Origin: Alphaproteobacteria bacterium | GTDB taxonomy: Bacteria; Pseudomonadota; Alphaproteobacteria; MPNO01; UBA830 | Direction: 5' to 3' | Assembly: GCA_965243135.1 (NCBI GenBank) | Contig: OZ251539.1 | Location: forward strand, 4,064,001-4,128,000 | DNA length: 64,000 bases | In this document: positions 1 through 64,000 of the stretch, piece by piece | How positions within the stretch are numbered: position 1 is the stretch's first letter | Layout: the number at the start of each line of letters is the position of its first letter | Made by a program: the position numbers and the translations under genes | Notes under the pieces: generated by a model | What the model was told of the DNA's origin: nothing | What the model saw: the letters and a program-made list of their open reading frames with translations, nothing else | Database searches by the model: none

Positions 1-510
1 GACGTGTTCGCGCGGCAGGAAGAATTGAAGTCGCGCGAACGGGCGAGCCTCGACGACATCCTGACCCTGCCGGTGGCCGACCGGCCCGACTGGTCGCCGG
101 AAGACGTCCGGCGCGAACTCGACAACAACGCCCAGGGAATCCTCGGCTACGTCGTACGCTGGGTGGAGCAGGGAATCGGCTGCTCCAAGGTGCCCGACAT
201 CAACGACGTCGGGCTGATGGAGGACCGGGCGACGCTGCGGATCTCCAGCCAGCACATCGCCAACTGGCTGCATCATGGCGTCTGCACCGAAGAACAGGTC
301 CGCGAAACGCTGGAACGGATGGCGGCCGTGGTCGACCGGCAGAACGCGAACGACCCGGACTATCGCCCCATGTCGCCCGACTTCGCGAACAGCGTCGCGT
401 TCCAGGCGGCCTGCGACCTTGTCTTCCGGGGGCGCGAGCAGCCGAACGGCTATACCGAGCCGGTGCTGCATCGGCGGCGCATCGAGGCCAAGGCGGCGCA
501 TGCCCGCTGA
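1..510 (+). CDS. glcB: malate synthase G, C-terminal part (5' end outside window)
   Basis: [49 protein letters not shown] and [10 protein letters not shown] are malate synthase G C-terminal motifs. Confidence 0.95.
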
Positions 511-523
511 CGCCGGAGGACCT

Positions 524-2059
524 GTGAAGAACGGCGACATGACCATCCGGCGAATGCTGGAACGCGGCGTGGACGGCGATCCGGCGATCGGCGCTCCGGG
601 CAGGCCGCCGCTCGATTTCGCCGGCCTGCGGGCGCTGGCCGACGCGACGGTCGCCCGGCTGAACGCGCTCGGCGTGGGGCGCGAGGACCGCGTGGCGATC
701 GTTCTTCCCAACGGCCCCGAAATGGCCGCCGCCTTCGTGGCGACCGGCTGCGGCTGCGCCACCGCGCCGCTCAATCCCGCCTACCGCGAGGATGAATTCG
801 ATTTCTATCTCGGCGACCTGAACGCCCGTGCGCTGATCGTCGAGCAAGGGACGGAATCCGCCGCCGCGGCCGTCGCGGCGCGGCGCGGCCTGCCCGTGCT
901 TCGCCTCGTCTCGGCGGCCGGCGAACCGGCGGGACGGTTCGTCCTCGAAGGAGAAGGCGCCGGCGCTCCGACCGCCCGCGGCGGAACCGCCGCGGCGGAC
1001 GATATCGCCCTCGTGCTGCACACGTCGGGAACCACTTCGCGGCCGAAGATCGTCCCTCTGACGCAGCGCAACCTCTCCGCTTCGGCGCGGAACGTCGGCG
1101 AAACGCTCGCCCTCGTCCCCGGCGACAGATGCATGAACGTCATGCCGCTCTTCCACATCCACGGCCTCGTCGCCGCTGTTCTTTCGTCGCTGGCCGCCGG
1201 AGCCAGCGTTCACTGCGCGCCGGGGTTCAACGCGCTTCGGGTCTTCGGCTGGATGGACGAAATCGCGCCGACCTGGTACACGGCCGTGCCCACGATGCAT
1301 CAGGCGATTCTCGCGCGCAGCGCCCGCAATCCCGAAAGCGTCGCGCAGGCGCGGCGCAGCCTCCGCCTGATCAGGTCGTCCTCTGCGTCCCTGCCGCCGC
1401 AGGTCATGGCGGAACTGGAGGAAGCCTTCGACGCGCCGGTCGTCGAATCGTACGGCATGACGGAAGCGGCGCACCAGATGGCGTCGAATCCGCTGCCGCC
1501 CGCCCGGCGCAAGCCGGGTTCGGTCGGGCTGGCGGCGGGTCCCGAGATCGCGATCGCCCGCGAAACCGAAAACGCGCTTCTGGATCCCGCCGAAACCGGC
1601 GAAATCGTGATCCGCGGCGCCAACGTGACTCCGGGTTACGAGAACAACCCCGAAGCCAATGCCGCCGCCTTCTTCGACGGATGGTTCCGCACGGGGGATC
1701 AGGGCCGTATGGACGAAGACGGCTATCTGGCGATCACCGGACGCCTCAAGGAGATCATCAATCGCGGCGGCGAGAAAATTTCCCCCCGCGAGGTGGACGA
1801 GACGCTCATGGATCACCCGGCGGTCGCCCAGGCGGTAACCTTCGCCGTGCCGCACGACAGGCTCGGCGAAGAAGTCGCCGCGGCGATCGTCCTGCGCGAA
1901 GGATCGTCCGCGCAGGAAAGCGAACTGCGCGAATTCGCCGCCGGACGCCTTGCGGACTTCAAGGTGCCGCGCACGGTGGTGATCGTCAACGAGATCCCGA
2001 AAGGGCCGACCGGCAAGCTGCAGCGCATCGCGCTGGCGGACAAGCTCGGTCTCGCCTGA
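524..2059 (+). CDS. acyl-CoA synthetase, oxalate--CoA ligase-like
   Basis: LHTSGTTSRPK AMP-binding motif, MPLFHIHGL, TWYTAVPTMHQ, ESYGMTEAAHQMASNPLPP, GPTGK; GGAGGA before GTG 524 (alternative ATG 539). Confidence 0.85.
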   Translation: MKNGDMTIRRMLERGVDGDPAIGAPGRPPLDFAGLRALADATVARLNALGVGREDRVAIVLPNGPEMAAAFVATGCGCATAPLNPAYREDEFDFYLGDLNARALIVEQGTESAAAAVAARRGLPVLRLVSAAGEPAGRFVLEGEGAGAPTARGGTAAADDIALVLHTSGTTSRPKIVPLTQRNLSASARNVGETLALVPGDRCMNVMPLFHIHGLVAAVLSSLAAGASVHCAPGFNALRVFGWMDEIAPTWYTAVPTMHQAILARSARNPESVAQARRSLRLIRSSSASLPPQVMAELEEAFDAPVVESYGMTEAAHQMASNPLPPARRKPGSVGLAAGPEIAIARETENALLDPAETGEIVIRGANVTPGYENNPEANAAAFFDGWFRTGDQGRMDEDGYLAITGRLKEIINRGGEKISPREVDETLMDHPAVAQAVTFAVPHDRLGEEVAAAIVLREGSSAQESELREFAAGRLADFKVPRTVVIVNEIPKGPTGKLQRIALADKLGLA

Positions 2060-2065
2060 GCCGGC

Positions 2066-3046
2066 ATGCGAATCTGCATCTACGGAGCCGGCGCCATCGG
2101 CGGCTGCCTCGGCGCCGAACTGGCGCTCGACGGAGCCGACGTCACCTTGATCGCCCGCGGTCCCCATCTCGCGGCGATGCGGGAGAAAGGCCTCGTGCTG
2201 ATCCGGGACGGCGCGCCGCGAACGGCGAAGGTGCGCGCCGTCGAGGACCCCGCGGCGGCGGGGCCGCAGGATTTCGTCGTCGTCACCCTGAAAGCGCACT
2301 CCGTGCCGCCCGTGGCCGACCGCTTCGCGGCGCTGTTCCACGACCGGACCGCGGTCGTGTGGGGCGTCAACGGCATCCCCTGGTGGTACTTCCACGGCAT
2401 GGACGGCGACCGCGAAGGTCGGAGGATCGACTGCCTCGACCCCGGCGGCGTCCTGTGGAACGGAATCGGCCCCGACCGGGCGATCGGCTGCGTCGTCTAC
2501 CCCGCGGCGGAAGTCGTCGAACCCGGCGTCGTCCGGCACGTCGAAGGCGATCGGTTCTCGCTCGGCGAACCGTCGGGCGAGCGCACCGAACGGGTGCAGA
2601 ATCTGTCGAGCGCTCTGATTTCGGCGGGTTTCAAGGCGCCGATACGCCCGCAGATCCGCAACGAGATTTGGGTGAAGCTGTGGGGCAACCTCTCCTTCAA
2701 CCCCGTCAGCGCGCTCACCTGCGCCACCCTCGAGACGATCGGTTCCGACCGCGGCACCCGCGAAGTCGTGCGCCGCATGATGCTCGAAGGCCAGGCCGTC
2801 GGCGAAGCGCTCGGAGTCCGCTTCCCGATCGACGTCGACCGGCGCATCGAAGGCGCGGTCCAGGTCGGAGCCCATCGGACGTCCATGCTTCAGGATCTCG
2901 AACGCGGACGTCCCATGGAAATCGACGCCCTCGTCGGAGCGGTCCAGGAACTGGGCCGCATGGCGAAGGTCGAAACCCCCTGCATCGACGCCGTTCTCGC
3001 CCTGGTCAAGCAGCGCGCGCGCGAAGCGGGCTGCTACGACGGTTAG
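2066..3046 (+). CDS. ketopantoate reductase family protein (PanE2 / oxalyl-CoA reductase-like)
   Basis: GAGAIG Rossmann motif, NGIPWWYF, WVKLWGNLSFNPVSALT, TSMLQDLERGRPME. Confidence 0.85.
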   Translation: MRICIYGAGAIGGCLGAELALDGADVTLIARGPHLAAMREKGLVLIRDGAPRTAKVRAVEDPAAAGPQDFVVVTLKAHSVPPVADRFAALFHDRTAVVWGVNGIPWWYFHGMDGDREGRRIDCLDPGGVLWNGIGPDRAIGCVVYPAAEVVEPGVVRHVEGDRFSLGEPSGERTERVQNLSSALISAGFKAPIRPQIRNEIWVKLWGNLSFNPVSALTCATLETIGSDRGTREVVRRMMLEGQAVGEALGVRFPIDVDRRIEGAVQVGAHRTSMLQDLERGRPMEIDALVGAVQELGRMAKVETPCIDAVLALVKQRAREAGCYDG

Positions 3047-3061
3047 CGGCGCCGGCCGAAC

Positions 3062-3865
3062 GTGCCTGCCGACCTCGCTCCGGATCTGCCGGACGGCGCC
3101 GTTCGAATCGATGTCGGCGGCTGCCGTCTGTTCGGCGCGTGGAGCAGGCCGCCGCTTCCCGGCCGAACGACTCTGGTCTTTCTCCACGACGGCCTCGGCA
3201 GCGTGGAGACGCTGCGGCAACTGCCTTCGCGGCTGGCGGACGCGCTGAGCCTGCCCGCGTTCGCCTACGATCGCCCCGGTTACGGCCGTTCGGATCCGGT
3301 GGAGCGATTCTCGGCGGACTTCATGAGCGAGGCCGCCGACCAGCTCGAACTCGTGCTCGAAGCGGCCGGAATCGAGGACTGCTGTCTCGTCGGGCACTCC
3401 GACGGCGGCACCGTGGCGCTGCTGCACGGCGCGCGTTACCGGGGACGGGTTCGCGCCATCGTCTCCATCGCCGCCCATGTCCGGCGGGATCGGCTGACGC
3501 TCGGCCAGGTTCGTCGGCACCTCGAAATGGTCGACGACGTGCCCGACTGGATGACGCGCTTCCACGGCGCGCGGGCGGCGCATCTCCTGCGCATCTGGGC
3601 GGAGGCATGGCTGCAATGCGGAGACTGGAACATCTGCGACGAAATCGCCGCCGTCGAAGCGCCGCTGCTCGCCCTGCAGGGCGAGAATGACGCCTACGGG
3701 TTGCCGGACCAGCTCGAGGATATCGGGCGCTTCGTCCGTCACGCGGAAACCGAATTGCTGGAAGGCGCGGGACATTTCCCACACCTCGAGGACCCCGAGC
3801 GCATCGTGCGGCGCGTGCGCCGTTTTCTCGATCCCTACGCCGGCCGGCCCGCCGTCTCCCCGTAA
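3062..3865 (+). CDS. alpha/beta fold hydrolase
   Basis: FLHDGLGS, YDRPGYGRS, GHSDGG nucleophile elbow, GHFPHLE. Confidence 0.85.
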   Translation: MPADLAPDLPDGAVRIDVGGCRLFGAWSRPPLPGRTTLVFLHDGLGSVETLRQLPSRLADALSLPAFAYDRPGYGRSDPVERFSADFMSEAADQLELVLEAAGIEDCCLVGHSDGGTVALLHGARYRGRVRAIVSIAAHVRRDRLTLGQVRRHLEMVDDVPDWMTRFHGARAAHLLRIWAEAWLQCGDWNICDEIAAVEAPLLALQGENDAYGLPDQLEDIGRFVRHAETELLEGAGHFPHLEDPERIVRRVRRFLDPYAGRPAVSP

Positions 3866-4308
3866 GGCCTCTGTCCCGGACGCGGCGACGGCCCGGTCGC
3901 CGCGAACCGGAGAGAGGGAACGTTTCGGAGAGCCGTCACCTTCGCCTGGCGGCCGCCCGCCGTCGCGGGACCGCGTTGCGGCCCGGAAATCTTCGAGCGG
4001 TCCGGCCGCGCTTGAACCGCCGCGGCTCGCTCGCGACGGCGGCGCGGTCGCCCCGGAAAAAGATCGGCGGCGGCCTTTTCTGGCCGAACGGACCGCGACG
4101 ACGATCCGTCGCCCTGGAGGGAATCGCCGCGGCGCCGACGCCTCGCCCGTAAATCGCGGCGTTGCCGGTCGGCGAAGCCCTCGAATTGAAATTGATCTAT
4201 CTTGATGACGTTCGCCCCGCGCCATTGCCCGGGTTTGGAGCGGTTGCGAACGACGCGAAGGCCCCGGAGACGCTTCCGGGCATATCCTCCGCCGACAGGG
4301 AGGCTGCG

Positions 4309-5166
4309 ATGTTCCGAAGGCTCGGTTCGCGTCAGGCGTTTCTGGTCGGCGCCGTGGTCTCCATGGCGCTCGCCGCCGGCGGCGCATGGCAGTTCGAGCG
4401 CTCGCCCCTGGCGCTGCTGAACGCGCTTCTGCCGGTCTGGATAGGAATCGCCGCCGTTTTCTGGGCGCTGTGGCGCATCGTTCTTCGACCGGCCGGAACG
4501 AACCTTCCGCCGCGGCCTCTCACCGCGGATTTCGAGCCTTTGCGGCTCGACATGCGCTATGCCGACCTGTCGGCTCTGCCCCTCGAAGCGCTGACATTCG
4601 TCGTGGCCGATACGGAGACCACGGGCCTGCGCCCGGACAGCGACCGGATCGTGCAGATCGGGGCCGTCCGCATCGAAAACGGCAAGCTTTTGCAAGGCGA
4701 TTCGTTCGAACGCCTCGTCAATCCCGGACGGCCGATTCCTGCCGCCTCGATCCGTTTCCACGGCATTACCGACGACATGGTCGCTCAAGCGCCCGCCATC
4801 GACGAAATCCTGCAGGAGTTCCTCGAGTATGCGGGAGACGCCGTGCTCGTCGGCCACAACATCGCCTTCGACATCGCTTTCATGAACCGGATCAGGCGGA
4901 TCGAGAACCCGATGCTGGACACCATGCTGCTTTCGATCGGCGCTTTCCGGAACAAGCAGGACCACACGCTCGACTCCCTGGCCAGGCAGTTCGACGAGGA
5001 AGTCCGGGATCGCCATACGGCTCTAGGCGACGCGGAACTGACCGCCCGCGTCTTTCTGCGGATGTGGCCGGACCTCCGGCGCAGCGGAGTGCGGCGGTTC
5101 GGCGACGCGCAGGATCTGTGCGCCGATTCCGCCCTGCGCGTCGGCGCCATGCGGCCTTACGCGTAG
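4309..5166 (+). CDS. membrane-anchored DEDDh (DnaQ-like) 3'-5' exonuclease
   Basis: two N-terminal hydrophobic segments; VADTETTG, VGHNIAFD, RHTALGDA motifs; GGGAGG RBS before ATG 4309. Confidence 0.85.
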   Translation: MFRRLGSRQAFLVGAVVSMALAAGGAWQFERSPLALLNALLPVWIGIAAVFWALWRIVLRPAGTNLPPRPLTADFEPLRLDMRYADLSALPLEALTFVVADTETTGLRPDSDRIVQIGAVRIENGKLLQGDSFERLVNPGRPIPAASIRFHGITDDMVAQAPAIDEILQEFLEYAGDAVLVGHNIAFDIAFMNRIRRIENPMLDTMLLSIGAFRNKQDHTLDSLARQFDEEVRDRHTALGDAELTARVFLRMWPDLRRSGVRRFGDAQDLCADSALRVGAMRPYA

Positions 5167-5175
5167 GAAGGAACG

Positions 5176-6606
5176 TCAGAAGATGTCGCCGGTGAAGTCC
5201 GCGCGCACGCGGTCGCACAGGGTATCGATCGTCCGGAAAGCGACGCGAAGATCCCGCCTCTCGACGCGGCGCAGCTTCGCCGGCGCCACGTAGTTCGTCG
5301 CCGGCGTCCCGGCTTCGAAGCTCGCGATCTGCGACCGCAGAAGCAACCGGCAAACGGTGTCGAAAGCGTCGGCGATTTCCGCCCGTTCGTCCGCATCGAG
5401 CACGCCCGCTTCCCCGAGCGCCTGAATTCGCGCCAGAGTGGATACGGAGGGAATCCCCGCCTTGAGCGCCAGGAGCCTTATCGCCGCCACCACGGGTTGC
5501 GTGCCGCAGCGCTTGAGGTGGATCAGGCCGCGCTCGGCGCGGAACCGGCCGAACAGTCCGAGGGCCGAACGCATCCCTTCGCGCTGCGCGAGCATGTCTC
5601 TCAGAAACAGGTGATTCTCGGGCATCGCGGCGGTGACGAGGCTGCGAAGCGGCCGCGCCAGATCGGCATTCCCCGCCACCGGCGCGAAGTCGAAGAAGAT
5701 GTCGGACAGCAGCACCGCCGCGGCGCTCCGGCGCCGCATCCAGATGCCGATTTGTTCGCGCCACTGCGTCTGGGTCTTGCGCCATAACGGGTTGGTCGCC
5801 ATCACGTTGCCCTTGCAGAAGGGAAAGCCGACCGCGTTCATTCTCGCCGTCAGACGTTCGGCGAAATCGATGAACCATGCGTCCATTCGCGGATGGTCGG
5901 CGTCCGCATAGTCGGCGATGACGAGGCCGTTGTCCTGGTCGGGCGCGAGGAAGTTCTCCTCGCGGCCTCCCGACCCCATGACGATCAACGCGAATTCGGC
6001 GGGCGGCTCGCCCGTCGTTTCGCGCAGGATGCCGTCCGCGACGCGGCGGTAAACGTCGTTGTTGACGTGGGTGATCAAGGCGAGGACATCGGCGACGGGC
6101 GAACCGTCGGCGAGCAGGTCCGCGGCTATCTCCGCCTCCGCCGCCTTGACCGAGGCGAGCGCGGTTTCGCTTCCGCCTTCCGAAAGCCGGTCGATGCGTT
6201 CCATCAGGTCGTCGGACAGGACGGCTGTCGCCCGGTCGAGATGAAGCATGCCCGCGAGTCGGCCGGCGGCATCGACGACCGGAAGGTGGCGGAGGGCCAT
6301 CCGGCGCATCGTCGCGATGGCGCGGTAGAGATATTCCGTTTCCTCCACGGAGACGACGGGCGACGTCATCGCCGCCGAAACCGGTTCCGTGCCGTCGAGC
6401 CTGAAAGCGACGCGGCGCGCGACGTCCGCCTCGGTAAGGATGCCGGCTGGACGGCCGCCGTCGTCGACCAGCACGATGCCCGACTCGCGCGCTTTCGAGA
6501 GGCGGCGGACGGCGTCGGAAACCGCGACGTCGCAGGCCGCGGTCGGCGGCGGGCCGACCAGCGTGTCGCGCACGCGGCGGCGGAAAATTTCCGTCTGCGC
6601 GCCCAT
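5176..6606 (-). CDS. CBS-pair + DUF294 nucleotidyltransferase-like protein
   Basis: N-terminal CBS repeats (GILTEADV, RHLPVVD); MGSGGREE...DQDNGL NTase motif; C-G-VMATNPLW. Confidence 0.9.
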   Translation of the reverse strand: MGAQTEIFRRRVRDTLVGPPPTAACDVAVSDAVRRLSKARESGIVLVDDGGRPAGILTEADVARRVAFRLDGTEPVSAAMTSPVVSVEETEYLYRAIATMRRMALRHLPVVDAAGRLAGMLHLDRATAVLSDDLMERIDRLSEGGSETALASVKAAEAEIAADLLADGSPVADVLALITHVNNDVYRRVADGILRETTGEPPAEFALIVMGSGGREENFLAPDQDNGLVIADYADADHPRMDAWFIDFAERLTARMNAVGFPFCKGNVMATNPLWRKTQTQWREQIGIWMRRRSAAAVLLSDIFFDFAPVAGNADLARPLRSLVTAAMPENHLFLRDMLAQREGMRSALGLFGRFRAERGLIHLKRCGTQPVVAAIRLLALKAGIPSVSTLARIQALGEAGVLDADERAEIADAFDTVCRLLLRSQIASFEAGTPATNYVAPAKLRRVERRDLRVAFRTIDTLCDRVRADFTGDIF

Positions 6607-6914
6607 CGGCCAAGCCCCGTCCGTCTTCCGGGCGCCAAGAAAGACCTCTACGGCGAAAAAATCAACGGCCCGTTCCGGGTTCCTTTTTCCGGAAACTTTT
6701 GCGCCGCGCCTTTCATTTTTTCGGCCGCCCGTCCGGCGGCGGCGGCCCGGAGCAGCGCGCAGTTCCGCGACCCCCCGTTTCGCGGCGGCGAATTCATGGC
6801 AAGAACGGGCAACTTCCTCGCGCCTTGGGGAGGCGCGGCGTCCGGCAATCTTTGCCGCGAGGGACGGCCGGCGGGCGAACCGGAACGCGACGACGCGCAG
6901 GCATCGCCTCGACG

Positions 6915-6944
6915 TTGCGCCCCGCCGGGCCGCCGGGCTATATT
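6915..6944 (+). promoter_or_regulatory. candidate sigma70 promoter of the tRNA
   Basis: TTGCGC, 17-18 nt spacer, (C)TATATT directly upstream of the tRNA. Confidence 0.45.
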
Positions 6945-6952
6945 CGATCGAC

Positions 6953-7029
6953 GGCCCCGTAGCTCAGCAGGATAGAGCGGCGGATTCCTAATCCGTAGGT
7001 CGGGGGTTCGAATCCCTCCGGGGTCGCCA
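6953..7029 (+). tRNA. tRNA-Arg (anticodon CCT)
   Basis: GGCCCCG acceptor pairs with CGGGGTC; D-arm AGCTCAG..GGATAGAGC; anticodon stem GCGGA-TTCCTAA-TCCGT; GGTTCGAATCC T-arm; encoded CCA. Confidence 0.97.
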
Positions 7030-7113
7030 CGCGCCGCAGGCTCTCCGAGCGAACCGCAGCCGACAAAATGGCACACGCCTCTACGTCACTGCTTTCCGTC
7101 CGCAGAGGAAACG

Positions 7114-7455
7114 TCACGCAGCGCGACTTCCCGCTCGGCGGCGCACCGTACGCTCGGCGACGTCCAGATCGTAACGGGTCTGAAGGTTGATCCAGAACTC
7201 CGGCGTCGTTCCGAAATAGCGCCCCAGGCGCAGCGCGGTGTCGGTCGCGACGGCGCGGCGTCCGAGCGCGACGGCGTTCAATCGCGAACGCGAAAGCCCG
7301 ATCTCGCGGGCAAGCCGGTACACGCTGAGTTCCATCGGCTTCAGGAATTCGTCACGCAGGATCTCGCCGGGGTGCACCGGCGGCAGCCGCCGCCCCGAAG
7401 TCACGTCCGAGAAGTCGACCTTTCGGCGGTCCACGTCTTCGCGTTCGATGGTCAT
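7114..7455 (-). CDS. higA: HigA family antitoxin (XRE HTH)
   Basis: PPVHPGEILRDEFL...TDTALRLGRYFGTTPEFWINLQ-RYDL; GAGGAG RBS upstream. Confidence 0.9.
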   Translation of the reverse strand: MTIEREDVDRRKVDFSDVTSGRRLPPVHPGEILRDEFLKPMELSVYRLAREIGLSRSRLNAVALGRRAVATDTALRLGRYFGTTPEFWINLQTRYDLDVAERTVRRRAGSRAA

Positions 7456-7470
7456 GGCCGCTTCATCTCC

Positions 7471-7600
7471 TCGATGGCAGTCGACGATCTCCGCCTCCCG
7501 CGCGTCGCCAGCGCGCCAGACGAAAACGCCGTTGCTCGTTGACGCGAACGCTACACCGCCCTCGGCGGCCGCGCCGGACCGAAGGCGGCAGCGCGGCCGC
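7471..7600 (-). pseudogene. higB: degenerate HigB/RelE-type toxin, 3' fragment
   Basis: GRCSVRVNEQR, then after a frameshift FVWRAGDAREAEIVDCH, matches the HigB C-terminus (SIRVNDQWRICFVW..GDA..VEIVDYH); stop codon appears mutated to CGA. Confidence 0.75.
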
Positions 7601-7785
7601 GGAACGATGGGCAATGCCGCTCGCGTCTTCCGCCGACGGCACGTTCTCTCGATGACGGAGCATATATCACACTCATATTGAGCTACGAGACTGTCGTGAA
7701 GTTTTCCGTCAATCATGCCGCTCGAGGTCTTGGCGGCTTCCGGCAAGATGGCGTCTCGAGATCGCTTCCCCGCCTCCGGACCGCG

Positions 7786-7875
7786 GCCGTCGCCGACCCG
7801 GACGGCGGAGGCCTTGACGGTATCATGGGCGAGGCGAGCGTAGCGGACGGTGGTCTGAACCTGGGCGCGGCCGAG
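7786..7875 (-). pseudogene. tyrosine integrase C-terminal remnant
   Basis: translates as LGRAQVQTTVRYARLAHDTVKASAVRVGDG, resembling the integrase box II LGH.QVQTT.RYAHL; the rest of the gene is absent. Confidence 0.7.
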
Positions 7876-8042
7876 GCAGCTTCATCGGCAGCCCGTCATC
7901 CTTCCGCGCTTAACTCTGCATCTCCGACGGCGCGATGCGCAGCGGGTTTCAACTTGACGTTCAGAGTCGTTCGTTTCCATGGAGTGGCCGGCGTTTGGTG
8001 GGCCGGAAGCCGACAGGGACATCCGTTCCTGCCTGCGCCGCC

Positions 8043-9017
8043 TCAAGGCGAAAGGCGCGGCGCGAACTCGCGTTTCCAGTCTTCGGTCGCCCGCATCAAT
8101 GCGGCGCGGACGCCCGGATCCATCGCCGAATGCCCTCCGTCCGGCACGACGACCATCTCCGAAGCCGGCCATGCGCGGTGCAGTTCGTGCGCCGTCGTCA
8201 TCGGACAGATCATGTCGTAGCGGCCTTGAACGATCTTGCAGCGCAGATGAACTATCCTGTCCAGATTGTCCATAATCTGGTTGTCGCTCATGAAGTTTCC
8301 GTTGACGAAATAATGCGCCTCGATCCGGGCGAGCGCATAGGCCATCTCTTCCTCGCCGAACGCGGCCACCGTTTCCGGGCTCGGCAACAGGGTCGAGCAC
8401 GCGCCCTCGTAACGGCTCCATGCGCGAGCCGCCGGCATATGCGTCGCGGGATCCGGATCGAGCAACCGGCGATGATAGTTCCGCAGGATGTCGCATCGCT
8501 CGCCCTCGCCGAGGCCCGACGCGAAATCGTTCCACGCTTCGGGAAAAACCGTCCGCAAACCGTAGAGATACCAGTCGATCTCTTGCGGCCGTCCGAGAAA
8601 AACGCCGCGCAACACCATGCCGAGACAACGCTCCGGATGCGCTTCGGCGAAGGCGAGCGCCAGAGTGCTGCCCCAGGAGCCGCCGAAGAGAAGGAACCGT
8701 TCGATGCCGAGAAAGTCGCCGAGCGCGGCGATGTCGCCGACGAGGTCTTCGGTCGTGTTGCCCTCCAGCGCGCCGCGGGGCGTCGACCGGCCGGCGCCGC
8801 GCTGATCGAAGATCACGATCCGATAGGCGTCCGGATCGAAAAACCGGCGATGGGTGGCGGTCGCTCCCGCGCCCGGTCCGCCATGCAAAAACAGGACCGG
8901 CGCGCCGTCCGGGCGGCCCGATTGCTCCCAGTACATTTCGTGAGGCCGGTCGAGTTCCAGCATCCCGGACGCGTACGGCTCGATCGGCGGATACAGATGT
9001 TCGCGCCGCGGACTCAC
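8043..9017 (-). CDS. pip: proline iminopeptidase
   Basis: LYPPIEPY, FLHGGPG, FDQRGAGRSTP, FGGSWGSTLAL, VQGRYD. Confidence 0.95.
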   Translation of the reverse strand: MSPRREHLYPPIEPYASGMLELDRPHEMYWEQSGRPDGAPVLFLHGGPGAGATATHRRFFDPDAYRIVIFDQRGAGRSTPRGALEGNTTEDLVGDIAALGDFLGIERFLLFGGSWGSTLALAFAEAHPERCLGMVLRGVFLGRPQEIDWYLYGLRTVFPEAWNDFASGLGEGERCDILRNYHRRLLDPDPATHMPAARAWSRYEGACSTLLPSPETVAAFGEEEMAYALARIEAHYFVNGNFMSDNQIMDNLDRIVHLRCKIVQGRYDMICPMTTAHELHRAWPASEMVVVPDGGHSAMDPGVRAALMRATEDWKREFAPRLSP

Positions 9018-9199
9018 GGCGACCCCTCGGACCGGCGCGGCGCCGCGCATTCGCGCTTTCGGTCGCGGCGACCGCCGCGCGGCGGACGGAGCGGCGCGCA
9101 GCGAGTCGGCGACTGGCGGAGAACGCCTGCGCCTTGCATACTTCCGGACGAACCTCCTGCCGCCGCGCCGGACGGCGGGAACGACGGAGCACTCGACGA

Positions 9200-10651
9200 A
9201 TGACGCGCGCCCTTCTCGCCGCAATCGTGTTTCTCCCGCTGCTCGGCGGATGCGCGACCGACCCCACCACGGGCGGCGCGATCTTCACGGGCGGGATGTC
9301 GCAACAGGAAGAAATCCGCGTCGGTCGCCTGCACCATCCTGCGATCCTGAAGAGGTACGGGGGCGAGTACGGCGCGCCCGAGCTCAATCGGTACGTCGAG
9401 AGCCTCGGCCAGTTTCTGGCCAGCACCGCCGAACGGCCCGATCTGAAGTTCAAGTTCACCGTGCTCAACTCGGAGGAGGTGAACGCCTTTGCGACTCCGG
9501 GCGGCTACGTCTACGTGACCCGCGGCCTCATGGCGCTGGCCGACGACGAGGCCCAACTCGCGGCCGTGCTGGCCCACGAAATCGGCCACATCGCCGCGCG
9601 GCATCATGCGCAGCGCCGCGGGCAAACGCTTGTCGCCAACATCGGCCTCGGCGCTCTGGGCGCTCTCGGAGGCGGGGCCGCGGCGGATCTGGGGCAATTC
9701 GCGGCGGTCGGCATCCTGCGAGGCTTTTCTCGAGAGCACGAGCGCGAAGCCGACAGCCTGAGCCTGCGCTACATGACGCGGGCGGGATTCGATCCGGGAG
9801 CGATGGCCGAGTTCCTGCGCAAGCTTCGGGCGAACGCGCGCTTGACCAAAACGCTCCGCGGCGAATCGCCGGATTCGGTCGACCGTTTCGATTACTTCGC
9901 CACACATCCGGCTCCGGCGGAACGCATGGAACGCGCGGCGGAGATGGCGCGCGCCGCCGCGGTGAGAGACCCGGTAACCGGGCGCGACGTGTATCTCTCG
10001 AAGATCTCCGGAATGCTCTACGGCGGAGATCCGGAACAGGGTTTCGTTCGAGGGCGCGATTTTCTGCACCCGAAATTGCGTTTCGCGTTCCGGGTGCCGC
10101 CGGGCTTCAGCGTGCTCAATTCCAGAACGGCCGTGGCCGCCTTCGGTCCGGACGGCGCGCGCCTCGTGTTCGATCGCGCGCCGAAACCGTCGGACGGCCC
10201 CATGACGTTCTATCTGCGCGAAGTGTGGGGCCGAAACCTGCGACTCGAAAACCTCGAAACGATCGAGGCGAACGGTCTGGAGGCGGCGACCGCGGCAGCG
10301 CGGCGGCGCGTCGAAGGAAAGGACTACGACCTGCGGCTCGTCGCCTATCGCGCCGCTCCCGGAACCATATACCGTTTTCTCTTCCTGATTCCGCCGGGCG
10401 CTCCGGGGTCGTTGTCCACGGAATTGCGCCGGACCACCTACAGCTTCCGCCTCCTGAGCGCCGCCGAGGCGGCGCGGCTCAGGCCGCACAGACTGCGCGT
10501 CGTCACGGTCGCGCCGGGCGAAACCGTCGAAAGCCTCGCGCGCAGCCTGCCCTATGCGGATCATCAGGTGGAACGGTTCGAGATACTGAACGGAGTCAGC
10601 CGCGCCGAACGCTTGCGGCCGGGCCGCAGGCTCAAGACGGTAAGCGAATAG
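9200..10651 (+). CDS. M48 family zinc metalloprotease lipoprotein with C-terminal LysM-like region
   Basis: lipobox LLGGC; NAFATPGG, LAHEIGH, E-EAD, THP motifs. Confidence 0.9.
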   Translation: MTRALLAAIVFLPLLGGCATDPTTGGAIFTGGMSQQEEIRVGRLHHPAILKRYGGEYGAPELNRYVESLGQFLASTAERPDLKFKFTVLNSEEVNAFATPGGYVYVTRGLMALADDEAQLAAVLAHEIGHIAARHHAQRRGQTLVANIGLGALGALGGGAAADLGQFAAVGILRGFSREHEREADSLSLRYMTRAGFDPGAMAEFLRKLRANARLTKTLRGESPDSVDRFDYFATHPAPAERMERAAEMARAAAVRDPVTGRDVYLSKISGMLYGGDPEQGFVRGRDFLHPKLRFAFRVPPGFSVLNSRTAVAAFGPDGARLVFDRAPKPSDGPMTFYLREVWGRNLRLENLETIEANGLEAATAAARRRVEGKDYDLRLVAYRAAPGTIYRFLFLIPPGAPGSLSTELRRTTYSFRLLSAAEAARLRPHRLRVVTVAPGETVESLARSLPYADHQVERFEILNGVSRAERLRPGRRLKTVSE

Positions 10652-10668
10652 AGGACGCCCTTCGCGCT

Positions 10669-11256
10669 TCAACTTGCGAGAACGAGCTCGATCTTCTCCG
10701 CCGCGGAAGGGTGATCCAGCTTTTCGACCAGCGCGAACTCGTTCACGAGGCGCTCCAGGGCGGCTTCGTACATCTGACGCTCGCTGTAGGATTGTTCGGG
10801 CTGGTCCGGCGCCCGGTAAAGATCGCGCACAACCTCGGCGACCTTGATCGGATCGCCGCTGTTGATCTTCGCGTCGTATTCCTGAGCCCGTCGGCTCCAC
10901 ATGGTTCGCTTGACGCGGGCGCGCCCCTTGAGCGTGGTCATCACCGATCGCATGGTCTCTCTGGAACTGATCTTGCGCAACCCGGAATCGACCACCTTTT
11001 CGACGGGCACCCGAAGGGTCATCTTTTCCGAGGCGAAGACGATCACGAACAGGTGGAGATCGAACCCGGCGACCTTCCGGCGCTCGATCCCCGTCACCTT
11101 TCCGACCCCGTGGGTGGGGTAGACGACATAGTCGCCCTTGGCGAACGGCAGCTTCTTCTTGCTGCGGACCAGCGTCTTTTCCGCGGTTCGCGCCTTCCTG
11201 GACCGCGCTTTCGCGCGAGCCGGCCGGGACGCCGGTCTGGTGGTGGGTGTAGCCAT
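10669..11256 (-). CDS. carD: CarD family transcriptional regulator
   Basis: VVYPTHGVG, MWSRRAQEY-AKINSGD, QSYSERQ-YEAAL. Confidence 0.95.
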   Translation of the reverse strand: MATPTTRPASRPARAKARSRKARTAEKTLVRSKKKLPFAKGDYVVYPTHGVGKVTGIERRKVAGFDLHLFVIVFASEKMTLRVPVEKVVDSGLRKISSRETMRSVMTTLKGRARVKRTMWSRRAQEYDAKINSGDPIKVAEVVRDLYRAPDQPEQSYSERQMYEAALERLVNEFALVEKLDHPSAAEKIELVLAS

Positions 11257-11299
11257 CGCGTCCTCTTCCTTGCCGGAGCTCGCGCGGTCGCGCCGGCCG

Positions 11300-11638
11300 T
11301 CAGGCGCCCTGGCCCGGTTTCTCGCTGAAGTGTTCCGCGAACTTGTTGGGCACCTCGCGCCAATCGTCCGCGTCGGGCGGGGACTCGCCCTTGCGGGTGA
11401 TGTTGGGCCAGACTTCGGCGTACTTCCGGTTCAGTTCGACGAACTCCTCGGAGGTATCGTCCGTATCCGGATGAATCGCTTCGACCGGGCATTCCGGCTC
11501 GCAGACGCCGCAATCGATGCATTCGTCCGGATGGATCACAAGCATGTTTTCGCCCTCGTAGAAGCAATCCACCGGGCAGACCTCCACGCAGTCCATGAAT
11601 TTGCACTTGATGCACGACTCGTTGACGATGTACGTCAT
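11300..11638 (-). CDS. fdxA: 7Fe ferredoxin
   Basis: [43 protein letters not shown]. Confidence 0.95.
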
Positions 11639-12016
11639 TCCACTCTCCGTCTCGCACTGTCAGGCGTTGTTCCCGAACGCCGGCCGCCGACGACAGGCCG
11701 ACCTGCTTTCCGGCAAACTAGTCTTTTTTGCGCAAGTGACCAACAGTTTTGTGCATCGAGGCGTTCGAGCCTCGCCGCCTTGCGCCGACCCGCTTCCGTC
11801 CGGCGCCCCGCGGTTCGCTCCGCCCGGCTCTCCGACGGCCCGAAGCGAGGCTCGCCGCCGCGCTCTCCGGCCGCGACCGGATCCCGTCGCCCTGCGCTGC
11901 CGTTCGCCGCGCCGGCGGCTTCCGGGCGGACGGCGGTTCCGGACCGGAAGATCCCGAGTCTTCCGCGCCGGGCGGGAAGAATATCCCGGGAAACCGTCCG
12001 CGCTTCGGAGCGCCGC

Positions 12017-12493
12017 TCAAGATCCCGCATTCTCGCGGTCGATGCGCGCCCGCACTCGCGACCTCGCGATTCCGCTGTCCCTGTCGTCGACGTAGATGAG
12101 GCCGGCGATCCGCCGCATGAGCTGCGCCTCGTGCGCCTCGACCACGCTGTCCGCGTAGACGACCTCCCACAGCATTTCCACGAGGTGCGTGCGCTCCTCG
12201 TAGGAAAAACCGTCCTTGATGGTTCGCGTGAAGCGCAGAAGCTGCACGGCCTCGCCGGCTTCGCGCTCGGCCGCCTCGATCAGCGCATGCGCTTCTTCGG
12301 CGGCGAGTTCGAAACGGTGCTCGCACAGCCACTCGATGCGGTCGCGCTCCGCGCGGTCGAATTCCCCGTCGACGGACGCGGCGTAGACCAGCAGCACGGC
12401 GGCGGCCAGGTGGAATTCGTCCGGCGTATGGCCTTCGTGACCCGCGGCGGCGGGCCGCTTATCCTCGAAGAATGACAGGAACCTGTCGAACAT
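12017..12493 (-). CDS. TerB family protein
   Basis: LAAAVLLV-AASVDG-FD--E; EMLWEVVYAD; E-QLMRRIAGL. Confidence 0.85.
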   Translation of the reverse strand: MFDRFLSFFEDKRPAAAGHEGHTPDEFHLAAAVLLVYAASVDGEFDRAERDRIEWLCEHRFELAAEEAHALIEAAEREAGEAVQLLRFTRTIKDGFSYEERTHLVEMLWEVVYADSVVEAHEAQLMRRIAGLIYVDDRDSGIARSRVRARIDRENAGS

Positions 12494-12539
12494 GGCGTGC
12501 TCCGCGCCTCCCGTCGGGGCGCCCGCGAGCGGAAGGCGT

Positions 12540-13187
12540 ATGAGCAAAATACCTGAAAACGCGCTTCATTTCCCGGCGACGCGCAGGAACCGGGATCCCA
12601 TCTCCGCGATTCTCGCCGACGTCCTGCCGGCGTCGGGCCTGGTGCTCGAGATCGCCAGCGGTTCCGGAGAGCACGCCGTTCATTTTTCTCGGCGGTTCCC
12701 GGCGCTGACCTGGCAACCCAGCGATCCGGACCCGGACAACCTCGCCAGCATCCGGGCGTGGGCGGAAGCGCAGCGGCCCGCGAACCTGTTGCCGCCGCTT
12801 CCGATAGACGCGTCGGACGAACGGCTGCCCCTGGACGGCGCGGACGCCGTGGTCTGCATCAACATGATCCATATCGCCCCGTGGGACGCCACCGCAGGCC
12901 TGATGCGAAACGCGGCCAGGCTGCTTCCGGCGCAGGGCCCGCTTTACCTGTACGGCCCCTTCATGCTCGACGGCGCGCACACCGCGCCGTCGAACGAAGC
13001 GTTCGACCGGCAACTTCGCCGGCAGGACAGCGCCTGGGGCGTCCGCGACCTCCGGGAGGTGACGGCCGAGGCGCAGCGTAACGGACTGCATCCGGCCGGC
13101 GTTTTCGAGATGCCCGCGAACAACCTCTCCGTGGTGTTCCGCAAGGCCGGCGGCCGGCTTCACGAGGCGCCGTCCACGCTTAAATAA
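12540..13187 (+). CDS. DUF938 family SAM-dependent methyltransferase
   Basis: RNRDPI, VLEIASGSGEH, INMIHIAPW, LYGPF, MPANN. Confidence 0.9.
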   Translation: MSKIPENALHFPATRRNRDPISAILADVLPASGLVLEIASGSGEHAVHFSRRFPALTWQPSDPDPDNLASIRAWAEAQRPANLLPPLPIDASDERLPLDGADAVVCINMIHIAPWDATAGLMRNAARLLPAQGPLYLYGPFMLDGAHTAPSNEAFDRQLRRQDSAWGVRDLREVTAEAQRNGLHPAGVFEMPANNLSVVFRKAGGRLHEAPSTLK

Positions 13188-13444
13188 AGGGAGCGCGCCT
13201 CGACGGAGGGTCCGCGCCGCGTCCCGAGCGATTCCACTCGAACGACCTGCACGGTCCCGGCCGCAGGGATCGTCAGAACGTCGCCGACGCGCACCGGATA
13301 GTGGGCTTTCCGAACGATTCGTCCGCCGACCCTGATCTTGCCGGCGTCGCATGTCCTGCTCGCGAGGCTGCGGCTCTTGAAGAAGCGGGCGCGCCAGAGC
13401 CATTTGTCGAGTCGAAGGGTCGGGTTTTCGACGGGCGGGTTCAC
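13160..13444 (-). CDS. S4-domain RNA-binding protein (Hsp15-like)
   Basis: RLDKWLWRARFFKSRSLA, RRGP--EAR-LY; GTGA overlap with the helicase stop. Confidence 0.9.
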   Translation of the reverse strand: MNPPVENPTLRLDKWLWRARFFKSRSLASRTCDAGKIRVGGRIVRKAHYPVRVGDVLTIPAAGTVQVVRVESLGTRRGPSVEARSLYLSVDGAS

Positions 13445-15864
13445 GAAAGCCGGAGTTCCCGAAGCTTCGCGAAGGGCGAATCCGAAGAAGGCTGCCGGTC
13501 GCGCCGCCCGCCCGGCCGGCGAACGGCGGCCGGGCGGTCCGCCCGCTTCCACGCCATTCCGTTTTCCGTGTCGCGGGAAGCGTAGCCGAGCGCTTCGAAC
13601 ACGGGCCGCGCCGCGTCCATGGACAGTCCGAGGAGATTGAGTTGCGCCGCGCCGATATCGAGCTTGCCCTCGCGCGACTGCCGCTGCAGATCGACCGCGA
13701 CCCGATCGAGAACGTCGATCCGAACCGCCCGTTCGCCGATTACCCTGTAGCCGCAGGCTTCGAGGAAGCCGGCGGGCGGGTCCGCCGGCACGGTGACGAG
13801 GCCGGCGGCGGGCGGCTCCCGAGGCGTCAGCGCCGCATCGACGGACCAGAGCAGCGCGCGCCACGCGACCGCCGCGGGCTTGACCAGCGACGGGACGAAA
13901 ACGGTCTCCGCGCCGAACCGGACGCCGCAGGAACGCAGCGCGGCGCGATCCTCCCGGGAAAGTTCCCGGACTTCGCGCGCGACGGATCGCCTCGGGACCG
14001 ACCCCAGGCCCTCGACGATGCGGTAGGCGATCCCGCGCGCGAGGCCGCGGAGTTCGGCGGCGCGGAGCGCCTCGAGAGGCGCCAGCGCTTCGGAAACGCG
14101 CGCGCCTGTCCAATCGGACAGGCGGCGGCGCACCGTCTCCTGCAAGGCCGCGCTCAGGTATTCCCCCGGCAGGAGCCTTATCGTCGGCGACAGAATGTCC
14201 GCCCCTTTCGTCAGCCGCGCGACGGCCGCGCCCGACCAGGAAAGGACGCCGTTCGCGGAGACCGCGAAGTCCGAATCCGGAGCCGCCGCGAGAGCGGCCG
14301 CGCGGGCCTCGATCTCGCGGCGCAGCGCGCCCGTCGGCGCGCCCGTCCCCGAGTCGTCGGCGACGAACCGGAATCCTTCGACGCGTCCGACGCGCTCGCC
14401 GCCCACGGCGACCTCGCCGTCTCCGCCCACCGTCGCTTCTCGCCGCGCGGCGGCGCGGCGGTCGACGAAGCGGCGGGTCAGACTGTCGTGGAGCGCGTCG
14501 GACAGTTTGTCCTCGAGGTCCCGCGTCCTGGCCTGCCAGGTCTCGGCGTCCGCAATCCATTCGGAACGGTACGAGATGTAGGTCCATGTCCGGACGTGGG
14601 CGATCCGGGCCATCAGCGTGTCGATGTCGCCGTCCGTTCTGTCGAGCGGAGCGATCTGCGCCGCCACCCAGTCGGCGGGAAGGCGGCCGCCGTCGCCGAG
14701 GTGGCGGAATATGCGGCCGAGCAAGACTGCATGAACGTCAGGCGTCGTCTTTCGGAAATCCGGAATCCGGCACACGTCCCACAGCAGCCGCACCGTATCG
14801 GGCGAAGAGGCGCGTCGGGCGAGCTCGGGATCGCGCGCCAGATGCGCCAGCGCGATCTGGTCGTCCGCCTCGCGGCCGCGCTCCAGTCCGGGCGCGGACG
14901 GCGGACGTTCCAGCGACCTGCGGAGCGCCGCCACGGAGCCGAAATCGAGATCGGCGTTGCGCCAGGAAACGCCGGCGATCGGATCGAACCGGTGCTCCTC
15001 CACCGCCGCCACGAGTTCGTCCTCGAAGGAGCCGATCTCCGCGATCGGTCCGAACGTGCCGTCGGAGAGGTGCCGGCCGGCCCGGCCGGCGATTTGCGCG
15101 ATCTCCGCCATCGCGAGGCGGCGGTAGGCGCGGCCGTCGAACTTGCGGATCCCGGCGAAGGCGACGTGATCGATCCTCATGTTGAGGCCCATGCCGATCG
15201 CGTCGGTCGCGACCAGAAAATCCACGTCGCCGTTCTGGTACAATTCCACCTGCGCGTTGCGCGTCCGGGGGCTCAGCGCGCCCAGCACGACCGCGGCGCC
15301 GCCGCGCCGGCGCATCAGTTCGGCGATGGCGTAAATCTCGTTGACGGAGAACGCGACGACGGCGCTGCGCCGCGGCAGCCGCGTGATCTTGCGCGGGCCG
15401 GCGTAGCTCAGCCTGGAAAGCCGCGGACGGCTCACGTGTTCGACGCCGGGCGCCAGCGACCGGATCAGCGGCCCCATGCTCGCGGCGCCGAGGAACATGG
15501 TTTCGCGGCGTCCGCGGGCGCGCAGCAGGCGATCCGTGAATACGTGGCCGCGCTCGGGGTCGGCGCACATCTGGATCTCGTCGACCGCGAGGAAATCCAC
15601 CTCCCGGCCGACGGGCATGGCCTCGACGGTGCAAAGGAAATAGTTCGCGCGGGGCGGAACGATCTTCTCTTCGCCGGTGACGAGCGCGGTCCGCGCCCTT
15701 CCCCGGAGAGCGACGACCCGGTCGTAGTTCTCGCGCGCAAGCAGGCGCAGCGGAAAACCGATCATGCCGGAATCGTAATCGAGCATCCGGTCAATCGCGT
15801 GATGCGTCTTGCCGGTGTTCGTGGGGCCGAGAACAGCCGTCAGGCGGGGCAGCCGGGCGGACAT
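13441..15864 (-). CDS. SUV3/MgpS-like SF2 helicase
   Basis: LGPTNTGKT, VDEIQ, VATDAIGMGLN, QIAGRAGR, C-terminal DSPFAKL. Confidence 0.9.
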   Translation of the reverse strand: MSARLPRLTAVLGPTNTGKTHHAIDRMLDYDSGMIGFPLRLLARENYDRVVALRGRARTALVTGEEKIVPPRANYFLCTVEAMPVGREVDFLAVDEIQMCADPERGHVFTDRLLRARGRRETMFLGAASMGPLIRSLAPGVEHVSRPRLSRLSYAGPRKITRLPRRSAVVAFSVNEIYAIAELMRRRGGAAVVLGALSPRTRNAQVELYQNGDVDFLVATDAIGMGLNMRIDHVAFAGIRKFDGRAYRRLAMAEIAQIAGRAGRHLSDGTFGPIAEIGSFEDELVAAVEEHRFDPIAGVSWRNADLDFGSVAALRRSLERPPSAPGLERGREADDQIALAHLARDPELARRASSPDTVRLLWDVCRIPDFRKTTPDVHAVLLGRIFRHLGDGGRLPADWVAAQIAPLDRTDGDIDTLMARIAHVRTWTYISYRSEWIADAETWQARTRDLEDKLSDALHDSLTRRFVDRRAAARREATVGGDGEVAVGGERVGRVEGFRFVADDSGTGAPTGALRREIEARAAALAAAPDSDFAVSANGVLSWSGAAVARLTKGADILSPTIRLLPGEYLSAALQETVRRRLSDWTGARVSEALAPLEALRAAELRGLARGIAYRIVEGLGSVPRRSVAREVRELSREDRAALRSCGVRFGAETVFVPSLVKPAAVAWRALLWSVDAALTPREPPAAGLVTVPADPPAGFLEACGYRVIGERAVRIDVLDRVAVDLQRQSREGKLDIGAAQLNLLGLSMDAARPVFEALGYASRDTENGMAWKRADRPAAVRRPGGRRDRQPSSDSPFAKLRELRLS

Positions 15865-16248
15865 GCCGATAGAATGGCCGCCGCGGCGGCGGCTGGCAAG
15901 CGACCTTTGCGCCGTTCGCGGCGCTTACGGAAAGTTTTTTTGAGCGTCCCGAATTCCCTCGTCCCGATTCGGGCGGGACAACTTTTCCGGTCCGGAAACG
16001 CCGTTCCCGCTCCGAGCCGCCTGTCCGACGCCTCCCCTGCGGCGAACGGGCGCGCGGAGCGAAACCTGCCGCCGACCGCGACGCAGGCGACCCTCTCTCG
16101 CGAGGGCGGTGCGGACTGGCCGGCGAGCCGCAGTCGGGACAGCTGGAGGCATTCGCTGCGGGAAGGGCGTTCTCGTTCGGCCAACCTTCGCGCCCGGAGC
16201 GCCGCCCAATCCCTCGTCGTTTCAGGAGAACCCGCCGATCGACAGCCT

Positions 16249-17424
16249 CTACGCCGCATCGAACGCCGAAAGCGATCCCAGCGCATTCAGGACCAGATTG
16301 GCCGCGGTTTCGATGTCTTCGTCCGTAGTGAAGCGGCCGAAGCTGAACCGAATGGAAGAATCGCATTGCAACGCCGCGAGGCCCAAGGCCCGGAGCACGT
16401 GCGACGGTTCGGGAATTCCGGTGGCGCAGGCCGCGCCGGTGGCCGCCGCGAGCCGAGGCTGAAGCGCGCCAAGAATGTCCCGGGCGTCGAAACCGTCGAA
16501 CCTGACGTTGGCGTTGCCTGGATGTCGGCTTTCGCCGCTCGCGCCGTTGAGGACGGCGGAGGGATGTCCGTTCCGCAGGCGCGCCACGAACGAATCCCTC
16601 CGCCGTTCCGTACGGGATCGTTCCTTCGACGCCTCCGGACTTCGCGCGAGGTCGGCCGCCGCCGCCATACCGACGCACAAAGGAACCGGAAGCGTTCCGG
16701 AGCGCAATCCCTCCTGTTGCCCGCCTCCGTAGATCAACGGCTCCACGCGATCATGCAAATCGCGCCGAATGCGCAAAGCGCCGATGCCCTGCGGGCCGTA
16801 CATTTTGTGTCCCGAGAGACTCACGAGGTCGGCGTGACCGGCGAGGCCGCTTACGTCCACCGCGGACGGCGCCTGCGCGGCATCGCAATGAAGAGGAATG
16901 CCGCGCTGCGCGAGCAGAGCGGATATCCTCGGCACGTCCTGTATCGTCCCTACTTCGTTGTTGACCGCCATTACGGAAACCACCAGCACGTCGTCATCGA
17001 GCATCCGCTCCAGGCAGCCGAGATCCAAAAACCCTTCGCGGTCCACCGGTATCGTTTCGAACGAAAATCCCTCGCGCTCCGAAAGCGAACGGGCGGCCGC
17101 AAGCACGCATTTGTGCTCGATCGCCGATGCCAGGATGCGCTTGCGTCCCGCGGGCGCCCGCCGCGCTAGGCCAAGCAGCGCCAGGTTGTTGGATTCCGTG
17201 GCCCCGGACGTGAAGACGATCTCGTCGGCGTCGGCGCCGATCAACGCCGCGACCGCTTCCGCCGCTTCCCGCACCGCCTTGTCCGCTTGCCAGCCGACCG
17301 CGTGATCGATCGAATGCGGGTTGCCGAACGATTCGCTCCAATACGGCACCATCCTGTCCGCGACGCGCGGGTCGAGAGGCGTGGTTGCCTGATAATCGGC
17401 GTATATCGTTACGTTTTCGGCCAC
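16249..17424 (-). CDS. cysteine desulfurase (IscS/DndA/SspA-like)
   Basis: YADYQATTP, FGNPHS, FTSGATESNN, HCDAAQ, SGHKMYGPQG (PLP lysine), ATGAACATG (catalytic Cys); start codon uncertain. Confidence 0.9.
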   Translation of the reverse strand: MAENVTIYADYQATTPLDPRVADRMVPYWSESFGNPHSIDHAVGWQADKAVREAAEAVAALIGADADEIVFTSGATESNNLALLGLARRAPAGRKRILASAIEHKCVLAAARSLSEREGFSFETIPVDREGFLDLGCLERMLDDDVLVVSVMAVNNEVGTIQDVPRISALLAQRGIPLHCDAAQAPSAVDVSGLAGHADLVSLSGHKMYGPQGIGALRIRRDLHDRVEPLIYGGGQQEGLRSGTLPVPLCVGMAAAADLARSPEASKERSRTERRRDSFVARLRNGHPSAVLNGASGESRHPGNANVRFDGFDARDILGALQPRLAAATGAACATGIPEPSHVLRALGLAALQCDSSIRFSFGRFTTDEDIETAANLVLNALGSLSAFDAA

Positions 17425-17520
17425 GGCAGGGGCGCATTCCGATTGCCGACGGGGTTTTTGACGATACCCTGCCCATGGGCTATTGTCGAACTGGAGGGAT
17501 CGTCCAGAGCGGGGATGTAG

Positions 17521-18444
17521 ATGCTGAGGGGGCCACTCCATGCCGACGGCTACCGTCCGCAACTTTCCGGCCACGAAACGTTCCCTCTGCGGTACGGATG
17601 GCTCAAGAAGGCGGTCGATGCGGCCTCGGCGGATTCGCGCGACAACCGCGACAAGTCGATTTTCCTTTCGGACGACGCGATCGCCCGCCTGGGCGTCGGC
17701 AAGAACATGGTCGCGTCAATGCGCCATTGGGCGACGGCGGCGGGCATGATCGAAGAAAGACGCGGCAAGATCGCGACCACGCCCCTCGGAAAGCGGATAT
17801 TCGGTCCCCGCGGGCTGGATCCGTACATGGAGAATCCCGCCACGTGCTGGCTCGTTCACTGGCGGCTTTGCAGCAACGACCGCAAAACGACCTGGTTCTG
17901 GGCGTTCAATCACTATCCTGCGGCATCGTTCGAGCGAGACGCTCTGGTCCAGGGAATAGAAAAACTCTCCAGAGACCGAGGCTGGCGCAGGACGGCGATT
18001 TCCACCATCAGAAGCGACGTCGCCTGCTTCGTGCGGACCTACGCGTCCTTGCCGTCTTCCAGGAAGGACAGCTACGAAGAGACTCTGGAGTCGCCGCTGG
18101 CCGAGCTCGGGCTCGTTCGGCCGATCGGAAAACGGGACGGATTTCGGTTCGTGCGCGGACGGAAACCGTCTCTTGGAAGCGGAGTCTTTTGCTTCGCACT
18201 CACCGAATCCTGGCCCTCGGAGTCGCAGACCCTTGCCTTCGAAACGCTGGCTCACGAGCCCGGCTTCCCCGGGCGGGTGTTCCAACTTGACGAGAACGAC
18301 CTGGCTGACCGGCTTTCCGATATCGAGGAAACGAGCGGCGGCCGCTACGCTTGGTCGGAAACGGCCGGCCTGAAGCAGGTGCTTCGCAAGCGTCCGGTGA
18401 GCGAAGCGGAAGCGCTTCTCTTCCTCGAAGCGGACTATACGTAA
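17521..18444 (+). CDS. DUF4007 family protein (SspB-like)
   Basis: SGHETFPLRYGWLKK, LGVGKNMVASMRHW, DPYMENPAT-WL-HW, ESPLAELGL, WSETAGLKQ. Confidence 0.85.
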   Translation: MLRGPLHADGYRPQLSGHETFPLRYGWLKKAVDAASADSRDNRDKSIFLSDDAIARLGVGKNMVASMRHWATAAGMIEERRGKIATTPLGKRIFGPRGLDPYMENPATCWLVHWRLCSNDRKTTWFWAFNHYPAASFERDALVQGIEKLSRDRGWRRTAISTIRSDVACFVRTYASLPSSRKDSYEETLESPLAELGLVRPIGKRDGFRFVRGRKPSLGSGVFCFALTESWPSESQTLAFETLAHEPGFPGRVFQLDENDLADRLSDIEETSGGRYAWSETAGLKQVLRKRPVSEAEALLFLEADYT

Positions 18445-21400
18445 TGCCACTCGCGGATCGGGTTCAGGTTTCACGGCGCTTCCAGCGGGCGGTTCGGATC
18501 GATACCGATTTCGGGGACGCTCTCGAAGGATACGTCTGTCCCCGATCGTCAACCAACGTTCTTGAAAACATGGCGCACCAGGTTTCCGAAAGCGGACAAG
18601 GCGCCTTCACCTGGACCGGGCCTTACGGCAGCGGCAAATCGAGTCTCGCGGTCGCCTTCGGCGCCGTCCTCGGCGGCAAAATCCAGCCGGAGCCGATATT
18701 CGGCCGGGAAACGTCCGCGATCCTGAAGCATGCCTTTCCCCCCAGACCGGTTCTTCCGGTCGTAGGCCGGAGGGAGCGCCCGGCAACGGTGATCGGCGAG
18801 GCGCTCTCGAATCTGACGACCGGCCGGAAGCGGCGAAGCTGGACGGAAAAGCAGGCGCTCGACGCGATCGGAGACATTTCGACGCGCGGCCCCGGCCTTC
18901 TCGTGCTCATCGACGAAATGGGCAAATTCCTGGAAGCGGCGGCGCGCGACGGATCGGACATCCATATTTTTCAACAGTTGGCCGAAATCGCGTCGAGAAG
19001 CGGCGGACGTTTGATCCTCGTCGGCATTCTGCATCAGGCGTTCGAGGAATACGCGCATCGGCTGTCGAGAGAAATGCGAAGCGAATGGTCGAAAATCCAG
19101 GGCCGTTTCATGGACCTCGCCGTCAATGCCGGCGGCGAAGAGCAGATCGACCTGCTCGGGCGCGCGATCGAAAGCGACCGCACGGCGGAACCTGCCGGCG
19201 CGCTGGCCGAAGGCGTCGCTCGCCTCTCCCGAAACTCCACGTCTCCGCATCTGGCCAAGACGCTGGAAGACTGCTGGCCGTTGCACCCAATCGTCGCATG
19301 CCTGCTCGGCCCCATATCGCGGCGGCGTTTCGGCCAGAACCAGCGCAGCGTATTCGGCTTTCTGAATTCCGCGGAACCCGAGGGATTTCAGGACTTCATT
19401 CTCAACGCGGGCGACGACGACCTCTACGGTCCCGATCGTCTGTGGGACTACCTCCGGATCAATCTCGAATCCGCCATACTCGCCTCGCCGGACGGACATC
19501 GCTGGGCGTTGGGGGTGGACGCCCTGGGCCGCTGCGAGGCGTTGGGGGGAGAAGCGCTGCATCTTCGTTTGCTCAAAACGGTCGCGATCGCGGATCTGGT
19601 CAAGGATCGCTCCAGACTGCCCCCGAGCGAGGAACTGTTGAAATACGCCGCATACGATTGCGAACGGCGGAAAATCGACGGCGCCTTGGAGCAGTTGCAA
19701 CAATGGTCTCTGATCGTCTTCCGGAAGTTCGCGGACGCTTATTCGCTCTTCGAGGGCAGCGACTTCGATATAGAGCGCGCAGTGGAGCAGGCGTCCGAGA
19801 GCGAGGTCGACTTCGAAGCGCTCAATTCGATGGCCCGCCTTCAACCGATCGTGGCCAAGCGGCACTATCACGAGACAGGCGCGCTTCGTTGGTTCGACGT
19901 ACGCATCGTCTCTTTGGCGCGATCCGAGGAGGAAGCCGTTGGCTATCAGCCGCGCAACGGCGCCATCGGAGCCTTCTTTCTCGCGATCCCGACGCAAGGC
20001 GAAGCCGAAGACGAGGCAAATGCGATTTGCCGCCGGATCGCCAAACGCAGCCGGGATATGGCGATCGTCGTCGGACTGTCGCGGCACAGCTGGAGCGTCC
20101 CCGCCTCGGCGATCGAATTATTGGCGCTTGAACGGGTGCGCGACGAGTCCGTCGAACTTCAAGGCGACCGCGTAGGTCGGATCGAGGTTCAAGCGCGCAT
20201 AGCAGGGCTGCAGGCACAGCTCGAAACCGAGCTGGAACGCGCCTTCGACCGCGCCTCCTGGTTCCACGGAGACGCCGGAGCAAGAACGCTCAGGCAGGCG
20301 GATCTCAACAGCTTCGCGTCCGATCTCGCCGAAGATATGTTTCCCTGCGCACCGCATCTTCCTAACGAGCTTCTCAACCGGACGAAGCCATCGAGCAGCG
20401 CAAGCGCCGCTCGCAACTCTCTACTGAAGAGAATGGTTCAAAAGGAAGGAGAGGAACGTCTGGGCATCGACGGTTATCCTGCCGAGCTCGGGCTTTTTGC
20501 ATCCCTGCTGGAGGCGACGAAACTGTATCGTCCGGCTGGGGATGCATGGCAATTTACCCCCCCCCCCCCCCCCAGAAAATGACGATTCTCATAACCTAAG
20601 CCTCGCGTGGCACGCGGTTGAATCCTATTTGAAATTAGAAACTCGCCGCGCAGTATCCCTAAGCGAGATATATTCAGTTTGGCGGCGTCCGCCTTTCGGA
20701 ATCAAAGACGGGCTGTTGCCCGTCCTGGCGGTGGCGTTCATTCTGTCTCGGCGAAAAATATTGGCGCTCTATCGCGAAGGGATATTCCAACCCCGCCTAT
20801 CGGAGCTCGACGTAGACTATATCCTCGGGGATCCGGCCGACATTCAATTGCGCTGGATGACGCTGTCCGAAACGTCGCGTCGTCTTCTGTCCGACATGGC
20901 CGAGGTCGTGCGCGAACTCGACAGCGAAAATGCGCTCAACGATCTTGAGCCTATCGACGTCGCCAGAGGTCTGGTGACGATCTACGATCGGCTGCCGCCT
21001 TGGGTCGGACGTACCCAGCGCCTTTCGCCCAACGCGAAACACATCAGAACGTTGCTGAAGAAGGCGAACGATCCCAACCGGCTTATCTTCGACGACATTC
21101 CAAGCGTATTGAGCGACGGCAAGAACGGTTCCGTCGAACGCGTCGCCAGCCGGGTCGGAGAAGGCCTGACGGAACTGCAAAAAGCATTTCCGGCGATGCT
21201 GTCCAGGATGAGAGAAATTTTGCTGGCGGAATTGGAGGTTCCGTACGCTTCGCCGCCGATGCTGGCGGAACTTCGGGCGCGTGCGGAGAACGCGCTCGAC
21301 CTTGCGGGGGATCATCGATTGCGGGCCTTTATCGTCCGTCTTTCGCGTTTCGAGGGGAAAGACGAAGATATGGAGAGTCTCGCGAGCATGGCCATCAACA

Positions 21401-21762
21401 AGCCGCCGCGCGACTGGGTCGACCCCGATATCGACCGCGCCCTCATCGCGCTGGCCGAAATGGCCCAACGTTTCGTGCGCCTGGAAGCGTTCGCCCATGT
21501 CAATGGGCGCAAGGACAAGAGGCACGCGATGGCCATGGTCGTCGGTCTGGACGGGCGCCCGGCGACGCTGCATGCCGAATTCGACGTCACCGATCTCGAC
21601 CGGCCCGGCGTCGAGTCGCTGCTCGATCGCATGGCATCGACATTAAAGGACAGCGGCGAGGAACGGCGCAACGTGATCCTGGCGGCGCTGTCCGAATTAA
21701 GCGCTCAATACCTGCAAACTTCCGGAAACGCCCATCGGCCGATGGAGCGGACCCTCACATGA
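18444..21762 (+). CDS. large P-loop ATPase (SspC-like), split by a +1 frameshift at a C17 tract
   Basis: RRFQRAVRIDTD, Walker A GPYGSGKS, Walker B LIDEMGK, WPLHP, FGQNQRSVFGFL; upstream ORF stops at 20582 just after C17; the downstream frame continues (PPFGIKDGLLPV) to 21762; removing one C gives 1105 aa. Confidence 0.8.
20557..20573 (+). repeat. C17 homopolymer tract (candidate contingency repeat)
   Basis: 17 consecutive C, directly counted; the only such long run I saw in the window. Confidence 0.9.
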
Positions 21763-22589
21763 CGGAATGGCATGTCCTGGGGCTGTCGGGCGGGCGCGAC
21801 AGCGCCGCTCTCGCCGTCCATATGCGCGAGACGCATCCGGAGATCGACATCGAGTACTTTTTCACGGACACCGGAAAGGAGTTGCCGGAGGTCTACGAGT
21901 TCCTGGTGAAGCTGGAAGGCTTTCTGGGCAAACCGATCGTCCGCCTCAATCCCGACCGCGACTTCGATTTCTGGCTGAAGCGCTACAAGAACTTCCTGCC
22001 GTCGCCCCAATCCCGATGGTGCACGCGGCAACTGAAGCTTCGGCCTTTCGAGAACTGGATCAGATCGGCTCTGGATAACGGGACGAAGGTTTTCAGTTAC
22101 GTCGCCATTCGGGCGGACGAAGAATACAGGGAAGGTTACGCCGCGACGCACGCGGGGCTAAGCGTCCGGCTCCCCCTGAAAGAGGCAGGCGTCGATAAGT
22201 CCGGGGTATTGGAAATACTGGAAGGGGCCGGTCTGGGCTTGCCGGAGTACTACCGCTGGCGCACTCGCAGCGGGTGCACGTTCTGCTTCTTTCAACAAAA
22301 AATCGAGTGGGTTCGACTAATGGAACAGCACCCCGAGTATTTCGAAGAAGCCAAGCGCTACGAGAAAACCGCCGTCGAAAACGGTTCTCCCTTCACCTGG
22401 AGTCAGGGGGAATCGCTCAATGACTTGTCTCAACCCCAGCGGATCGCGCAAATCAAAGAAAATCACCAACGCCGGGTCGAAAGAATGCGCGACCGAATTC
22501 AGCTGAATCCGCTTCGGCCGGATAGAGAGCCAGTAGATATGGATGAAATCTACGGCAAGGCGAAGGCTTGCTTGGCGTGCCACAAATGA
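21759..22589 (+). CDS. PAPS reductase family protein (SspD/DndC-like)
   Basis: PP-loop LSGGRDS, FTDTGKELPE, RWCTRQLK, RSGCTFCFFQ, C-terminal CLACHK; ATGA overlap with the ATPase stop. Confidence 0.88.
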   Translation: MTEWHVLGLSGGRDSAALAVHMRETHPEIDIEYFFTDTGKELPEVYEFLVKLEGFLGKPIVRLNPDRDFDFWLKRYKNFLPSPQSRWCTRQLKLRPFENWIRSALDNGTKVFSYVAIRADEEYREGYAATHAGLSVRLPLKEAGVDKSGVLEILEGAGLGLPEYYRWRTRSGCTFCFFQQKIEWVRLMEQHPEYFEEAKRYEKTAVENGSPFTWSQGESLNDLSQPQRIAQIKENHQRRVERMRDRIQLNPLRPDREPVDMDEIYGKAKACLACHK

Positions 22590-24199
22590 TGTCCGCTAGT
22601 TCAACACAACCCGGGCTTTCGCCGGAACGGATTTTCGAAGCCCTCGACGATGATCAGGCAACGCGCATTCTGCCCGGTGGCGCGTTCAAACTGATCCGTG
22701 AACTCGCCCCGGACCGGATCTCGGGGCAGAGGCGCGCCGAAACGTTGGGGAACATGTTGTCTCTCGAATCGGCCGTGGACGATCCAGATCGAAGGAGCGT
22801 TCTTTTGGATGCCGTACCCAACTTCAAGATAGCCGAGCTCGAAGAGAGAACCGAAACAGATATCGTGACGCTGCGGCGAAAACTGGATTTGGAGAAGTCG
22901 GTTCGACGGGCGCTTCTGGGTTTCTTCGGCGCTCCCACGTTCGACGAAGTGCCTGCCGACTCCCGCGGCGATGCGATGGCGGTGGAACCGGCGCGGGGCT
23001 TGTTCCCCCACCAGAAGCGCGTCGCGAGCGCCGTGGAGAAACATCTGCATTCCGGAGAAGGACGCGCCATGCTGCACCTTCCCACGGGTGTCGGTAAAAC
23101 GCGGGTCGCCATGAGCATCGTCGCCTCGCACCTTCGGACTCGCCCGGGGCTGGTACTGTGGCTGGCTGCCACTCGGGAACTTCTGGAGCAGGCAGCGGAA
23201 GAGTTTCGGGCAATGTGGCAGGTCGTTGGAGACCGCCCGATCGATTGCCTTTGCTTCTGGTCGCACCACGATCCGCCCATCGAAGAAGCAGAGTCCGGTA
23301 TCGTCATCGCTGGCTTGGCTAAGCTCCACTCTTACGGAAGAGAGAGGAAGCGGCTGTGGAATCTCGGCAATCGAACCTCGATGATGGTGTTCGACGAAGC
23401 TCACCAAGCTGTCGCCGAGACCTATCAGGACCTGGTCGAAACGATCGTCACCCGAAATCCTAGAACGCCGCTTCTCGGACTCAGCGCAACGCCGGGTCGC
23501 ACATGGGACAACCCCGCGATCGACGCGGCTGTCGCAACATTGTTCCAGGAAAACAAGGTTACGATGGATTTCTTGGGGAAAAACCCGATCCGGCACCTCA
23601 CGGATGAAGGCTACCTCGCCGAAATCGATTTCTCGCTATTGAACGTCAAGCCAGGATTGCGACTTTCGCCCGACGATCTTGCGGAGGTATCAGCCTCGCT
23701 GGATATCCCGGCCGGCGTCGCCGTCAGGCTAGGCGAGGACGAGCAGCGAAATCTCCGCATTGTTCAGAGATTGCTGCAACTGTCGGATGCGCATCGGCGC
23801 ATTCTGGTTTTCGCCGCCTCGGTTGCCAACGCGACGCTTCTAGCAGGTATATGCAAAGGCATTGGGCTTGAAGCCGACGCCGTCACCGGCAAGACAGCCC
23901 CGGCATTGCGCGAGCATGTGATTCAGCGGTTCAAGCGGTCGAGCGGTCCTCACAGGGTGTTGATAAATTACGGCGTGCTGACGACAGGGTTCGACGCCCC
24001 TGCAGTAAGTGCTGTGCTCATCGCAAGGCCGACAAAGTCTTTAGTTCTATACAGCCAGATGGTGGGACGGGCAATCCGCGGACCATTGGCTGGAGGGACG
24101 GAGCGCTGCGAAATCGTAACGGTAATCGATACGAACCTGCCGGGCTTCGGTGACGTGGCCGAGGCATTCACGAATTGGGAAGATGTCTGGAGTTGCTGA
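22586..24199 (+). CDS. DEAH-box SF2 helicase (ResIII-like)
   Basis: LPTGVGKT, FDEAH, GLSATP, TTGFDAP, QMVGRAIRG; ATGA overlap with the upstream gene. Confidence 0.9.
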   Translation: MMSASSTQPGLSPERIFEALDDDQATRILPGGAFKLIRELAPDRISGQRRAETLGNMLSLESAVDDPDRRSVLLDAVPNFKIAELEERTETDIVTLRRKLDLEKSVRRALLGFFGAPTFDEVPADSRGDAMAVEPARGLFPHQKRVASAVEKHLHSGEGRAMLHLPTGVGKTRVAMSIVASHLRTRPGLVLWLAATRELLEQAAEEFRAMWQVVGDRPIDCLCFWSHHDPPIEEAESGIVIAGLAKLHSYGRERKRLWNLGNRTSMMVFDEAHQAVAETYQDLVETIVTRNPRTPLLGLSATPGRTWDNPAIDAAVATLFQENKVTMDFLGKNPIRHLTDEGYLAEIDFSLLNVKPGLRLSPDDLAEVSASLDIPAGVAVRLGEDEQRNLRIVQRLLQLSDAHRRILVFAASVANATLLAGICKGIGLEADAVTGKTAPALREHVIQRFKRSSGPHRVLINYGVLTTGFDAPAVSAVLIARPTKSLVLYSQMVGRAIRGPLAGGTERCEIVTVIDTNLPGFGDVAEAFTNWEDVWSC

Positions 24200-24200
24200 A

Positions 24201-26075
24201 ATGGACCAACAACAGGAATTTGATTTTTCGATCGTCTCGGCCAAGCTCACGATCGAGGCCATGCGCGATAGCGGATACAAGGATACGGATCATGCGATTA
24301 CGGAACTTATCGATAATTCCGTAGAAGCGAAAGCTGACACCATCGAGATCATCGCTGTCGAGACTCCTCCAGAGCACGGCCAATTCTTTGCACGCTCCAA
24401 AGTGACTGAAATCGCCGTGGCTGACAATGGTCATGGAATGGATGAAGTTACGCTTAGGCGAGCGTTGAAGTTCGGCGATGGGACGAAACTTGATCGCATG
24501 AATCGTGGAATAGGAAGATTCGGTATCGGCCTACCACAATCCTCGATTTCTCAGTGCAAGCGCGTTGACGTCTGGACATGGCAAAATGGGCATGACAATG
24601 CCATCCGTTGTTATCTCGATATCGATGAAATCAAAACTCAGAATCGCTCGATCGTGCCGGACGCATTCCCGGATGCAGTTCCTGAACGGTGGCGATCAAT
24701 CGCGGGGAGCACATCCGAATCTACAGGAACGTTGGTCGTATGGAGTAAACTGGATCGCGTCAAATGGAGTGGCGGACAAAAAACCCTTGAGCGGACCGCA
24801 GAGCATTGTGGCCGGGTTTACAGAAAATTTCTGGACGGTCAATCCAATAAAATCTCTATTGATCTTGTGCTTGCCTTCGACGCAGACGGTACATTGGAAC
24901 AGACTTCATCACAGCAGTGCTATCCTAACGATCCTCTTTATCTTATGAATAATACCTCTACACCTAAGCCTTTCGATAATATCCCCATGTTCGAAAAATT
25001 TAATGAACGCAGATGGGAGGTGCCGGCGGCTGGTGTGCAAGGCAATCTTCGTGGCGAAATTAAAGTTGTATGTTCGCTTGCTCGTCTTGACGCAATTAAT
25101 CAAACTAAATCTACAATCACATGGCCATCTACGCACTATAATCCCGGAAGTTCGCCGTGGGGCAAACACGCGAATCGCAACAAAGGAGTTTCTATCGTCC
25201 GTGCCGGTAGGGAGTTGGAAATGAGCCTCGCTTGGGTAAATAACTACGAACCAGAGGAGCGGTGGTGGTCAGTAGAAGTCGAATTCGATCCATTACTCGA
25301 CGAATTATTTGGGGTAGTAAACAACAAGCAGCACGCTCACGCTTTCGTCAATGGCGCTGGTTTCGATTATACAGCACATATTTTTGATGGTGAAACACAA
25401 GGTGCTTTTCTAGAGAGGCTGCAAGAAACTGAAGACGATAGTCGTTATTTAATTCCGGTTTGGCAATGGATAGATAATCAGATTAAAGCGATGCGAAATG
25501 AGTACGATAAGAGGAAGGAAGGTACACGAACACGTCACCCACATCCGCAGACGGGTGAAGAAGTCGAAGACGTCGCGACAAAGATCATCAAAGAACAAGC
25601 AGAAAAAGGAGAAAAAGGCGACAGCGACAACGCTCCCGAAACGAGCCTTGAAGAAAAGGTTAAAATGATAACCAACTCGGCAAAGCAGAAGCGGGTAGAC
25701 GAACCAACAGCGGAGGAATGGGCAAGAGAAGTTATCGAAAGCGGGCGACGGGTGTTAATGAAAGCTGTTACATTAGGGCACAAAAATGCATTCTTCACCG
25801 TCGAATCTGTGAACGACATTATCGAAGTCTGGCTCAATCACGAACACCCAGTTTATCATAATCTTATAGAAGGATTGTCTAAAGATTTTGAAGGTGCAAC
25901 GCAGGACGAGCTGGTAAAGCGGCTGAAAAATGCATCGTTTACCCTCAATATGATGTTGATAGCTTGGGCTCGGTACGAAGATAAAACTCCGAACAGACTC
26001 GAATGCACTCTTGAGGACATGAGAATGGATTGGGGTAGAGAAGCTCGAAAATTCCTAGAGTCCATCGAATCATGA
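24201..26075 (+). CDS. MORC-like GHKL (HATPase) ATPase
   Basis: MRDSGYK...ELIDNS, IAVADNGHGM, GIGRFGIGL; no histidine kinase H-box; visibly AT-richer than the flanks. Confidence 0.8.
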   Translation: MDQQQEFDFSIVSAKLTIEAMRDSGYKDTDHAITELIDNSVEAKADTIEIIAVETPPEHGQFFARSKVTEIAVADNGHGMDEVTLRRALKFGDGTKLDRMNRGIGRFGIGLPQSSISQCKRVDVWTWQNGHDNAIRCYLDIDEIKTQNRSIVPDAFPDAVPERWRSIAGSTSESTGTLVVWSKLDRVKWSGGQKTLERTAEHCGRVYRKFLDGQSNKISIDLVLAFDADGTLEQTSSQQCYPNDPLYLMNNTSTPKPFDNIPMFEKFNERRWEVPAAGVQGNLRGEIKVVCSLARLDAINQTKSTITWPSTHYNPGSSPWGKHANRNKGVSIVRAGRELEMSLAWVNNYEPEERWWSVEVEFDPLLDELFGVVNNKQHAHAFVNGAGFDYTAHIFDGETQGAFLERLQETEDDSRYLIPVWQWIDNQIKAMRNEYDKRKEGTRTRHPHPQTGEEVEDVATKIIKEQAEKGEKGDSDNAPETSLEEKVKMITNSAKQKRVDEPTAEEWAREVIESGRRVLMKAVTLGHKNAFFTVESVNDIIEVWLNHEHPVYHNLIEGLSKDFEGATQDELVKRLKNASFTLNMMLIAWARYEDKTPNRLECTLEDMRMDWGREARKFLESIES

Positions 26076-27028
26076 TCCTGCTTGGAGAGCAGGTTTCATC
26101 TCTTCTCGAATCTGCGAAGAAAAGCGCATTGATTGTTGCACCGTTCATGCGTTCGGAAGCGCTGTCTAGACTACTGAATCATGTTCCGAACGATGTTGAA
26201 ACCACGATTGTTACGCGGTGGAGATTGGCGGATTTGCTTTCGGGCGCGTCGGATCTTGGCGTCTACGATCTAGCCGACGCAATGAATGCCGATCTGTTAT
26301 TGCGGTCCAATTTGCATGCCAAGCTGTTCGCCGCGGATAACAAATGTTTGGCGGGATCGGCCAACGTTACTTTTTCGGCGCTCGGGTGGCTGAAACCAGC
26401 CAACCTCGAATTGCTGATTTCTGTGCGTCGAGACGACGCGCTTATAGTCGAGTTTGAACGAGAACTTAAAGCCGGAGCGGTTCGAGCGACCGTGGCGCAA
26501 AGGGACCAACTCCAGAATTCTCTCGATCAGCTCCAGAATTCGACCTATGTGATTTCACCGGCGGAGGACGGCACACGAGCAACAGGCTTGCTGAACTCGT
26601 ACTGGATCCCCCGAATCAAAAACCCGGAAGATCTCTACGCGGTCTACAGTGGCAATGCCGACGCGGGCCAACCGCTCTTGCGAATCATGCGAGATGAACT
26701 GGCCGGGATCGGGGCACCGTCGGGACTGGATGAAGAAGGATTCAGGGCGTGGGTGGCTGGAACGATTACCCAAACACCGTTCTTTGCTGCGCTCACGAAG
26801 CACTTCGAAGGACACGGCGAGGTGACCGAGGCCGAGGTCGCGAGCATCTTGCAGGAATTTGGTGAGGAGGCGCACAACGCCCGAGAAATGCTGGAAATTG
26901 TCGGGCGTTGGTTTACATATTTCTTGCGGGAGCCCCACGAGACAGCGAGAGATACCGTCAAGCTGATCAAGGCTAAACGTTTCGGGTCCGCTTGGGTGCA
27001 ACGAGGGAATTCGGCTGCATCCGACTGA
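26072..27028 (+). CDS. phospholipase D-superfamily nuclease-like protein
   Basis: IVAPF, LHAKLF...AGSANVT...NLEL: a single HxK/SxN PLD motif; ATGA overlap. Confidence 0.8.
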   Translation: MILLGEQVSSLLESAKKSALIVAPFMRSEALSRLLNHVPNDVETTIVTRWRLADLLSGASDLGVYDLADAMNADLLLRSNLHAKLFAADNKCLAGSANVTFSALGWLKPANLELLISVRRDDALIVEFERELKAGAVRATVAQRDQLQNSLDQLQNSTYVISPAEDGTRATGLLNSYWIPRIKNPEDLYAVYSGNADAGQPLLRIMRDELAGIGAPSGLDEEGFRAWVAGTITQTPFFAALTKHFEGHGEVTEAEVASILQEFGEEAHNAREMLEIVGRWFTYFLREPHETARDTVKLIKAKRFGSAWVQRGNSAASD

Positions 27029-27328
27029 ATGCACTTATCGATCGCTGCCGCACTCCGAGGAATTTGGTGCGCGGGTACCGGAAAAATGGCCGGCAACTGC
27101 GTCCGCCGCGTCCGGGACCCTACGGAGCGTTTCGGAAGGTCGCAGTCGCCGCGCGCCCATTCTCAAGGGCGCCATAGCTTGGTTCGACGGGCCGTTCCGC
27201 AGTTCGCGCGATCTCTTGGGCCTTGGCGATACGCAATCCGTCGTCGAGGATTTCATCGATATTCTCGGGAGGCTTCCGCGACCGCCAACCGCATTCTCTT
27301 CCGGATCGCAAGTTTCCCGACAAGCGCC

Positions 27329-27358
27329 TTGACACCTTCCAATCCGCTTTACGACAAT
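27329..27358 (+). promoter_or_regulatory. candidate sigma70 promoter for clpS
   Basis: TTGACA-N18-GACAAT. Confidence 0.45.
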
Positions 27359-27467
27359 GAACCGTCGCGGGAGGAGGAGCGGACAGGCATGCAGCCGTCG
27401 CGCCGTGCTGCCGCGCCTCCGACGCAAGCGGATTCGGACGAGCGATGATTCCAGGCTGGAGGTCCGA

Positions 27468-27767
27468 GTGAACGATACCGTCGTCGCGCCAACCGCCGAG
27501 ACGCGGACAAAACGCCCGCGTCTCTACAAGGTCGTCCTCGAGAACGACGACTACACGCCCCGGGAATTCGTCGTCCTCGTGCTCAAAAAGGTCTTTCGCA
27601 TGTCGGCGGAAGAAGCCTATCGCGTCATGATGACCGCCCACTCGAAGGGACTTTGCGTCGTCGCGGTCTATACGAAGGAAGTCGCGGAAGCCAAGGCGGC
27701 GGAAGCGACCGATCTCGGACGCCGTGCGGGCCATCCGCTCCTCCTGACGATCGAGCCCGAGGAGTAG
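27468..27767 (+). CDS. clpS: ATP-dependent Clp protease adaptor ClpS
   Basis: PRLYKVVLENDDYTPREFVV-VL, VMMTAH-KG, VAEAKA, PLLLTIEPEE; GGAGG RBS. Confidence 0.92.
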   Translation: MNDTVVAPTAETRTKRPRLYKVVLENDDYTPREFVVLVLKKVFRMSAEEAYRVMMTAHSKGLCVVAVYTKEVAEAKAAEATDLGRRAGHPLLLTIEPEE

Positions 27768-27929
27768 AGCGACGCTCCGGCGTCGCGGTGCGCCCTGCCT
27801 GCCCTGTCTCGTCCCGGCGCAAGCCGGAGGCAGAGTCCGGCCGAAGAACGGCCCGGCTCGCCCTCGTTCCGATTTTCCTTGCCGCCGCGCCGCCGGCCGC
27901 ATACCATCCTGCGCGGGAGACACGCCGAA

Positions 27930-28400
27930 TTGTTCACCTTGAGCCATACGATGCCGGTCAACGCTTCCGGGGGTCCGGCGCTCGCCCGTCGGCACCTCTG
28001 GCAAGGCCTGGTGCTGAAGGCGGAGAACCCGGTGCCCTTCCTGGAGGACATGACCGCCTGCACCGTCGTGGAGCGGAGCGAGAACGGGCTGCTGCGCGAC
28101 TTCACCCTTCGCGGCGAGAACATGCAGGAACGCGTCGCTTTCGAACCCGAGACGCGCGTCGTCTTCGAACGGACGAAGAGCTCCGCCATGGGCACGATCG
28201 TCAACGAGATCGTCGAGACGGAGGAGGACGGGCTGGCGCTGCGTTTCAGGTTTTCGCTGCAGGTCGACGGCATACCGCACGGCAGCGACGAGGAACGGGC
28301 CTATGCGGAACGGATGTCGCGGAGCTACTTCAAGGGCGTCGCCTCGACATTGGCCGAGATTCGCCGCCGCTTGACGGCCGGAGAACTGGAAACCACCTGA
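27930..28400 (+). CDS. SRPBCC/AtaL-like (DUF1857) protein
   Basis: PVN...LWQGLVLKAENPVPFL...C-VVER...R...E-V pattern. Confidence 0.7.
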   Translation: MFTLSHTMPVNASGGPALARRHLWQGLVLKAENPVPFLEDMTACTVVERSENGLLRDFTLRGENMQERVAFEPETRVVFERTKSSAMGTIVNEIVETEEDGLALRFRFSLQVDGIPHGSDEERAYAERMSRSYFKGVASTLAEIRRRLTAGELETT

Positions 28401-28422
28401 CCAACATGCGGAGGCTACGACC

Positions 28423-28974
28423 ATGACCGAACTGCGCCGGATAGGGGGACTGCATCACTACGCCTACCGCTGCCGCAACGCGGAGGAGACGAGAAGCTTC
28501 TACGAGGACCTGCTGGGGTTGCCGCTCGCGCACGTCATCAAGGCGGACACCGTGCCGAGCACGGGCGCGTCGGATCCCTACGTCCATCTGTTCTTCGAGT
28601 TCTCGGACGGAAGCTACATCGCGTTCTTCGATCTCGGAGACGAGACCGCATGCGCTCCGGATCCGAACACGCCGTCCTGGGTCAACCATTTCGCGATGCA
28701 CGTCGGCACCGTCGCGGAAGTGGAGCGATGGAAGGCGCGGCTGGAAGAAGCGGGCGTCGATGTCGTGGGAGTGACGGATCACGGCTTCGTCAAATCCATC
28801 TACTTCTTCGATCCGAACGGCATGCGGCTGGAAATCACCTGCGAGGTGACGGGCGAGGAAGCGCGGCGCGAGCATCGCGACCGCGCCCGCGCCGACCTCA
28901 AGGCCTGGACCGACGGAAGGCCGCCGCCGCCGACGAACTTCTACGGCTTCGCCCGGCGGGCGGCGAACGCCTGA
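28423..28974 (+). CDS. VOC (glyoxalase-like) family protein
   Basis: LHHYAYRC, FYEDLLGL, NHFAM, SIYFFDPNGMRLE. Confidence 0.9.
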   Translation: MTELRRIGGLHHYAYRCRNAEETRSFYEDLLGLPLAHVIKADTVPSTGASDPYVHLFFEFSDGSYIAFFDLGDETACAPDPNTPSWVNHFAMHVGTVAEVERWKARLEEAGVDVVGVTDHGFVKSIYFFDPNGMRLEITCEVTGEEARREHRDRARADLKAWTDGRPPPPTNFYGFARRAANA

Positions 28975-29175
28975 ATTGCCCGCGGCTTCGCTCCGCGACG
29001 CCGCCGTTCCGGTTCGCATCCAGGAGGAAGGCGAACCAAATGAAAGAATGCGTCGCGGCTCCCGGAGCGCGACGCGACGCCGACGGCGCATGAACGGGAA
29101 CCTGTCCCCGCCTCCCGCCTCGGTCGCGCCTTCCATGCTGCCCCGCTGTCGCCGGTCGGCCGCGTTTCGCGACCG

Positions 29176-30174
29176 ATGAAGCCGCCGCCGCCCGTTCGAA
29201 GCGTCGCGGGATGGCTGTTCCTTTGCAGCGCCCTCGTATTCGCGATGGTGCTCTTGGGCGGCGCGACGCGCCTCACGGAATCCGGATTGTCGATGGTCAC
29301 CTGGAGGCCGGTGACGGGATGGCTTCCTCCTCTCGGAGACCGGGATTGGGCTGTCCTGTTCGACGCCTATCGCGAAACCCCGGAGTTCCGACGCCTTAAT
29401 TTCTGGATGACGGTGGAAGACTTCAAGCGCATATTCTGGCTGGAGTACCTTCACCGGCTGCTGGGCCGCGTCGTCGGCCTCGTCTACGCCTTGCCGCTCT
29501 TCTGGTTCGCCGCGCGCTACCGGCTGCCCGGCCGCCTCGCCGCCCGGCTCGTGTTTCTGCTCGCGTTGGGCGCGGCGCAAGGCGCGCTCGGCTGGTACAT
29601 GGTCAAATCCGGCCTCGTCGACCGGCCGTCCGTCAGCCAGTACCGGCTTGCGGCGCATCTGGGCCTCGCGGTGGCGATATACGGCATGCTGCTGCATACC
29701 GCGCTCGGATTGAGGTCCCGCCGCCCCTCCGGGAGCCGGGCCGCGCTGCCCGTCGCCGCCCTGACGTTCGTCACGATGATCTGGGGAGCGTTTCTGGCCG
29801 GCCTCGACGGCGGAAGCGTCTACAACACCTTCCCCCTGATGGAGGGCGAACTGATTCCGCCGGAAGCGGCCTCCATGTCGCCGCCCTGGCGCAATCTCTT
29901 CGAAAACGTCGCCGCAGTGCAGTTCCTGCACCGCGCATTGGCGGTCCTCGCCGTCCTCGCCGCGCTGGCGGCGTGGTGTAGGATTCGCACCGCCGTTTTC
30001 GCCGTTGCGGCGGCGTTCGCGGTCGCCCAGTTCGCGCTCGGCGCCGCGACGATTCTGACGGGCGCGCCGCCGGCGCTGGCATGGATGCATCAAGCGGGCG
30101 CCATGTTTCTCTTCTCGGCGGCCGTTTGGGCCTGGCCTCGCGGCCGGCTTGACGGCCTCCGCGCCTCCCGCTAG
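29176..30174 (+). CDS. ctaA: heme A synthase (COX15/CtaA)
   Basis: GGATRLTESGLSM, EYLHRLLGR, GWYMVKSGL, RLAAHL, QFLHR, HQ. Confidence 0.93.
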   Translation: MKPPPPVRSVAGWLFLCSALVFAMVLLGGATRLTESGLSMVTWRPVTGWLPPLGDRDWAVLFDAYRETPEFRRLNFWMTVEDFKRIFWLEYLHRLLGRVVGLVYALPLFWFAARYRLPGRLAARLVFLLALGAAQGALGWYMVKSGLVDRPSVSQYRLAAHLGLAVAIYGMLLHTALGLRSRRPSGSRAALPVAALTFVTMIWGAFLAGLDGGSVYNTFPLMEGELIPPEAASMSPPWRNLFENVAAVQFLHRALAVLAVLAALAAWCRIRTAVFAVAAAFAVAQFALGAATILTGAPPALAWMHQAGAMFLFSAAVWAWPRGRLDGLRASR

Positions 30175-30182
30175 AAAGGTTT

Positions 30183-30240
30183 CGTGGCGATTTGCTCCGA
30201 CCGGCTTGCGGCCACGTTAAAGAAATCCGCTAAAAGGTCG
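30183..30240 (+). promoter_or_regulatory. SAM-II (SAM_alpha) riboswitch
   Basis: CGTGGCGATTTG...CCGGCTTGCGGCCACGTTAAA...CGCTAAA matches the alphaproteobacterial SAM-II pattern and sits upstream of metZ. Confidence 0.85.
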
Positions 30241-30306
30241 GCGGTTTCCCAGAGATCCCGGCCGGCCGGGGCGCATCGCGGGCGCGCAGCCCGGGGGAAC
30301 GGCAGC

Positions 30307-31503
30307 ATGACGATCAACAAACCCGTTCAGAGCGGTTGGCGGCCTCAGACTCTCGCCGTGCGCGGCGGGACGAGGCGCAGCGGGTTCGGCGAAACGAGCG
30401 AGGCGATCTTCGCGACGTCCGGGTACGTCTACGAGTATGCGGAACAGGCCGAGGACGCCTTCAAGGACCGGATCGACCGGTTCGTCTATTCGCGCTTCTC
30501 CAATCCGACGGTCGATATGTTCCAGGAGCGCATGGCGCTGATCGAGGGAGCCGAAGCCGGCAAGGCCGCCGCCACGGGCATGGCGGCGGTCTTCGCCTCG
30601 ATGGCCTGCATGGTGGAAGCGGGAGACCATGTCGTCGGCAGCCGCGCGCTGTTCGGTTCCTGCCTCCACATCCTGACCCAAATCCTGCCGCGCTTCGGAG
30701 TCGAGACGACCATCGTCGACGGCACGGATCTCGACCAGTGGGCGGACGCCCTCAAGCGCCCGACCAGATGCGTGTTCATCGAAACGCCGTCCAACCCGGG
30801 ACTCGACATCGTCGACATCCGGGCGGTATCCGCCCTCGCCCACGAGGCCGGCGCCAAGGTGATCGTCGACAACGTGTTCGCTTCGCCCCTTCTGCAGAAG
30901 CCGCTGAAGCTCGGCGCCGACATCGTCGTCTATTCGGCGACCAAGCACATAGACGGGCAGGGACGGTGCCTCGGAGGCATCGTCCTCGGAGACGCGGACT
31001 ACTGCGAGAACGCCCTCAAGCCGTTCCTCCGCCATACCGGTCCGGCGCTCAGCCCCTTCAACGCCTGGGTGATGCTGAAGGGACTCGAGACCCTGGACAT
31101 CCGCATCGAACGGCACTGCCGGAACGCGCGCGGGATCGCGGATTACCTGGCCGGCCGCGGCGACCTCCTGAAAGTGCGCTATCCCGGGCGTCCCGACCAT
31201 CCGCAGCACGGCCTGGCGGCGGCGCAGATGTCGGAGTTCGGGAACATCGTCTCCTTCTCGCTGGAAGGCGGCAAGCGACGCGCCTTCCGCTTCATGAACG
31301 CGCTCGACATGATCGACATTTCCAACAACCTCGGGGACTCCAAGAGCCTGTTGACGCATCCGGCGACCACGACGCACCAGCGGCTGTCCCCGGAAGACCG
31401 CGAACGGCTCGGTATCGACGACGGCATGGTTCGGCTTTCCGTAGGCCTCGAGGATCCGGAGGACGTGAAGGACGATCTCGACCGCGCGCTCGCGGCGGCC
31501 TGA
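30307..31503 (+). CDS. metZ: O-succinylhomoserine sulfhydrylase
   Basis: GETSEAIF, YSRFSNPTV, VYSATKHIDGQGR, ISNNLGDSKSL-THPATTTHQ. Confidence 0.93.
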   Translation: MTINKPVQSGWRPQTLAVRGGTRRSGFGETSEAIFATSGYVYEYAEQAEDAFKDRIDRFVYSRFSNPTVDMFQERMALIEGAEAGKAAATGMAAVFASMACMVEAGDHVVGSRALFGSCLHILTQILPRFGVETTIVDGTDLDQWADALKRPTRCVFIETPSNPGLDIVDIRAVSALAHEAGAKVIVDNVFASPLLQKPLKLGADIVVYSATKHIDGQGRCLGGIVLGDADYCENALKPFLRHTGPALSPFNAWVMLKGLETLDIRIERHCRNARGIADYLAGRGDLLKVRYPGRPDHPQHGLAAAQMSEFGNIVSFSLEGGKRRAFRFMNALDMIDISNNLGDSKSLLTHPATTTHQRLSPEDRERLGIDDGMVRLSVGLEDPEDVKDDLDRALAAA

Positions 31504-31575
31504 ACGGGCGGCGTGCTTCCCGTCGCCGGCGATTAAAGGCTACACTGCGCGTCCAGCAACAATCGGGTTACGACG

Positions 31576-31962
31576 ATGTACTCAGCCACCACCCGCGACA
31601 TCCTCGTCGAAGTGCAACCGGTCTTCATCGAAAGCCGGTCGGAACCCGGGCAGTACTTCTGGGCCTACAAAGTCCGCATCGCGAACGGCGGCTCCGAAAC
31701 GGTCCAGCTGATCTCCCGCTACTGGCACATCACCGACGGAATCGGCCGCGTGCAGGAAGTCCGCGGCGCGGGCGTGGTCGGCGAGCAACCGGTCATCGAT
31801 CCCGGCGAAGACTACGAGTATGCGAGCGGAACGCCGTTGCCGACGCCTTCGGGGATAATGCGCGGCAACTACCAGATGCGAACCTCGTCCGGCGAAAGCT
31901 TCGAAATCGAGATTCCGGCGTTTTCCCTGGACAGTCCGCACGAGGCGCGCAAGCTGAACTGA
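31576..31962 (+). CDS. apaG: ApaG domain protein
   Basis: [34 protein letters not shown]. Confidence 0.95.
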
Positions 31963-31963
31963 C

Positions 31964-33412
31964 GTGCTCGACTTCCGGCCGATTCTCTACGTCGCCGGCA
32001 TTCTGCTGACGACCCTGGCCGCCGCCATGTGCGCGCCGCTCGCGGCGGATCTGCTGGCCGGCAACCGGAACTGGCTGGTGTTCGCCAGCGCCGCTGGCCT
32101 GACCGCCTTCGTCGGCGTCACCCTGATTCTGACCATGCGATCGACGTCGAAAAGGCTTTCGATCCGGCAAGCCTTCGTGCTGACCACGGCGACCTGGCTG
32201 ATCCTCACGTATTTCGCGTCCCTTCCGTTCGCGTTCGCCGATCTCGGACTTTCGTTCACCGACGCGTTCTTCGAATCGATGTCCGGCCTCACCACGACAG
32301 GATCGACGGTGATCGACGACCTCGGCAAGGCGTCGAGCGGCATACTGCTTTGGCGCGCGACCTTGCAGTGGCTGGGCGGCATCGGAATCATCGTCATGTC
32401 CATTGCGATCCTTCCCATGCTCAGGATCGGCGGCAACCAGCTGTTCCGGACCGAGTCTTCGGACCGCTCCGAGAAAGTGATGCCGCGCATGGCTCAGATC
32501 GTGACCGGCGTGGGTCTCGTCTATTTGGGCCTCACCGTCGTTTGCGGCGCGTTGCTGTGGTCGGTCGGCTTCGGAAGCTTCGACGCGACGGCGCACGCCA
32601 TGACGACCATCGCGACCGGCGGATTCTCGACGCGCAACGGCTCGATCGGCGCCTTCTCCAACCCCGCCGCCGAGGTCATCATCACCGTTTTCATGTTTCT
32701 CGGCGCGTTGCCCTTCGCGCTCTACCTCCAGGCCGCGCGCGGCAAGCCGATGACGCTCTGGCGCGACGATCAGGTCCGCTGGTTCTTCTGGGTCGCGCTG
32801 GGGTTCATCCTGGCGGTGGCGATCGCCCATTACGCGCGCAACGACATCGGCCTGGCGCGCGCCCTTCGGGAGGCCGCGTTCAACACGCTGTCGATCATGA
32901 CCGGCACCGGCTACAGTTCCGCCGATTACTCCCATTGGGGAGCGTTCGCGACCGGCGTATTCTTCTTCATCATGTTCATCGGCGGCTGCGCGGGATCCAC
33001 GACGTGCTCGATCAAGATCTTCCGATTCCACGTGCTCTACGAAACGGCGAAGGCGCAGATGAAGCGGCTCATACGGCCGCACGGCGTGTTCGTCGCCACG
33101 TTCAACGGACAGGAGATCACCAGCGAGGTCGCGAGCTCCGTCATGAGCTTCTTCTTCCTCTTCATCACGACCTTCAGCGTCCTTGCGGGAGCCCTGCACT
33201 TCATCGGGCTCGACTTCCTGACCGCGCTCTCGGGCGCGGCCACGGCGATCTGCAACGTCGGCCCGGCGCTGGGAGACATGATCGGTCCGAGCGGAAACTT
33301 TTCGGAGCTGGAGGACAGCGCCAAGTGGGTCCTGTCGGTCGGCATGCTCCTGGGCCGGCTCGAGCTGTTCACCGTGCTCGTCCTCTTCGCGCCCTGGTTC
33401 TGGCGCAACTGA
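31964..33412 (+). CDS. trkH: Trk potassium uptake membrane protein
   Basis: FESMSGLTTTG, QWLGGIG, ATGGFS, IGGCAGST, NVGP, MLLGRLE. Confidence 0.95.
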   Translation: MLDFRPILYVAGILLTTLAAAMCAPLAADLLAGNRNWLVFASAAGLTAFVGVTLILTMRSTSKRLSIRQAFVLTTATWLILTYFASLPFAFADLGLSFTDAFFESMSGLTTTGSTVIDDLGKASSGILLWRATLQWLGGIGIIVMSIAILPMLRIGGNQLFRTESSDRSEKVMPRMAQIVTGVGLVYLGLTVVCGALLWSVGFGSFDATAHAMTTIATGGFSTRNGSIGAFSNPAAEVIITVFMFLGALPFALYLQAARGKPMTLWRDDQVRWFFWVALGFILAVAIAHYARNDIGLARALREAAFNTLSIMTGTGYSSADYSHWGAFATGVFFFIMFIGGCAGSTTCSIKIFRFHVLYETAKAQMKRLIRPHGVFVATFNGQEITSEVASSVMSFFFLFITTFSVLAGALHFIGLDFLTALSGAATAICNVGPALGDMIGPSGNFSELEDSAKWVLSVGMLLGRLELFTVLVLFAPWFWRN

Positions 33413-33416
33413 CGCC

Positions 33417-34553
33417 ATGCACCCCCTGACCGACGACGCCGCGGCCATTCTGCGGGAGCTGGTCGGTTTCGACACGACCTCGCGGAATTCGAACCTGCCG
33501 CTCGTCGAGCGCGTGGCGACCCGCTTGCGCGACAGCGGCATCGAGTCCCGGATCATCGCCTCCGACGACGGCGAGAAGGCGAACCTTTTCGCCACCGCAG
33601 GCCCGGATGTCGAGGGCGGCGTCGTTCTTTCGGGACATACCGACGTCGTTCCCGTCGACGGACAGGACTGGTCGAGCGATCCCTTCGAACTGACCGAACG
33701 GGACGCGAGGCTGTACGGCCGCGGCGCCGCCGACATGAAGGGCTTCCTCGCCTGCGCTCTCGCCCTTGCGCCGCGGTTTTCGCAAGCGCCCCTGCGCCGC
33801 CCTCTGCATCTGGCGTTCTCCTACGACGAGGAGGTGGGGTGCCTGGGGGTCGGACGGATGATCGATTTCATCCTCGACGAAACGCCGGAACCCGGCGCGG
33901 TCATCGTCGGCGAACCCTCCGGCATGGGCATCGCCAGCGCGCACAAGGGCATATGCGCCATGACCACCGCGGTTCGGGGACAAGAAGCGCATTCCAGCCG
34001 TCCGCAGGACGGCGCCAACGCGATCGCGGCGGCCGCCGCCGTCGCGTCGCACCTGTACCGGTTGTGCGACGAGATGGCGGAAACGGAGCGCGACGAACGG
34101 TTCGACCCGCCGTTCACGACCTTCAACGCCGGCCGGATCTCGGGCGGAACCGCGGTCAACATCGTTGCCGGCGAATGCGTTCTCGAGTGGGAATTCCGTC
34201 CGATACCGTGCGCCGATCCGGACGCGATCGTCGAGCGGGTCGAAGCGTTCTCCTCCACGCTTCCGCAAGACGTGCGCGTTTCCACGACGCGCAACGTCTA
34301 CGTGCCGCCGTTCGACGCGCCGAACGGGTCGCCCGCCGAGGAGTTGGCCCGGCGCGCGTCCGGCCGCAACGACAGCGGCACCATCGCCTTCGTCACCGAA
34401 GCCAGCCTGTTCTCCCGGGCAGGGTTTCCGGCCGTGATTTGCGGGCCGGGCGACATCGCCCAGGCCCACCAGCCGGACGAGTTCATCGAGATTTCCCAGC
34501 TGTCCGCGTGCCTGGAGTTTCTGGACGCGATAGCGGACGAACTGCGGGATTGA
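33417..34553 (+). CDS. argE: acetylornithine deacetylase (M20 family)
   Basis: LSGHTDVVP, GRGAADMKGF, SYDEEVGCLG, VGEPS, AHQPDE. Confidence 0.9.
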   Translation: MHPLTDDAAAILRELVGFDTTSRNSNLPLVERVATRLRDSGIESRIIASDDGEKANLFATAGPDVEGGVVLSGHTDVVPVDGQDWSSDPFELTERDARLYGRGAADMKGFLACALALAPRFSQAPLRRPLHLAFSYDEEVGCLGVGRMIDFILDETPEPGAVIVGEPSGMGIASAHKGICAMTTAVRGQEAHSSRPQDGANAIAAAAAVASHLYRLCDEMAETERDERFDPPFTTFNAGRISGGTAVNIVAGECVLEWEFRPIPCADPDAIVERVEAFSSTLPQDVRVSTTRNVYVPPFDAPNGSPAEELARRASGRNDSGTIAFVTEASLFSRAGFPAVICGPGDIAQAHQPDEFIEISQLSACLEFLDAIADELRD

Positions 34554-34611
34554 TTCTCGGCGGAACGCCGAAAGGCCGCCGCGCGGCAGCGACCGTCCGG
34601 ACGGGCGGACG

Positions 34612-35049
34612 TCACCTCCGATACTTCACGAATTCCGTCAAACGGCCCACGCGATCATAGAGCCGCCGCGCAGTCGCGTTGCCTTCCTCCGTAAGCCAGT
34701 AGACCTGATCGGCTCCTCGCGCGTCCGCCTCCGAATAGACCGCTTCGATCAGGCGACGGCCGATCCCCGTCCGCCGGGCGGCCGGTTCGACGAACAGGTC
34801 CTCCAGATAGCAGCGATGCGCGATCGCCCACGTGACGGGATGGAAGAGGTAATGAACGATGCCCACGAGTTTCCCCGCGTCGCCGTCCGCGCACAATCCA
34901 TGCACCTCGGCGCCGGGATCCAGCAGTCTTCGCCACGTCGCCTCGGTTACTTCGGGTGGAAGTTCGACGCGATAGAATTCCAGGTATCCGTTCCAGAGCG
35001 CCTCCCAGCCTGCGCGGTCGGCGACCGTCAACGGACGCACCGCAGTCAT
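34612..35049 (-). CDS. GNAT family N-acetyltransferase
   Basis: [32 protein letters not shown]; ATGA overlap with the upstream ligase. Confidence 0.9.
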
Positions 35050-36734
35050 GCCGTGCGAACCTCCTGCAGTTCCAGCTCCTCGACCATGCGTTCGCGCATG
35101 ACGAATTTCTGGACCTTGCCGGTCACCGTCATCGGAAAGGAGTCGACGAACCTGACGTAACGGGGGATCTTGTTGTGGGAGATCCGGCCGCGGCAGAACT
35201 CGACGATCTCCTCGGCGTCCGCGGTTTCGCCCTCGGAAAGCCGGATCCAGGCGCACAGCTCCTCGCCGTACTTGTCGTCGGGGACGCCGAACGCCTGGAC
35301 GTCGGCGATCTTCGGATGCCGGTAGAGGAACTCCTCGATCTCCCGGGGATACAGGTTCTCGCCGCCGCGAATGACCATGTCCTTCATGCGGCCAACGATA
35401 TTGAAGTATCCGTCGGCGTCCATCGTGGCCAGATCGCCCGTATGCATCCAGCCGCTTTCGTCGACGGCTTCCGCCGTCTTTTCCGGATCGCCCCAGTAAC
35501 CGCGCATGACCGAATACCCGCGGGTGCAGAATTCGCCGGCGACCCCGACCGGCGCGACGCATCCGTTCTCGTCGACGATCTTGACCTCGAGGTGAGGCTG
35601 CACCCGTCCGACCGTGGAAACGCGGCGGTCGAACGCGTCGTCGACGGAAGTCTGGGTCGACACCGGACTGGTCTCGGTCATCCCGTAGGCGATGGTGACA
35701 TGCCGCATGTGCATTTTTTCGATCACCTGCTTCATCACCTCGACGGGACACGGCGAGCCGGCCATGATGCCCGTGCGCAGGCTGGAAAGATCGAACCGGT
35801 CGAATTCCGGGTGCCGGAGCTGGCCGATGAACATCGTCGGCACGCCGTAGAGCGAGGTACAGCGCTCCGCCTCCACCGTCCGCAGAGTTTCCAGAGGATC
35901 GAAGGCGCCGGACGGAAACACCATCGCCGCGCCGTGAGTGACGGCCGCCAGATTGGCCATGACCATGCCGAAGCAATGATAGAGCGGTACCGGAATGCAG
36001 ATGCGGTCTTCTTCCCCGAGCGACTGGGCGGCGCCGACGAAGTAGCCGTTGTTGAGAATGTTGTGATGGGTCAGCGTCGCGCCCTTGGGAGAACCGGTCG
36101 TGCCGCTGGTGAACTGGATGTTGACAGGGTCGTCGAACTGGAGTCTCGGCGCCAGCGCGTCGGTCGCCGCCGGGCCGGCCGACGCGCCGCGCGCGAGGAC
36201 GTCGTCGAAGGAATGCATCCCGGGTGCCGCTTCTTCCCCTATCTGGATCACGCATCGGAGATCAGGCAGCTTCCCGGCGCGCAGCGCTCCCGGTTCGGCA
36301 TCGTCGATCTCCGGCGCGAGCGTTCGGATCATGCCGACGTAATCGCTGCTTTTGAACGCCGTCGCGGTCACGAGCGCCCTGCAACCGACCTTGCCGAGGG
36401 CGTATTCCAGCTCTTCCAGCCGGTAGGCGGGATTGATGTTCACCAAGATCAGGCCGGCTTTCGCGGTCGCGAACTGGGTGATCACCCATTCGGCGCAGTT
36501 AGGGGACCAAATGCCGATGCGGCTGCCGGGCTCCAGACCGAGCGCGGCAAGTCCGGCGGCGAAAGCGTCGACCCGCTCCTTCAGTTCCGACCATGTCCAG
36601 GAGACATTCTGATGACGCACGACGAGCGCGGCGCGGTTCGCCCATCGTCCGGCGGCGGCGTCGAACCGGGCGCCGATCGTATCGCCGATCAGCGGCCGGT
36701 CGGACGCCCCGTGAGCGTAACTCGATTTCGCCAT
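35046..36734 (-). CDS. AMP-binding acyl-CoA synthetase
   Basis: [38 protein letters not shown]. Confidence 0.92.
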
Positions 36735-36901
36735 CCTCCCGCTCCTTTCGTAAAAGACGCATGCTGTCCGGCCTGCGCGACGCGCAACCATTCGAGCGAA
36801 TTATCGCCATCTTGCATTCCGTTTTCCATCTATGGTTCGGAAGCGAACCGGCGCGGGCGGCCGGGCGGCATCCCGCTTGCGAGGCGGAGAAGGGGAAAGT
36901 C

Positions 36902-38626
36902 ATGGTCGGGAAAGCGCTGCGACTTGCTCGGCAAGGATCGTTCTCTGGAATGAGCCCGGTCGAAGAGGCGCTCGAAAATCTCGCTTGCGCAGGAGTCGAG
37001 AAACGGGGAGCGATCTTCACCCGGCGGGAGGTCGTCGATTTCATTCTCGACCTGCTCGGCTACACTTCGGATCGGACGCTGCATCGATGGCGGATTCTGG
37101 AACCGTCCTTCGGGGAGGGCGATTTTCTTCTCGTCGCGGTCGACCGGCTGGCGAAGGCTTGGAGAAACCAATGCCGCGACGCTCGGAACGCCTACGACGA
37201 TCTTCGAGACAGCGTCAGGGCGGTGGAATTGCACCGGGGCTCGTTCGCGGCGACGCGCCCGAAGGTCGTTTCCGTCTTGGCAAGGCGGGGCATCGCAACC
37301 GCGACCGCGGAACGGCTCGCGGACGTCTGGTTGACGCGCGACGACTTCCTGCTGGCTTCGCTTCCGTACGAATTCGACCGCGTCGTCGGCAATCCGCCTT
37401 ACGTTCGCCAGGAATTGATCCCCGACGCTCTCATCGCCGAATACCGAGCGCGCTACGCCACGATATACGACCGGGCCGATCTCTACGTTCCTTTCATCGA
37501 GCGTTCGCTCGGCTTGCTGGCGGAAGGCGGACAGCTCGGTTTCATCTGCGCCGATCGCTGGATGAAAAACCGCTATGGAGGCAGGTTGCGGCAAATGGTG
37601 GCGGAATCATTTCGTCTGCGGGTCTATGTCGACATGGTGAATACGCCCGCATTTCGCGACGACGTGATTGCGTATCCCGCCATTACCGTTATCGGCCGGG
37701 AGAAGCGCGGAAAGACCCGGATAGCACGCCGACCCGAGATCACGGCGGAAGCGCTGGGGAATCTGGCTCGCGAGCTTCTTGAGGACGAAACCTCCGGCGG
37801 GTCGGTGGAAGAACTTGATTGCGTGGCGGCCGGCGCGGAACCGTGGCTGCTGGAAGGCTCGGAGCATCTGGGTCTCGTTCGACGCCTGGAGCGGGATTTC
37901 CCGCTCCTGGAAGATGCGGGATGCAGAGTCGGGATCGGCGTCGCGACCGGAGCCGACAAGGCGTTCATCGGTCCTTACGAAGAACTCGACGTGGAGCCGG
38001 AGCGCAAGCTTCGGCTCGTCATGGCCGCGGACGTTCAAAGCGGCAAAGTGGAATGGCGAGGTCTCGGCATCGTCAACCCGTTTGCCGAAGGGGGAGGGCT
38101 GGTCGATCTTGATCGGTATCCCAGACTTAAACGATATCTGGAGGCGCGCAGGCATGCGATCGCCCGACGCCATGTCGCTCGAAAGGTTCCCGCCAACTGG
38201 TACCGCACGGTCGACAGAATCTATCCTTCCCTCGCGACGACCCCTAAATTGCTCGTTCCAGACATAAAGTCGGAAGCCCATATCGTCCACGAAAAAGGCC
38301 AATTCTATCCGCATCACAACCTTTATTTCATCACGTCCGAAGATTGGAACTTGAAGGCGCTGCAGGCCGTGCTTCGATCAGGGATCGCCAGATTGTTCGT
38401 CTCCGCCTACTCGACGCGAATTCGAGGAGGCTACCTGCGGTTTCAGGCGCAATATCTGCGCCGCATCCGCCTGCCCCATTGGAAAGACGTGCCTGCCGAA
38501 ATCAGGACGGGGCTGACGGCCGCCATCGAATCCGGGGATGACGCCGTTGGAATGATCGCATCGTTGTACGGGCTGTCGGCGCAGGAACGAACCGCCTTAC
38601 GAGGAGCCCGCGGCGGTCGTTCTTGA
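36902..38626 (+). CDS. N6-adenine DNA methyltransferase, PaeR7I/XhoI-like (TaqI/Eco57I family)
   Basis: [64 protein letters not shown]; start could also be ATG 36950. Confidence 0.88.
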
Positions 38627-38738
38627 GGATTGCGACCGCAACGCTCGTCGAGCGGTCAAGATATTCTGGAGGAACCGCGAACAGGCCCGGCTTCGACAAC
38701 GGGCCGTCGGCAGAGTCGATCAAGGGGGACGGCGGTAG
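38610..38738 (+). pseudogene. 5' stump of a PaeR7I-like restriction endonuclease
   Basis: after GAGGAG the frame reads (A)[41 protein letters not shown], resembling the N-terminus I recall for the R.PaeR7I family (AVK-FW-NR--AR...DQG); start codon lost, early TAG. Confidence 0.7.
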
Positions 38739-38864
38739 AACCGCGGGGCGCCGCGGCGGACCGACTTTCCGGTTCGTCTTCGCTCGAGGAATGCCGAAAC
38801 GCCTTTCGCGCCCGGAAACGGATCGAAACCCGATGGCGACGCGCGCCGCGCAGGCCGTCCGGCC

Positions 38865-39452
38865 CTACCGCTCTCGCAACCACGCCTTGAAATGTTCGCG
38901 TGCCTGGGCCTCCAGAGACCGGTCCATGTCCGCCATCAACGCTTCCGTCATCGCGAACCACGCTTCCTCGCGACCGTGCGCGGATATGCTCTCCGAAACC
39001 GTGCGGGACCTCTTAGCCACGGACTCGACGGTCGCGCGAACCTGTCCGTCCGCGCCGACGATCTCCATCTTCACGTCGAGCACGGCGTCGTATCGCTCCG
39101 ACTGCTCGATCCTGAAAAGCCCGGCAACTCCGCCGGTCCGCGCCAGAGGCACCTCGACCACGCTGGCTTGCCGCAGGGTGATTCGCGCCTCCCCGCTCCC
39201 GCCCGCAGCCCGGAAGCGGCTGCGGCCCCATTCGAGCGCCGCCGCGGCGGGAGAGACGGGAAACCGGTGTTCGACGTTGGGCGCCTCGGCCGGAGAGCGG
39301 TAGCCGTTGCGAACCTCCACACTGCCGACTTCCAGCGTTATCGGAGGGAGATGAGCGAACGTGATGCGAGGAAACTCGCGGCTCTGCGGCGGCGGCGTGC
39401 AGGCCGCGACGAGCGCCAGCAACGATATTCCCAGCATGCGCACGGTGATCAT
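38865..39452 (-). CDS. conserved lipoprotein, hypothetical
   Basis: signal peptide with LVAAC lipobox; PNVEH-FPV-P motif; ATGA-coupled to hslO. Confidence 0.75.
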   Translation of the reverse strand: MITVRMLGISLLALVAACTPPPQSREFPRITFAHLPPITLEVGSVEVRNGYRSPAEAPNVEHRFPVSPAAAALEWGRSRFRAAGGSGEARITLRQASVVEVPLARTGGVAGLFRIEQSERYDAVLDVKMEIVGADGQVRATVESVAKRSRTVSESISAHGREEAWFAMTEALMADMDRSLEAQAREHFKAWLRER

Positions 39453-40348
39453 CGGGCGCGATATACCAGATCGAGCGCGTCGGCGCGATAGCGGTAGCCC
39501 CGGCCGCAGAATTCGCAGGTTACGACGACTTCGTCCCCCACCTTCAATTCCTCGATCTCGTCGCGCGGAAAGGAACGCAGCATCGTTTCGACGCGCTCCG
39601 GCGAGCAGCGGCAACGCATTTCGAGGGGCGTCGGATCGTAGACCCGCACGCCGTCCTGATGAAACAGGCGGTACAGCAAACCGTGAGGGTGCAGCAGCGG
39701 ATCCAGGACTTCGCCGTCGCGCGCGCCGCTCATCATGATGACCGCCCGCCGCCACCGCTCCTCGGCGGCGTCGCCGGGAACGCCGGAGTCAGGCAACCTT
39801 TGCAACAGGAGGCCTCCGGCGCGCCACGCCCCTTCGGCGTCGCGCCCGGAACACAGCTTGATCGCGCCCTCGAACTGATCGGACTGCCGAAAGTAGGCGT
39901 GCGCGCAGTCCGCGAGCGTCGCGCCGTCGAGAGCCACGATGCCCTGATACGGATTCATTCCCGCGCCGCGATCGACCGTGAAAGCGAGACGCCCGCCGCC
40001 GAGGAGAGCCGGCACCGGCCGGCTGCGCCAATCTTCGGCCAACTCCGCGACCGCTTCGGCGTCGAACTTCGCCAAACCGCGCAACGCGCCGTCGTTCGTG
40101 AGGTCGACGACCGCCATTCCGACCGGCCCGTCGCCCCTGACCTGCAGCGAAAAGACGCCGTCGAACCTGAAGATTCCCGCGACGAGCGCCGCAAGCGCCA
40201 ACATGTCCGAGAGCAGCGTCGCCACGGGCTCGGGCCGGTTCGCGACGACGGCCTGCGCCGCAGGCCCCAGACGCGCCAGCCGGCCTCGCGCGGCGCCGTT
40301 CTCGATCCGGAACGGCTGGACAATGTCGTCGACCGCTGCGCTTTCCAT
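39449..40348 (-). CDS. hslO: Hsp33 redox chaperone
   Basis: RGRLARLG, YQGIV-L, YFRQSDQ, CRCS...VTCEFCG zinc motif. Confidence 0.95.
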   Translation of the reverse strand: MESAAVDDIVQPFRIENGAARGRLARLGPAAQAVVANRPEPVATLLSDMLALAALVAGIFRFDGVFSLQVRGDGPVGMAVVDLTNDGALRGLAKFDAEAVAELAEDWRSRPVPALLGGGRLAFTVDRGAGMNPYQGIVALDGATLADCAHAYFRQSDQFEGAIKLCSGRDAEGAWRAGGLLLQRLPDSGVPGDAAEERWRRAVIMMSGARDGEVLDPLLHPHGLLYRLFHQDGVRVYDPTPLEMRCRCSPERVETMLRSFPRDEIEELKVGDEVVVTCEFCGRGYRYRADALDLVYRAR

Positions 40349-41251
40349 TCACTCAAGGCACCAGGTCAGAATGCCCTTCTGCGAATGCAACCGGTTTTCG
40401 GCCTCGTCCCAGGCGATGGATCGAGGACCGTCCAGCACCTCCCCCGCCACCTCCCGGTCCCGACTGGCCGGCAGGCAATGCATGAAGACGGCGTCGGGAC
40501 GCGCCCGCGACATCAGCCGTTCGTCCACGCGGTAGGGCGCGAGCAAGCGGAGACGCTCCTCTCCGTCGGTGTCGCCCATCGATATCCAGGTGTCGGTCAC
40601 GACGCAGTGGGCGCCGTCCACCGCTTCCGCGGGATCCCCGGTGACCTGGACCGAAGCGCCCTCGCGGCGCGCCCAGGCGACGCTGTCGCCGGACGGCGCC
40701 AATTCAGGCGGGCACGCCAGCCGCAACTCGAAGCCGAACCTAGCCGCCGCCTGGATCCAGGTGCTCGCCATGTTGTTCCCGTCGCCGCACCACGCGATGC
40801 GCTTGCCCCGGATGTCCCCTCGATGCTCCTCGAACGTCATCACGTCCGCCATCAGCTGGCATGGATGGGACCGGTCCGTCAGGCCGTTGATCACCGGCAC
40901 GCCGGCATTCTCGGCGAGTTCCAGAAGCGTCCCGTCCTGCGCCGCGCGGATCATGATGGCGTCGACGTAGCGCGACAGCACGCGAGCGGTATCGGCAACG
41001 GTTTCGCCGCGGCCGAGCTGGGTTTCGCCGACCGACAGCACGATGGCGTCCCCGCCCAGCTGCTTCATCGCGACCTCGAACGACACCCGCGTGCGGGTCG
41101 ACGGCTTCTCGAAGATCATGGCGAGCGTCCGGCCTTCCAGCGGCCTCCCGCCGTCTCCGCGCTTGAAGGCCGCCCCGGCGTCCACGATGCGGCGAAGATC
41201 CGCGGCATCGATCAGGGACAAGTCGAGAAAATGCCGCGGCGCGGCGGTCAT
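40349..41251 (-). CDS. argF: ornithine carbamoyltransferase
   Basis: [29 protein letters not shown]. Confidence 0.96.
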
Positions 41252-42426
41252 CCAACCAGCTCTCCGCAGCTGTCGTCGAGAATCGAGACCGCCTCCCGGA
41301 TATGCGCCTCTTCGGCGATCAACGGCGGCAACAGGCGAAGCACGTTGTCGCCCGCCAGAACCGTCAGAAGCCCGCGGTCGAACGCTTTCGCTCCGAGATC
41401 GGCATTGGGGACGACGCACTTCAGACCCCACATCATGCCCGTGCCGCGCGCCTCGGCGACGACCGAAGGGCGGCGGACCGCCAAGGCTTCCAACTCCGTC
41501 TTCATGAGTTCGCCTACGGAAACCACATGCTCCAGAAAGCCGTCCTCCAGCATCACGTCGAGCACGGCGTTGGCGACCGCCGTCGCCAGCGGATTGCCTC
41601 CGAACGTGCTGCCGTGAGTTCCGGCCGTGATCCCCTTCGCCGCGTCGGCGGTCGCGAGGCACGCGCCGATCGGAAAGCCGCCGCCCAGGCCCTTGGCGGA
41701 CGCCATGACGTCCGGCTCGATTCCAGACCATTCGTATGCCCAGAGCTTGCCCGTCCTTCCCATGCCGGTCTGCACTTCGTCGAACATCAAGAGCAGGCCC
41801 TGCTCGTCGCACAGCGTTCTGAGATCGCGCAGGAATCGCGAGTCGGCCGGGCGGATGCCGCCTTCTCCCTGCACGGCCTCCACCATGACGCCCGCCGTTT
41901 CGCCGGTCACGGCCGCGCGAACCTCGTTCATGTTTCCGAAAGCGACGCGGTCGAAACCCTCGACGGGCGGCCCGAACCCCGCGCGATGGGCGTCGCTGCC
42001 GCCCGCCGCGATCGTGGCGAGCGTGCGTCCGTGGAAACTCCCTTCGAAGGATATCAGGCGGTAGCGCTCGGGATGCCCGTTCTCGCTGTGATGCTTTCGC
42101 ACCAGCTTGACGCAGGCCTCGACAGCTTCCGCGCCCGAGTTGCAGAAGAAAACCGTATCCGCGAACGAATTGGCGACCAAACGCGCAGCCAGGCGCTCTT
42201 GTTCGGGTATGCGATACAGGTTGGACGTATGCCAGACCCGACCGCTCTGGGCGTTCAGCGCCGCGACAAGGCGGGGATGGTTGTGGCCGAGCGACACGAC
42301 CGCGACGCCAGCCCCGCAGTCGAGAAACCTGCGACCGTCATCGGCAAGTAGATAGACGCCGTCGCCGCGCTCGAACGCGACGTCCGCACGGCTGTATGAC
42401 GGCATCACCGCCCGCGCATCGTCCAC
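41248..42426 (-). CDS. argD: acetylornithine aminotransferase
   Basis: [45 protein letters not shown]. Confidence 0.95.
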
Positions 42427-42464
42427 GATTGATCCTCGATTGCTGCCTGTAATCGACGAGCCGG

Positions 42465-42493
42465 AGTATGTTGGCCGGCGGGCCGCCTGTCAA
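42465..42493 (-). promoter_or_regulatory. sigma70 promoter for argD-argF-hslO
   Basis: minus strand TTGACA-N17-CATACT about 40 nt upstream of argD. Confidence 0.6.
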
Positions 42494-42752
42494 TCGCGCG
42501 CGCGGCGTTGCCCCCGGAATCGACCGTCGCAACGATCGACGACGCGAATTGGCCGCATAGACGGAACGCGGACAACCTCCGCGTTTCGCGTCCGCCATTC
42601 GCTGCGCATCCGGATCTCGTGCCGAAGACGGCGAAGCGCGCCGCGGCCCGAGATCTCCGGGTGGATGGTCCGGATCCGCAGCCGCGGCGGCCGAACTCGT
42701 CGGCGAGAAACGCCTCGACTGCGCCGGGCGCCTACGCCGCGACCGCAAAAAC

Positions 42753-43490
42753 TCACGAAGGATCCGTCGGGGCTCCGGCCCTTTCGATCGGCGGACGAGA
42801 CGATCCAGCCGGCCGCGCGATACGGCACGGCCTCCAGTTCCTGGTCCAATGCTCGTCGGTCTGCACATGTCCGGCGCGGACGCTCTTGCAGACGTTGGCC
42901 GGGAATTCCTCCGCCGGGAATTCCCGCGCCAGCCTCAACACGACGCCTTCCCGCTCGCCCCCGAGCGCGGACGGCTCGCCATGCGCGAGTTCGATGAACC
43001 TGCGCATATCGGCGACCGACCCGAAACGCCCCTTGAAGAGAACCGGGACGACCGGAATCCCCTGCTGGCCTGCATACGCCTCGACCTCGGCGAAGGAGGC
43101 GAACGCGCCGTCGCCGCGGCGCAACGCGAATGCGTAGAACGTCTCCTCCTCCGCGACGGCTTCGTACTCGATGCTGTGCACGCCGTAGATGTCCTCGCCA
43201 TACAGCCAGACATCGGATTCGGTCAGTTTCCAGGCGTGGTGTTTCTTCGCCATCGCCATCCACTTGGCGTCGGAGGGAACCGAAACGCTGCGCGCGTAGA
43301 CCTTGCCCGCGTGCAGGAGCGTGTTGCCGCCGTCCAGTTTCTCGGTCACCACCACGTCCTCGCCGACAAAGCGGCCCGGATCGGCGTGCATGTCGCGGCT
43401 GGGGGACGGCGACCACGGCCAGTATGGCGTGCTCGGGTACTTTACGTTCCAGGGTGGGCGGCTCTCTGCGGTCATCGCTTGCGGAGTCAT
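42753..43490 (-). CDS. RNA ligase family protein (Rnl2-like nucleotidyltransferase domain)
   Basis: KYPSTPYWP-SP, TEKLDGGN (motif I lysine), LYGE, REGVVLR, KSVRAGHVQTD-HW. Confidence 0.85.
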   Translation of the reverse strand: MTPQAMTAESRPPWNVKYPSTPYWPWSPSPSRDMHADPGRFVGEDVVVTEKLDGGNTLLHAGKVYARSVSVPSDAKWMAMAKKHHAWKLTESDVWLYGEDIYGVHSIEYEAVAEEETFYAFALRRGDGAFASFAEVEAYAGQQGIPVVPVLFKGRFGSVADMRRFIELAHGEPSALGGEREGVVLRLAREFPAEEFPANVCKSVRAGHVQTDEHWTRNWRPCRIARPAGSSRPPIERAGAPTDPS

Positions 43491-43499
43491 TGTTTCGAA

Positions 43500-43720
43500 A
43501 CCTGTTGCGGACAGGGTTGTGCCACTTCTACGCCCAACTCGTCCATCAGCGCCGTACGCGCGGCCCAATCGCCGCCGGTCGCATTGAAAACGACCGCATT
43601 CCGCGACAACTGCAACCGCCAGGAACTTTCGGTCCGAACGGTCGAAGGCATTCTCGAGAAGGTCTTCGAAGCCCCGTCGAGCGTCCCAGGAGGGCGTCAC
43701 CGTGGACCGGCGCACGCGGT
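43500..43720 (-). pseudogene. frameshifted fragment, possibly of a PIN-like protein
   Basis: AFDRSDRKFLAVAVVA, then in another frame AVVFNATGGDW; resembles the D-SDRKF-AVA...NATDSDW PIN-like family. Confidence 0.45.
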
Positions 43721-44128
43721 CATCCCGTTTTTCGTGGTTTCCTCATCGGCCTCGAAGCGTAACGCATGCGTTCGGCAATCTCTATCGTGAGGGCAGTATC
43801 GCTCCGACCTTGCTGGCGAGTCAAGGTGCTGCGGCGGTTTTCAGGTTGCGGAGACCGTGTTTTCGTGGAACGCAAGGAAGATCAGCGATCCGACGAGGGT
43901 GAGAGGGGAAGTAATCGCCAATTCGACACGCACCGCGGGTTATATCGAGATCCACAATCTCCGCGACCGGCGCTACGTCGTACTCGAAGGAGAGGTGAAA
44001 TGATGCCGCCGGGACGAGACGCTACCCTCGATGCAGTTCATGCGCCAGCAAAAACCGGAGCACCGTCTACCGGGATGGCGATTACCCGGCCTACCCGGCG
44101 GCCATCGTCATTATTTAGGAGGGACGCC

Positions 44129-44434
44129 ATGCCCGGCGCAAGCATGAAAGTCGAGATGATCGGCGCGGAGAAAGTCCGCCGCCGCCTCGACGAAATCGTC
44201 CGCGACAGCCAAGACGCCACCCCGCTGATGCGCGACATCGGAGAGCATGTGCTCAACGCCACCCACGACCGCTTCGACTCGCAGACCGACCCCGCCGGCA
44301 ACCCGTGGGAGCCGCTCTCCGACAACACCAAGCGGCGCAAGAAGCGCAACGGGGACAAGATCCTCACCCTCGACGGCGACCTCCGCGGCAACCCTTGCCG
44401 ACGCACAGACGCCTCAGCGCATGTCGCGCCATGA
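44129..44434 (+). pseudogene. truncated Mu-like phage virion morphogenesis protein (gpG/tail completion S-like)
   Basis: AGGAGGG RBS; PLMRDIGE...T-DRF-SQTDP-G-PW-PLS--T--RK...IL--DG-LR, then abrupt loss of similarity. Confidence 0.75.
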
Positions 44435-44573
44435 TCGCCTGTCTCGGACGCCGGACGCGCCGCGATCGGCTTCTTGAACATTTCCAAGCCGCGGTTGCGA
44501 TCGTCCGTGCGGCTCGGTCGGCGATACGCTTTCGGCCGCCCGGCCGCGGCGACGGATTCCGGCTTCTTGCGGT

Positions 44574-45470
44574 TCAGTCGTCCGCACGCTCGTATGCGAC
44601 GCCCGCGTCGTCAAGGAGCGCCAAGATGGCTTCGGCATGAACGCCCACCCCGACGTTGAGAAACTGGTGCGCGATCTGCCCCTTCGGCTCTCCCGGCGCG
44701 CGCGGCCGGAAACCGAGCGGCAGATGGCGCGTGTGCGACTGGATCGCCCAAACCGCCCCGTCGGAATCGAACACCGGCCCGCCGCTCTGCCCCTGGAAGC
44801 CCGGCGAAGAGGTTTCGAGGTACTTTCCCCGTCGAGCGCCTCCGTCCGCGGAAGCTCCGGGCGGCGGCGACAAGAGGAACCGCGTCAGCATTCCTTCGAT
44901 CGGAAAGAGCGGTATCGGAAGCGCCTCCGGCGGCAGGATGAACGCGCCGCGCGCCTCGTCCCAGGTCGGCACGATCTCGTGAAACGGAAAACCGAGCCGG
45001 CACAGGCTGCGGCCCGGCCCGTAATCCGCGCCGGGAGCCTTGAAAGCGGGATAGTGCGCGACGCTCGCCGGGTCGAACGGTTCCAGGCGCCCGAGCGCCA
45101 GATCGGACTCGGGCATCAGGCGCACATCCTTCAACGCCGCGCCGTCGGACCCCCACCAGGCCGAGCAGCCGCGTGCCGAGTCCGGGGCCGGTCGCTCCAG
45201 ATGGCGCAGTTCGCGCTTGCGCGCCGAATCGTGGGACGTCCTCGCGTTTTCCATGTCGCGAACGGCGGAGCGGTAGGCGCGGTAACGGTCCGCTTCTTCC
45301 TCCAACCGGCGCAGAAGGCCGAGGATGTGCGCCGCGGTCAGCACCCACCCGTCCCGGTTGACGACCGTGAAGGCGGCCACGACGCCGCGGCAATCTCCGC
45401 GCGCGGTGCGGCTCGAAATCACGACCGGCCGCGTGAAGGCGCTCGCCAGGCGGAAAGCTCGAACGAACAT
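44574..45470 (-). CDS. trypsin-like serine protease
   Basis: WVLTAAHI, DLALGRL, GQSGGPV catalytic triad motifs; no signal peptide. Confidence 0.8.
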   Translation of the reverse strand: MFVRAFRLASAFTRPVVISSRTARGDCRGVVAAFTVVNRDGWVLTAAHILGLLRRLEEEADRYRAYRSAVRDMENARTSHDSARKRELRHLERPAPDSARGCSAWWGSDGAALKDVRLMPESDLALGRLEPFDPASVAHYPAFKAPGADYGPGRSLCRLGFPFHEIVPTWDEARGAFILPPEALPIPLFPIEGMLTRFLLSPPPGASADGGARRGKYLETSSPGFQGQSGGPVFDSDGAVWAIQSHTRHLPLGFRPRAPGEPKGQIAHQFLNVGVGVHAEAILALLDDAGVAYERADD

Positions 45471-46176
45471 CGCGGCGGCTATGGGCGCCGACTGCGCGAA
45501 AGTCCGGCCGGCGCGGGCCGGCGTCCGTTACGGAATTCGGTCGTCATGTTCCCGCCCGGCGAAGGAACGCCGGCTCTTCGTGAACGCCGGCGCCTCGCCG
45601 TCATCTCAATGCCTCCACCAACCCGTTCGCCCTGGAAATCGGCGCGCCGAACACCGCGCCCGCAAGCCGCGGTTTCCGCTCGTCGCGTCGCGGGGCAGGA
45701 GCCTGCGCGCTCGCCTCCCCGACGGAAACGCAGCTTATAGAATAGTGCGCGAGCGCGAAGCAACGCTCCGCGCGTTGTCGACGCGATGAACGCGCCGACG
45801 CCCGCGTGCGCCCCTGCGGAGTTGACGGCGTTTCGGCCGCGCTCCGCCGCAGGCTGGCTTGAGCGGACCGGGGCGGCACGAGAAGGGGGACGGAGAGAAA
45901 GGGTTGCGACGTTCCGGCGCGGAACGGCGTGCGGCGAGGACGAGTTCGATCCTCGGGCGCGGGCCTGCAGGCGATCCGTGTCCCGCTCCTCGGAGCGGGC
46001 CTCGTTGAAGCGCCTTCGGGTGACCGTGTCGCCGTCCAGTTCCCCCGAGGCTCTCGGGGCGCGCCGCCCGGAGAGCGCCGGGGACGCGGCCGGCAGTCGC
46101 GCGGCCCGCGAAATGCCGGACGGGCGGCAGTTGACAGGAACGCGGCGCGGCGCGAACGTCTCAGCTGCGACGCGAT

Positions 46177-46205
46177 TTGCAATCCGTCGAGCGATGTCGT
46201 ATTCT
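46177..46205 (+). promoter_or_regulatory. candidate sigma70 promoter for the ABC transporter
   Basis: TTGCAA-N17-TATTCT. Confidence 0.5.
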
Positions 46206-46264
46206 TGGCTTGCGAGGGTTCTCCGCAGGGGCGGACCCGGACAACGGCAAAAGGAAACGATCCC

Positions 46265-47254
46265 ATGAGAAAGTGGTTGGGAGCATTGGCCGCCGCGCCG
46301 ATGATCGCCGGTTTCGCGACCGGCGCCGGAGCGGCGTGCGGCAAGATTACGATTGCCGAGATGTCCTGGGCATCCGCGGAAGTGGCTGCCCATGTACAGA
46401 ACGTCATTCTCAGCAAAGGCTACGGATGCCAGTCCGAACTGGTGCCGGGAGACACCGTGCCCACCGTCACCTCGATGACCGAAAAGGGCGAACCCGACAT
46501 CGGACCGGAAATCTGGCTGAATTCCGCGCGCGAACCCGTCGAAAAGGCCGTCGCGGACGGCCGGCTCAAGATCGCGACGGAAATCCTGGCGGACGGCGGC
46601 GAGGAAGGCTGGTGGGTTCCGGACTACGTGGTCAAGGACCATCCCGAACTGACCACCCTGCAGGCCGTTCTCAAGCAGCCCGGCCTGTTTCCCGACAAGG
46701 AAGAACCGGGGAAGGGACGGTTTCACACCTGCCCGGCCGGGTGGGCTTGCGAAATCATCAACGCCAACCTGTACAAGGCCTACGGCTTGGAGAAGGCGGG
46801 GTTCACGCTGTTCAATCCCGGTTCCGGCGAGGGACTGGCCGCCGCGATCGCCAAGGCTTACGAGCGGAAGCAGCCGATCTTCGCCTATTATTGGGCGCCG
46901 ACCTCCGTGCTCGGCAAGTATCCGATGGTCAAGCTCGGCGGCATGACGCACGATCCCGCGTCGTGGCCGTGCGTGATCAAGCAGGACTGCGAAGCGCCCA
47001 AGCCCAATCAGTACCCGAAGTCCGTGGTCTACACCGTGGTCACTTCGAGCTTCGCGAAGAACGCGCCGGAAGCGTACGATTTCATCTCCAAGTTCAAGTG
47101 GCGGAACTCGCTGGTGAACAAGCTGCTGGCCTGGAAGGACGATCAGCAGGCGACCGGAAGCGAGACGGCGACGTATTTCCTCAAGAACCACGAGGAGGTC
47201 TGGAGCAAGTGGGTGACCGCCGACGTGGCGGCCAAGGTGAAAGCCGGCCTCTGA
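46265..47254 (+). CDS. glycine betaine/quaternary amine ABC transporter substrate-binding protein (ProX/TmoX-like)
   Basis: signal peptide; CG-ITIAEM-WAS, GYGC, CPAGWAC, YYWAPT. Confidence 0.88.
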   Translation: MRKWLGALAAAPMIAGFATGAGAACGKITIAEMSWASAEVAAHVQNVILSKGYGCQSELVPGDTVPTVTSMTEKGEPDIGPEIWLNSAREPVEKAVADGRLKIATEILADGGEEGWWVPDYVVKDHPELTTLQAVLKQPGLFPDKEEPGKGRFHTCPAGWACEIINANLYKAYGLEKAGFTLFNPGSGEGLAAAIAKAYERKQPIFAYYWAPTSVLGKYPMVKLGGMTHDPASWPCVIKQDCEAPKPNQYPKSVVYTVVTSSFAKNAPEAYDFISKFKWRNSLVNKLLAWKDDQQATGSETATYFLKNHEEVWSKWVTADVAAKVKAGL

Positions 47255-47304
47255 ACGGGTCGCGGGGGAAGCCCGAGTCGTCCTGAGAGCGGGGAGGACG
47301 GATC

Positions 47305-48186
47305 GTGTTCGACTGGCTGCGGGAGTTTCCGACTCTCGACGACGGCGCTCTGCGCGCGGTCAAAAAGGCTTTCGACACCGGATACCGCTCGTTTTCCCGG
47401 GAATACGGCGACGCGATCGAGAGCGCTTTCGATCCGTTGCTGTATTTCCTGGTCTGGTTCGAGCAGCTCCTTCTGGCCGCGCCGTGGTGGCTGGTGATCG
47501 CCGTCGTCGCCGGCCTCTGCTTCGCGGTGAGCAGGAGCAAGCGCCTCACGGCCGGCGTTGCGGCCGCTCTCTTCGTCATCGGCTATCTCGGCATGTGGGA
47601 CGACACGATGCGCACCCTGGCGATCATCTTCGTCTCCACGCTGATCGCCGTCGCCATCGGCCTCCCGATCGGGATCTGGATGTCGCGTTCGAGCCGGGTG
47701 CAGGCGTGCATGATGCCGGTTCTCGACGTCATGCAGACGATGCCGATTTTCGTCTATCTGATTCCCGTGGTGATGCTGTTCGGCCTCGGCAAGATACCGG
47801 GCCTCATCGCGGTGGTGATCTACGCCGTGCCGCCGGTCATCCGGCTTACGAATCTCGGCATTCGGCTGGTCGACAAGGAAGTGCTGGAAGCCGCCGACGC
47901 CTTCGGCACCGACGGGTGGCGAAGGCTGTTCGGGATTCAGCTTCCGCTCGCCCTTCCCAACATCATGGCCGGAATCAATCAGACCATCATGATGGCGCTG
48001 TCGATGGTGGTGATCGCGTCCATGATCGGCGTGAAGGGCTTGGGCCAGCCCGTGCTGCGGGCGGTTACGAACCAGTATTTCGCGCTCGGATTGTTCAACG
48101 GCGCCGCCGTCGTCGCGCTGGCCATCGTCTTCGACAGGATCACCCAGAGCTACGGCCGGCGGATCCAGGAAAATAGACGGCTGTGA
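47305..48186 (+). CDS. ABC transporter permease (ProW-like)
   Basis: PVLDVMQTMP-FVYLIP, EAADAFG, AGINQTIMMALSMVV. Confidence 0.92.
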   Translation: MFDWLREFPTLDDGALRAVKKAFDTGYRSFSREYGDAIESAFDPLLYFLVWFEQLLLAAPWWLVIAVVAGLCFAVSRSKRLTAGVAAALFVIGYLGMWDDTMRTLAIIFVSTLIAVAIGLPIGIWMSRSSRVQACMMPVLDVMQTMPIFVYLIPVVMLFGLGKIPGLIAVVIYAVPPVIRLTNLGIRLVDKEVLEAADAFGTDGWRRLFGIQLPLALPNIMAGINQTIMMALSMVVIASMIGVKGLGQPVLRAVTNQYFALGLFNGAAVVALAIVFDRITQSYGRRIQENRRL

Positions 48187-49250
48187 CGTCGAACATCGAA
48201 ATCGGCTCGCTGTACAAGGTGTTCGGAGACGATCCGGAGTCCGCCATGCGGCGCGTGCACGACGGGATGGAAAAGCAGGAGCTTCTCGAATCCCACGGCC
48301 ATGTGCTCGGCCTGCGCGCGATCGACCTGGACATCGCGCCGCAAAGCATCCAGGTCATCATGGGGCTGAGCGGTTCGGGAAAATCCACGCTCATCCGCCA
48401 CATCAACCGTCTGATCGATCCCTCCGAGGGCGAAGTCCGGATCGGCGGCGAAGACGTTTTGGCTCTCGACGAAGCGGCGCTGCGCGACCTCCGCCGGCAC
48501 AGGGTCAGCATGGTGTTTCAGCGCTTCGCGCTGTTCCCGCACAGGACGGTGCTGGAAAACGTCGGCTACGGCCTGACCGTACAGGGAATCGAACGTTCCG
48601 AACGCAAGGCGCGCGCGGGGCAATGGATCGACCGCGTGGGACTCGGCGGCTACGAGGAATCCTATCCGCACCATCTGTCCGGCGGGATGCAGCAGCGCGT
48701 CGGACTCGCCCGCGCCCTCGCGACCGACGCCGAGATCCTGCTGATGGACGAAGCGTTCAGCGCGCTCGATCCTCTCATCCGTTCGGACATGCAGACTCTT
48801 CTTCTGGAGTTGCAGCAGGAACTGAAGAAAACCATTGTCTTCGTGACCCACGATCTCGAGGAAGCGATCGCGATCGGCGACCGAATCGCGATTCTGCGCG
48901 ATGGCGAGATCGTGCAGAACGGCGATTCCCAAGAGATCGTCCTCAAGCCGGCCGACGACTACATCGCCGACTTCACCCGCAACATCAACCGCGGCCGCGT
49001 CATCCGCGTCGAATCCGTCATGGAGCCTGCCAGGAACGATCTCCAGGGTCCCCCTTCCTGTCCCTCCGGCATGTCGTTGGATGAAGCGCTGCCGCTGGTC
49101 ATTACCGCGCCCGGCGAAGAAGTGCCGGTCGTGGATCCAGAGGGCAAAAACGTCGGTACGGTGTCCGTCATCGGAATACTCGCCAGCCTCGTCGGCAAGC
49201 AACTCCCCGGGTTGCACGACAAGAAATCGTCCGCTTCCTCGCCTCGATGA
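48183..49250 (+). CDS. ABC transporter ATP-binding protein (ProV-like)
   Basis: GLSGSGKS, LSGGMQQRVG, LLMDEAFSALDPL, THD. Confidence 0.93.
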   Translation: MTSNIEIGSLYKVFGDDPESAMRRVHDGMEKQELLESHGHVLGLRAIDLDIAPQSIQVIMGLSGSGKSTLIRHINRLIDPSEGEVRIGGEDVLALDEAALRDLRRHRVSMVFQRFALFPHRTVLENVGYGLTVQGIERSERKARAGQWIDRVGLGGYEESYPHHLSGGMQQRVGLARALATDAEILLMDEAFSALDPLIRSDMQTLLLELQQELKKTIVFVTHDLEEAIAIGDRIAILRDGEIVQNGDSQEIVLKPADDYIADFTRNINRGRVIRVESVMEPARNDLQGPPSCPSGMSLDEALPLVITAPGEEVPVVDPEGKNVGTVSVIGILASLVGKQLPGLHDKKSSASSPR

Positions 49251-49327
49251 AGCCGCGAAGCTCCTGAGCCGCGCGCCGGCCTGAAGGGCGGCGGTCCGGC
49301 CGACGTTCGTTCGGGAAGGACGGCCCG

Positions 49328-50686
49328 TCACCCCACGGACAGCGTCACGCGAAGCCCCTGCCCGCCGTCCGACAACTCCACCCGCCCGCCGTGCTGCTGC
49401 GCAACCGCCTGGACCAGGCTCAGCCCCAGACCGCTGCCCGGCGTATTGCGGCTGGCCTCGAGACGGTGGAACCGCTTGAACACCGCCTCGCGGCTGCCCT
49501 CCGGTATGCCGGGACCGCTATCCCAGACCGCGACCTCCTTCGCGGCCGTCGCAACGCCGACCGAACCGCCGGCCGGCGTGTACTTGATCGCGTTGTCGAC
49601 AAGATTCGCGACCGCCTGGAACAACAGGTCGCGGTCTCCGTCTATGCGTCCGGTTTCCGCTACGTCCACGCGGAAGGCGAGGTTCTTCTCCTGGGCGAGC
49701 GGCTCGTAGAGTTCGGCGACGTCGCGAACGACCGCCGCGAGATCGACCGGCCCGAAGGTCTCGCCGCGGCCGCCGGCCTCGATCTGCGTTATGCGGAGAA
49801 GTGCGTTGAACATCGCGATGAGGCCGTCGGCTTCGGCCGCCGCTTCCCTTGCGAGCCGCCCGCGGTCTTCCGGCGGCAACGACTCGTCGTCGAGATCCTC
49901 GATCCGTCCCCTCAATCTGGCCAGCGGCGTTCTGAGGTCGTGGGCGATATTGTCCGATACGTGCCGCAGCCCCTCCATCAAGGCCTGAATTCGGTCGAGC
50001 ATGTCGTTGAGGTTGCCCGCGAGTTGATCGAAATCGTCCCCGCTGCCGCGAACCGGAATGCGGCGCGAAAGGTCGCCGGTCATGATTTCGCGGCTGGTCT
50101 GGTTGATCGCCTCGATGCGCCCTGCCGCGCTGCGGCTCATCGCGACCCCGCCCGCCAGGGACAGGACGATCGCGATCCCGGAACCCCAGATCATGGCGTT
50201 GCGGATCATTGATCGGGTTCGCTCCAGTTCCCGGACGTCGCGGCCGACCAGCAGCCTCAGCCCGCCTTGCAGGGCGAAGAGCCGCGCCCTGGCCGGATGA
50301 AGGCTGCCGTCCGGAGAATCGATCAGTTCGAACGTCATCCAGCCGTCCCGGTCCGGTTCGGAGGCGGGCCACGCGCCGAGATTGCCGACGAGGCGGCGGC
50401 CCTGCGGATCGGTGAGCAGATAGACGGTGCGCCCGCCCGGGTCGCGCCTCACCCGCCCGGCGACGATCTCCGCCACGCCCTGGACGCCGCGCCGTTCGTA
50501 CTGCTCCGCCAGCCCCTTGATGTCCGCGAGTATGATCTCGCTGGTCTGTTCGGTGAGGGCGCCCACCGTCGCATGCCAGAGAAAGCCCAGAAGCGCCGCT
50601 CCGGACGCGCCGAACAGGACCATGTAGATCAGCGCCAGCCGAAAGGTCGCGCTCTTAAGCAGGCGGGCCGTCGTCGCGAATGACAT
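49328..50686 (-). CDS. HAMP sensor histidine kinase
   Basis: two TM segments, HAMP, IAHDLRTPL, NLVDNAIKYT, DSGPGI, GSGLGL. Confidence 0.93.
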   Translation of the reverse strand: MSFATTARLLKSATFRLALIYMVLFGASGAALLGFLWHATVGALTEQTSEIILADIKGLAEQYERRGVQGVAEIVAGRVRRDPGGRTVYLLTDPQGRRLVGNLGAWPASEPDRDGWMTFELIDSPDGSLHPARARLFALQGGLRLLVGRDVRELERTRSMIRNAMIWGSGIAIVLSLAGGVAMSRSAAGRIEAINQTSREIMTGDLSRRIPVRGSGDDFDQLAGNLNDMLDRIQALMEGLRHVSDNIAHDLRTPLARLRGRIEDLDDESLPPEDRGRLAREAAAEADGLIAMFNALLRITQIEAGGRGETFGPVDLAAVVRDVAELYEPLAQEKNLAFRVDVAETGRIDGDRDLLFQAVANLVDNAIKYTPAGGSVGVATAAKEVAVWDSGPGIPEGSREAVFKRFHRLEASRNTPGSGLGLSLVQAVAQQHGGRVELSDGGQGLRVTLSVG

Positions 50687-51344
50687 ATCCGGCTCCGCGG
50701 ATCGTGTGAATCAGCGGCCTGTCGAAATCCCGGTCCACCTTCCGGCGCAGCCGGCTGATGTGAACGTCGATGACGTTGGTCTGCGGATCGAAATGATAGT
50801 CCCAGACGTTTTCCAGCAGCATCGTGCGGGTGACCACGCTGCCCGCGTTGCGCATCAGGCACTCTAGAAGACGGAATTCCCGCGGTTGAAGCTCTATCGG
50901 CCGCGTTCCCCGGGTTACGCGGCGCGCAAGTAGATCCAGCTCGAGATCCGAAACGCGCAGCGCCGTTTCCGCGCCGCCGGCGCCCGCCGCCCGGCGCGCC
51001 AGCGCCTCCAGCCGCGCCAGAAGTTCGGCGGCCGCGAACGGCTTCACCAGGTAATCGTCTCCTCCGGCCTTGAGACCCTTGACGCGGTCGTCCACCGCCC
51101 CCAAGGCGCTGAGAAACAGCACCGGCGTGCGGTCGTCCGAAGCGCGAAGGGTGCGCACGATGGTCAGGCCGTCCGGCCCCGGCAACATGCGGTCCACCAC
51201 CAACGCGTCGTAATCGGCGGACGCAGCCATGACCAGACCGATCCTGCCGTCGGCCGCATGGTCGCCGACATGCCCGGCCTCGGCCAGCACCTTGAGGACG
51301 TAGGCCGCGACTCCGGGGTCATCCTCGACGACCAGTATGCGCAT
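50655..51344 (-). CDS. OmpR family response regulator
   Basis: ILVVEDD, DRMLP, DDYLVKPF, IDVHISRLRRK, TIRGAGY. Confidence 0.95.
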   Translation of the reverse strand: MRILVVEDDPGVAAYVLKVLAEAGHVGDHAADGRIGLVMAASADYDALVVDRMLPGPDGLTIVRTLRASDDRTPVLFLSALGAVDDRVKGLKAGGDDYLVKPFAAAELLARLEALARRAAGAGGAETALRVSDLELDLLARRVTRGTRPIELQPREFRLLECLMRNAGSVVTRTMLLENVWDYHFDPQTNVIDVHISRLRRKVDRDFDRPLIHTIRGAGYVIRDDGPPA

Positions 51345-51374
51345 CCCGTCCCCCGGCCTTCCGTCTTGCCTCCG

Positions 51375-51773
51375 TCAAATCGCCGCCACGGCGGAGATCT
51401 CGATCAGGAACTCCGGCCAGGCCAGCGCCGATACCTCGACGATGGCGGAAGCCGGACCGTTTTCGGGAAAGTAACTTTCGCGGATATCGGACACCGACTC
51501 GAACGCGCCGATGTCCCGCGCGTAGACCGTGACCTGCACGATGTCCCGCATGGCGCCGCCGTTCGCCTCGACGATAGCCTTGACGTTCTCCAGAACCTGG
51601 ATCGTCTGGGCGCGGATGTCGCCCTTGCCGACCAGATTGCCGCCGGCGTCGAGCGCCACCTGTCCGGCGACGAAGAGCAGCGGCCCCGCCTCCGCGCGGA
51701 CGCTGTTGGAATAATGCGGCTTGAGCGGCGGCGCAACGCCGGCCGGGTTCGCGCCTACGGATTTTCGCGTCAT
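51375..51773 (-). CDS. RidA/YjgF family protein
   Basis: LFVAGQV, QVLENV, PASAIVEV-AL, IEISAVA; ATGA-coupled to the upstream gene. Confidence 0.9.
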   Translation of the reverse strand: MTRKSVGANPAGVAPPLKPHYSNSVRAEAGPLLFVAGQVALDAGGNLVGKGDIRAQTIQVLENVKAIVEANGGAMRDIVQVTVYARDIGAFESVSDIRESYFPENGPASAIVEVSALAWPEFLIEISAVAAI

Positions 51774-54175
51774 CTCCGATCCCCCTGCTGCAATTGTCGT
51801 TCCCGTGCGCCGGACGGCTCCGCCTCCCGAAGCGCGCGCCAGACGGTCTCCGCGGTGAAGGGCAACGGCACGTGCCGCACGCCGAGATGCCACAGCGCAT
51901 CGACCACCGCGTTGCCGACCGCGGCGGGCGACCCGATAGCGCCGCTTTCGCTGCCGCCTTTGACGCCGAGCGGATTCGACGGCGCAGGCGTTTCCCTGAA
52001 GACGAGATCGAACGACGGCAGATCGTCGGCGCGCGGCATGCAATAGTCCGCGAAGCTGCCGGTAACGAGCTGTCCGCTCCCGTCGTATACGACGCGCTCC
52101 ATCATCGCCTGCCCTATTCCCTGCGCAAGTCCTCCGTGCACCTGACCTTCGACGATCATCGGATTGACGACCACGCCGCAATCGTCGGCCGTGAAGTAAT
52201 TCCGCAGCGTAACCGTGCCGGTCTCCGGGTCGACCAACACCACGGCGAGATGCATGCCCTGCGGATCGTTGGTGTCCGGCGGCTCCCAGAAGACCGTCTC
52301 CTCGAGTCCCGGTCGCACGCTTCCGTCGGCCTCGCGAGGCAGCATGGCGCCGTGGCAGGCGTTGCCGGCGACCTCCGCGAAGGTCACGCGCCGGTCCGTG
52401 CCGCGGACAGTATAGACCGCGGCGTCGAATTCGAGATCTTCTTCCGCGCTTTCGAGCATGTGCGCCGCGATGCGGCGCGCCTTCGCGGCGACCTTGTCGG
52501 CCGCGATCATGACGGCGGAACCGCCCACCGTCAGCGACCGCGACCCCCACGTTCCGTTGCCGAAGGGGATCATGTCGGTGTCGCCCTCGATCAGCGCGAT
52601 GTCGTCCACCGGGATCCCCAGCCGGTCGGCGGCGATCTGCGAATAGGTGATGTCGTGGCCCTGTCCATGGCTGTGGCTTCCGGAATAAAGCGTGACCTTG
52701 CCGTCGGAATGCACGCGGACGACGGCGCTTTCGTAACCTCCGTGCATGCCGCCGCGGGACGCGAGGTTGGCGCTGCTGCCGGTGCCGGACTTGTCGAGAA
52801 AACAGGCGGCGCCGATTCCCATGAGGCGGCCCTGCGCCCGCAGCGCCTCCTGCTCGGCGCGCAACGCTTCGTAACCGGCGAGCGCGAGCAGATCCTCCAA
52901 CAGAGCCGGCGGATCTCCCGAGTCGTAGGTGCGCCCGCCCGGAGCCGGATAGGGGAAATCCTCCGCCCGGATCAGGTTGCGGCGGCGCATGCGGACGACG
53001 TCGATGCCGAGTTCCCGAGCGCCGTTCTCGGCCAGCCGTTCGTTGACCCAGGTCGCTTCCGGGCGGCCGGATCCGCGATAGGCGTCGACCGGCACGGTGT
53101 TGGTGTAAGCGCCGCGCACCCGCAGATGCGCCGCCGGAGTTCTATAGAGGCCGGTCAGGGTCTGCGGGTAGGAGTTTCCGGGAATGCTGGGCGCGAAGTT
53201 CGAAAGATACCCGCCGAGCGCCGCGACCGTATCGACCTGCAGCGCGACGATCCCGCCGTCGGGGCCGAAACCCATGCGCGCGACCGTGTGATGGTCGCGA
53301 GCCTGCGCATCCGACACGAGGCACTCGGAGCGCGTCGCCGTCCACTTTACCGGTCGTCTCAGAATGCCGGCGGCCCAGGCGACGGTCGAAGCTTCGACCG
53401 CAAAGTGAACCTTCAGGCCAAAGCCGCCTCCCACGTCCGGGGCGATCACCCGGATCCTGTGCTCCGGCACGAAAAGGGCGTAGACCGCGAGCCAGCGCCT
53501 GAGGTAGTGGGGCGTCTGGGTGGTGGCGTAGAAAGTGTAGCGTTCGCCGTCGAAATCGCACAGATACGAACGCGGCTCCATAGGGCTTCCGGCGACCCGG
53601 TTGGACGGCAGTTCCATCTCGACGACCCGGTGCGCCGCGGCGAGCGCGGCTTCGGTCGCCGCCCGATCCCCCTTCTCGATTTCGAATACGAGATTGCCGC
53701 CGAAACATTCGTGAACGACGGGCGCTCCGGCGTCCAGTGCCCGCGAGACTTCGGCGACAGCGGGAAGCGGCGCGTAGTCGACCGAGACCAGATCGGCGGC
53801 GTCCCGGGCGAGATCTCCGGTTTCCGCGATTACCGCTGCAACCACGTCTCCGACATGCCGCGCCTTGTCCGAGGCGAAAGCCGGGCGGGGCGCTTCGTTC
53901 ATGGGCCGTCCGTCGCCGAACGGCATGGGATGCACGACGGTCAGTTCGCCGAGTCCGGCCGCTTTCCAGTCCGAATGGGCAAGAATTCCGAGTACGCCCG
54001 GCATCGCCGCGGCAACGCTCGAATCGACACGATCAATGCGCGCATGGGCGTGGGGCGAACGAACGAAAGCGCACCACGCGGTATTCGGAAGCCGGATATC
54101 GTCGACGTAACGTCCGCTGCCGCGAAGGAAACGCGCATCTTCCCGCCGCCCGAGCGATCGGCCCATGTAACCCAT
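51770..54175 (-). CDS. xanthine dehydrogenase family molybdopterin-binding large subunit (CoxL form II-like)
   Basis: RREDARFL-G-GRYVDD, RSPHAHA, VGGGFG, AYRGSGRPE, GQGH, GQVHGG, GVKG-SE. Confidence 0.9.
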   Translation of the reverse strand: MGYMGRSLGRREDARFLRGSGRYVDDIRLPNTAWCAFVRSPHAHARIDRVDSSVAAAMPGVLGILAHSDWKAAGLGELTVVHPMPFGDGRPMNEAPRPAFASDKARHVGDVVAAVIAETGDLARDAADLVSVDYAPLPAVAEVSRALDAGAPVVHECFGGNLVFEIEKGDRAATEAALAAAHRVVEMELPSNRVAGSPMEPRSYLCDFDGERYTFYATTQTPHYLRRWLAVYALFVPEHRIRVIAPDVGGGFGLKVHFAVEASTVAWAAGILRRPVKWTATRSECLVSDAQARDHHTVARMGFGPDGGIVALQVDTVAALGGYLSNFAPSIPGNSYPQTLTGLYRTPAAHLRVRGAYTNTVPVDAYRGSGRPEATWVNERLAENGARELGIDVVRMRRRNLIRAEDFPYPAPGGRTYDSGDPPALLEDLLALAGYEALRAEQEALRAQGRLMGIGAACFLDKSGTGSSANLASRGGMHGGYESAVVRVHSDGKVTLYSGSHSHGQGHDITYSQIAADRLGIPVDDIALIEGDTDMIPFGNGTWGSRSLTVGGSAVMIAADKVAAKARRIAAHMLESAEEDLEFDAAVYTVRGTDRRVTFAEVAGNACHGAMLPREADGSVRPGLEETVFWEPPDTNDPQGMHLAVVLVDPETGTVTLRNYFTADDCGVVVNPMIVEGQVHGGLAQGIGQAMMERVVYDGSGQLVTGSFADYCMPRADDLPSFDLVFRETPAPSNPLGVKGGSESGAIGSPAAVGNAVVDALWHLGVRHVPLPFTAETVWRALREAEPSGARERQLQQGDRR

Positions 54176-54658
54176 TAAACGATCCCGCCGGTGGTCCGCC
54201 TGGCCATATTAACCTCCCCCTGTCAACTCCGAAGCGCAACACAGCCGGTCGGCAATATCCGTCGCGAGGCGGGCTTCGCGGCGAGTCAAGCGACCGCCCC
54301 TCGTCCCCCCCTCCGAAGACCGCCGCACGATGCTCTTCGCAGCGGCAGCGCGTTCCCGGATCTCTACGCTGACCCCGAAAGGCGCACTACGCACGCTTAC
54401 CGGTCGGGCGGGCGCGAGCGCTGCCGCCGGGCAGCGCAACCGCAAGGTTGGCGAACTTGCGGCGGCGACTCAAGCCGCCGCCGCGGCGCGCCTTTCCGGC
54501 ACCAGCAGGGCAAAGACCCCGGCGAGCGCGACCCACCAAAGTCCGTCTCGCAGTCAGAGATCCCCGAGCAAGACCCCTGTCGACGCGCCAGAAACGGCGA
54601 CGCCAGTCCGCGCCTGCGAACGAAGTAGCGGGAAACCGCGGCCGTGACGGGAAGCCGT

Positions 54659-57041
54659 TCAGGCGGTCTCGCAATCGAAGCCGACGACGTTGCGCTCCTC
54701 GCGGCTGAACTCCACCCCGATCAGGTGGACCGAACGTCCGAGACGGCGGTACTTGTCCGCATAGCCCTTCTCCCGCAGCTGCGCGAGCGCGATCCCCTCC
54801 CGCCCGCGCTCCACCACCTTGAACTCGAACAGGTAGACGCGCCTGCCGGCGCGGATCGCCATGTCGGCGCGCCCCCGGCTGCCGCTGTCCTCGGCCACCG
54901 GCTCGAGGCCCTCCATCAGGAAGCAGCTGGACGCTCGCGTAGTGGGCCTCGTACACCGGGCTGTTCATGTACCACTGGTGCGGGATGGCGGCGAAAATGC
55001 CGCGGAACAGGGTTTCGAGACGTTTGAAGTCGTTCGCCTCCAGCAATTCGCCCAGCCGCAAGTTCTCCGTCTCCTCGCGGGCCTCGTCCGGGAGCAGTTC
55101 TTCCAGCAGGGCCTCGCCCAGGCTTTGGCGCACCTCGAGGTTCGGGTAGCCCAGCCGGTAGCGCCCGTCCTTCTCGCCGACGATGGGTAGAGTCGAGGAC
55201 TGGCGCGTTAGCTTTAGGGTCCGGTGGATGTTCCGTCGCTTTCGCTCCGGGCCTCAGTCCGGCTCCCGTGGCCACGTTTCCAGTCCCCGCTCTCCGAACC
55301 GGACGTGCGGATTTCCCGCGCCTCCAGCAGGATCATGCGTCTCGCCCACGGATGGATTGTCAGCGTTCCCAAAAAACGGCCGGTTTTCCGGACCCGGGAG
55401 TTGCACCGTCTCCCATATTTTCCGCCTGTTCTCGCTTTCCAACCCGTCGCCGAGCCTGTTTACGCCTCGACGACCCCGGCCTCTCGACCGGGTTCCTTCG
55501 CTTCTGCATGTGACGCTTCCGGGATCTCTGGCATGTAGTCGGTTGTTAGGCATAGCCAATCTCCGAGCCCTTCTCCCTTGCGGCGCCCTTCCTCGCCTGA
55601 GGCCCCTTTCCTCCGCCGGCGTTACCCGGCTTCTCCGGTACTACGGGCCTCTCCGCCACCCTGCCGGCCCGGCCTGCCCCTCGCGGGGTTCCGGTTGACT
55701 CGTGCGCGTCACCGACAGGGCTTCCCGTGTTGCTGCTTCCTTCATCTTCCATGCGTGCCGACACCCCGGCGGAAACGGTCGGTGCTTTTGTCGTTCTCTT
55801 CCCGACCGTCGGCGGCTTTCCCCTAACCTCAGGAGGGTCAGCTTCCGCATTGACCGTTTCGAGGCCTGCTCAATGTTCACTACTCGTTTCGGCCCGCGTG
55901 TTCGCTGAGCGGCCTTCGCCGCCCTTTCCCAGAGTGCTTCAGCCTACATCGTTACCTCCGTAAACCGCCCTGGCCGCTACCAACCGGAACGACAGTTGTT
56001 GGGTGGGATTCGCACCCACCAGAAGAAAGCGCCTTTCCACGGCGCACTGAGGTAGCCGGTCTGGAACAGAAGCGCCTGGACCGACATCCTGTCCACGTCG
56101 AAGGTCGAGAGCAGGCTCTCGCTGCCGATCATGCCGTCCAGGCGGGGAGTGGGCAGGTTGCGGCGCGCCAGCGTCTCGATCAGGAAGGTCGGCGTGCCGC
56201 TCTCGAACCAGTACGGGTGGAACTCGCGCCGCCGAAACAGCAGCAGCAGGCCGAACGGGTTGTGGACCTTTTCCGATCCGAGCCAGTTGTAGCCGTCGTA
56301 CCAGCGGCGGACCTCGTCCCGGTCCAGGCCCTCGAGTTCAGGAGCGAAGACCGCGTCCAGCTCCGCATCCGTGTAGCCGCAGATGTCCGAGAACTCCGGC
56401 TCCAGCGTGATGTCGATCAGGTTGTTCAGGCCCGAGAACAGGCCCGATAACTTGCTCACTCCCGTCAGGAAAACGAAACGGAGCTGCCTGTCGCAGGCCT
56501 TGATCACCCCGTACAGGCTGCGCAGGAAGTCGCGGTTGGCCAGCGCCAGTTCCCGGTCGCCGAGCGCGTCCAGGACCGGCTTGTCGTATTCGTCCACCAG
56601 CACGACCACGCGCCGCCCGGTGCGCTCGTGCAAAGCCTCGATCAATTCCCAGAAACGAACCGACGCTTCGACGAGGCACGGTTCGAGGCCGGCGTGCCTC
56701 TCCGCCACCGCCAGCTGCCTTTCCACGGCGACGCGAACCCCGTCCGGGGCGCGGAAATCGCCCCCTCTGCTGAAATCCAGCCGCACGACAGGATGGCGCG
56801 CCGACCAGTCCCACCCGCCGTGCACGGCGAGGCCCCGGAACAACTCCTCGCTCCCCTCGAACAACTCCTGCAGCGTGTCCACCAGCAGGGTCTTGCCGAA
56901 CCGGCGCGGACGCGACAGGAAATAGTACTTGCCCCCTTCGACGAGGCGGCGCGCATGGTCCGTCTTGTCAACGTAGTAGCAGTCCATCCCCCGGATCTCC
57001 CGGAGGGAGGAAAAGCCGATCGGAAGCATGCGTCCTGCCAT
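54659..57041 (-). pseudogene. AAA-ATPase-like + PD-(D/E)XK nuclease gene, interrupted by a group II intron and frameshifted near 54929
   Basis: LPIG, YYVDKT, RPRRFGKT, VDEYDKP, SGLNNL, FQTGYL|TI...YPNLEV, GRADM...FEFK...QL-EKGY--KY. Confidence 0.88.
55187..56047 (-). mobile_element. ORF-less group II intron (IIB-like), 861 nt
   Basis: starts GTGCG, ends ...CTCGACTCTAC; DV/DVI-like GCGGGAAATCCGCACGTCCGGTTCGGAGAGCGGGG; excision restores exon FQTGYLTIVGE; EBS1 UGAGGU complements exon end ACCUCA. Confidence 0.92.
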
Positions 57042-57204
57042 TCGGCGAGAAGTAGGCCGCCGCGCCGGAACCGTCAAGAAGTCGGCGGCGGCAGGCCTGT
57101 CTGCGTCCCCTGGCGCGGCAAGCAGCCGGCAGTTTCCGCGACGCTACGGCTGGGAAAAGCGCGGGGGCGAGCGAACCTGTCGCTCCGCGGGAATCCTGCC
57201 CGCT

Positions 57205-57490
57205 CGCAGGAGGCGAGCGCGTTCGACGCGCTCAACGCGCGGCCAGGAGACATTCAGGCGGAAGCGAACGCCGACGGAAGGCTCCGTCACCAAAGGCGAC
57301 GCGCGTCGGCAACGATCTCGACACCGGCTTCGCGAGCCTCGACGGCAAGGTCGACGCCCTCGCCGCGGAAACCAGAGCCGACGCAACGCGACGGCAAGCG
57401 CCCTCGCCAAGGAAAGCCGCACGCCTCGAAACCAGGACGATTGTCGCGGCAGGCCTCGCCGCGCCTGTGTTGGTTCGGTACCGAAGATCC
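57205..57490 (+). pseudogene. degenerate DUF1640/CCDC90-like coiled-coil gene remnant
   Basis: CAGGAGG, then pieces in shifting frames: AFDAL, VTKGD, DLDTGFASLDGKVDALAAETRAD, and a hydrophobic tail IVAAGLAAPVLV. Confidence 0.4.
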
Positions 57491-57798
57491 GCGCACGACG
57501 ACATGCGCCGCAAGCGGCGAAACGCTTGAACGTCAGGCAACGGTTCCGTCGAACAACGAGAGCGTCGTCCGGTCGAGCGAGCGGACTTCCGCCGTCGAAA
57601 ACCATGGCCCGTTCGAAGCCATCAACCGAAGCGGCTCGCGAAAGCGAAACCGGAAACGGCGATGGCAGGCGTTGGCCTCCGTTTTTGAACTCACCCGCCT
57701 GACCTCTCCGCAACATTAAAACGACCGGTCAGCCACCACGCATGTTGCGCTTCAAACATGAAGGGGCGTCCGGTACCAGGTCTTTCCCGCATTTGGTC

Positions 57799-57850
57799 TT
57801 GCAATGAATCCATAAATGGTCTATTTTATCAAAATAGTTCAAATATGGAG
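57799..57850 (+). promoter_or_regulatory. promoter/operator region of the Xre-RES operon
   Basis: TTGCAA...TATTTT with two imperfect palindromes TCCATAAATGGT and TTCAAATATGGA. Confidence 0.45.
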
Positions 57851-57856
57851 CGAGTT

Positions 57857-58255
57857 ATGCGCCTGCAATCGCCTGCGAAGATTGATCGGACGAGCCTGTC
57901 CGGCCCTGCGCTGCGCACGTTCTTTCGTATCGCGGATCTGTGGAGCCTCCCGGTGGATGGGCAGATGAGGTTGTTGGGCGTGACCGCCCGGTCAACTTTC
58001 TTCAAGTGGAAAAAGAACCCGAACACGACCTTGCCCAAGGACACGCTCGAGCGCATCTCCTACATCGTGGGCATCTACAAGGCGCTTCAGATACTGCTGC
58101 CCGACGAAAAAGCGGCGGACGAGTGGGTGAAGCAGCCGAACTCGGCTCCGCTGTTCGGCGGGCGCTCCGCGCTCGACAGGATGTTATCGGGCCAAGTCGC
58201 GGACCTCTTCCTCGTCAGGCAATACCTGGACGCCCAGAGAGGCGGCTGGGCGTGA
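57857..58255 (+). CDS. Xre/MbcA/ParS antitoxin
   Basis: LRTFFRIADLWSL, DTLERISY--GIYKAL-IL, PN-APLFGG, L-LVRQYLDAQRG. Confidence 0.92.
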   Translation: MRLQSPAKIDRTSLSGPALRTFFRIADLWSLPVDGQMRLLGVTARSTFFKWKKNPNTTLPKDTLERISYIVGIYKALQILLPDEKAADEWVKQPNSAPLFGGRSALDRMLSGQVADLFLVRQYLDAQRGGWA

Positions 58256-58935
58256 CGCCCCCGGTTGCCCGCATTGAATGGAGGCCGTGCTGGAGAATTA
58301 TCCCCAGCCGATTTCCGCCGATCGACCTTTTCCAGCGAGTAACGGCTCCCGACGACCTGGAGGCCGTCTTCGCGCTGGACGCCATGACCAATCCGCGATT
58401 GCGCAACGACGCGGGCGATATTCAGCTTGTGCCTCCGGAGGAGCGAATCAGCGGCCCCGGCTCCAGTGTCGTTATGGCGGCCTTCACGCATCTGAACGCC
58501 GAGGGAAGCCGGTTTACCGACGGAAGCTACGGAGTGTTCTATGCCGCCCGCAATCTCGAAACCGCCATTGCGGAGACGAAGCATCATCGCGAACGCTTCA
58601 TGCGCGCCACGGCGCAAGCGCGCATGGAGCTCGACATGCGGGTTTACCTCGTCGATCTCGCCGGCGACATGCACGACCTGCGCAGTCTCGAACCAGTCTT
58701 TCCGCTTGTCTATTGCAAGGACGACTACACGGCCAGCCGCCATCTCGCGAGTACGTTGCGGAAGGAAGGATCCAGCGGCATCGCCTATGACAGCGTCCGC
58801 CGAAAAGGCGGCGAATGCGTGGCTGCGTTCCAGCCTTCGGTTCTGTCGGCCGTTCGTCAAGAACGGCATCTTTGTTACGTCTGGAACGGGCGGCAGATCA
58901 CGGATATTTACGAGAAAAGGGATCTGAAGCGGTAA
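58252..58935 (+). CDS. RES domain toxin (NAD+-consuming family)
   Basis: RIIPSRFPP, MAAFTH, SRFTDGSYGVFYAA, AIAET, YDSVR; GTGA overlap. Confidence 0.92.
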   Translation: MTPPVARIEWRPCWRIIPSRFPPIDLFQRVTAPDDLEAVFALDAMTNPRLRNDAGDIQLVPPEERISGPGSSVVMAAFTHLNAEGSRFTDGSYGVFYAARNLETAIAETKHHRERFMRATAQARMELDMRVYLVDLAGDMHDLRSLEPVFPLVYCKDDYTASRHLASTLRKEGSSGIAYDSVRRKGGECVAAFQPSVLSAVRQERHLCYVWNGRQITDIYEKRDLKR

Positions 58936-59597
58936 ACCGTCGCCGACGCGAGCGCGATGCAAACGGCATCTTTCGGGTTGCCTCGCTTCCGCTCGATGCC
59001 GACGACGCCGACTTTAAATTCTCCCCTTGCCCTTCCCGCCCCCGGTCGACGCCAACCGCGCCCCGTCCGGAAGTCCTGCGGAGACCCCTTGCAGTCGGTC
59101 GCGGTTTCGCCCGCGCAACCGCCGGGTCGAGAGCGGTATGACGCCGGCCCGGCGGCGAGACCGAGACCCGACGCCCCATCACGTTCGGCGTTCCGACCGG
59201 CGCGATCGTTCGCGAACGCGCCGATACCGAAAGACGGATGAAGGCGGCGACGCGTCCGGTTTCGGAAAGCGACTCCCGCAAGTTCGATTTGCCGACGCTC
59301 GCGACAGGTCGGCACCATGGTGCCCAGCGCGCCGATTCCGAGGGCTTCGGTCGCGGCGAACGGCACGCGCGCCGCCGGGAACCAAAGCGAACGGCGCGCT
59401 CTTGGACGGCGAACGGGTCGCCGACCGACAGGCTTCCGGCAGCGTCAGACCCGGCGGAACAGGCAGGCCAGAACGGAACGGCCGACGACGGCGACCTATT
59501 AACCCGGACGGTAGCCCATGCGCGGCTTGCTTGCCGTTCCGGTCCCGCTGCCGTAGCTTCGCTTGCGAAAACGACAACGGTCACGGAAAGCCGCCCG

Positions 59598-60461
59598 ATG
59601 GTTCAACTGCTCGACGACGACATTCGCAGCCCGGAAATCCGAAGCTGGAAAGGAATCCATCTGTTCCACTTTCACGGTTCGTCCTGCTCGCAGAAGGTCC
59701 GGATCTTCATGAACCTGAAGGGTATCGACTGGGAACCGCATCTGATCGACTTGCCGTCGAACGAAAATCTCAGCGAATGGTACCTCGGGATCAATCCGCG
59801 CGGCCTCGTGCCCGCCTTGGTCTTCGACGGCGAAGTCCACATCGAAAGCAACGACATCGTCACGCTGATCGAGCGCCGTTTTCCGGAGCCCGCCCTGATC
59901 CCGAAGGGACGCGAGGCGGAAGTCGACGATCTGCTGCGGCACGAGGACGACCTGCACCTCGACATCCGCACCCTTTCCTTCCGCTTCGCCCAGCCGCGCG
60001 GACGAAAGATGAAGTCCGCCGAAGCGCTGTCCGACTACAAGTCGCGCGGAAGCGGCACCGTTCTCGGCAAGGCCGACGAGAACAAGGCGCGGGAAATCGC
60101 TTTCTGGGAATGGGCCGGCCGTGAGGGGATCACCGACGACGCCGTCCGCGCCTCGGCGGCGAAGTTCCGAAGCGCCCTCGATGAGATCGAGCGGCGGTTG
60201 GCGTCCGGCCCTTACCTGCTCGGCGAAACCTTGAGCGTCGTCGATGTCGCTTGGTTTATCTACGTCAATCGCCTGGACCGTTGCGGCTATCCCCTGCGCC
60301 GCCTGCATCCTGCGGTGGCGGGATGGTTCGAAGCGTTGAGACGGCGGCCGGAATTCGCCGACGAAGTCCGGATGCCGGCCGAGATCGACCGGGCCGTGGA
60401 GGAAAACCAGCGTCGGCAGCGCGCCGAGGGAACCGCTCTGGTAGACGTCGCCGGCCTCTGA
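59598..60461 (+). CDS. glutathione S-transferase family protein
   Basis: SSCSQKVR, INPRGLVPAL, IESNDI, YLLGETLSVVD. Confidence 0.9.
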   Translation: MVQLLDDDIRSPEIRSWKGIHLFHFHGSSCSQKVRIFMNLKGIDWEPHLIDLPSNENLSEWYLGINPRGLVPALVFDGEVHIESNDIVTLIERRFPEPALIPKGREAEVDDLLRHEDDLHLDIRTLSFRFAQPRGRKMKSAEALSDYKSRGSGTVLGKADENKAREIAFWEWAGREGITDDAVRASAAKFRSALDEIERRLASGPYLLGETLSVVDVAWFIYVNRLDRCGYPLRRLHPAVAGWFEALRRRPEFADEVRMPAEIDRAVEENQRRQRAEGTALVDVAGL

Positions 60462-60503
60462 CGCGGTGCCGGCCGCCGCTCGGGCGCTCGACGGCGAACG
60501 GGA

Positions 60504-61541
60504 TCAACCGTCCGCTACGGTCGCGTGGATCCGCAGAAGTTCGGGAATCGTCTCGGCCGGCCGCCGTCCGAAACCGCATTCCGTCGCGACGCCGAAGTTC
60601 GGGGCATGCCTTTCCGCGGCGGCGATGCGCCTGCGGGTGCCGGTCGCGCCGTCCGTGTAATGCACCAGCCCCAGATACAGTTCCGTTTCCGGGTTGAGAG
60701 CGAGATCCCGAAGCGGCGCGAAATAGGCGTCGTCGTCGCGGCTGCGGGGAACCGGCATGTGAATCCAGTGAACCGGACGGGGAGAGCCCGCGCAAATGCC
60801 GTTGGCGAACGCGACGCAGGTCGCGAAGTCCTCCGGCTCGACGATATGCTTGTGTCCGGGATCGCCGTAGCAAAGGTGTATCCCCGCCTCGGCGCCCTCG
60901 GAGACGAAGCCGAGTTGACGGCAAATGCGCTCCAGGGATCCTTCGAGTATGTCCTCGTAATGCAGCTTCCAGCGGCCTGACCCGCCGTCGCGAGCGATGA
61001 CTTCGTGGCAGACGTCCCATTGGATGGCCAGCCGGTCGGCCGGAACCGCGGCGGAAATCGCCTCGACGTCGCGCTTCAGTCCGCGCTCCACGGCGGGCTC
61101 GATCAGCGGCCGATGGCCGATCTCCATGAAGTTCGTGGACAACGCGACCGCCGTCGGAAGCGACACCTGAAACCGCGTCGCGGCCGGAATGGATCCTTCC
61201 GCCCGATGAACTTCGAACCGCTCGTAGGAAGCGATTGCAGCGCCGGCGTAGCCGAGCGTCTCGAATTCGATCTCCGTCACGCCGTCGGCCAGCCGAAACG
61301 GCGCGACCCCCAACTGGGCCTGGAAGCCGTCGACTCCTTCGTACTCGCCGACTCTGGCGAGCGACGGATGACGGTCGAACAGATCGAAGACCCACCGGAT
61401 CCAGTGGTAGCGCGGACCGGTCTCGCCGTCGGGATAGCGCCGCGCACGCGGGCCGATGGTTTCTCCCAACGCCTTGAAGACGGCGTCTTCGTTTTCGAGC
61501 CCGAGGCTCCCGGTAAAATGGATTTTCCCGTTCTGCGGCAT
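60504..61541 (-). CDS. cobalamin-independent methionine synthase-like (single barrel) protein
   Basis: HFTGSL, PDGETG-R--WI, IQWDV--E, GIHLCYGD, ATECGFGR (putative Zn ligands). Confidence 0.65.
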   Translation of the reverse strand: MPQNGKIHFTGSLGLENEDAVFKALGETIGPRARRYPDGETGPRYHWIRWVFDLFDRHPSLARVGEYEGVDGFQAQLGVAPFRLADGVTEIEFETLGYAGAAIASYERFEVHRAEGSIPAATRFQVSLPTAVALSTNFMEIGHRPLIEPAVERGLKRDVEAISAAVPADRLAIQWDVCHEVIARDGGSGRWKLHYEDILEGSLERICRQLGFVSEGAEAGIHLCYGDPGHKHIVEPEDFATCVAFANGICAGSPRPVHWIHMPVPRSRDDDAYFAPLRDLALNPETELYLGLVHYTDGATGTRRRIAAAERHAPNFGVATECGFGRRPAETIPELLRIHATVADG

Positions 61542-61983
61542 GGTCTCGCCTCCCCGAGTTCCCTGGACGCCCGGCGTTCCGAAACCCGGGCGCGCGGCCC
61601 AGCGCCGGAGCGGACCATATTCTCGTCAATAGCGCAAAGTCATTTCAAGTCGCGCGGCGCATGAAGCCTCGCCTCGGAGTCGCCCGACCGCCGACGCGAT
61701 ATCGTCGATCATCCGCGCCGGCGGGCGCGGTCGCAGCTTGGTCCGCAAGGAACGGATCGGCAGGCCGCAGACGATCTCCATCCTTCTGGTCCATCGGCTC
61801 GCTCCAGCGCGTTGACGACCCGCTGCCGGAATCCGAAATGAGATGCAAGAACTATTTTCGAGAACGTCGAAAATCACCGGAACGTTATGGAACTAACGAC
61901 GCAAACGCGAACGCTCGCCGTATGCCATTGGGCCCCGACCCAGGCTCTTGCGGGAGTTCCGCCACGGCTTCGGGGCGGCGCGT

Positions 61984-64000
61984 TCACGCCTGCGCGGGCG
62001 GCAGCGGTTGCTCCACGGCGGCGGCGGCCGCCGCCTTGGGGTCTTCGCCTTCGTTCACCTTGACCCGCACTTCGCGCCGCGCGAATTGTATGCCGTTGGC
62101 CTCGAACTCCTGTTGCACGCGGTTGTAGACCTCCTTGCGGATCATGAATTGCCGGCCCGGCTTCGCCATGTACTTGCCGCGGACGACGATGCCGACGTCG
62201 TCGACCTCCATCACGCCCTGGCTCTTGAACGGCTGGATGAAGTCGCCGGCCAGCTCCGGCACCTGCATCAGGTCGGCGCCGATCTTCTTGAAGATGTTCT
62301 TCACCTTCTTGAGGTCGGTGTCGAACGGAACCGTGAACTTCAGCTTCATGATCACCCAGTCGCGCGAATAGTTGGTGATCCTGGGAATGTCGCCGAAGGG
62401 GATCGTGTGGATCGCGCCCCGGTGATGCCGCAGCCTCAGCGAACGGATGGAAATCCTTTCGACCGTCCCGACCGTGCCGTCGATGTCGAGATACTCGCCG
62501 GTCCGGAACGCGTCGTCGACCAGGAAGAAGATGCCCGAGACGACGTCGCTGACCAGTTTCTGCCCGCCGAAGCCGATGGCGAGGCCGATGATGCCGGCGC
62601 CGGCCAGCAGCGGCGTGATGTCGATGCCGACGTTCCCGAGAGCGATCAGCACGGTGACGGCGACGATCGCCGACCGCAGCACCCAGCGGACGAGCGGAAG
62701 CACCGTGGAAAGGCGGGAGCCGCCGACGCCGCCGCCCTCGCCGCCGCCGGGCTCGTCGGGATCGAAGCCCGCGTCCGTCTGCTCGCCCGCCAGCCGCCGG
62801 TCGATCCACAGGGTCGTCAGCTCGAACGCGAGAAAGCCCGCTCCCAGCACCAGCAGCACCTCGATCAGGCGGGCCGCGGCCTGCGCTCCGATCCCCGCGC
62901 TGGCCAGGAAGTCGATCTCCCAAATCTCGACCATGAGAAAGACGAAAAGGCAAAACACCAGCAAGCGGCCGATCTGGACGTAGCTGCGCAGCGCGGAACG
63001 ATACGCCCGTTCGGCGAGTCGCCCCTCGCCGGTCATCGGCGGCACCGCATGCCGGACGACGCCCCTTATCGTCGTGTCCAGCACCGGGACGGCGCCGAGT
63101 AGCGCCAGCGTCAGATAATGGCTTCCCCCGACGATGAGATGCAACTGTTCCAGATACGCCAGGCATTCGACCAGCAGCCAGGTAAGGCCGCTGAAGACGA
63201 TCATGGCGTAGGGATAGGAGGCGATCGCCTTCGCTTCCAGCGGCGAGAGGTCGTCGTCGCCGCCGCGAAGCATCGTGACCAACCCCTCCCGCGTATCCCA
63301 GGCGATGAAGGCTATATAGGCGAGCGTCGCCAGAGTTAGCCAGAAGCCGAGCTTCAGATCGTCGACCGGAATGCCGTTGCGCGTACTGAAGTTCAGCATT
63401 GCGAATTGGAAGCCGATCAGCAGAGCCAGCAGGATCAGGTGCCGGTAAAGAATGCGCGCCGTGCGGTCGTCGGTTCGCACGAGCCGAAGCTCCGGCCGGC
63501 GGGGCGCAATCAGGAACCGCGACAACGCGGCCGCCCCCATGGGCAGAATCGCGAGATACGTCAGGATCAGCCGCCCGAACGGACGGTCCGCCTCGTTCAT
63601 CGTCGCGTCGAGGATCAGGCCCGAAACGATCGCCAGAAGGATCAGGCCCGAAGCGTCGAGGAGCAGCCGGAGCGTCAGCACCTTGAGCGTCTCCTTCAGC
63701 CCGCGGTCGCCCGCGGCCTCGGCGATGCGGTGCCGCCATCTCCCGGCTAGGCGGTAGGTCAGCCATCCGGCCGCCAACCCGCCGAGAAGCGAGAGGGCCG
63801 CGAGGCCCAGAAACGCCGCCGTGCCGGACGCGCCGCGCATTTCGTAGAACGCGGCGAACGCCCGGCCCTGCACCGTCAGCAGATCGGGCAGGCTTCCGGC
63901 CGCGTCCAGGACGGAGCCGGCGACGCCCGCCGCCAGCCCGGCGATCTCGTCCGTCATGCTGCGCCGCGCCGTGCGCTCCCTCTCTGCGGCGACGGCGTCG
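61984..64000 (-). CDS. MscS family mechanosensitive channel, large; probably extends past the window end
   Basis: multiple TM helices; PLLAGAGIIGLAIGFGGQKLV-DVVSG-FFL-DDAFR-GEY, GTVE-ISIRS, NYSRDW. Confidence 0.9.
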   Translation of the reverse strand, partial: DAVAAERERTARRSMTDEIAGLAAGVAGSVLDAAGSLPDLLTVQGRAFAAFYEMRGASGTAAFLGLAALSLLGGLAAGWLTYRLAGRWRHRIAEAAGDRGLKETLKVLTLRLLLDASGLILLAIVSGLILDATMNEADRPFGRLILTYLAILPMGAAALSRFLIAPRRPELRLVRTDDRTARILYRHLILLALLIGFQFAMLNFSTRNGIPVDDLKLGFWLTLATLAYIAFIAWDTREGLVTMLRGGDDDLSPLEAKAIASYPYAMIVFSGLTWLLVECLAYLEQLHLIVGGSHYLTLALLGAVPVLDTTIRGVVRHAVPPMTGEGRLAERAYRSALRSYVQIGRLLVFCLFVFLMVEIWEIDFLASAGIGAQAAARLIEVLLVLGAGFLAFELTTLWIDRRLAGEQTDAGFDPDEPGGGEGGGVGGSRLSTVLPLVRWVLRSAIVAVTVLIALGNVGIDITPLLAGAGIIGLAIGFGGQKLVSDVVSGIFFLVDDAFRTGEYLDIDGTVGTVERISIRSLRLRHHRGAIHTIPFGDIPRITNYSRDWVIMKLKFTVPFDTDLKKVKNIFKKIGADLMQVPELAGDFIQPFKSQGVMEVDDVGIVVRGKYMAKPGRQFMIRKEVYNRVQQEFEANGIQFARREVRVKVNEGEDPKAAAAAAVEQPLPPAQA

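Follow-up and report, generated by a model that had tools for sequence, protein, structure and literature searches.

A candidate restriction arm of Ssp phosphorothioation encoded by linked helicase, GHKL ATPase, and PLD nuclease genes

Described Ssp partners and related motor nucleases

SspABCD-SspE is said to have been introduced by Xiong in 2020 as a defense based on DNA phosphorothioation (PT). The NTPase and nicking activities of SspE are boosted by PT, and in the other described partner, SspFGH, SspF bears a Walker A motif and the SspH C terminus is FtsK/SpoIIIE-like (Wang 2021, PMC8092258). The same source reports that E. coli JM109 expressing IscS-SspBCD of V. anguillarum FF-93 as foreign genes acquired PT-linked d(CpsC) and that 83.9% of 2,678 sspBCD loci have neither SspE nor SspFGH, so the original prediction for the present locus overstated the case in calling such pairing normal. 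Here, an island with the same modification module carries, in the position of a restriction cassette directly adjoining sspBCD, genes for an SF2 helicase, a GHKL ATPase, and a PLD-winged helix nuclease (the trio). These effectors are unrelated to SspE, which is a DUF262/DUF1524 protein, and to SspF, SspG, and SspH as known by description. We found no description in the literature of a helicase-GHKL-PLD trio linked to ssp genes.

The DNA-binding domain of CglI and NgoAVII is B3-like. Like the island, these enzymes keep the PLD-family nuclease, which bears a DNA-recognition domain at its C terminus, apart from the SF2 helicase-like motor, but as described they have a Z1 domain on the motor, a C5-methyltransferase as the modifier, and no GHKL subunit (PMC4267653, PMC5861437, PMC4267654). 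The island also resembles MANTIS/Gao_RL, in which a DNA modifier, a co-regulator, and a BREX-related (BrxC-like) AAA+ ATPase are described as setting self-identity, while a SauUSI-like SF2 helicase/PLD nuclease acts downstream of the modifier complex to restrict DNA that lacks the modification (10.64898/2026.09.23.753747). According to that account, however, MANTIS relies on adenine methylation rather than PT, its MtsD joins in one polypeptide the helicase and PLD that the island encodes in separate genes, and only the island has a GHKL ATPase between these two and a winged helix on the nuclease. MORC and paraMORC genes adjoin genes for SFII helicases and nucleases in restriction-modification (R-M) operons, and a role in remodeling or looping the DNA during restriction has been predicted for the proteins (Iyer, Abhiman & Aravind 2008, PMC2292703). 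The trio likewise combines a GHKL+S5 ATPase, an SFII (Rad25-like) helicase, and a nuclease, the last being of the HKD type in some of those operons, although by our GHKL model MORC is not distinguishable from MutL or SMCHD1 (Z = 15.4 to 17.8); the partners of MORC and paraMORC are DNA methylases, and PT is unmentioned in the relevant passages of that paper. Finally, the archaeal, Dnd-linked PbeABCD is also PT gene linked, and PbeA is reported to be a fusion of an HKD nuclease and an SF2 helicase (PMC10853773), but the island lacks PbeB, PbeC (a CxC ABC ATPase), and PbeD (DndE-like), uses Ssp rather than Dnd modification, and includes a GHKL ATPase.

Gene content of the island

Pfam and PADLOC profiles recovered all seven originally predicted genes between positions 16249 and 27028 of the window (the whole 64,000-nucleotide stretch analyzed), as follows:

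16249..17574, minus strand: sspA, cysteine desulfurase (IscS/DndA-like); maximal ORF, likely start near 17406
17458..17489, no strand: promoter-like hexamer pairs in divergent orientation between sspA and sspB (consensus matches only)
17521..18444, plus strand: sspB (DUF4007); Pfam DUF4007, PADLOC SspB
18444..21762, plus strand: sspC, BrxC-like ATPase with a +1 frameshift; two frames, PADLOC SspC
20557..20573, plus strand: C17 homopolymer in sspC, candidate phase variation switch
21759..22589, plus strand: sspD, PAPS-reductase-family sulfurtransferase; PADLOC SspD, Pfam PAPS_reduct
22586..24199, plus strand: RadD/XPB-like SF2 (DEAH) helicase/translocase, 537 aa; Pfam ResIII, DEAD, Helicase_C
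24201..26075, plus strand: GHKL (GHL-type) ATPase, 624 aa; Pfam HATPase_c_3
26072..27028, plus strand: single-HKD PLD nuclease domain plus tandem winged-helix domain; PLDc_2, HKD motif, model

The plus-strand genes, from sspB through sspC, sspD, the helicase, and the GHKL ATPase to the PLD gene, are as tightly coupled as had been proposed: stops and starts overlap or sit 1 nt apart, and the junctions read directly as TAATG, ATGA (the sspC end overlapping the sspD start), ATGA, TGA-A-ATG, and ATGA. The island is low in GC: at the GHKL gene, the value is 0.48, down from ~0.66.

The desulfurase, DUF4007, ATPase, and PAPS reductase genes do constitute an SspABCD module (PADLOC E values of 1e-101 to 1e-268), and by homology the island belongs to the established Ssp pathway. 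SspA matched Pfam Aminotran_5 (5e-75) and both PADLOC SspA (5e-126) and DndA (5e-124), with matches to NCBIfam IscS and DndA under the curated cutoffs; its family match starts only at residue 57, and the true start is therefore probably near 17406. SspB (Pfam DUF4007, 8e-88; PADLOC SspB, 1.5e-101) is the only DUF4007 copy in the genome, and SspD (PADLOC SspD, 5e-133; Pfam PAPS_reduct, 9e-6) has the PP-loop SGGRDS.

All three trio proteins have intact, conserved catalytic motifs. The helicase translation contains GVGKT, DEAH, SAT, and QMVGRAIR, and among solved proteins it is closest in sequence to RadD (6jde, 6e-27), with SauUSI and XPB/Rad25 next; ~140 additional aa at its N terminus are absent in distant variants of 402 to 459 aa. 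The GHKL ATPase (HATPase_c_3, 3.5e-22) comprises a Bergerat ATPase domain and S5 transducer (residues ~5 to 447) and a conserved C-terminal region of ~180 aa, with E35, D38, N39, D75xGxG, a G-rich lid, and K376 invariant in 48 sequences. VIA-align of its AF2 model (pLDDT 79) gave SMCHD1 (Z = 17.8), MORC3 (16.3), MutL (16.3), and MORC2 (15.4), and the profile match to MORC2 was weak (E = 1.3e-3). The modeled fold is that of a MutL/MORC/SMCHD1-type ATPase; in the earlier description of this protein as a GHKL/MORC-like ATPase, "MORC" is too narrow because MutL and SMCHD1 score equally.

The PLDc_2 match of the PLD protein (1e-4, 22.6 bits) falls under Pfam's 27-bit cutoff. In its HxKxxxxD...GSxN motif, H82, K84, D89, G95, S96, and N98 are invariant in 40 homologues, and the same residues are kept in 12 of 12 diverse copies. 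The AF2 model (pLDDT 86.8) matches the NgoAVII R-protein at Z = 11.4. It has a nuclease domain at residues 1 to 140, with fold matches to SauUSI (Z = 15.9), Nuc (14.8), and BfiI (13.9), and a C-terminal tandem winged-helix domain at residues ~174 to 304, for which the matches to 3bhw (7.3), BrxA (7.0), FokI (5.8), and SspB (4.9) are all below the tool's caution line of 8. Profile comparison of the PLD protein with SspB revealed no sequence similarity (hhalign probability, 0.12). As modeled, the protein is a Nuc/SauUSI-like nuclease fused to a BrxA/FokI/SspB-like tandem winged helix. The winged-helix domain, with fold matches of modest strength (Z = 4.9 to 7.3), is the sole candidate for a modification-specific reader in the trio. 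The genome has a second PLD paralogue, accompanied by a protein that corresponds to the GHKL C-terminal part only; ssp genes are absent from that neighborhood.

The trio is distinct from SspE and Pbe by domain content and from SspFGH by the published description of the latter, identities that the original prediction had left open for SspFGH and Pbe. Pfam DUF262 and DUF1524 are absent from the seven island proteins and the flanking ORFs scanned, in agreement with the proposed lack of an SspE-like ORF, and the trio has neither sequence nor domain similarity to SspE; nine GmrSD_N ORFs lie elsewhere in the genome. No FtsK-like domain of the kind described for SspH was found in the trio, and the match to PADLOC PbeA is confined to a partial helicase core (2.7e-18, model positions 203 to 422 of 672).

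The C17 tract in sspC

A +1 frameshift inside the C17 run breaks sspC into a first frame (18444 to 20582) covering positions 1 to 728 of PADLOC SspC PDLC02780 (5e-268) and a second (~20575 to 21762) covering positions 728 to 1044 (4e-101); a length of C16 or C19 would bring the gene back in frame. The tract sits in a variable linker of SspC and is not present in 11 relatives from the genome collection, in all of which (11/11) sspC is uninterrupted in one frame. It is the sole homopolymer of at least 8 nt in the window and one of 55 G/C tracts of at least 10 nt in the genome, the lengths of which are bimodally distributed. Among 20 tracts examined, five are in Type ISP R-M genes, three are in autotransporter genes, and one each is in an Eco57I-type, an N6/N4 methylase, and a DUF1156 gene. 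The presence of similar tracts in autotransporters and in R-M genes, Type ISP among them, makes phase variation the likely role of the C17 tract.

The contigs from run X9 are interrupted at the tract, and in run X1, which is from another study, one contig goes on with 10 more C; the sole contig spanning the tract (run X7) is probably the assembly's own source. Long homopolymers are prone to sequencing error, and the exact C17 length could be an assembly error. With sspC out of frame, the island copy in this genome may simply be inactive.

Linkage to ssp genes and the probable role of the trio

We examined 24 loci from at least 8 phyla, each with the GHKL family beside the helicase. The ssp genes adjoin 23 of them, the remaining locus being an uninformative short contig, and this adjacency persists down to 25 to 36% identity. 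It was seen for the trio in 11 of 11 genome-collection loci (Terriglobia, Dadabacteria, Rhodobacteraceae/Paracoccaceae, Acidimicrobiia, Rhodothermales, Gemmatimonadota, Verrucomicrobiae, and "Multivorans"), in 4 of 5 metagenome loci (the exception being a contig of 4.7 kb), in 4 of 4 helicase-linked matches in 1,192 genomes of three other phyla, and in 4 of 4 long matches in 401 genomes of the window's own phylum. In 17 further genomes of that own-phylum sample, the match was confined to the N-terminal GHKL part. Three gene orders occur, all with ssp adjacency; at loci L014 and L015, the PLD gene comes after sspD inside the sspBCD operon, on the strand opposite to the helicase and GHKL genes. 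Identity is 45% for SspD and 60% for GHKL in L004 and 64% and 30%, respectively, in L034. By these sequence comparisons, the trio and Ssp modules are shuffled yet stay together. The PLD gene was not found by tblastn in L056, and three GHKL relatives (L059 to L061) lack both the helicase and intact ssp genes. The linkage thus recurs in other genomes, and comparative genomics supports the original proposal of the trio as a restriction/effector module tied to Ssp PT.

We lean, with somewhat better than even confidence, toward a horizontally acquired seven-gene PT R-M island in which the trio is the ATP-dependent restriction arm and the C17 tract a switch. SspA would give the sulfur that SspB, SspC, and SspD put on host DNA as PT. 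The PLD protein would be a Nuc/BfiI/SauUSI-type nuclease whose single HKD pairs with that of a second copy to form one active site, positioned on DNA by its BrxA/FokI/SspB-type tandem winged helix; the RadD/XPB-like SF2 motor would translocate along DNA, and the MutL/MORC/SMCHD1-type ATPase may be an ATP-gated dimerizing clamp that couples recognition to cutting. We infer that the trio depends on PT status in a direction left unconstrained by the sequence, as PT may protect or may activate cutting; in our preferred version, the complex would attack PT-free DNA and would depend on the SspBCD machinery for licensing. The C17 run would then be a slipped-strand switch, OFF in the assembly, and tolerable only if SspC loss also disarms restriction or polarity silences the coupled downstream genes.

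That last constraint would be relaxed if the trio were an SspE-type PT sensor, idle by default and nicking or degrading incoming DNA upon contact with host PT through the winged-helix domain or SspBCD, since having sspC OFF while the trio is intact, the state seen in the assembly, would then be safe for the cell. PT-stimulated NTPase and nicking activities in SspE, the best-known Ssp partner, offer a precedent (PMC8092258). We nevertheless consider such a sensor rather unlikely, given the lack of similarity to SspE and given that, among solved and characterized analogues, the closest (SauUSI, CglI/NgoAVII, and MANTIS MtsD) are motor nucleases directed by site or modification rather than nickases stimulated by PT. 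The out-of-frame sspC could also mark a decaying pseudogene cluster, with a fixed mutation or assembly error instead of a switch, and the fact that the sole C17-spanning contig is probably the assembly's own source and the general error-proneness of long homopolymers speak for this. Decay seems unlikely, however, as the remaining six genes are intact in frame and motifs, the break falls exactly in a 17-nt homopolymer in a variable linker, the genome has many such tracts in R-M and autotransporter genes, and a second run breaks at the tract while the run from another study has extra C.

The clustering of defense genes in islands, a genome rich in such genes, the shuffled trio and Ssp lineages, and the second PLD paralogue away from ssp genes would all suit a self-sufficient Type IV or ISP-like motor nuclease that merely shares the island and has no PT dependence. 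Such independence is improbable in view of the ssp adjacency at 23 of 24 loci across phyla and at low identity, the overlap of the sspD stop with the helicase start, and the PLD gene inside the sspBCD operon, apart from the helicase and GHKL genes, in L014 and L015. The nearest solved relatives of the helicase (RadD) and of the ATPase (MutL) act in repair, which would fit an accessory that, for example, unwinds or nicks DNA for SspBCD access or processes stalled PT intermediates. This role is very improbable: IscS-SspBCD is reported to have given d(CpsC) in E. coli (PMC8092258), a nuclease of the Nuc/SauUSI/BfiI type joined to a FokI-like DNA-binding domain is typical of restriction systems, and MORC/paraMORC with an SFII helicase and a nuclease is a described R-M theme (PMC2292703).

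Overall, the linkage, the modeled folds, and the analogous systems suggest that the trio serves Ssp phosphorothioation as an ATP-dependent restriction arm that has no name so far, probably the arm that cuts phage DNA.

Gene content of the island and its recurrence in other genomes

Searches with Pfam, PADLOC, and NCBIfam, combined with a reading of the gene junctions, confirmed that window positions 16249 to 27028 hold the seven-gene island of the original prediction, in which ssp genes for DNA phosphorothioation (PT) stand next to genes for a helicase, a GHKL ATPase, and a PLD protein (the trio).

Genes of the island in order, with the evidence for each
Minus strand: cysteine desulfurase SspA (PADLOC SspA, 5e-126; Pfam Aminotran_5, 5e-75)
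Plus strand: SspB (Pfam DUF4007, 8e-88; PADLOC SspB, 1.5e-101)
Plus strand: SspC, BrxC-like ATPase, as two neighboring frames covering positions 1-728 and 728-1044, respectively, of the same PADLOC SspC model
Plus strand: SspD, PAPS-reductase family (PADLOC SspD, 5e-133; SGGRDS motif in the translation)
22586-24199, plus strand: SF2 DEAH helicase (Pfam/PADLOC/NCBIfam scan)
24201-26075, plus strand: GHKL ATPase (HATPase_c_3, 3.5e-22)
26072-27028, plus strand: PLD-family protein, last of the six plus-strand genes

SspA, SspB, and SspD were all assigned to the module by homology in both Pfam and PADLOC. The junctions from sspB to the PLD gene read TAATG, ATGA, ATGA, TGA-A-ATG, and ATGA, and judging from them this run appears to be translationally coupled throughout. 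The GC content, about 66% in the window, drops stepwise to 0.48 across ~16.2 to 27.1 kb, and the GHKL family is absent (E up to 1e-40) from all 20 relatives searched (4 of the same genus, 8 of the same family, and 8 of the same order), which together point to horizontal acquisition of the island. The surrounding genes are of the housekeeping type (Suv3-like helicase, glyoxalase, CtaA, Cys/Met PLP enzyme, and TrkH). No integrase or tRNA was found at the island borders, and a search for att-like direct repeats around it gave just short, chance-like matches. Positions 27029 to 28420 contain no recognizable gene, only open reading frames without family matches, and this ~1.4 kb separating the PLD gene from the glyoxalase gene may be a decayed island edge. 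The terminator scan returned 15 hits versus a shuffled expectation of 14.1, and the terminator and promoter scan carries no weight as evidence.

The GHKL protein has many close full-length homologues, the best 120 at 59 to 74% identity. When its family is clustered at 50% identity, at least 501 clusters reach E values of 1e-30 or below. Loci were drawn from a genome collection, a metagenome collection, 401 genomes of the bacterium's own phylum, and 401, 401, and 391 genomes of three other phyla. The genome collection yielded 11 loci, from Terriglobia, Dadabacteria, Rhodobacteraceae, Paracoccaceae, Acidimicrobiia (three), Rhodothermales, Gemmatimonadota, Verrucomicrobiae, and "Multivorans," and ssp genes adjoin the helicase, GHKL, and PLD genes in every one of them; the metagenome collection yielded five (L012 to L016).

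Gene order and particular features of individual loci
L002: contig ends inside the PLD gene
L010: no SspA in the flank
L011 ("Multivorans" MAG): ssp block inverted relative to the trio; sspD beyond the fetched DNA
L012: gene order as in the window
L013: SspC, Mrr_cat protein, SspA, helicase, GHKL, PLD
L014, L015: helicase and GHKL genes converge on sspB-C-D-PLD
L016: 4.7-kb contig with a group II intron upstream; uninformative
L033: carries inserts
L034: convergent order
L059, L060 (genomes G1353, G1465): outgroups; 517-aa GHKL protein matching residues 9-378 only, no ssp genes
L061: outgroup; two GHKL genes, DUF262 gene, desulfurase fragment, IS

The order sspB-C-D-PLD in L014 and L015 implies that the nuclease gene moved into the writer operon. 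At positions 5840 to 15506 of L011, inserted DNA of about 1.2 to 1.5 kb interrupts each of the helicase, GHKL, and PLD genes. In L059 and L060 the 517-aa GHKL gene is followed by a gene for a 677-aa DruA-domain protein, a GHKL-DruA pairing that is apparently undescribed.

Within the own phylum, 22 of the 401 genomes, including the one studied here, match the GHKL protein at E up to 1e-10. Long matches outside the studied genome occur at four loci (L031 to L034), all of which carry sspBCD, helicase, GHKL, and PLD genes even at a GHKL identity of just 30 to 36%; the remaining 17 genomes match the N-terminal ATPase part only. The three other phyla contributed four helicase-linked matches (L055 to L058), all of which carry sspC and sspD; sspB is also present in L057 and L058. 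The PLD gene is present in L055 (by Pfam), L057, and L058, and was not found by tblastn in L056. In this last locus (G865:C2, positions 4403 to 8332), two further genes separate sspD from the trio helicase, one of the DUF262/GmrSD_N (SspE-like) type and the other for a NERD-SF1 helicase, so SspE-like and trio effectors can co-occur; SspE is reported to co-occur with SspFGH as well (PMC8092258).

Overall, 23 of the 24 loci that hold both GHKL and helicase genes also hold ssp genes, the exception being the uninformative L016; this count leaves out genome G453 and the N-terminal-only GHKL matches (G472, G501, and the 17 own-phylum genomes). Recurrence of a helicase-GHKL-PLD set beside ssp genes, the check set by the original prediction, is borne out in several phyla. 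Identities to the window are discordant among loci, with SspD at 45%, SspC at 28%, and GHKL at 60% in L004, and SspD at 64%, SspC at 41%, and GHKL at 30% in L034. Therefore, the writer and trio lineages have recombined repeatedly while their adjacency was kept, a pattern that argues for functional dependence and not shared ancestry alone.

The trio proteins and known phosphorothioation partners

The helicase has intact motifs I, II (DEAH), III, and VI, and its closest solved relatives by sequence are RadD (6e-27), followed by SauUSI and XPB/Rad25. Its N-terminal ~140 residues have no match and are missing from distant variants.

Across 48 sequences, the GHKL ATPase keeps residues E35, D38, and N39, the DxGxG motif, the glycine lid, and K376 (in FGVVNNKQ) unchanged. 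Residues 5 to 447 of its AF2 model (pLDDT 79.2) align with SMCHD1 (Z 17.8, 334 residues aligned, rmsd 4.2), MORC3 (Z 16.3, 293 aligned, rmsd 3.8), MutL (Z 16.3), and MORC2 (Z 15.4), and Foldseek was concordant. The motif residues and the model together give a GHKL fold with motifs I to IV and an S5 transducer, and on account of these fold matches and invariant residues we regard the protein as a GHL-type clamp ATPase. The GHKL part of its earlier description as GHKL/MORC-like thus stands, together with the S5 transducer, and MORC is not singled out, the Z scores for MORC and for MutL and SMCHD1 being tied within about 2. Against the PDB, the GHKL profile reached MORC2 at an E value of 1.3e-3 only, and phmmer gave no match at E up to 0.01; a homologue (P0066) falls only into generic "ATP-binding protein" clusters of the protein atlas. 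The last ~160 residues gave weak hints, for example, the HtpG C-terminal dimerization domain at Z 5.0.

The PLD protein carries a single copy per chain of the motif HxK(x)4D...GSxN, which is conserved without change in both sets compared (40 of 40 and 12 of 12 sequences). In its AF2 model (pLDDT 86.8), residues 1 to 150 match SauUSI (Z 15.9, 140 aligned, rmsd 2.0), Nuc (Z 14.8), NucT, BfiI (Z 13.9), and the NgoAVII R-protein (Z 11.4), and this motif with a Nuc-like predicted fold places it among the Nuc/BfiI/SauUSI-type PLD nucleases; its profile found nothing meaningful in the PDB. Residues 174 to 304 gave matches that all lie below the tool's caution line of 8, namely, 3bhw (Z 7.3), BrxA (Z 7.0, 126 aligned), N.BspD6I (Z 6.5), FokI (Z 5.8), and SspB (Z 4.9), plus many winged-helix regulators. 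The list is coherent, since BrxA, FokI, and SspB share one tandem HTH/winged-helix DNA-binding module in the published descriptions. We dropped the idea that this C-terminal domain is a sequence-level paralogue of SspB, since profile-to-profile comparison by hhalign gave a probability of just 0.12, and a fold hint alone remains.

The same genome encodes a second pair without ssp genes (G000:C1:5426648-5428571; positions 6648 to 8571 of L030, minus strand), consisting of a 315-aa PLD paralogue, 30% identical and with its HKD motif intact, and, upstream, a 324-aa protein homologous to the C-terminal half of the GHKL protein only (residues 316 to 619). From this arrangement, the PLD protein may work as a pair with the C-terminal region of the GHKL protein. 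Elsewhere in L030 (positions 1 to 2145, minus strand; genome about 5420001 to 5422145), one frame joins a DruA domain (1.5e-35) to a DDE_Tnp_1 transposase domain.

The trio had been predicted to be distinct from the known restriction partners of PT systems, and the domain content agrees for SspE and Pbe. Pfam (E up to 0.01) found no DUF262 (GmrSD_N) or DUF1524 domain in the three proteins, setting them apart from SspE; nine GmrSD_N open reading frames lie elsewhere in the genome and none in the island. The PADLOC matches of the trio were partial and low scoring: the helicase matched PbeA in its core (2.7e-18), the ATPase matched MzaB over its first ~200 residues, and the PLD domain matched ZacB and DrmC. 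We rejected identity with PbeABCD, as the PbeA match is limited to a partial helicase core and neither a CxC ABC ATPase nor a DndE-like gene was found in the island by Pfam or PADLOC. Identity of the ATPase with MzaB was likewise rejected (NCBIfam score of 89.7 bits versus a cutoff of 850, covering residues 35 to 239 only). SspFGH is described in PMC8092258 as a three-gene cassette (A1QU_04845 to 04855) whose SspH has an FtsK/SpoIIIE-like C terminus; no FtsK-like domain was found in the trio by Pfam and PADLOC, nor was there an SspF, SspG, or SspH name among its matches, so that, going by the published domain description, the trio is probably distinct from SspFGH. The PT restriction branches named in the accessible portion of a 2025 review are only dndFGH/sspFGH, sspE, and pbeABCD. 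We found no description of the ssp-trio linkage in the literature, although Table S2 of PMC8092258 and the supplements of PMC10853773 may list such neighborhoods. The helicase-GHKL-PLD architecture is probably new for PT systems.

The poly-C tract in sspC and G/C tracts across the genome

The two SspC frames join inside a run of 17 cytosines (C17) at positions 20557 to 20573, where the frame is broken; C16 or C19 would restore it. This is the sole homopolymer of at least 8 nt in the 64-kb window. In 11 of 11 genome-collection relatives, sspC is uninterrupted and lacks a homopolymer at that place, which is a variable linker between conserved blocks. The tract accordingly has the marks of a contingency locus, being a long homopolymer within the coding frame that is lineage specific and lies in a tolerant loop.

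Data on tract length came from contigs of public sequencing runs, and contigs cannot prove length variation. A 25.6-kb contig of run X7 matches the window without differences and is probably the source of the assembly. In run X9, with the same organism label, contigs stop at 20542 and resume at 20560, and at the tract there are short contigs of 54 to 58 nt with depths of 47, 5, and 5 versus 152 to 173 in the flanks. One contig of run X1, a sponge metagenome from another study whose strain differs from the window at about 0.5 to 4% of positions over the aligned contigs, continues with 10 extra C at the tract. Positions 22912 to 27135 are uncovered in X1, a gap from which contigs cannot show that the strain lacks the trio, and one contig departs from the reference after 22631, past sspD, into unlike sequence; the X1 strain may pair the writer with a different partner.

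The genome (6.10 Mb, 65.0% GC) contains 55 poly-C/poly-G tracts of at least 10 nt (10 to 21 nt) versus one poly-T and no poly-A tract. Tract lengths are bimodal, with 43 C7, 5 C8, 4 C9, and 2 C10, and then 4 to 5 each at C12 to C14 and C17. We scanned both flanks (40 pieces, Pfam) of the 20 of 55 tracts that lie between the longest open frames, and many of these were out of frame.

Genes at the 20 surveyed tracts
Type ISP R-M enzymes: 5
Eco57I-type methylase: 1
N6/N4 methylase: 1
DUF1156 protein: 1
Autotransporters: 3
Without Pfam match: 9
Example tracts (genome positions): 83194, 741106, 793994, 2085613, 2859508, 2228262, 1267195, 4859804, 230426, 881776, 941684

Restriction-modification (R-M) genes and surface proteins are the textbook repertoire of contingency loci. 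Judging from the survey, this 65% GC bacterium, which public runs label as sponge associated, may carry G/C-tract contingency loci throughout its genome. Because many of the surveyed tracts sit in R-M and surface-protein genes, the sspC tract is most simply taken as one more such switch, and a phase switch in sspC is plausible on this reading of the sequence. No report combining phosphorothioation with phase variation by homopolymeric tracts was found in the literature (titles and abstract openings).

Mode of action and implications

The writer genes, the intact catalytic motifs of the three effector proteins, and their folds are shown by homology. Strong evidence from gene neighborhoods in several phyla, along with the predicted folds, supports the original inference that the trio is tied to Ssp phosphorothioation as a distinct restriction module, and the island is predicted to function as a PT-based R-M system. 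In the proposed mechanism, the helicase would translocate, the putative winged-helix domain of the PLD protein would bind DNA, the GHL ATPase would dimerize on ATP and gate the nuclease, and the single-HKD nuclease would dimerize to cut, like Nuc, BfiI, and MtsD. A role for MORC ATPases in R-M operons as ATP-dimerizing nuclease gates was proposed in 2008 (PMC2292703). The closest characterized analogues are CglI/NgoAVII, which combines an R subunit carrying both PLD and DNA-binding parts with an SF2 motor (PMC4267653, PMC5861437, PMC4267654), and MANTIS, with a BREX-type ATPase, co-regulator, modifier, and SauUSI-like helicase-PLD effector, the latter effector being predicted to act downstream of writer-complex recognition (10.64898/2026.09.23.753747).

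We favor an R-M logic in which SspBCD licenses the trio; the main rival is an SspE-like mode in which PT stimulates it, and the direction of the PT dependence is not decidable by sequence alone. If the OFF state of sspC is real, cells carry an intact trio without SspC. Such a state would be compatible with a trio licensed by the writer, with one stimulated by PT, and with polar silencing of the coupled genes, and it argues against an autonomous nuclease attacking any unmodified DNA. A real switch would therefore constrain the mechanism, since restriction must be harmless while the writer is off. Taken as a whole, the island would be a new class of PT R-M system licensed by SspBCD. Its cutting arm would join a clamp of the MutL/MORC type and a motor resembling RadD to a PLD nuclease whose reader resembles those of FokI and SspB; the system would have spread by horizontal transfer across at least eight phyla, with many sponge-associated MAG records. 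In this host, the sspC poly-C tract would stochastically turn it ON and OFF, as one member of a "phasevarion" of G/C tracts that spans the genome and includes Type ISP and other R-M genes. We offer this complete picture tentatively, as somewhat more apt to fail in one of its parts than to hold in all of them.

The trio, from a family of at least 501 clusters, would fill part of the gap left by sspBCD loci without a known restriction partner, which PMC8092258 puts at 83.9% of 2,678 loci, with a count of 2,211 that lack SspE or SspFGH. It would also bring a MutL/MORC-type ATPase into a PT system and so provide a tractable bacterial model of GHL clamps gating a nuclease. If the sspC poly-C switch is real, phase variation would reach beyond methylation-based R-M to modification of the DNA backbone, and the island would be the first phase-variable phosphorothioation system.

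Follow-up and report, generated by a model that had tools for sequence, protein, structure and literature searches.

A C17 tract inside sspC as a putative phase-variation switch of an SspABCD phosphorothioation system in an alphaproteobacterium

In the stretch of alphaproteobacterial DNA analyzed here (64,000 nt, hereafter the window) the gene for an SspC-like ATPase is interrupted at a run of 17 consecutive C's, and the explanation we consider probable is slipped-strand phase variation of an SspABCD phosphorothioation (PT) system that is OFF as assembled. Random ON/OFF control of a DNA-marking defence is made probable by the sspC tract being one of 55 unstable runs in the genome. A slippage-driven switch of PT was the core of the original prediction, and it now finds support in tracts distributed genome-wide, many of them in classic contingency genes, in length differences between independent assemblies and close relatives (read from contigs and protein strings), in ON and OFF alleles at the same poly-Pro site of a second lineage, and in purifying selection downstream of the frameshift.

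The interrupted sspC gene and its operon

The tract lies inside a single sspC gene, within an SspABCD modification module in which sspB and sspD adjoin sspC and an Aminotran_5 gene is situated upstream, divergent from sspB. The features, in window coordinates, are as follows.

16249..17574, minus strand: sspA-like cysteine desulfurase (class V aminotransferase); Pfam Aminotran_5, E 5.1e-75, residues 57-422
17521..18444, plus strand: sspB (DUF4007); Pfam DUF4007, E 7.7e-88; PADLOC SspB, E 1.5e-101, covering 2-280 of 282
18444..20582, plus strand: sspC N-terminal piece, 712 aa; PADLOC SspC PDLC02780, positions 1-728 of 1045, E 5.4e-268
20557..20573, plus strand: C17 homopolymer, encoding a poly-Pro loop; proposed slipped-strand switch; a variable coil in homologues
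20575..21762, plus strand: sspC C-terminal piece in the +1 frame, 395 codons from tract to stop; PADLOC SspC, positions 728-1044 of 1045, E 4e-101
21759..22589, plus strand: sspD (PAPS-reductase-like ATP pyrophosphatase); PADLOC SspD, E 4.6e-133, covering 2-277 of 277; Pfam PAPS_reduct
22586..24199, plus strand: SF2 helicase; Pfam ResIII, DEAD and Helicase_C
24201..26075, plus strand: GHKL-type ATPase; Pfam HATPase_c_3, E 3.5e-22; weak MzaB match
26072..27028, plus strand: PLD-family nuclease-like protein; Pfam PLDc_2, E 1e-4, under the curated cut-off; PADLOC ZacB, 8.6e-12, and DrmC, 1.9e-6
27029..27448, plus strand: 139-aa ORF directly past the PLD stop (TGAATG), with 0 family matches and uncertain operon membership

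The coordinates of the sspA-like ORF were taken from its first possible start, and the true start is probably further inside. The true start of sspC is the ATG at 18444, which overlaps the sspB stop as TAATG. Overlaps of the form ATGA join the sspC stop to the sspD start, the sspD stop to the helicase start and the GHKL stop to the start of the PLD-family gene, and the GHKL ATG is found 2 nt after the helicase stop. With sspA, sspB, sspC and sspD all present with strong model matches, the locus resembles the SspABCD-SspE and SspABCD-SspFGH systems. It differs from both in what follows sspD, namely the SF2 helicase, the GHKL ATPase and the PLD protein, and none of the 11 ORFs scanned matched a PADLOC profile of SspE, SspF, SspG or SspH at E <= 1e-3; the downstream genes instead match PbeA, MzaB, ZacB and DrmC weakly. 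In section 6 of PMC8092258, the description of SspF is confined to a Walker A motif and that of SspH to an FtsK-like C-terminus. Helicase counterparts occupy the same position in G053 (43% identical) and in L202 and L203 (both 42%), the GHKL ATPase is kept in all three, and G053 also has a counterpart of the PLD-family protein (33% identical).

As assembled, the upstream frame of sspC ends in ...WQFTPPPPPRK at a stop codon at 20580-20582 and gives 712 aa, followed by 395 aa in the +1 frame, which reads ...PPPPPPENDDSHNL... and stays open until the stop at 21760-21762. Translation thus confirmed the claim that C17 splits the ATPase, with a stop at 20582 and the remainder in the +1 frame, and neither piece contains any further stop in the translations of both frames, as had been stated. 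In a scan of tract lengths C13, C16 and C19 gave full-length SspC ORFs of 1104, 1105 and 1106 aa, respectively, so that the earlier figure of 1105 aa for C16 was exact and the full length predicted at C13 and C19 was likewise obtained; C17 gave 712 aa and C15 or C18 gave 717 or 718 aa. Nothing is lost at the junction, judging by the positions of PDLC02780 that the two pieces cover. A whole-genome search found sspC once, in these two pieces. The C17 run has one match across the window, and 0 of 100 dinucleotide-preserving shuffles produced any. Across the operon CCC accounts for 42 of 146 Pro codons, yet the tract uses it five times.

The N-terminal piece carries a P-loop motif, GPYGSGKS, and a LIDEMG (LIDEMGKF) motif, the columns of which are invariant across 62 homologues, and the protein is also related in sequence to BrxC/PglY (PADLOC BrxC, E 2.3e-80). 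The site of the tract has a mean column entropy of 2.06 bits vs 0.96 for the whole SspC protein and is bordered in the homologues by an invariant F and an invariant L. An AF2 model makes it a coil that connects a beta-hairpin to a helix; the pTM of this model is 0.40, which makes whole-chain fold matches unreliable, and a search for a solved structure related by sequence to SspC found none. The tract appears to stand in place of a variable surface loop, and the protein should therefore accommodate 4 to 6 Pro residues there.

Tract length, selection and alternative explanations

Two sequencing runs of one sample, both assembled into long contigs, differ in tract length: C17 in X8 (depth 30) vs C18 in X9 (depth 6.7). 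The comparison is one of assembled contigs and not of reads, and the difference could be a homopolymer error, given the depth of only 6.7 in X9. A third run, X10, has C15 and C16 on unitigs of 43-47 nt in which the tract is flanked by only 13 and 15 letters, where the bridging rule is 31, so that they are a weak hint at most; its long contigs stop at 20542 and resume at 20560. Contigs of run X1 stop at 20452 and likewise resume at 20560, leaving the start of the tract uncovered. The exact pattern of the left flank plus at least 10 C's had 0 matches in metagenome_contigs.

Six more contigs of the lineage (95-96% protein identity) have 15 nt at the site in four cases, 18 nt in a fifth and 16 nt in the sixth, these lengths being the nucleotides between TTT and AGAAAA as deduced from protein tails and heads, not from DNA. 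The in-frame consensus allele is present in 0 of the 7 contigs of the window's lineage, and no full-length relative at 95% identity or above, which would rank first, is among the 120 homologues listed for the N-terminal piece. A run of at least 4 Pro occurs in 2 of these 120, in both cases at the tract site and with the protein ending just past the run.

That the true tract is in frame and sspC intact, C17 being an assembly or sequencing error, was named at the outset as a real alternative. Long homopolymers are error-prone, and the C17 and C18 of the two runs would fit such an error. However, both of these lengths are out of frame, and so are six more contigs, independent and from other assemblies, four of which agree on length; moreover, both frames were called on two contigs and each reads poly-Pro, which means that the frames overlap on the tract. 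With 7 of 7 lineage contigs out of frame and three different lengths at the site, we regard an error as highly improbable.

The out-of-frame state of 7 of 7 contigs could also be attributed to a dead gene, i.e. a frameshift pseudogene in which tract length drifts without function, and four or five other defence genes of the genome are likewise split at tracts. Against this, the half of sspC behind the frameshift is under purifying selection and is not decaying, as judged from codon changes: compared with a 98-99% identical contig it has 20 synonymous and 6 non-synonymous changes over 251 synonymous and 775 non-synonymous sites, dN/dS is ~0.1, and the neutral probability of 6 or fewer non-synonymous among 26 changes is 2.7e-8. 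Both halves are free of additional stops and indels, here and in the proteins of relatives, and the models of sspA, sspB, sspD and the three genes that follow are fully covered. A dead gene is accordingly quite improbable.

Purifying selection on the downstream half is equally what one would see if the gene were split but working, with separate polypeptides that assemble and a C-terminal piece translated from an ATG just upstream of the tract. Such ATGs exist 11-15 nt before the tract in both alternative frames, within GATGCATGG, and gene callers let the C-terminal fragment start with MHGNL in five cases and with MAIS in one. The G-rich stretch, however, is separated from the ATGs that follow it by just 0-4 nt, which suits a ribosome-binding site poorly; the OFF alleles of the second lineage, described below, lack this start and begin their C-terminal ORFs ~45 residues further on; and the listed homologues (one list being of proteins of at most 737 residues) include no shorter entry with a consistent natural split at the site. 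We consider a working split gene very improbable.

More serious is the distribution of frames. Six of the 7 lineage contigs share one out-of-frame class (length mod 3 = 2), and this is rescuable by a +1 shift, a hint that the arrangement may be stable and not freely switching. It is known that +1 shifts are favoured by CCC-C sites and hungry codons. The out-of-frame state could then be the normal one, with a low and steady amount of full-length SspC produced by +1 ribosomal frameshifting on CCC-C or by RNA polymerase slippage, and tract length would tune the amount of SspC instead of switching it ON and OFF. For the ribosomal route a poly-Pro stall and AGA as the next in-frame codon are favourable; the contigs with 15 or 18 nt belong to the sole class in which a +1 shift enters the C-terminal frame; and both the missing in-frame consensus among the 7 contigs and the selection downstream of a gene out of frame in all sampled alleles would be expected. 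Recoding stays a live rival on account of these 6 of 7 contigs. On the other hand, one lineage contig (16 nt) and run X9 (C18) fall into the other out-of-frame class, the second lineage has a normal in-frame allele alongside two out-of-frame alleles that differ in frame, and the bias towards one frame is slight, since at least 6 of 7 contigs would fall in it by chance with a probability of ~0.06. Taken together, we judge recoding unlikely.

The Pro run recurs at the tract site in the second SspC lineage (the P0054 cluster, 59% identical to the window protein). There P0254, with 1132 aa, is full-length and reads ...RFAPPPPPPPHNRNL..., P0054 ends just past the Pro run (733 aa), and P0252 continues in another frame (755 aa), so that by their protein sequences the lineage holds one ON and two OFF alleles. 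Relatives of P0254 in metagenome_contigs are only 43-55% identical, and 0 of 16 have a G/C run of at least 8. A tract at a different site, G16 near residue 400, splits the sspC of a Caldilineaceae MAG (L136); this was the only sspC match among the matches listed (at least 120 loci for TTYR + C13 in genome_contigs) and serves as an example, not as a frequency.

Genome-wide G/C runs and the proposed switch

The 6.1-Mb genome contains 55 G/C runs of 10-21 nt vs 7 runs of 9 nt. Counts fall from 5418 at 5 nt through 798, 80 and 14 to the 7 at 9 nt, and the distribution is bimodal; A/T runs reach a maximum of 10 nt. DNA modification and restriction genes hold 12 of the 55 long runs: six Type ISP-like, two Type III mod (G18 and C21), two Type IIG-like, one DUF1156/HmaB methylase and sspC. 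In three of these 12 genes the break on a single PADLOC model falls exactly at the tract (972/980, 1403/1427 and 340/368), and one Type ISP-like gene (L038) is intact. Autotransporter genes have a tract upstream in six cases, and a LapA-like adhesin of >5000 aa has one as well. Relatives of the host bacterium occur in sponge metagenomes.

Phase variation, the explanation preferred here, would work as follows. The C17 run would be a hypermutable simple-sequence repeat within sspC, the ATPase gene of an SspABCD single-strand PT system, and slipped-strand mispairing at replication would add or remove C's. Tracts of 13, 16 or 19 would give full-length SspC and PT modification ON; with every other length translation would end 2 or 7 codons past the tract, and the system would be OFF, as it would be in the sequenced population. 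The rate of switching and the effect of the tract on PT are what we infer from these data. Truncation of SspC may in addition reduce expression of sspD and the presumed effectors, since stop and start codons overlap or abut from sspB through the PLD gene; this putative polarity of the OFF state on sspD and the helicase-GHKL-PLD genes is read only from those codons. The switch would then lie at the start of a translationally coupled operon, and modification OFF would also silence a so far undescribed helicase-GHKL-PLD module.

It is known that a G tract in pglX makes the Pgl/BREX system of Streptomyces coelicolor phase-variable. The sspC tract would be similar in that a G/C homopolymer in a gene of a modification-based phage defence toggles the system, but Pgl/BREX has its tract in a methyltransferase and modifies by base methylation, whereas here it is in the ATPase of a backbone-sulfur system. 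In phasevarions, as outlined in parts of the literature on them, slippage of repeat length in a modification gene creates subpopulations with and without an epigenetic mark. The sspC tract shares with the Type III (mod) and Type I phasevarions the position of the repeat inside a modification gene, and the genome has its two tract-bearing Type III mod genes besides; phasevarions, however, concern methylation and mostly host-adapted pathogens, while here the mark would be a phosphorothioate and the organism is an environmental bacterium. The cited portions of the literature on SspABCD-SspE and SspABCD-SspFGH report no homopolymer tract. According to passages of a 2018 FEMS review of PT, no such simple repeats had been observed in dnd genes or their promoters, and partial occupancy of PT targets, differing between cells, was likened there to phase variation.

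We tentatively suggest, as a possibility falling short of the probability of phase variation itself, that this is the first repeat-driven switch of a PT epigenome (a "PT phasevarion"), that sspC is a recurrent switch point which evolved at least 3 times, and that the coupled operon silences a helicase-GHKL-PLD restriction module and so averts self-attack. The recurrence would comprise one loop used in two lineages and another site in a Chloroflexota MAG. Phase variation is studied mainly in pathogens, and the host genome, in which 12 of 55 tracts fall in modification or restriction genes, is a resource from an environmental bacterium. If the proposed switch is true, a repeat inside sspC, in several lineages and with both ON and OFF alleles, would be a direct genetic route to PT heterogeneity, and control by contingency loci would reach beyond methylation systems and BREX to backbone modification.

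The C17 tract and the interrupted sspC gene

The run of 17 C residues at window positions 20557-20573 is the single match to its pattern in the window, and none of 100 shuffles yielded one. Read from the ATG at 18444, sspC ends in ...WQFTPPPPPRK followed by a stop at 20580-20582, and the +1 frame reads PPPPPPENDDSHNL... and is open until 21762. When the tract length was varied, full-length products resulted at C13 (1104 aa), C16 (1105 aa) and C19 (1106 aa), while C17 gave 712 aa; translation and scan together show that the original prediction had been right throughout in its description of C17, both frames, the stop and a 1105-aa product at C16. On the PADLOC SspC model (PDLC02780) the first piece covers positions 1-728 and the second 728-1044, and since they meet at position 728 the break lies exactly at the tract, with no sspC sequence lost. 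A profile search of the whole genome found no second sspC. CCC accounts for 42 of the 146 proline codons of the operon. Just 5' of the tract (20541-20548) lies GATGCATGG, which supplies an ATG in both alternative frames, so that the C-terminal piece has a start codon available after either kind of frame loss.

Across 62 aligned full-length homologues, mean entropy is 2.06 bits over the ten residues of the site, compared with 0.96 for the whole protein, and these residues are flanked by an invariant F and L. The AF2 model (mean pLDDT 76, pTM 0.40) places the site in a coil with a beta-hairpin on one side and a helix on the other.

Length variation and selection at the split gene

Public sequencing runs covering the site were in the form of assembled contigs and were compared over 19500-21600. 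A 25.6-kb contig (X8, depth 30) had zero differences from the window, C17 included, while a 27.9-kb contig from the same sample (X9, depth 6.7) carried one C more, that is C18; neither is fully independent of the assembly, because its source runs may be among them. That the tract is a plain assembly error we find hardly credible. Six more contigs of the window's lineage (95-96% identity) are represented in the protein collection. N-terminal SspC fragments of same-lineage contigs end in ...QFAPPPPRKRRFS and ...QFPPPPPQKTTILIT, and C-terminal fragments begin with MHGNLPPPPPEN... in four contigs, with MHGNLPPPPPPEN... in one and with MAISPPPPPEN... in one. Two of the six have poly-Pro in both frames over the same DNA, which requires a C homopolymer there. 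As deduced from the proteins, four contigs have 15 nt between TTT and AGAAAA, a fifth has 18 nt and a sixth 16 nt; the distance is 18 nt in the window, and as the in-frame values are 14, 17 and 20 nt, all seven contigs, window included, are out of frame. Long G/C runs are, as far as we know, unstable in every bacterium studied, and we consider it probable that sspC, and hence PT modification, undergoes slipped-strand phase variation, the sampled populations being OFF. Recoding, in which a +1 shift inside the run yields full-length SspC, retains a small probability because six of the seven alleles share the one frame class that such a shift would rescue and no ON consensus was found among these seven contigs of the window's lineage.

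Compared with the window over 20560-21600, a contig from a sponge-metagenome run (X1) has 30 differing places in 26 codons. In the +1 frame 20 of the codon changes are synonymous and 6 non-synonymous (251 and 775 sites, respectively), which corresponds to a dN/dS of ~0.1 behind the frameshift (binomial probability under neutrality 2.7e-8). This low ratio indicates that, during most of the divergence between X1 and the window, the half 3' of the frameshift was translated in this +1 frame. A dead gene is in our view very unlikely, and it is highly improbable that the two sspC pieces are translated separately. The X1 contigs have 4 differences in 19500-20452 (~0.4%) versus ~2.9% in 20560-21600, and a recombination boundary may lie near the tract.

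Orthologues had been named as a check on the phase-variable switch. Among the matches listed for the N-terminal piece, 2 of 120 have a run of at least four Pro; in each case the run is at the tract site and the protein terminates shortly after the run. One of these two, P0054, belongs to a second SspC lineage and shares only 59% identity with the window protein. Homologues without the tract show 62% identity to the window protein and 67% to P0254 of the P0054 cluster, for which reason the Pro run probably arose twice. In this cluster P0254 (1132 aa) is full-length through ...RFAPPPPPPPHNRNL... and ON, P0054 (733 aa) ends after the Pro run and is OFF, and P0252 (755 aa) carries on in another frame, so an ON form stands beside two kinds of OFF. 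In the species genomes TTYR + C13 is matched at no fewer than 120 loci. One of these lies in the sspC of a Caldilineaceae MAG (OY760647.1; L136 1198-1213), where a G16 run at about residue 400, its length approximate as the MAG is long-read, encodes poly-Gly and splits the gene into 395 aa and a remainder. No C/G run of this kind is present in sspC of three same-order relatives and 16 metagenome genes. A low-G+C metagenome contig has an in-frame A10 (K-K-N) inside sspC (L192 2686-2695).

The ssp locus and its downstream genes

Features of the locus, in window coordinates
16249-17574, divergent, upstream of the + strand operon: class V aminotransferase, sspA-like
+ strand, first: sspB
+ strand, second: sspC
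+ strand, third: sspD
+ strand, fourth: SF2 helicase
+ strand, fifth: GHKL ATPase
+ strand, sixth: PLD-family protein
+ strand, seventh: 139-aa ORF

The successive gene junctions are TAATG, ATGA, ATGA, TGAAATG, ATGA and TGAATG, a packing that looks as in a translationally coupled operon. Across 18-28 kb the G+C content drops from 0.65-0.70 to 0.48-0.62, for which reason the ssp region is probably an acquired island; it is flanked by a Suv3-like helicase gene on one side and clpS on the other. The helicase, GHKL and PLD genes (within 22586-27448) had no match to the PADLOC models of SspE, SspF, SspG and SspH, and they are unlike SspFGH, for which PMC8092258 gives a protein with a Walker A motif and a C-terminus resembling FtsK. 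The same order after sspD is found in a genome of another family (G053; L191 ~7600-11900), with identities of 43, 41 and 33%, and helicase and GHKL genes also lie 3' of sspD in two metagenome contigs (L202 and L203, ~8200-11260). This gene set is a candidate for an effector module linked to PT that has so far not been described. According to PMC8092258 and PMC11676413, SspE requires PT for its action and SspFGH is toxic to cells without PT; the danger of the OFF state depends on the effector type. The proposal that polarity may shield the OFF cell fits the overlapping stop and start codons.

G/C tracts across the genome

In this genome (6.10 Mb, 65% G+C) C/G runs of 5, 6, 7, 8 and 9 nt number 5418, 798, 80, 14 and 7, followed by 55 runs of 10-21 nt, and the longest A/T runs are 10 nt. 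For each of the 55 tracts 10 kb was fetched (L014-L068), with 142 open frames nearby; 41 in which G+C of codon position 1 exceeded that of position 3 were left out as likely antisense shadows, and the remaining 101 were scanned with Pfam, 35 of them also with PADLOC. Twelve tracts lie inside DNA modification or restriction genes, namely sspC and 11 of R-M type (six Type ISP-like, two Type III mod, two Type IIG-like and one DUF1156/HmaB methylase). Three of the twelve consist of ORF pairs that adjoin at the tract when aligned to a single PADLOC model (positions 972/980, 1403/1427 and 340/368), and in two further genes a split is seen from ORF geometry alone. Four have a full-length ORF that stays in frame across the tract, and in one more Type ISP-like gene (L016) the tract is in frame in an ORF of only 580 aa.

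Six tracts lie 5' of autotransporter genes and one 5' of a LapA-like adhesin (>5000 aa). The surface-protein tracts sit within conserved leaders (L028, L062, L064 ~4970-5020; L052, L061 ~4990-5030; L067 4990-5025). In L067 the leader TTGCAT-ac-G15-TAATGT is readable as -35 and -10 elements separated by 17 nt, and L052 and L061 have TTGCAT-ttc(c)-G17-TACGGT, where the spacer is 20-21 nt long, which suggests that these genes may phase-vary through promoter spacer length. Six other loci (L023, L024, L025, L056, L059 and L066; genome ~0.41-0.48, 5.40-5.43 and 5.76 Mb) share an ORF geometry, with frames opening 91 and 29-38 nt 5' of the tract; these frames had no match in Pfam or PADLOC, one of the tracts adjoins an ArdC-like anti-restriction gene, and the six are probably a repeated mobile element with its own tract.

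Relatives have long C/G runs too, and at least one run of 12 is present in 19 of 41 genomes. Overlapping matches to such a run number 198 here; two same-genus genomes have 448 and 61, and two others have 0 and 1. The genome-wide pattern is that of a contingency-locus user. A 2018 FEMS review (PMC6435447) likens partial PT to phase variation but records no simple repeats in dnd genes or their promoters, and the PT and phase-variation literature covered, as partial main texts (including PMC6435447, PMC12707154, PMC11676413, PMC8092258 and PMC12839542), contained no report of a repeat-driven switch of dnd or ssp genes.

The sspC slippage switch originally proposed is supported: the lengths C17/C18 and 15/16/18 nt, the ON and OFF forms of the P0054 cluster and the genome-wide tracts argue for it, but no ON consensus was found among the seven contigs of the window's own lineage. 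The C17 tract is a real feature and most likely a contingency switch of a PT system, and the tract-bearing R-M genes make up a large defence "phasome" of an environmental bacterium.
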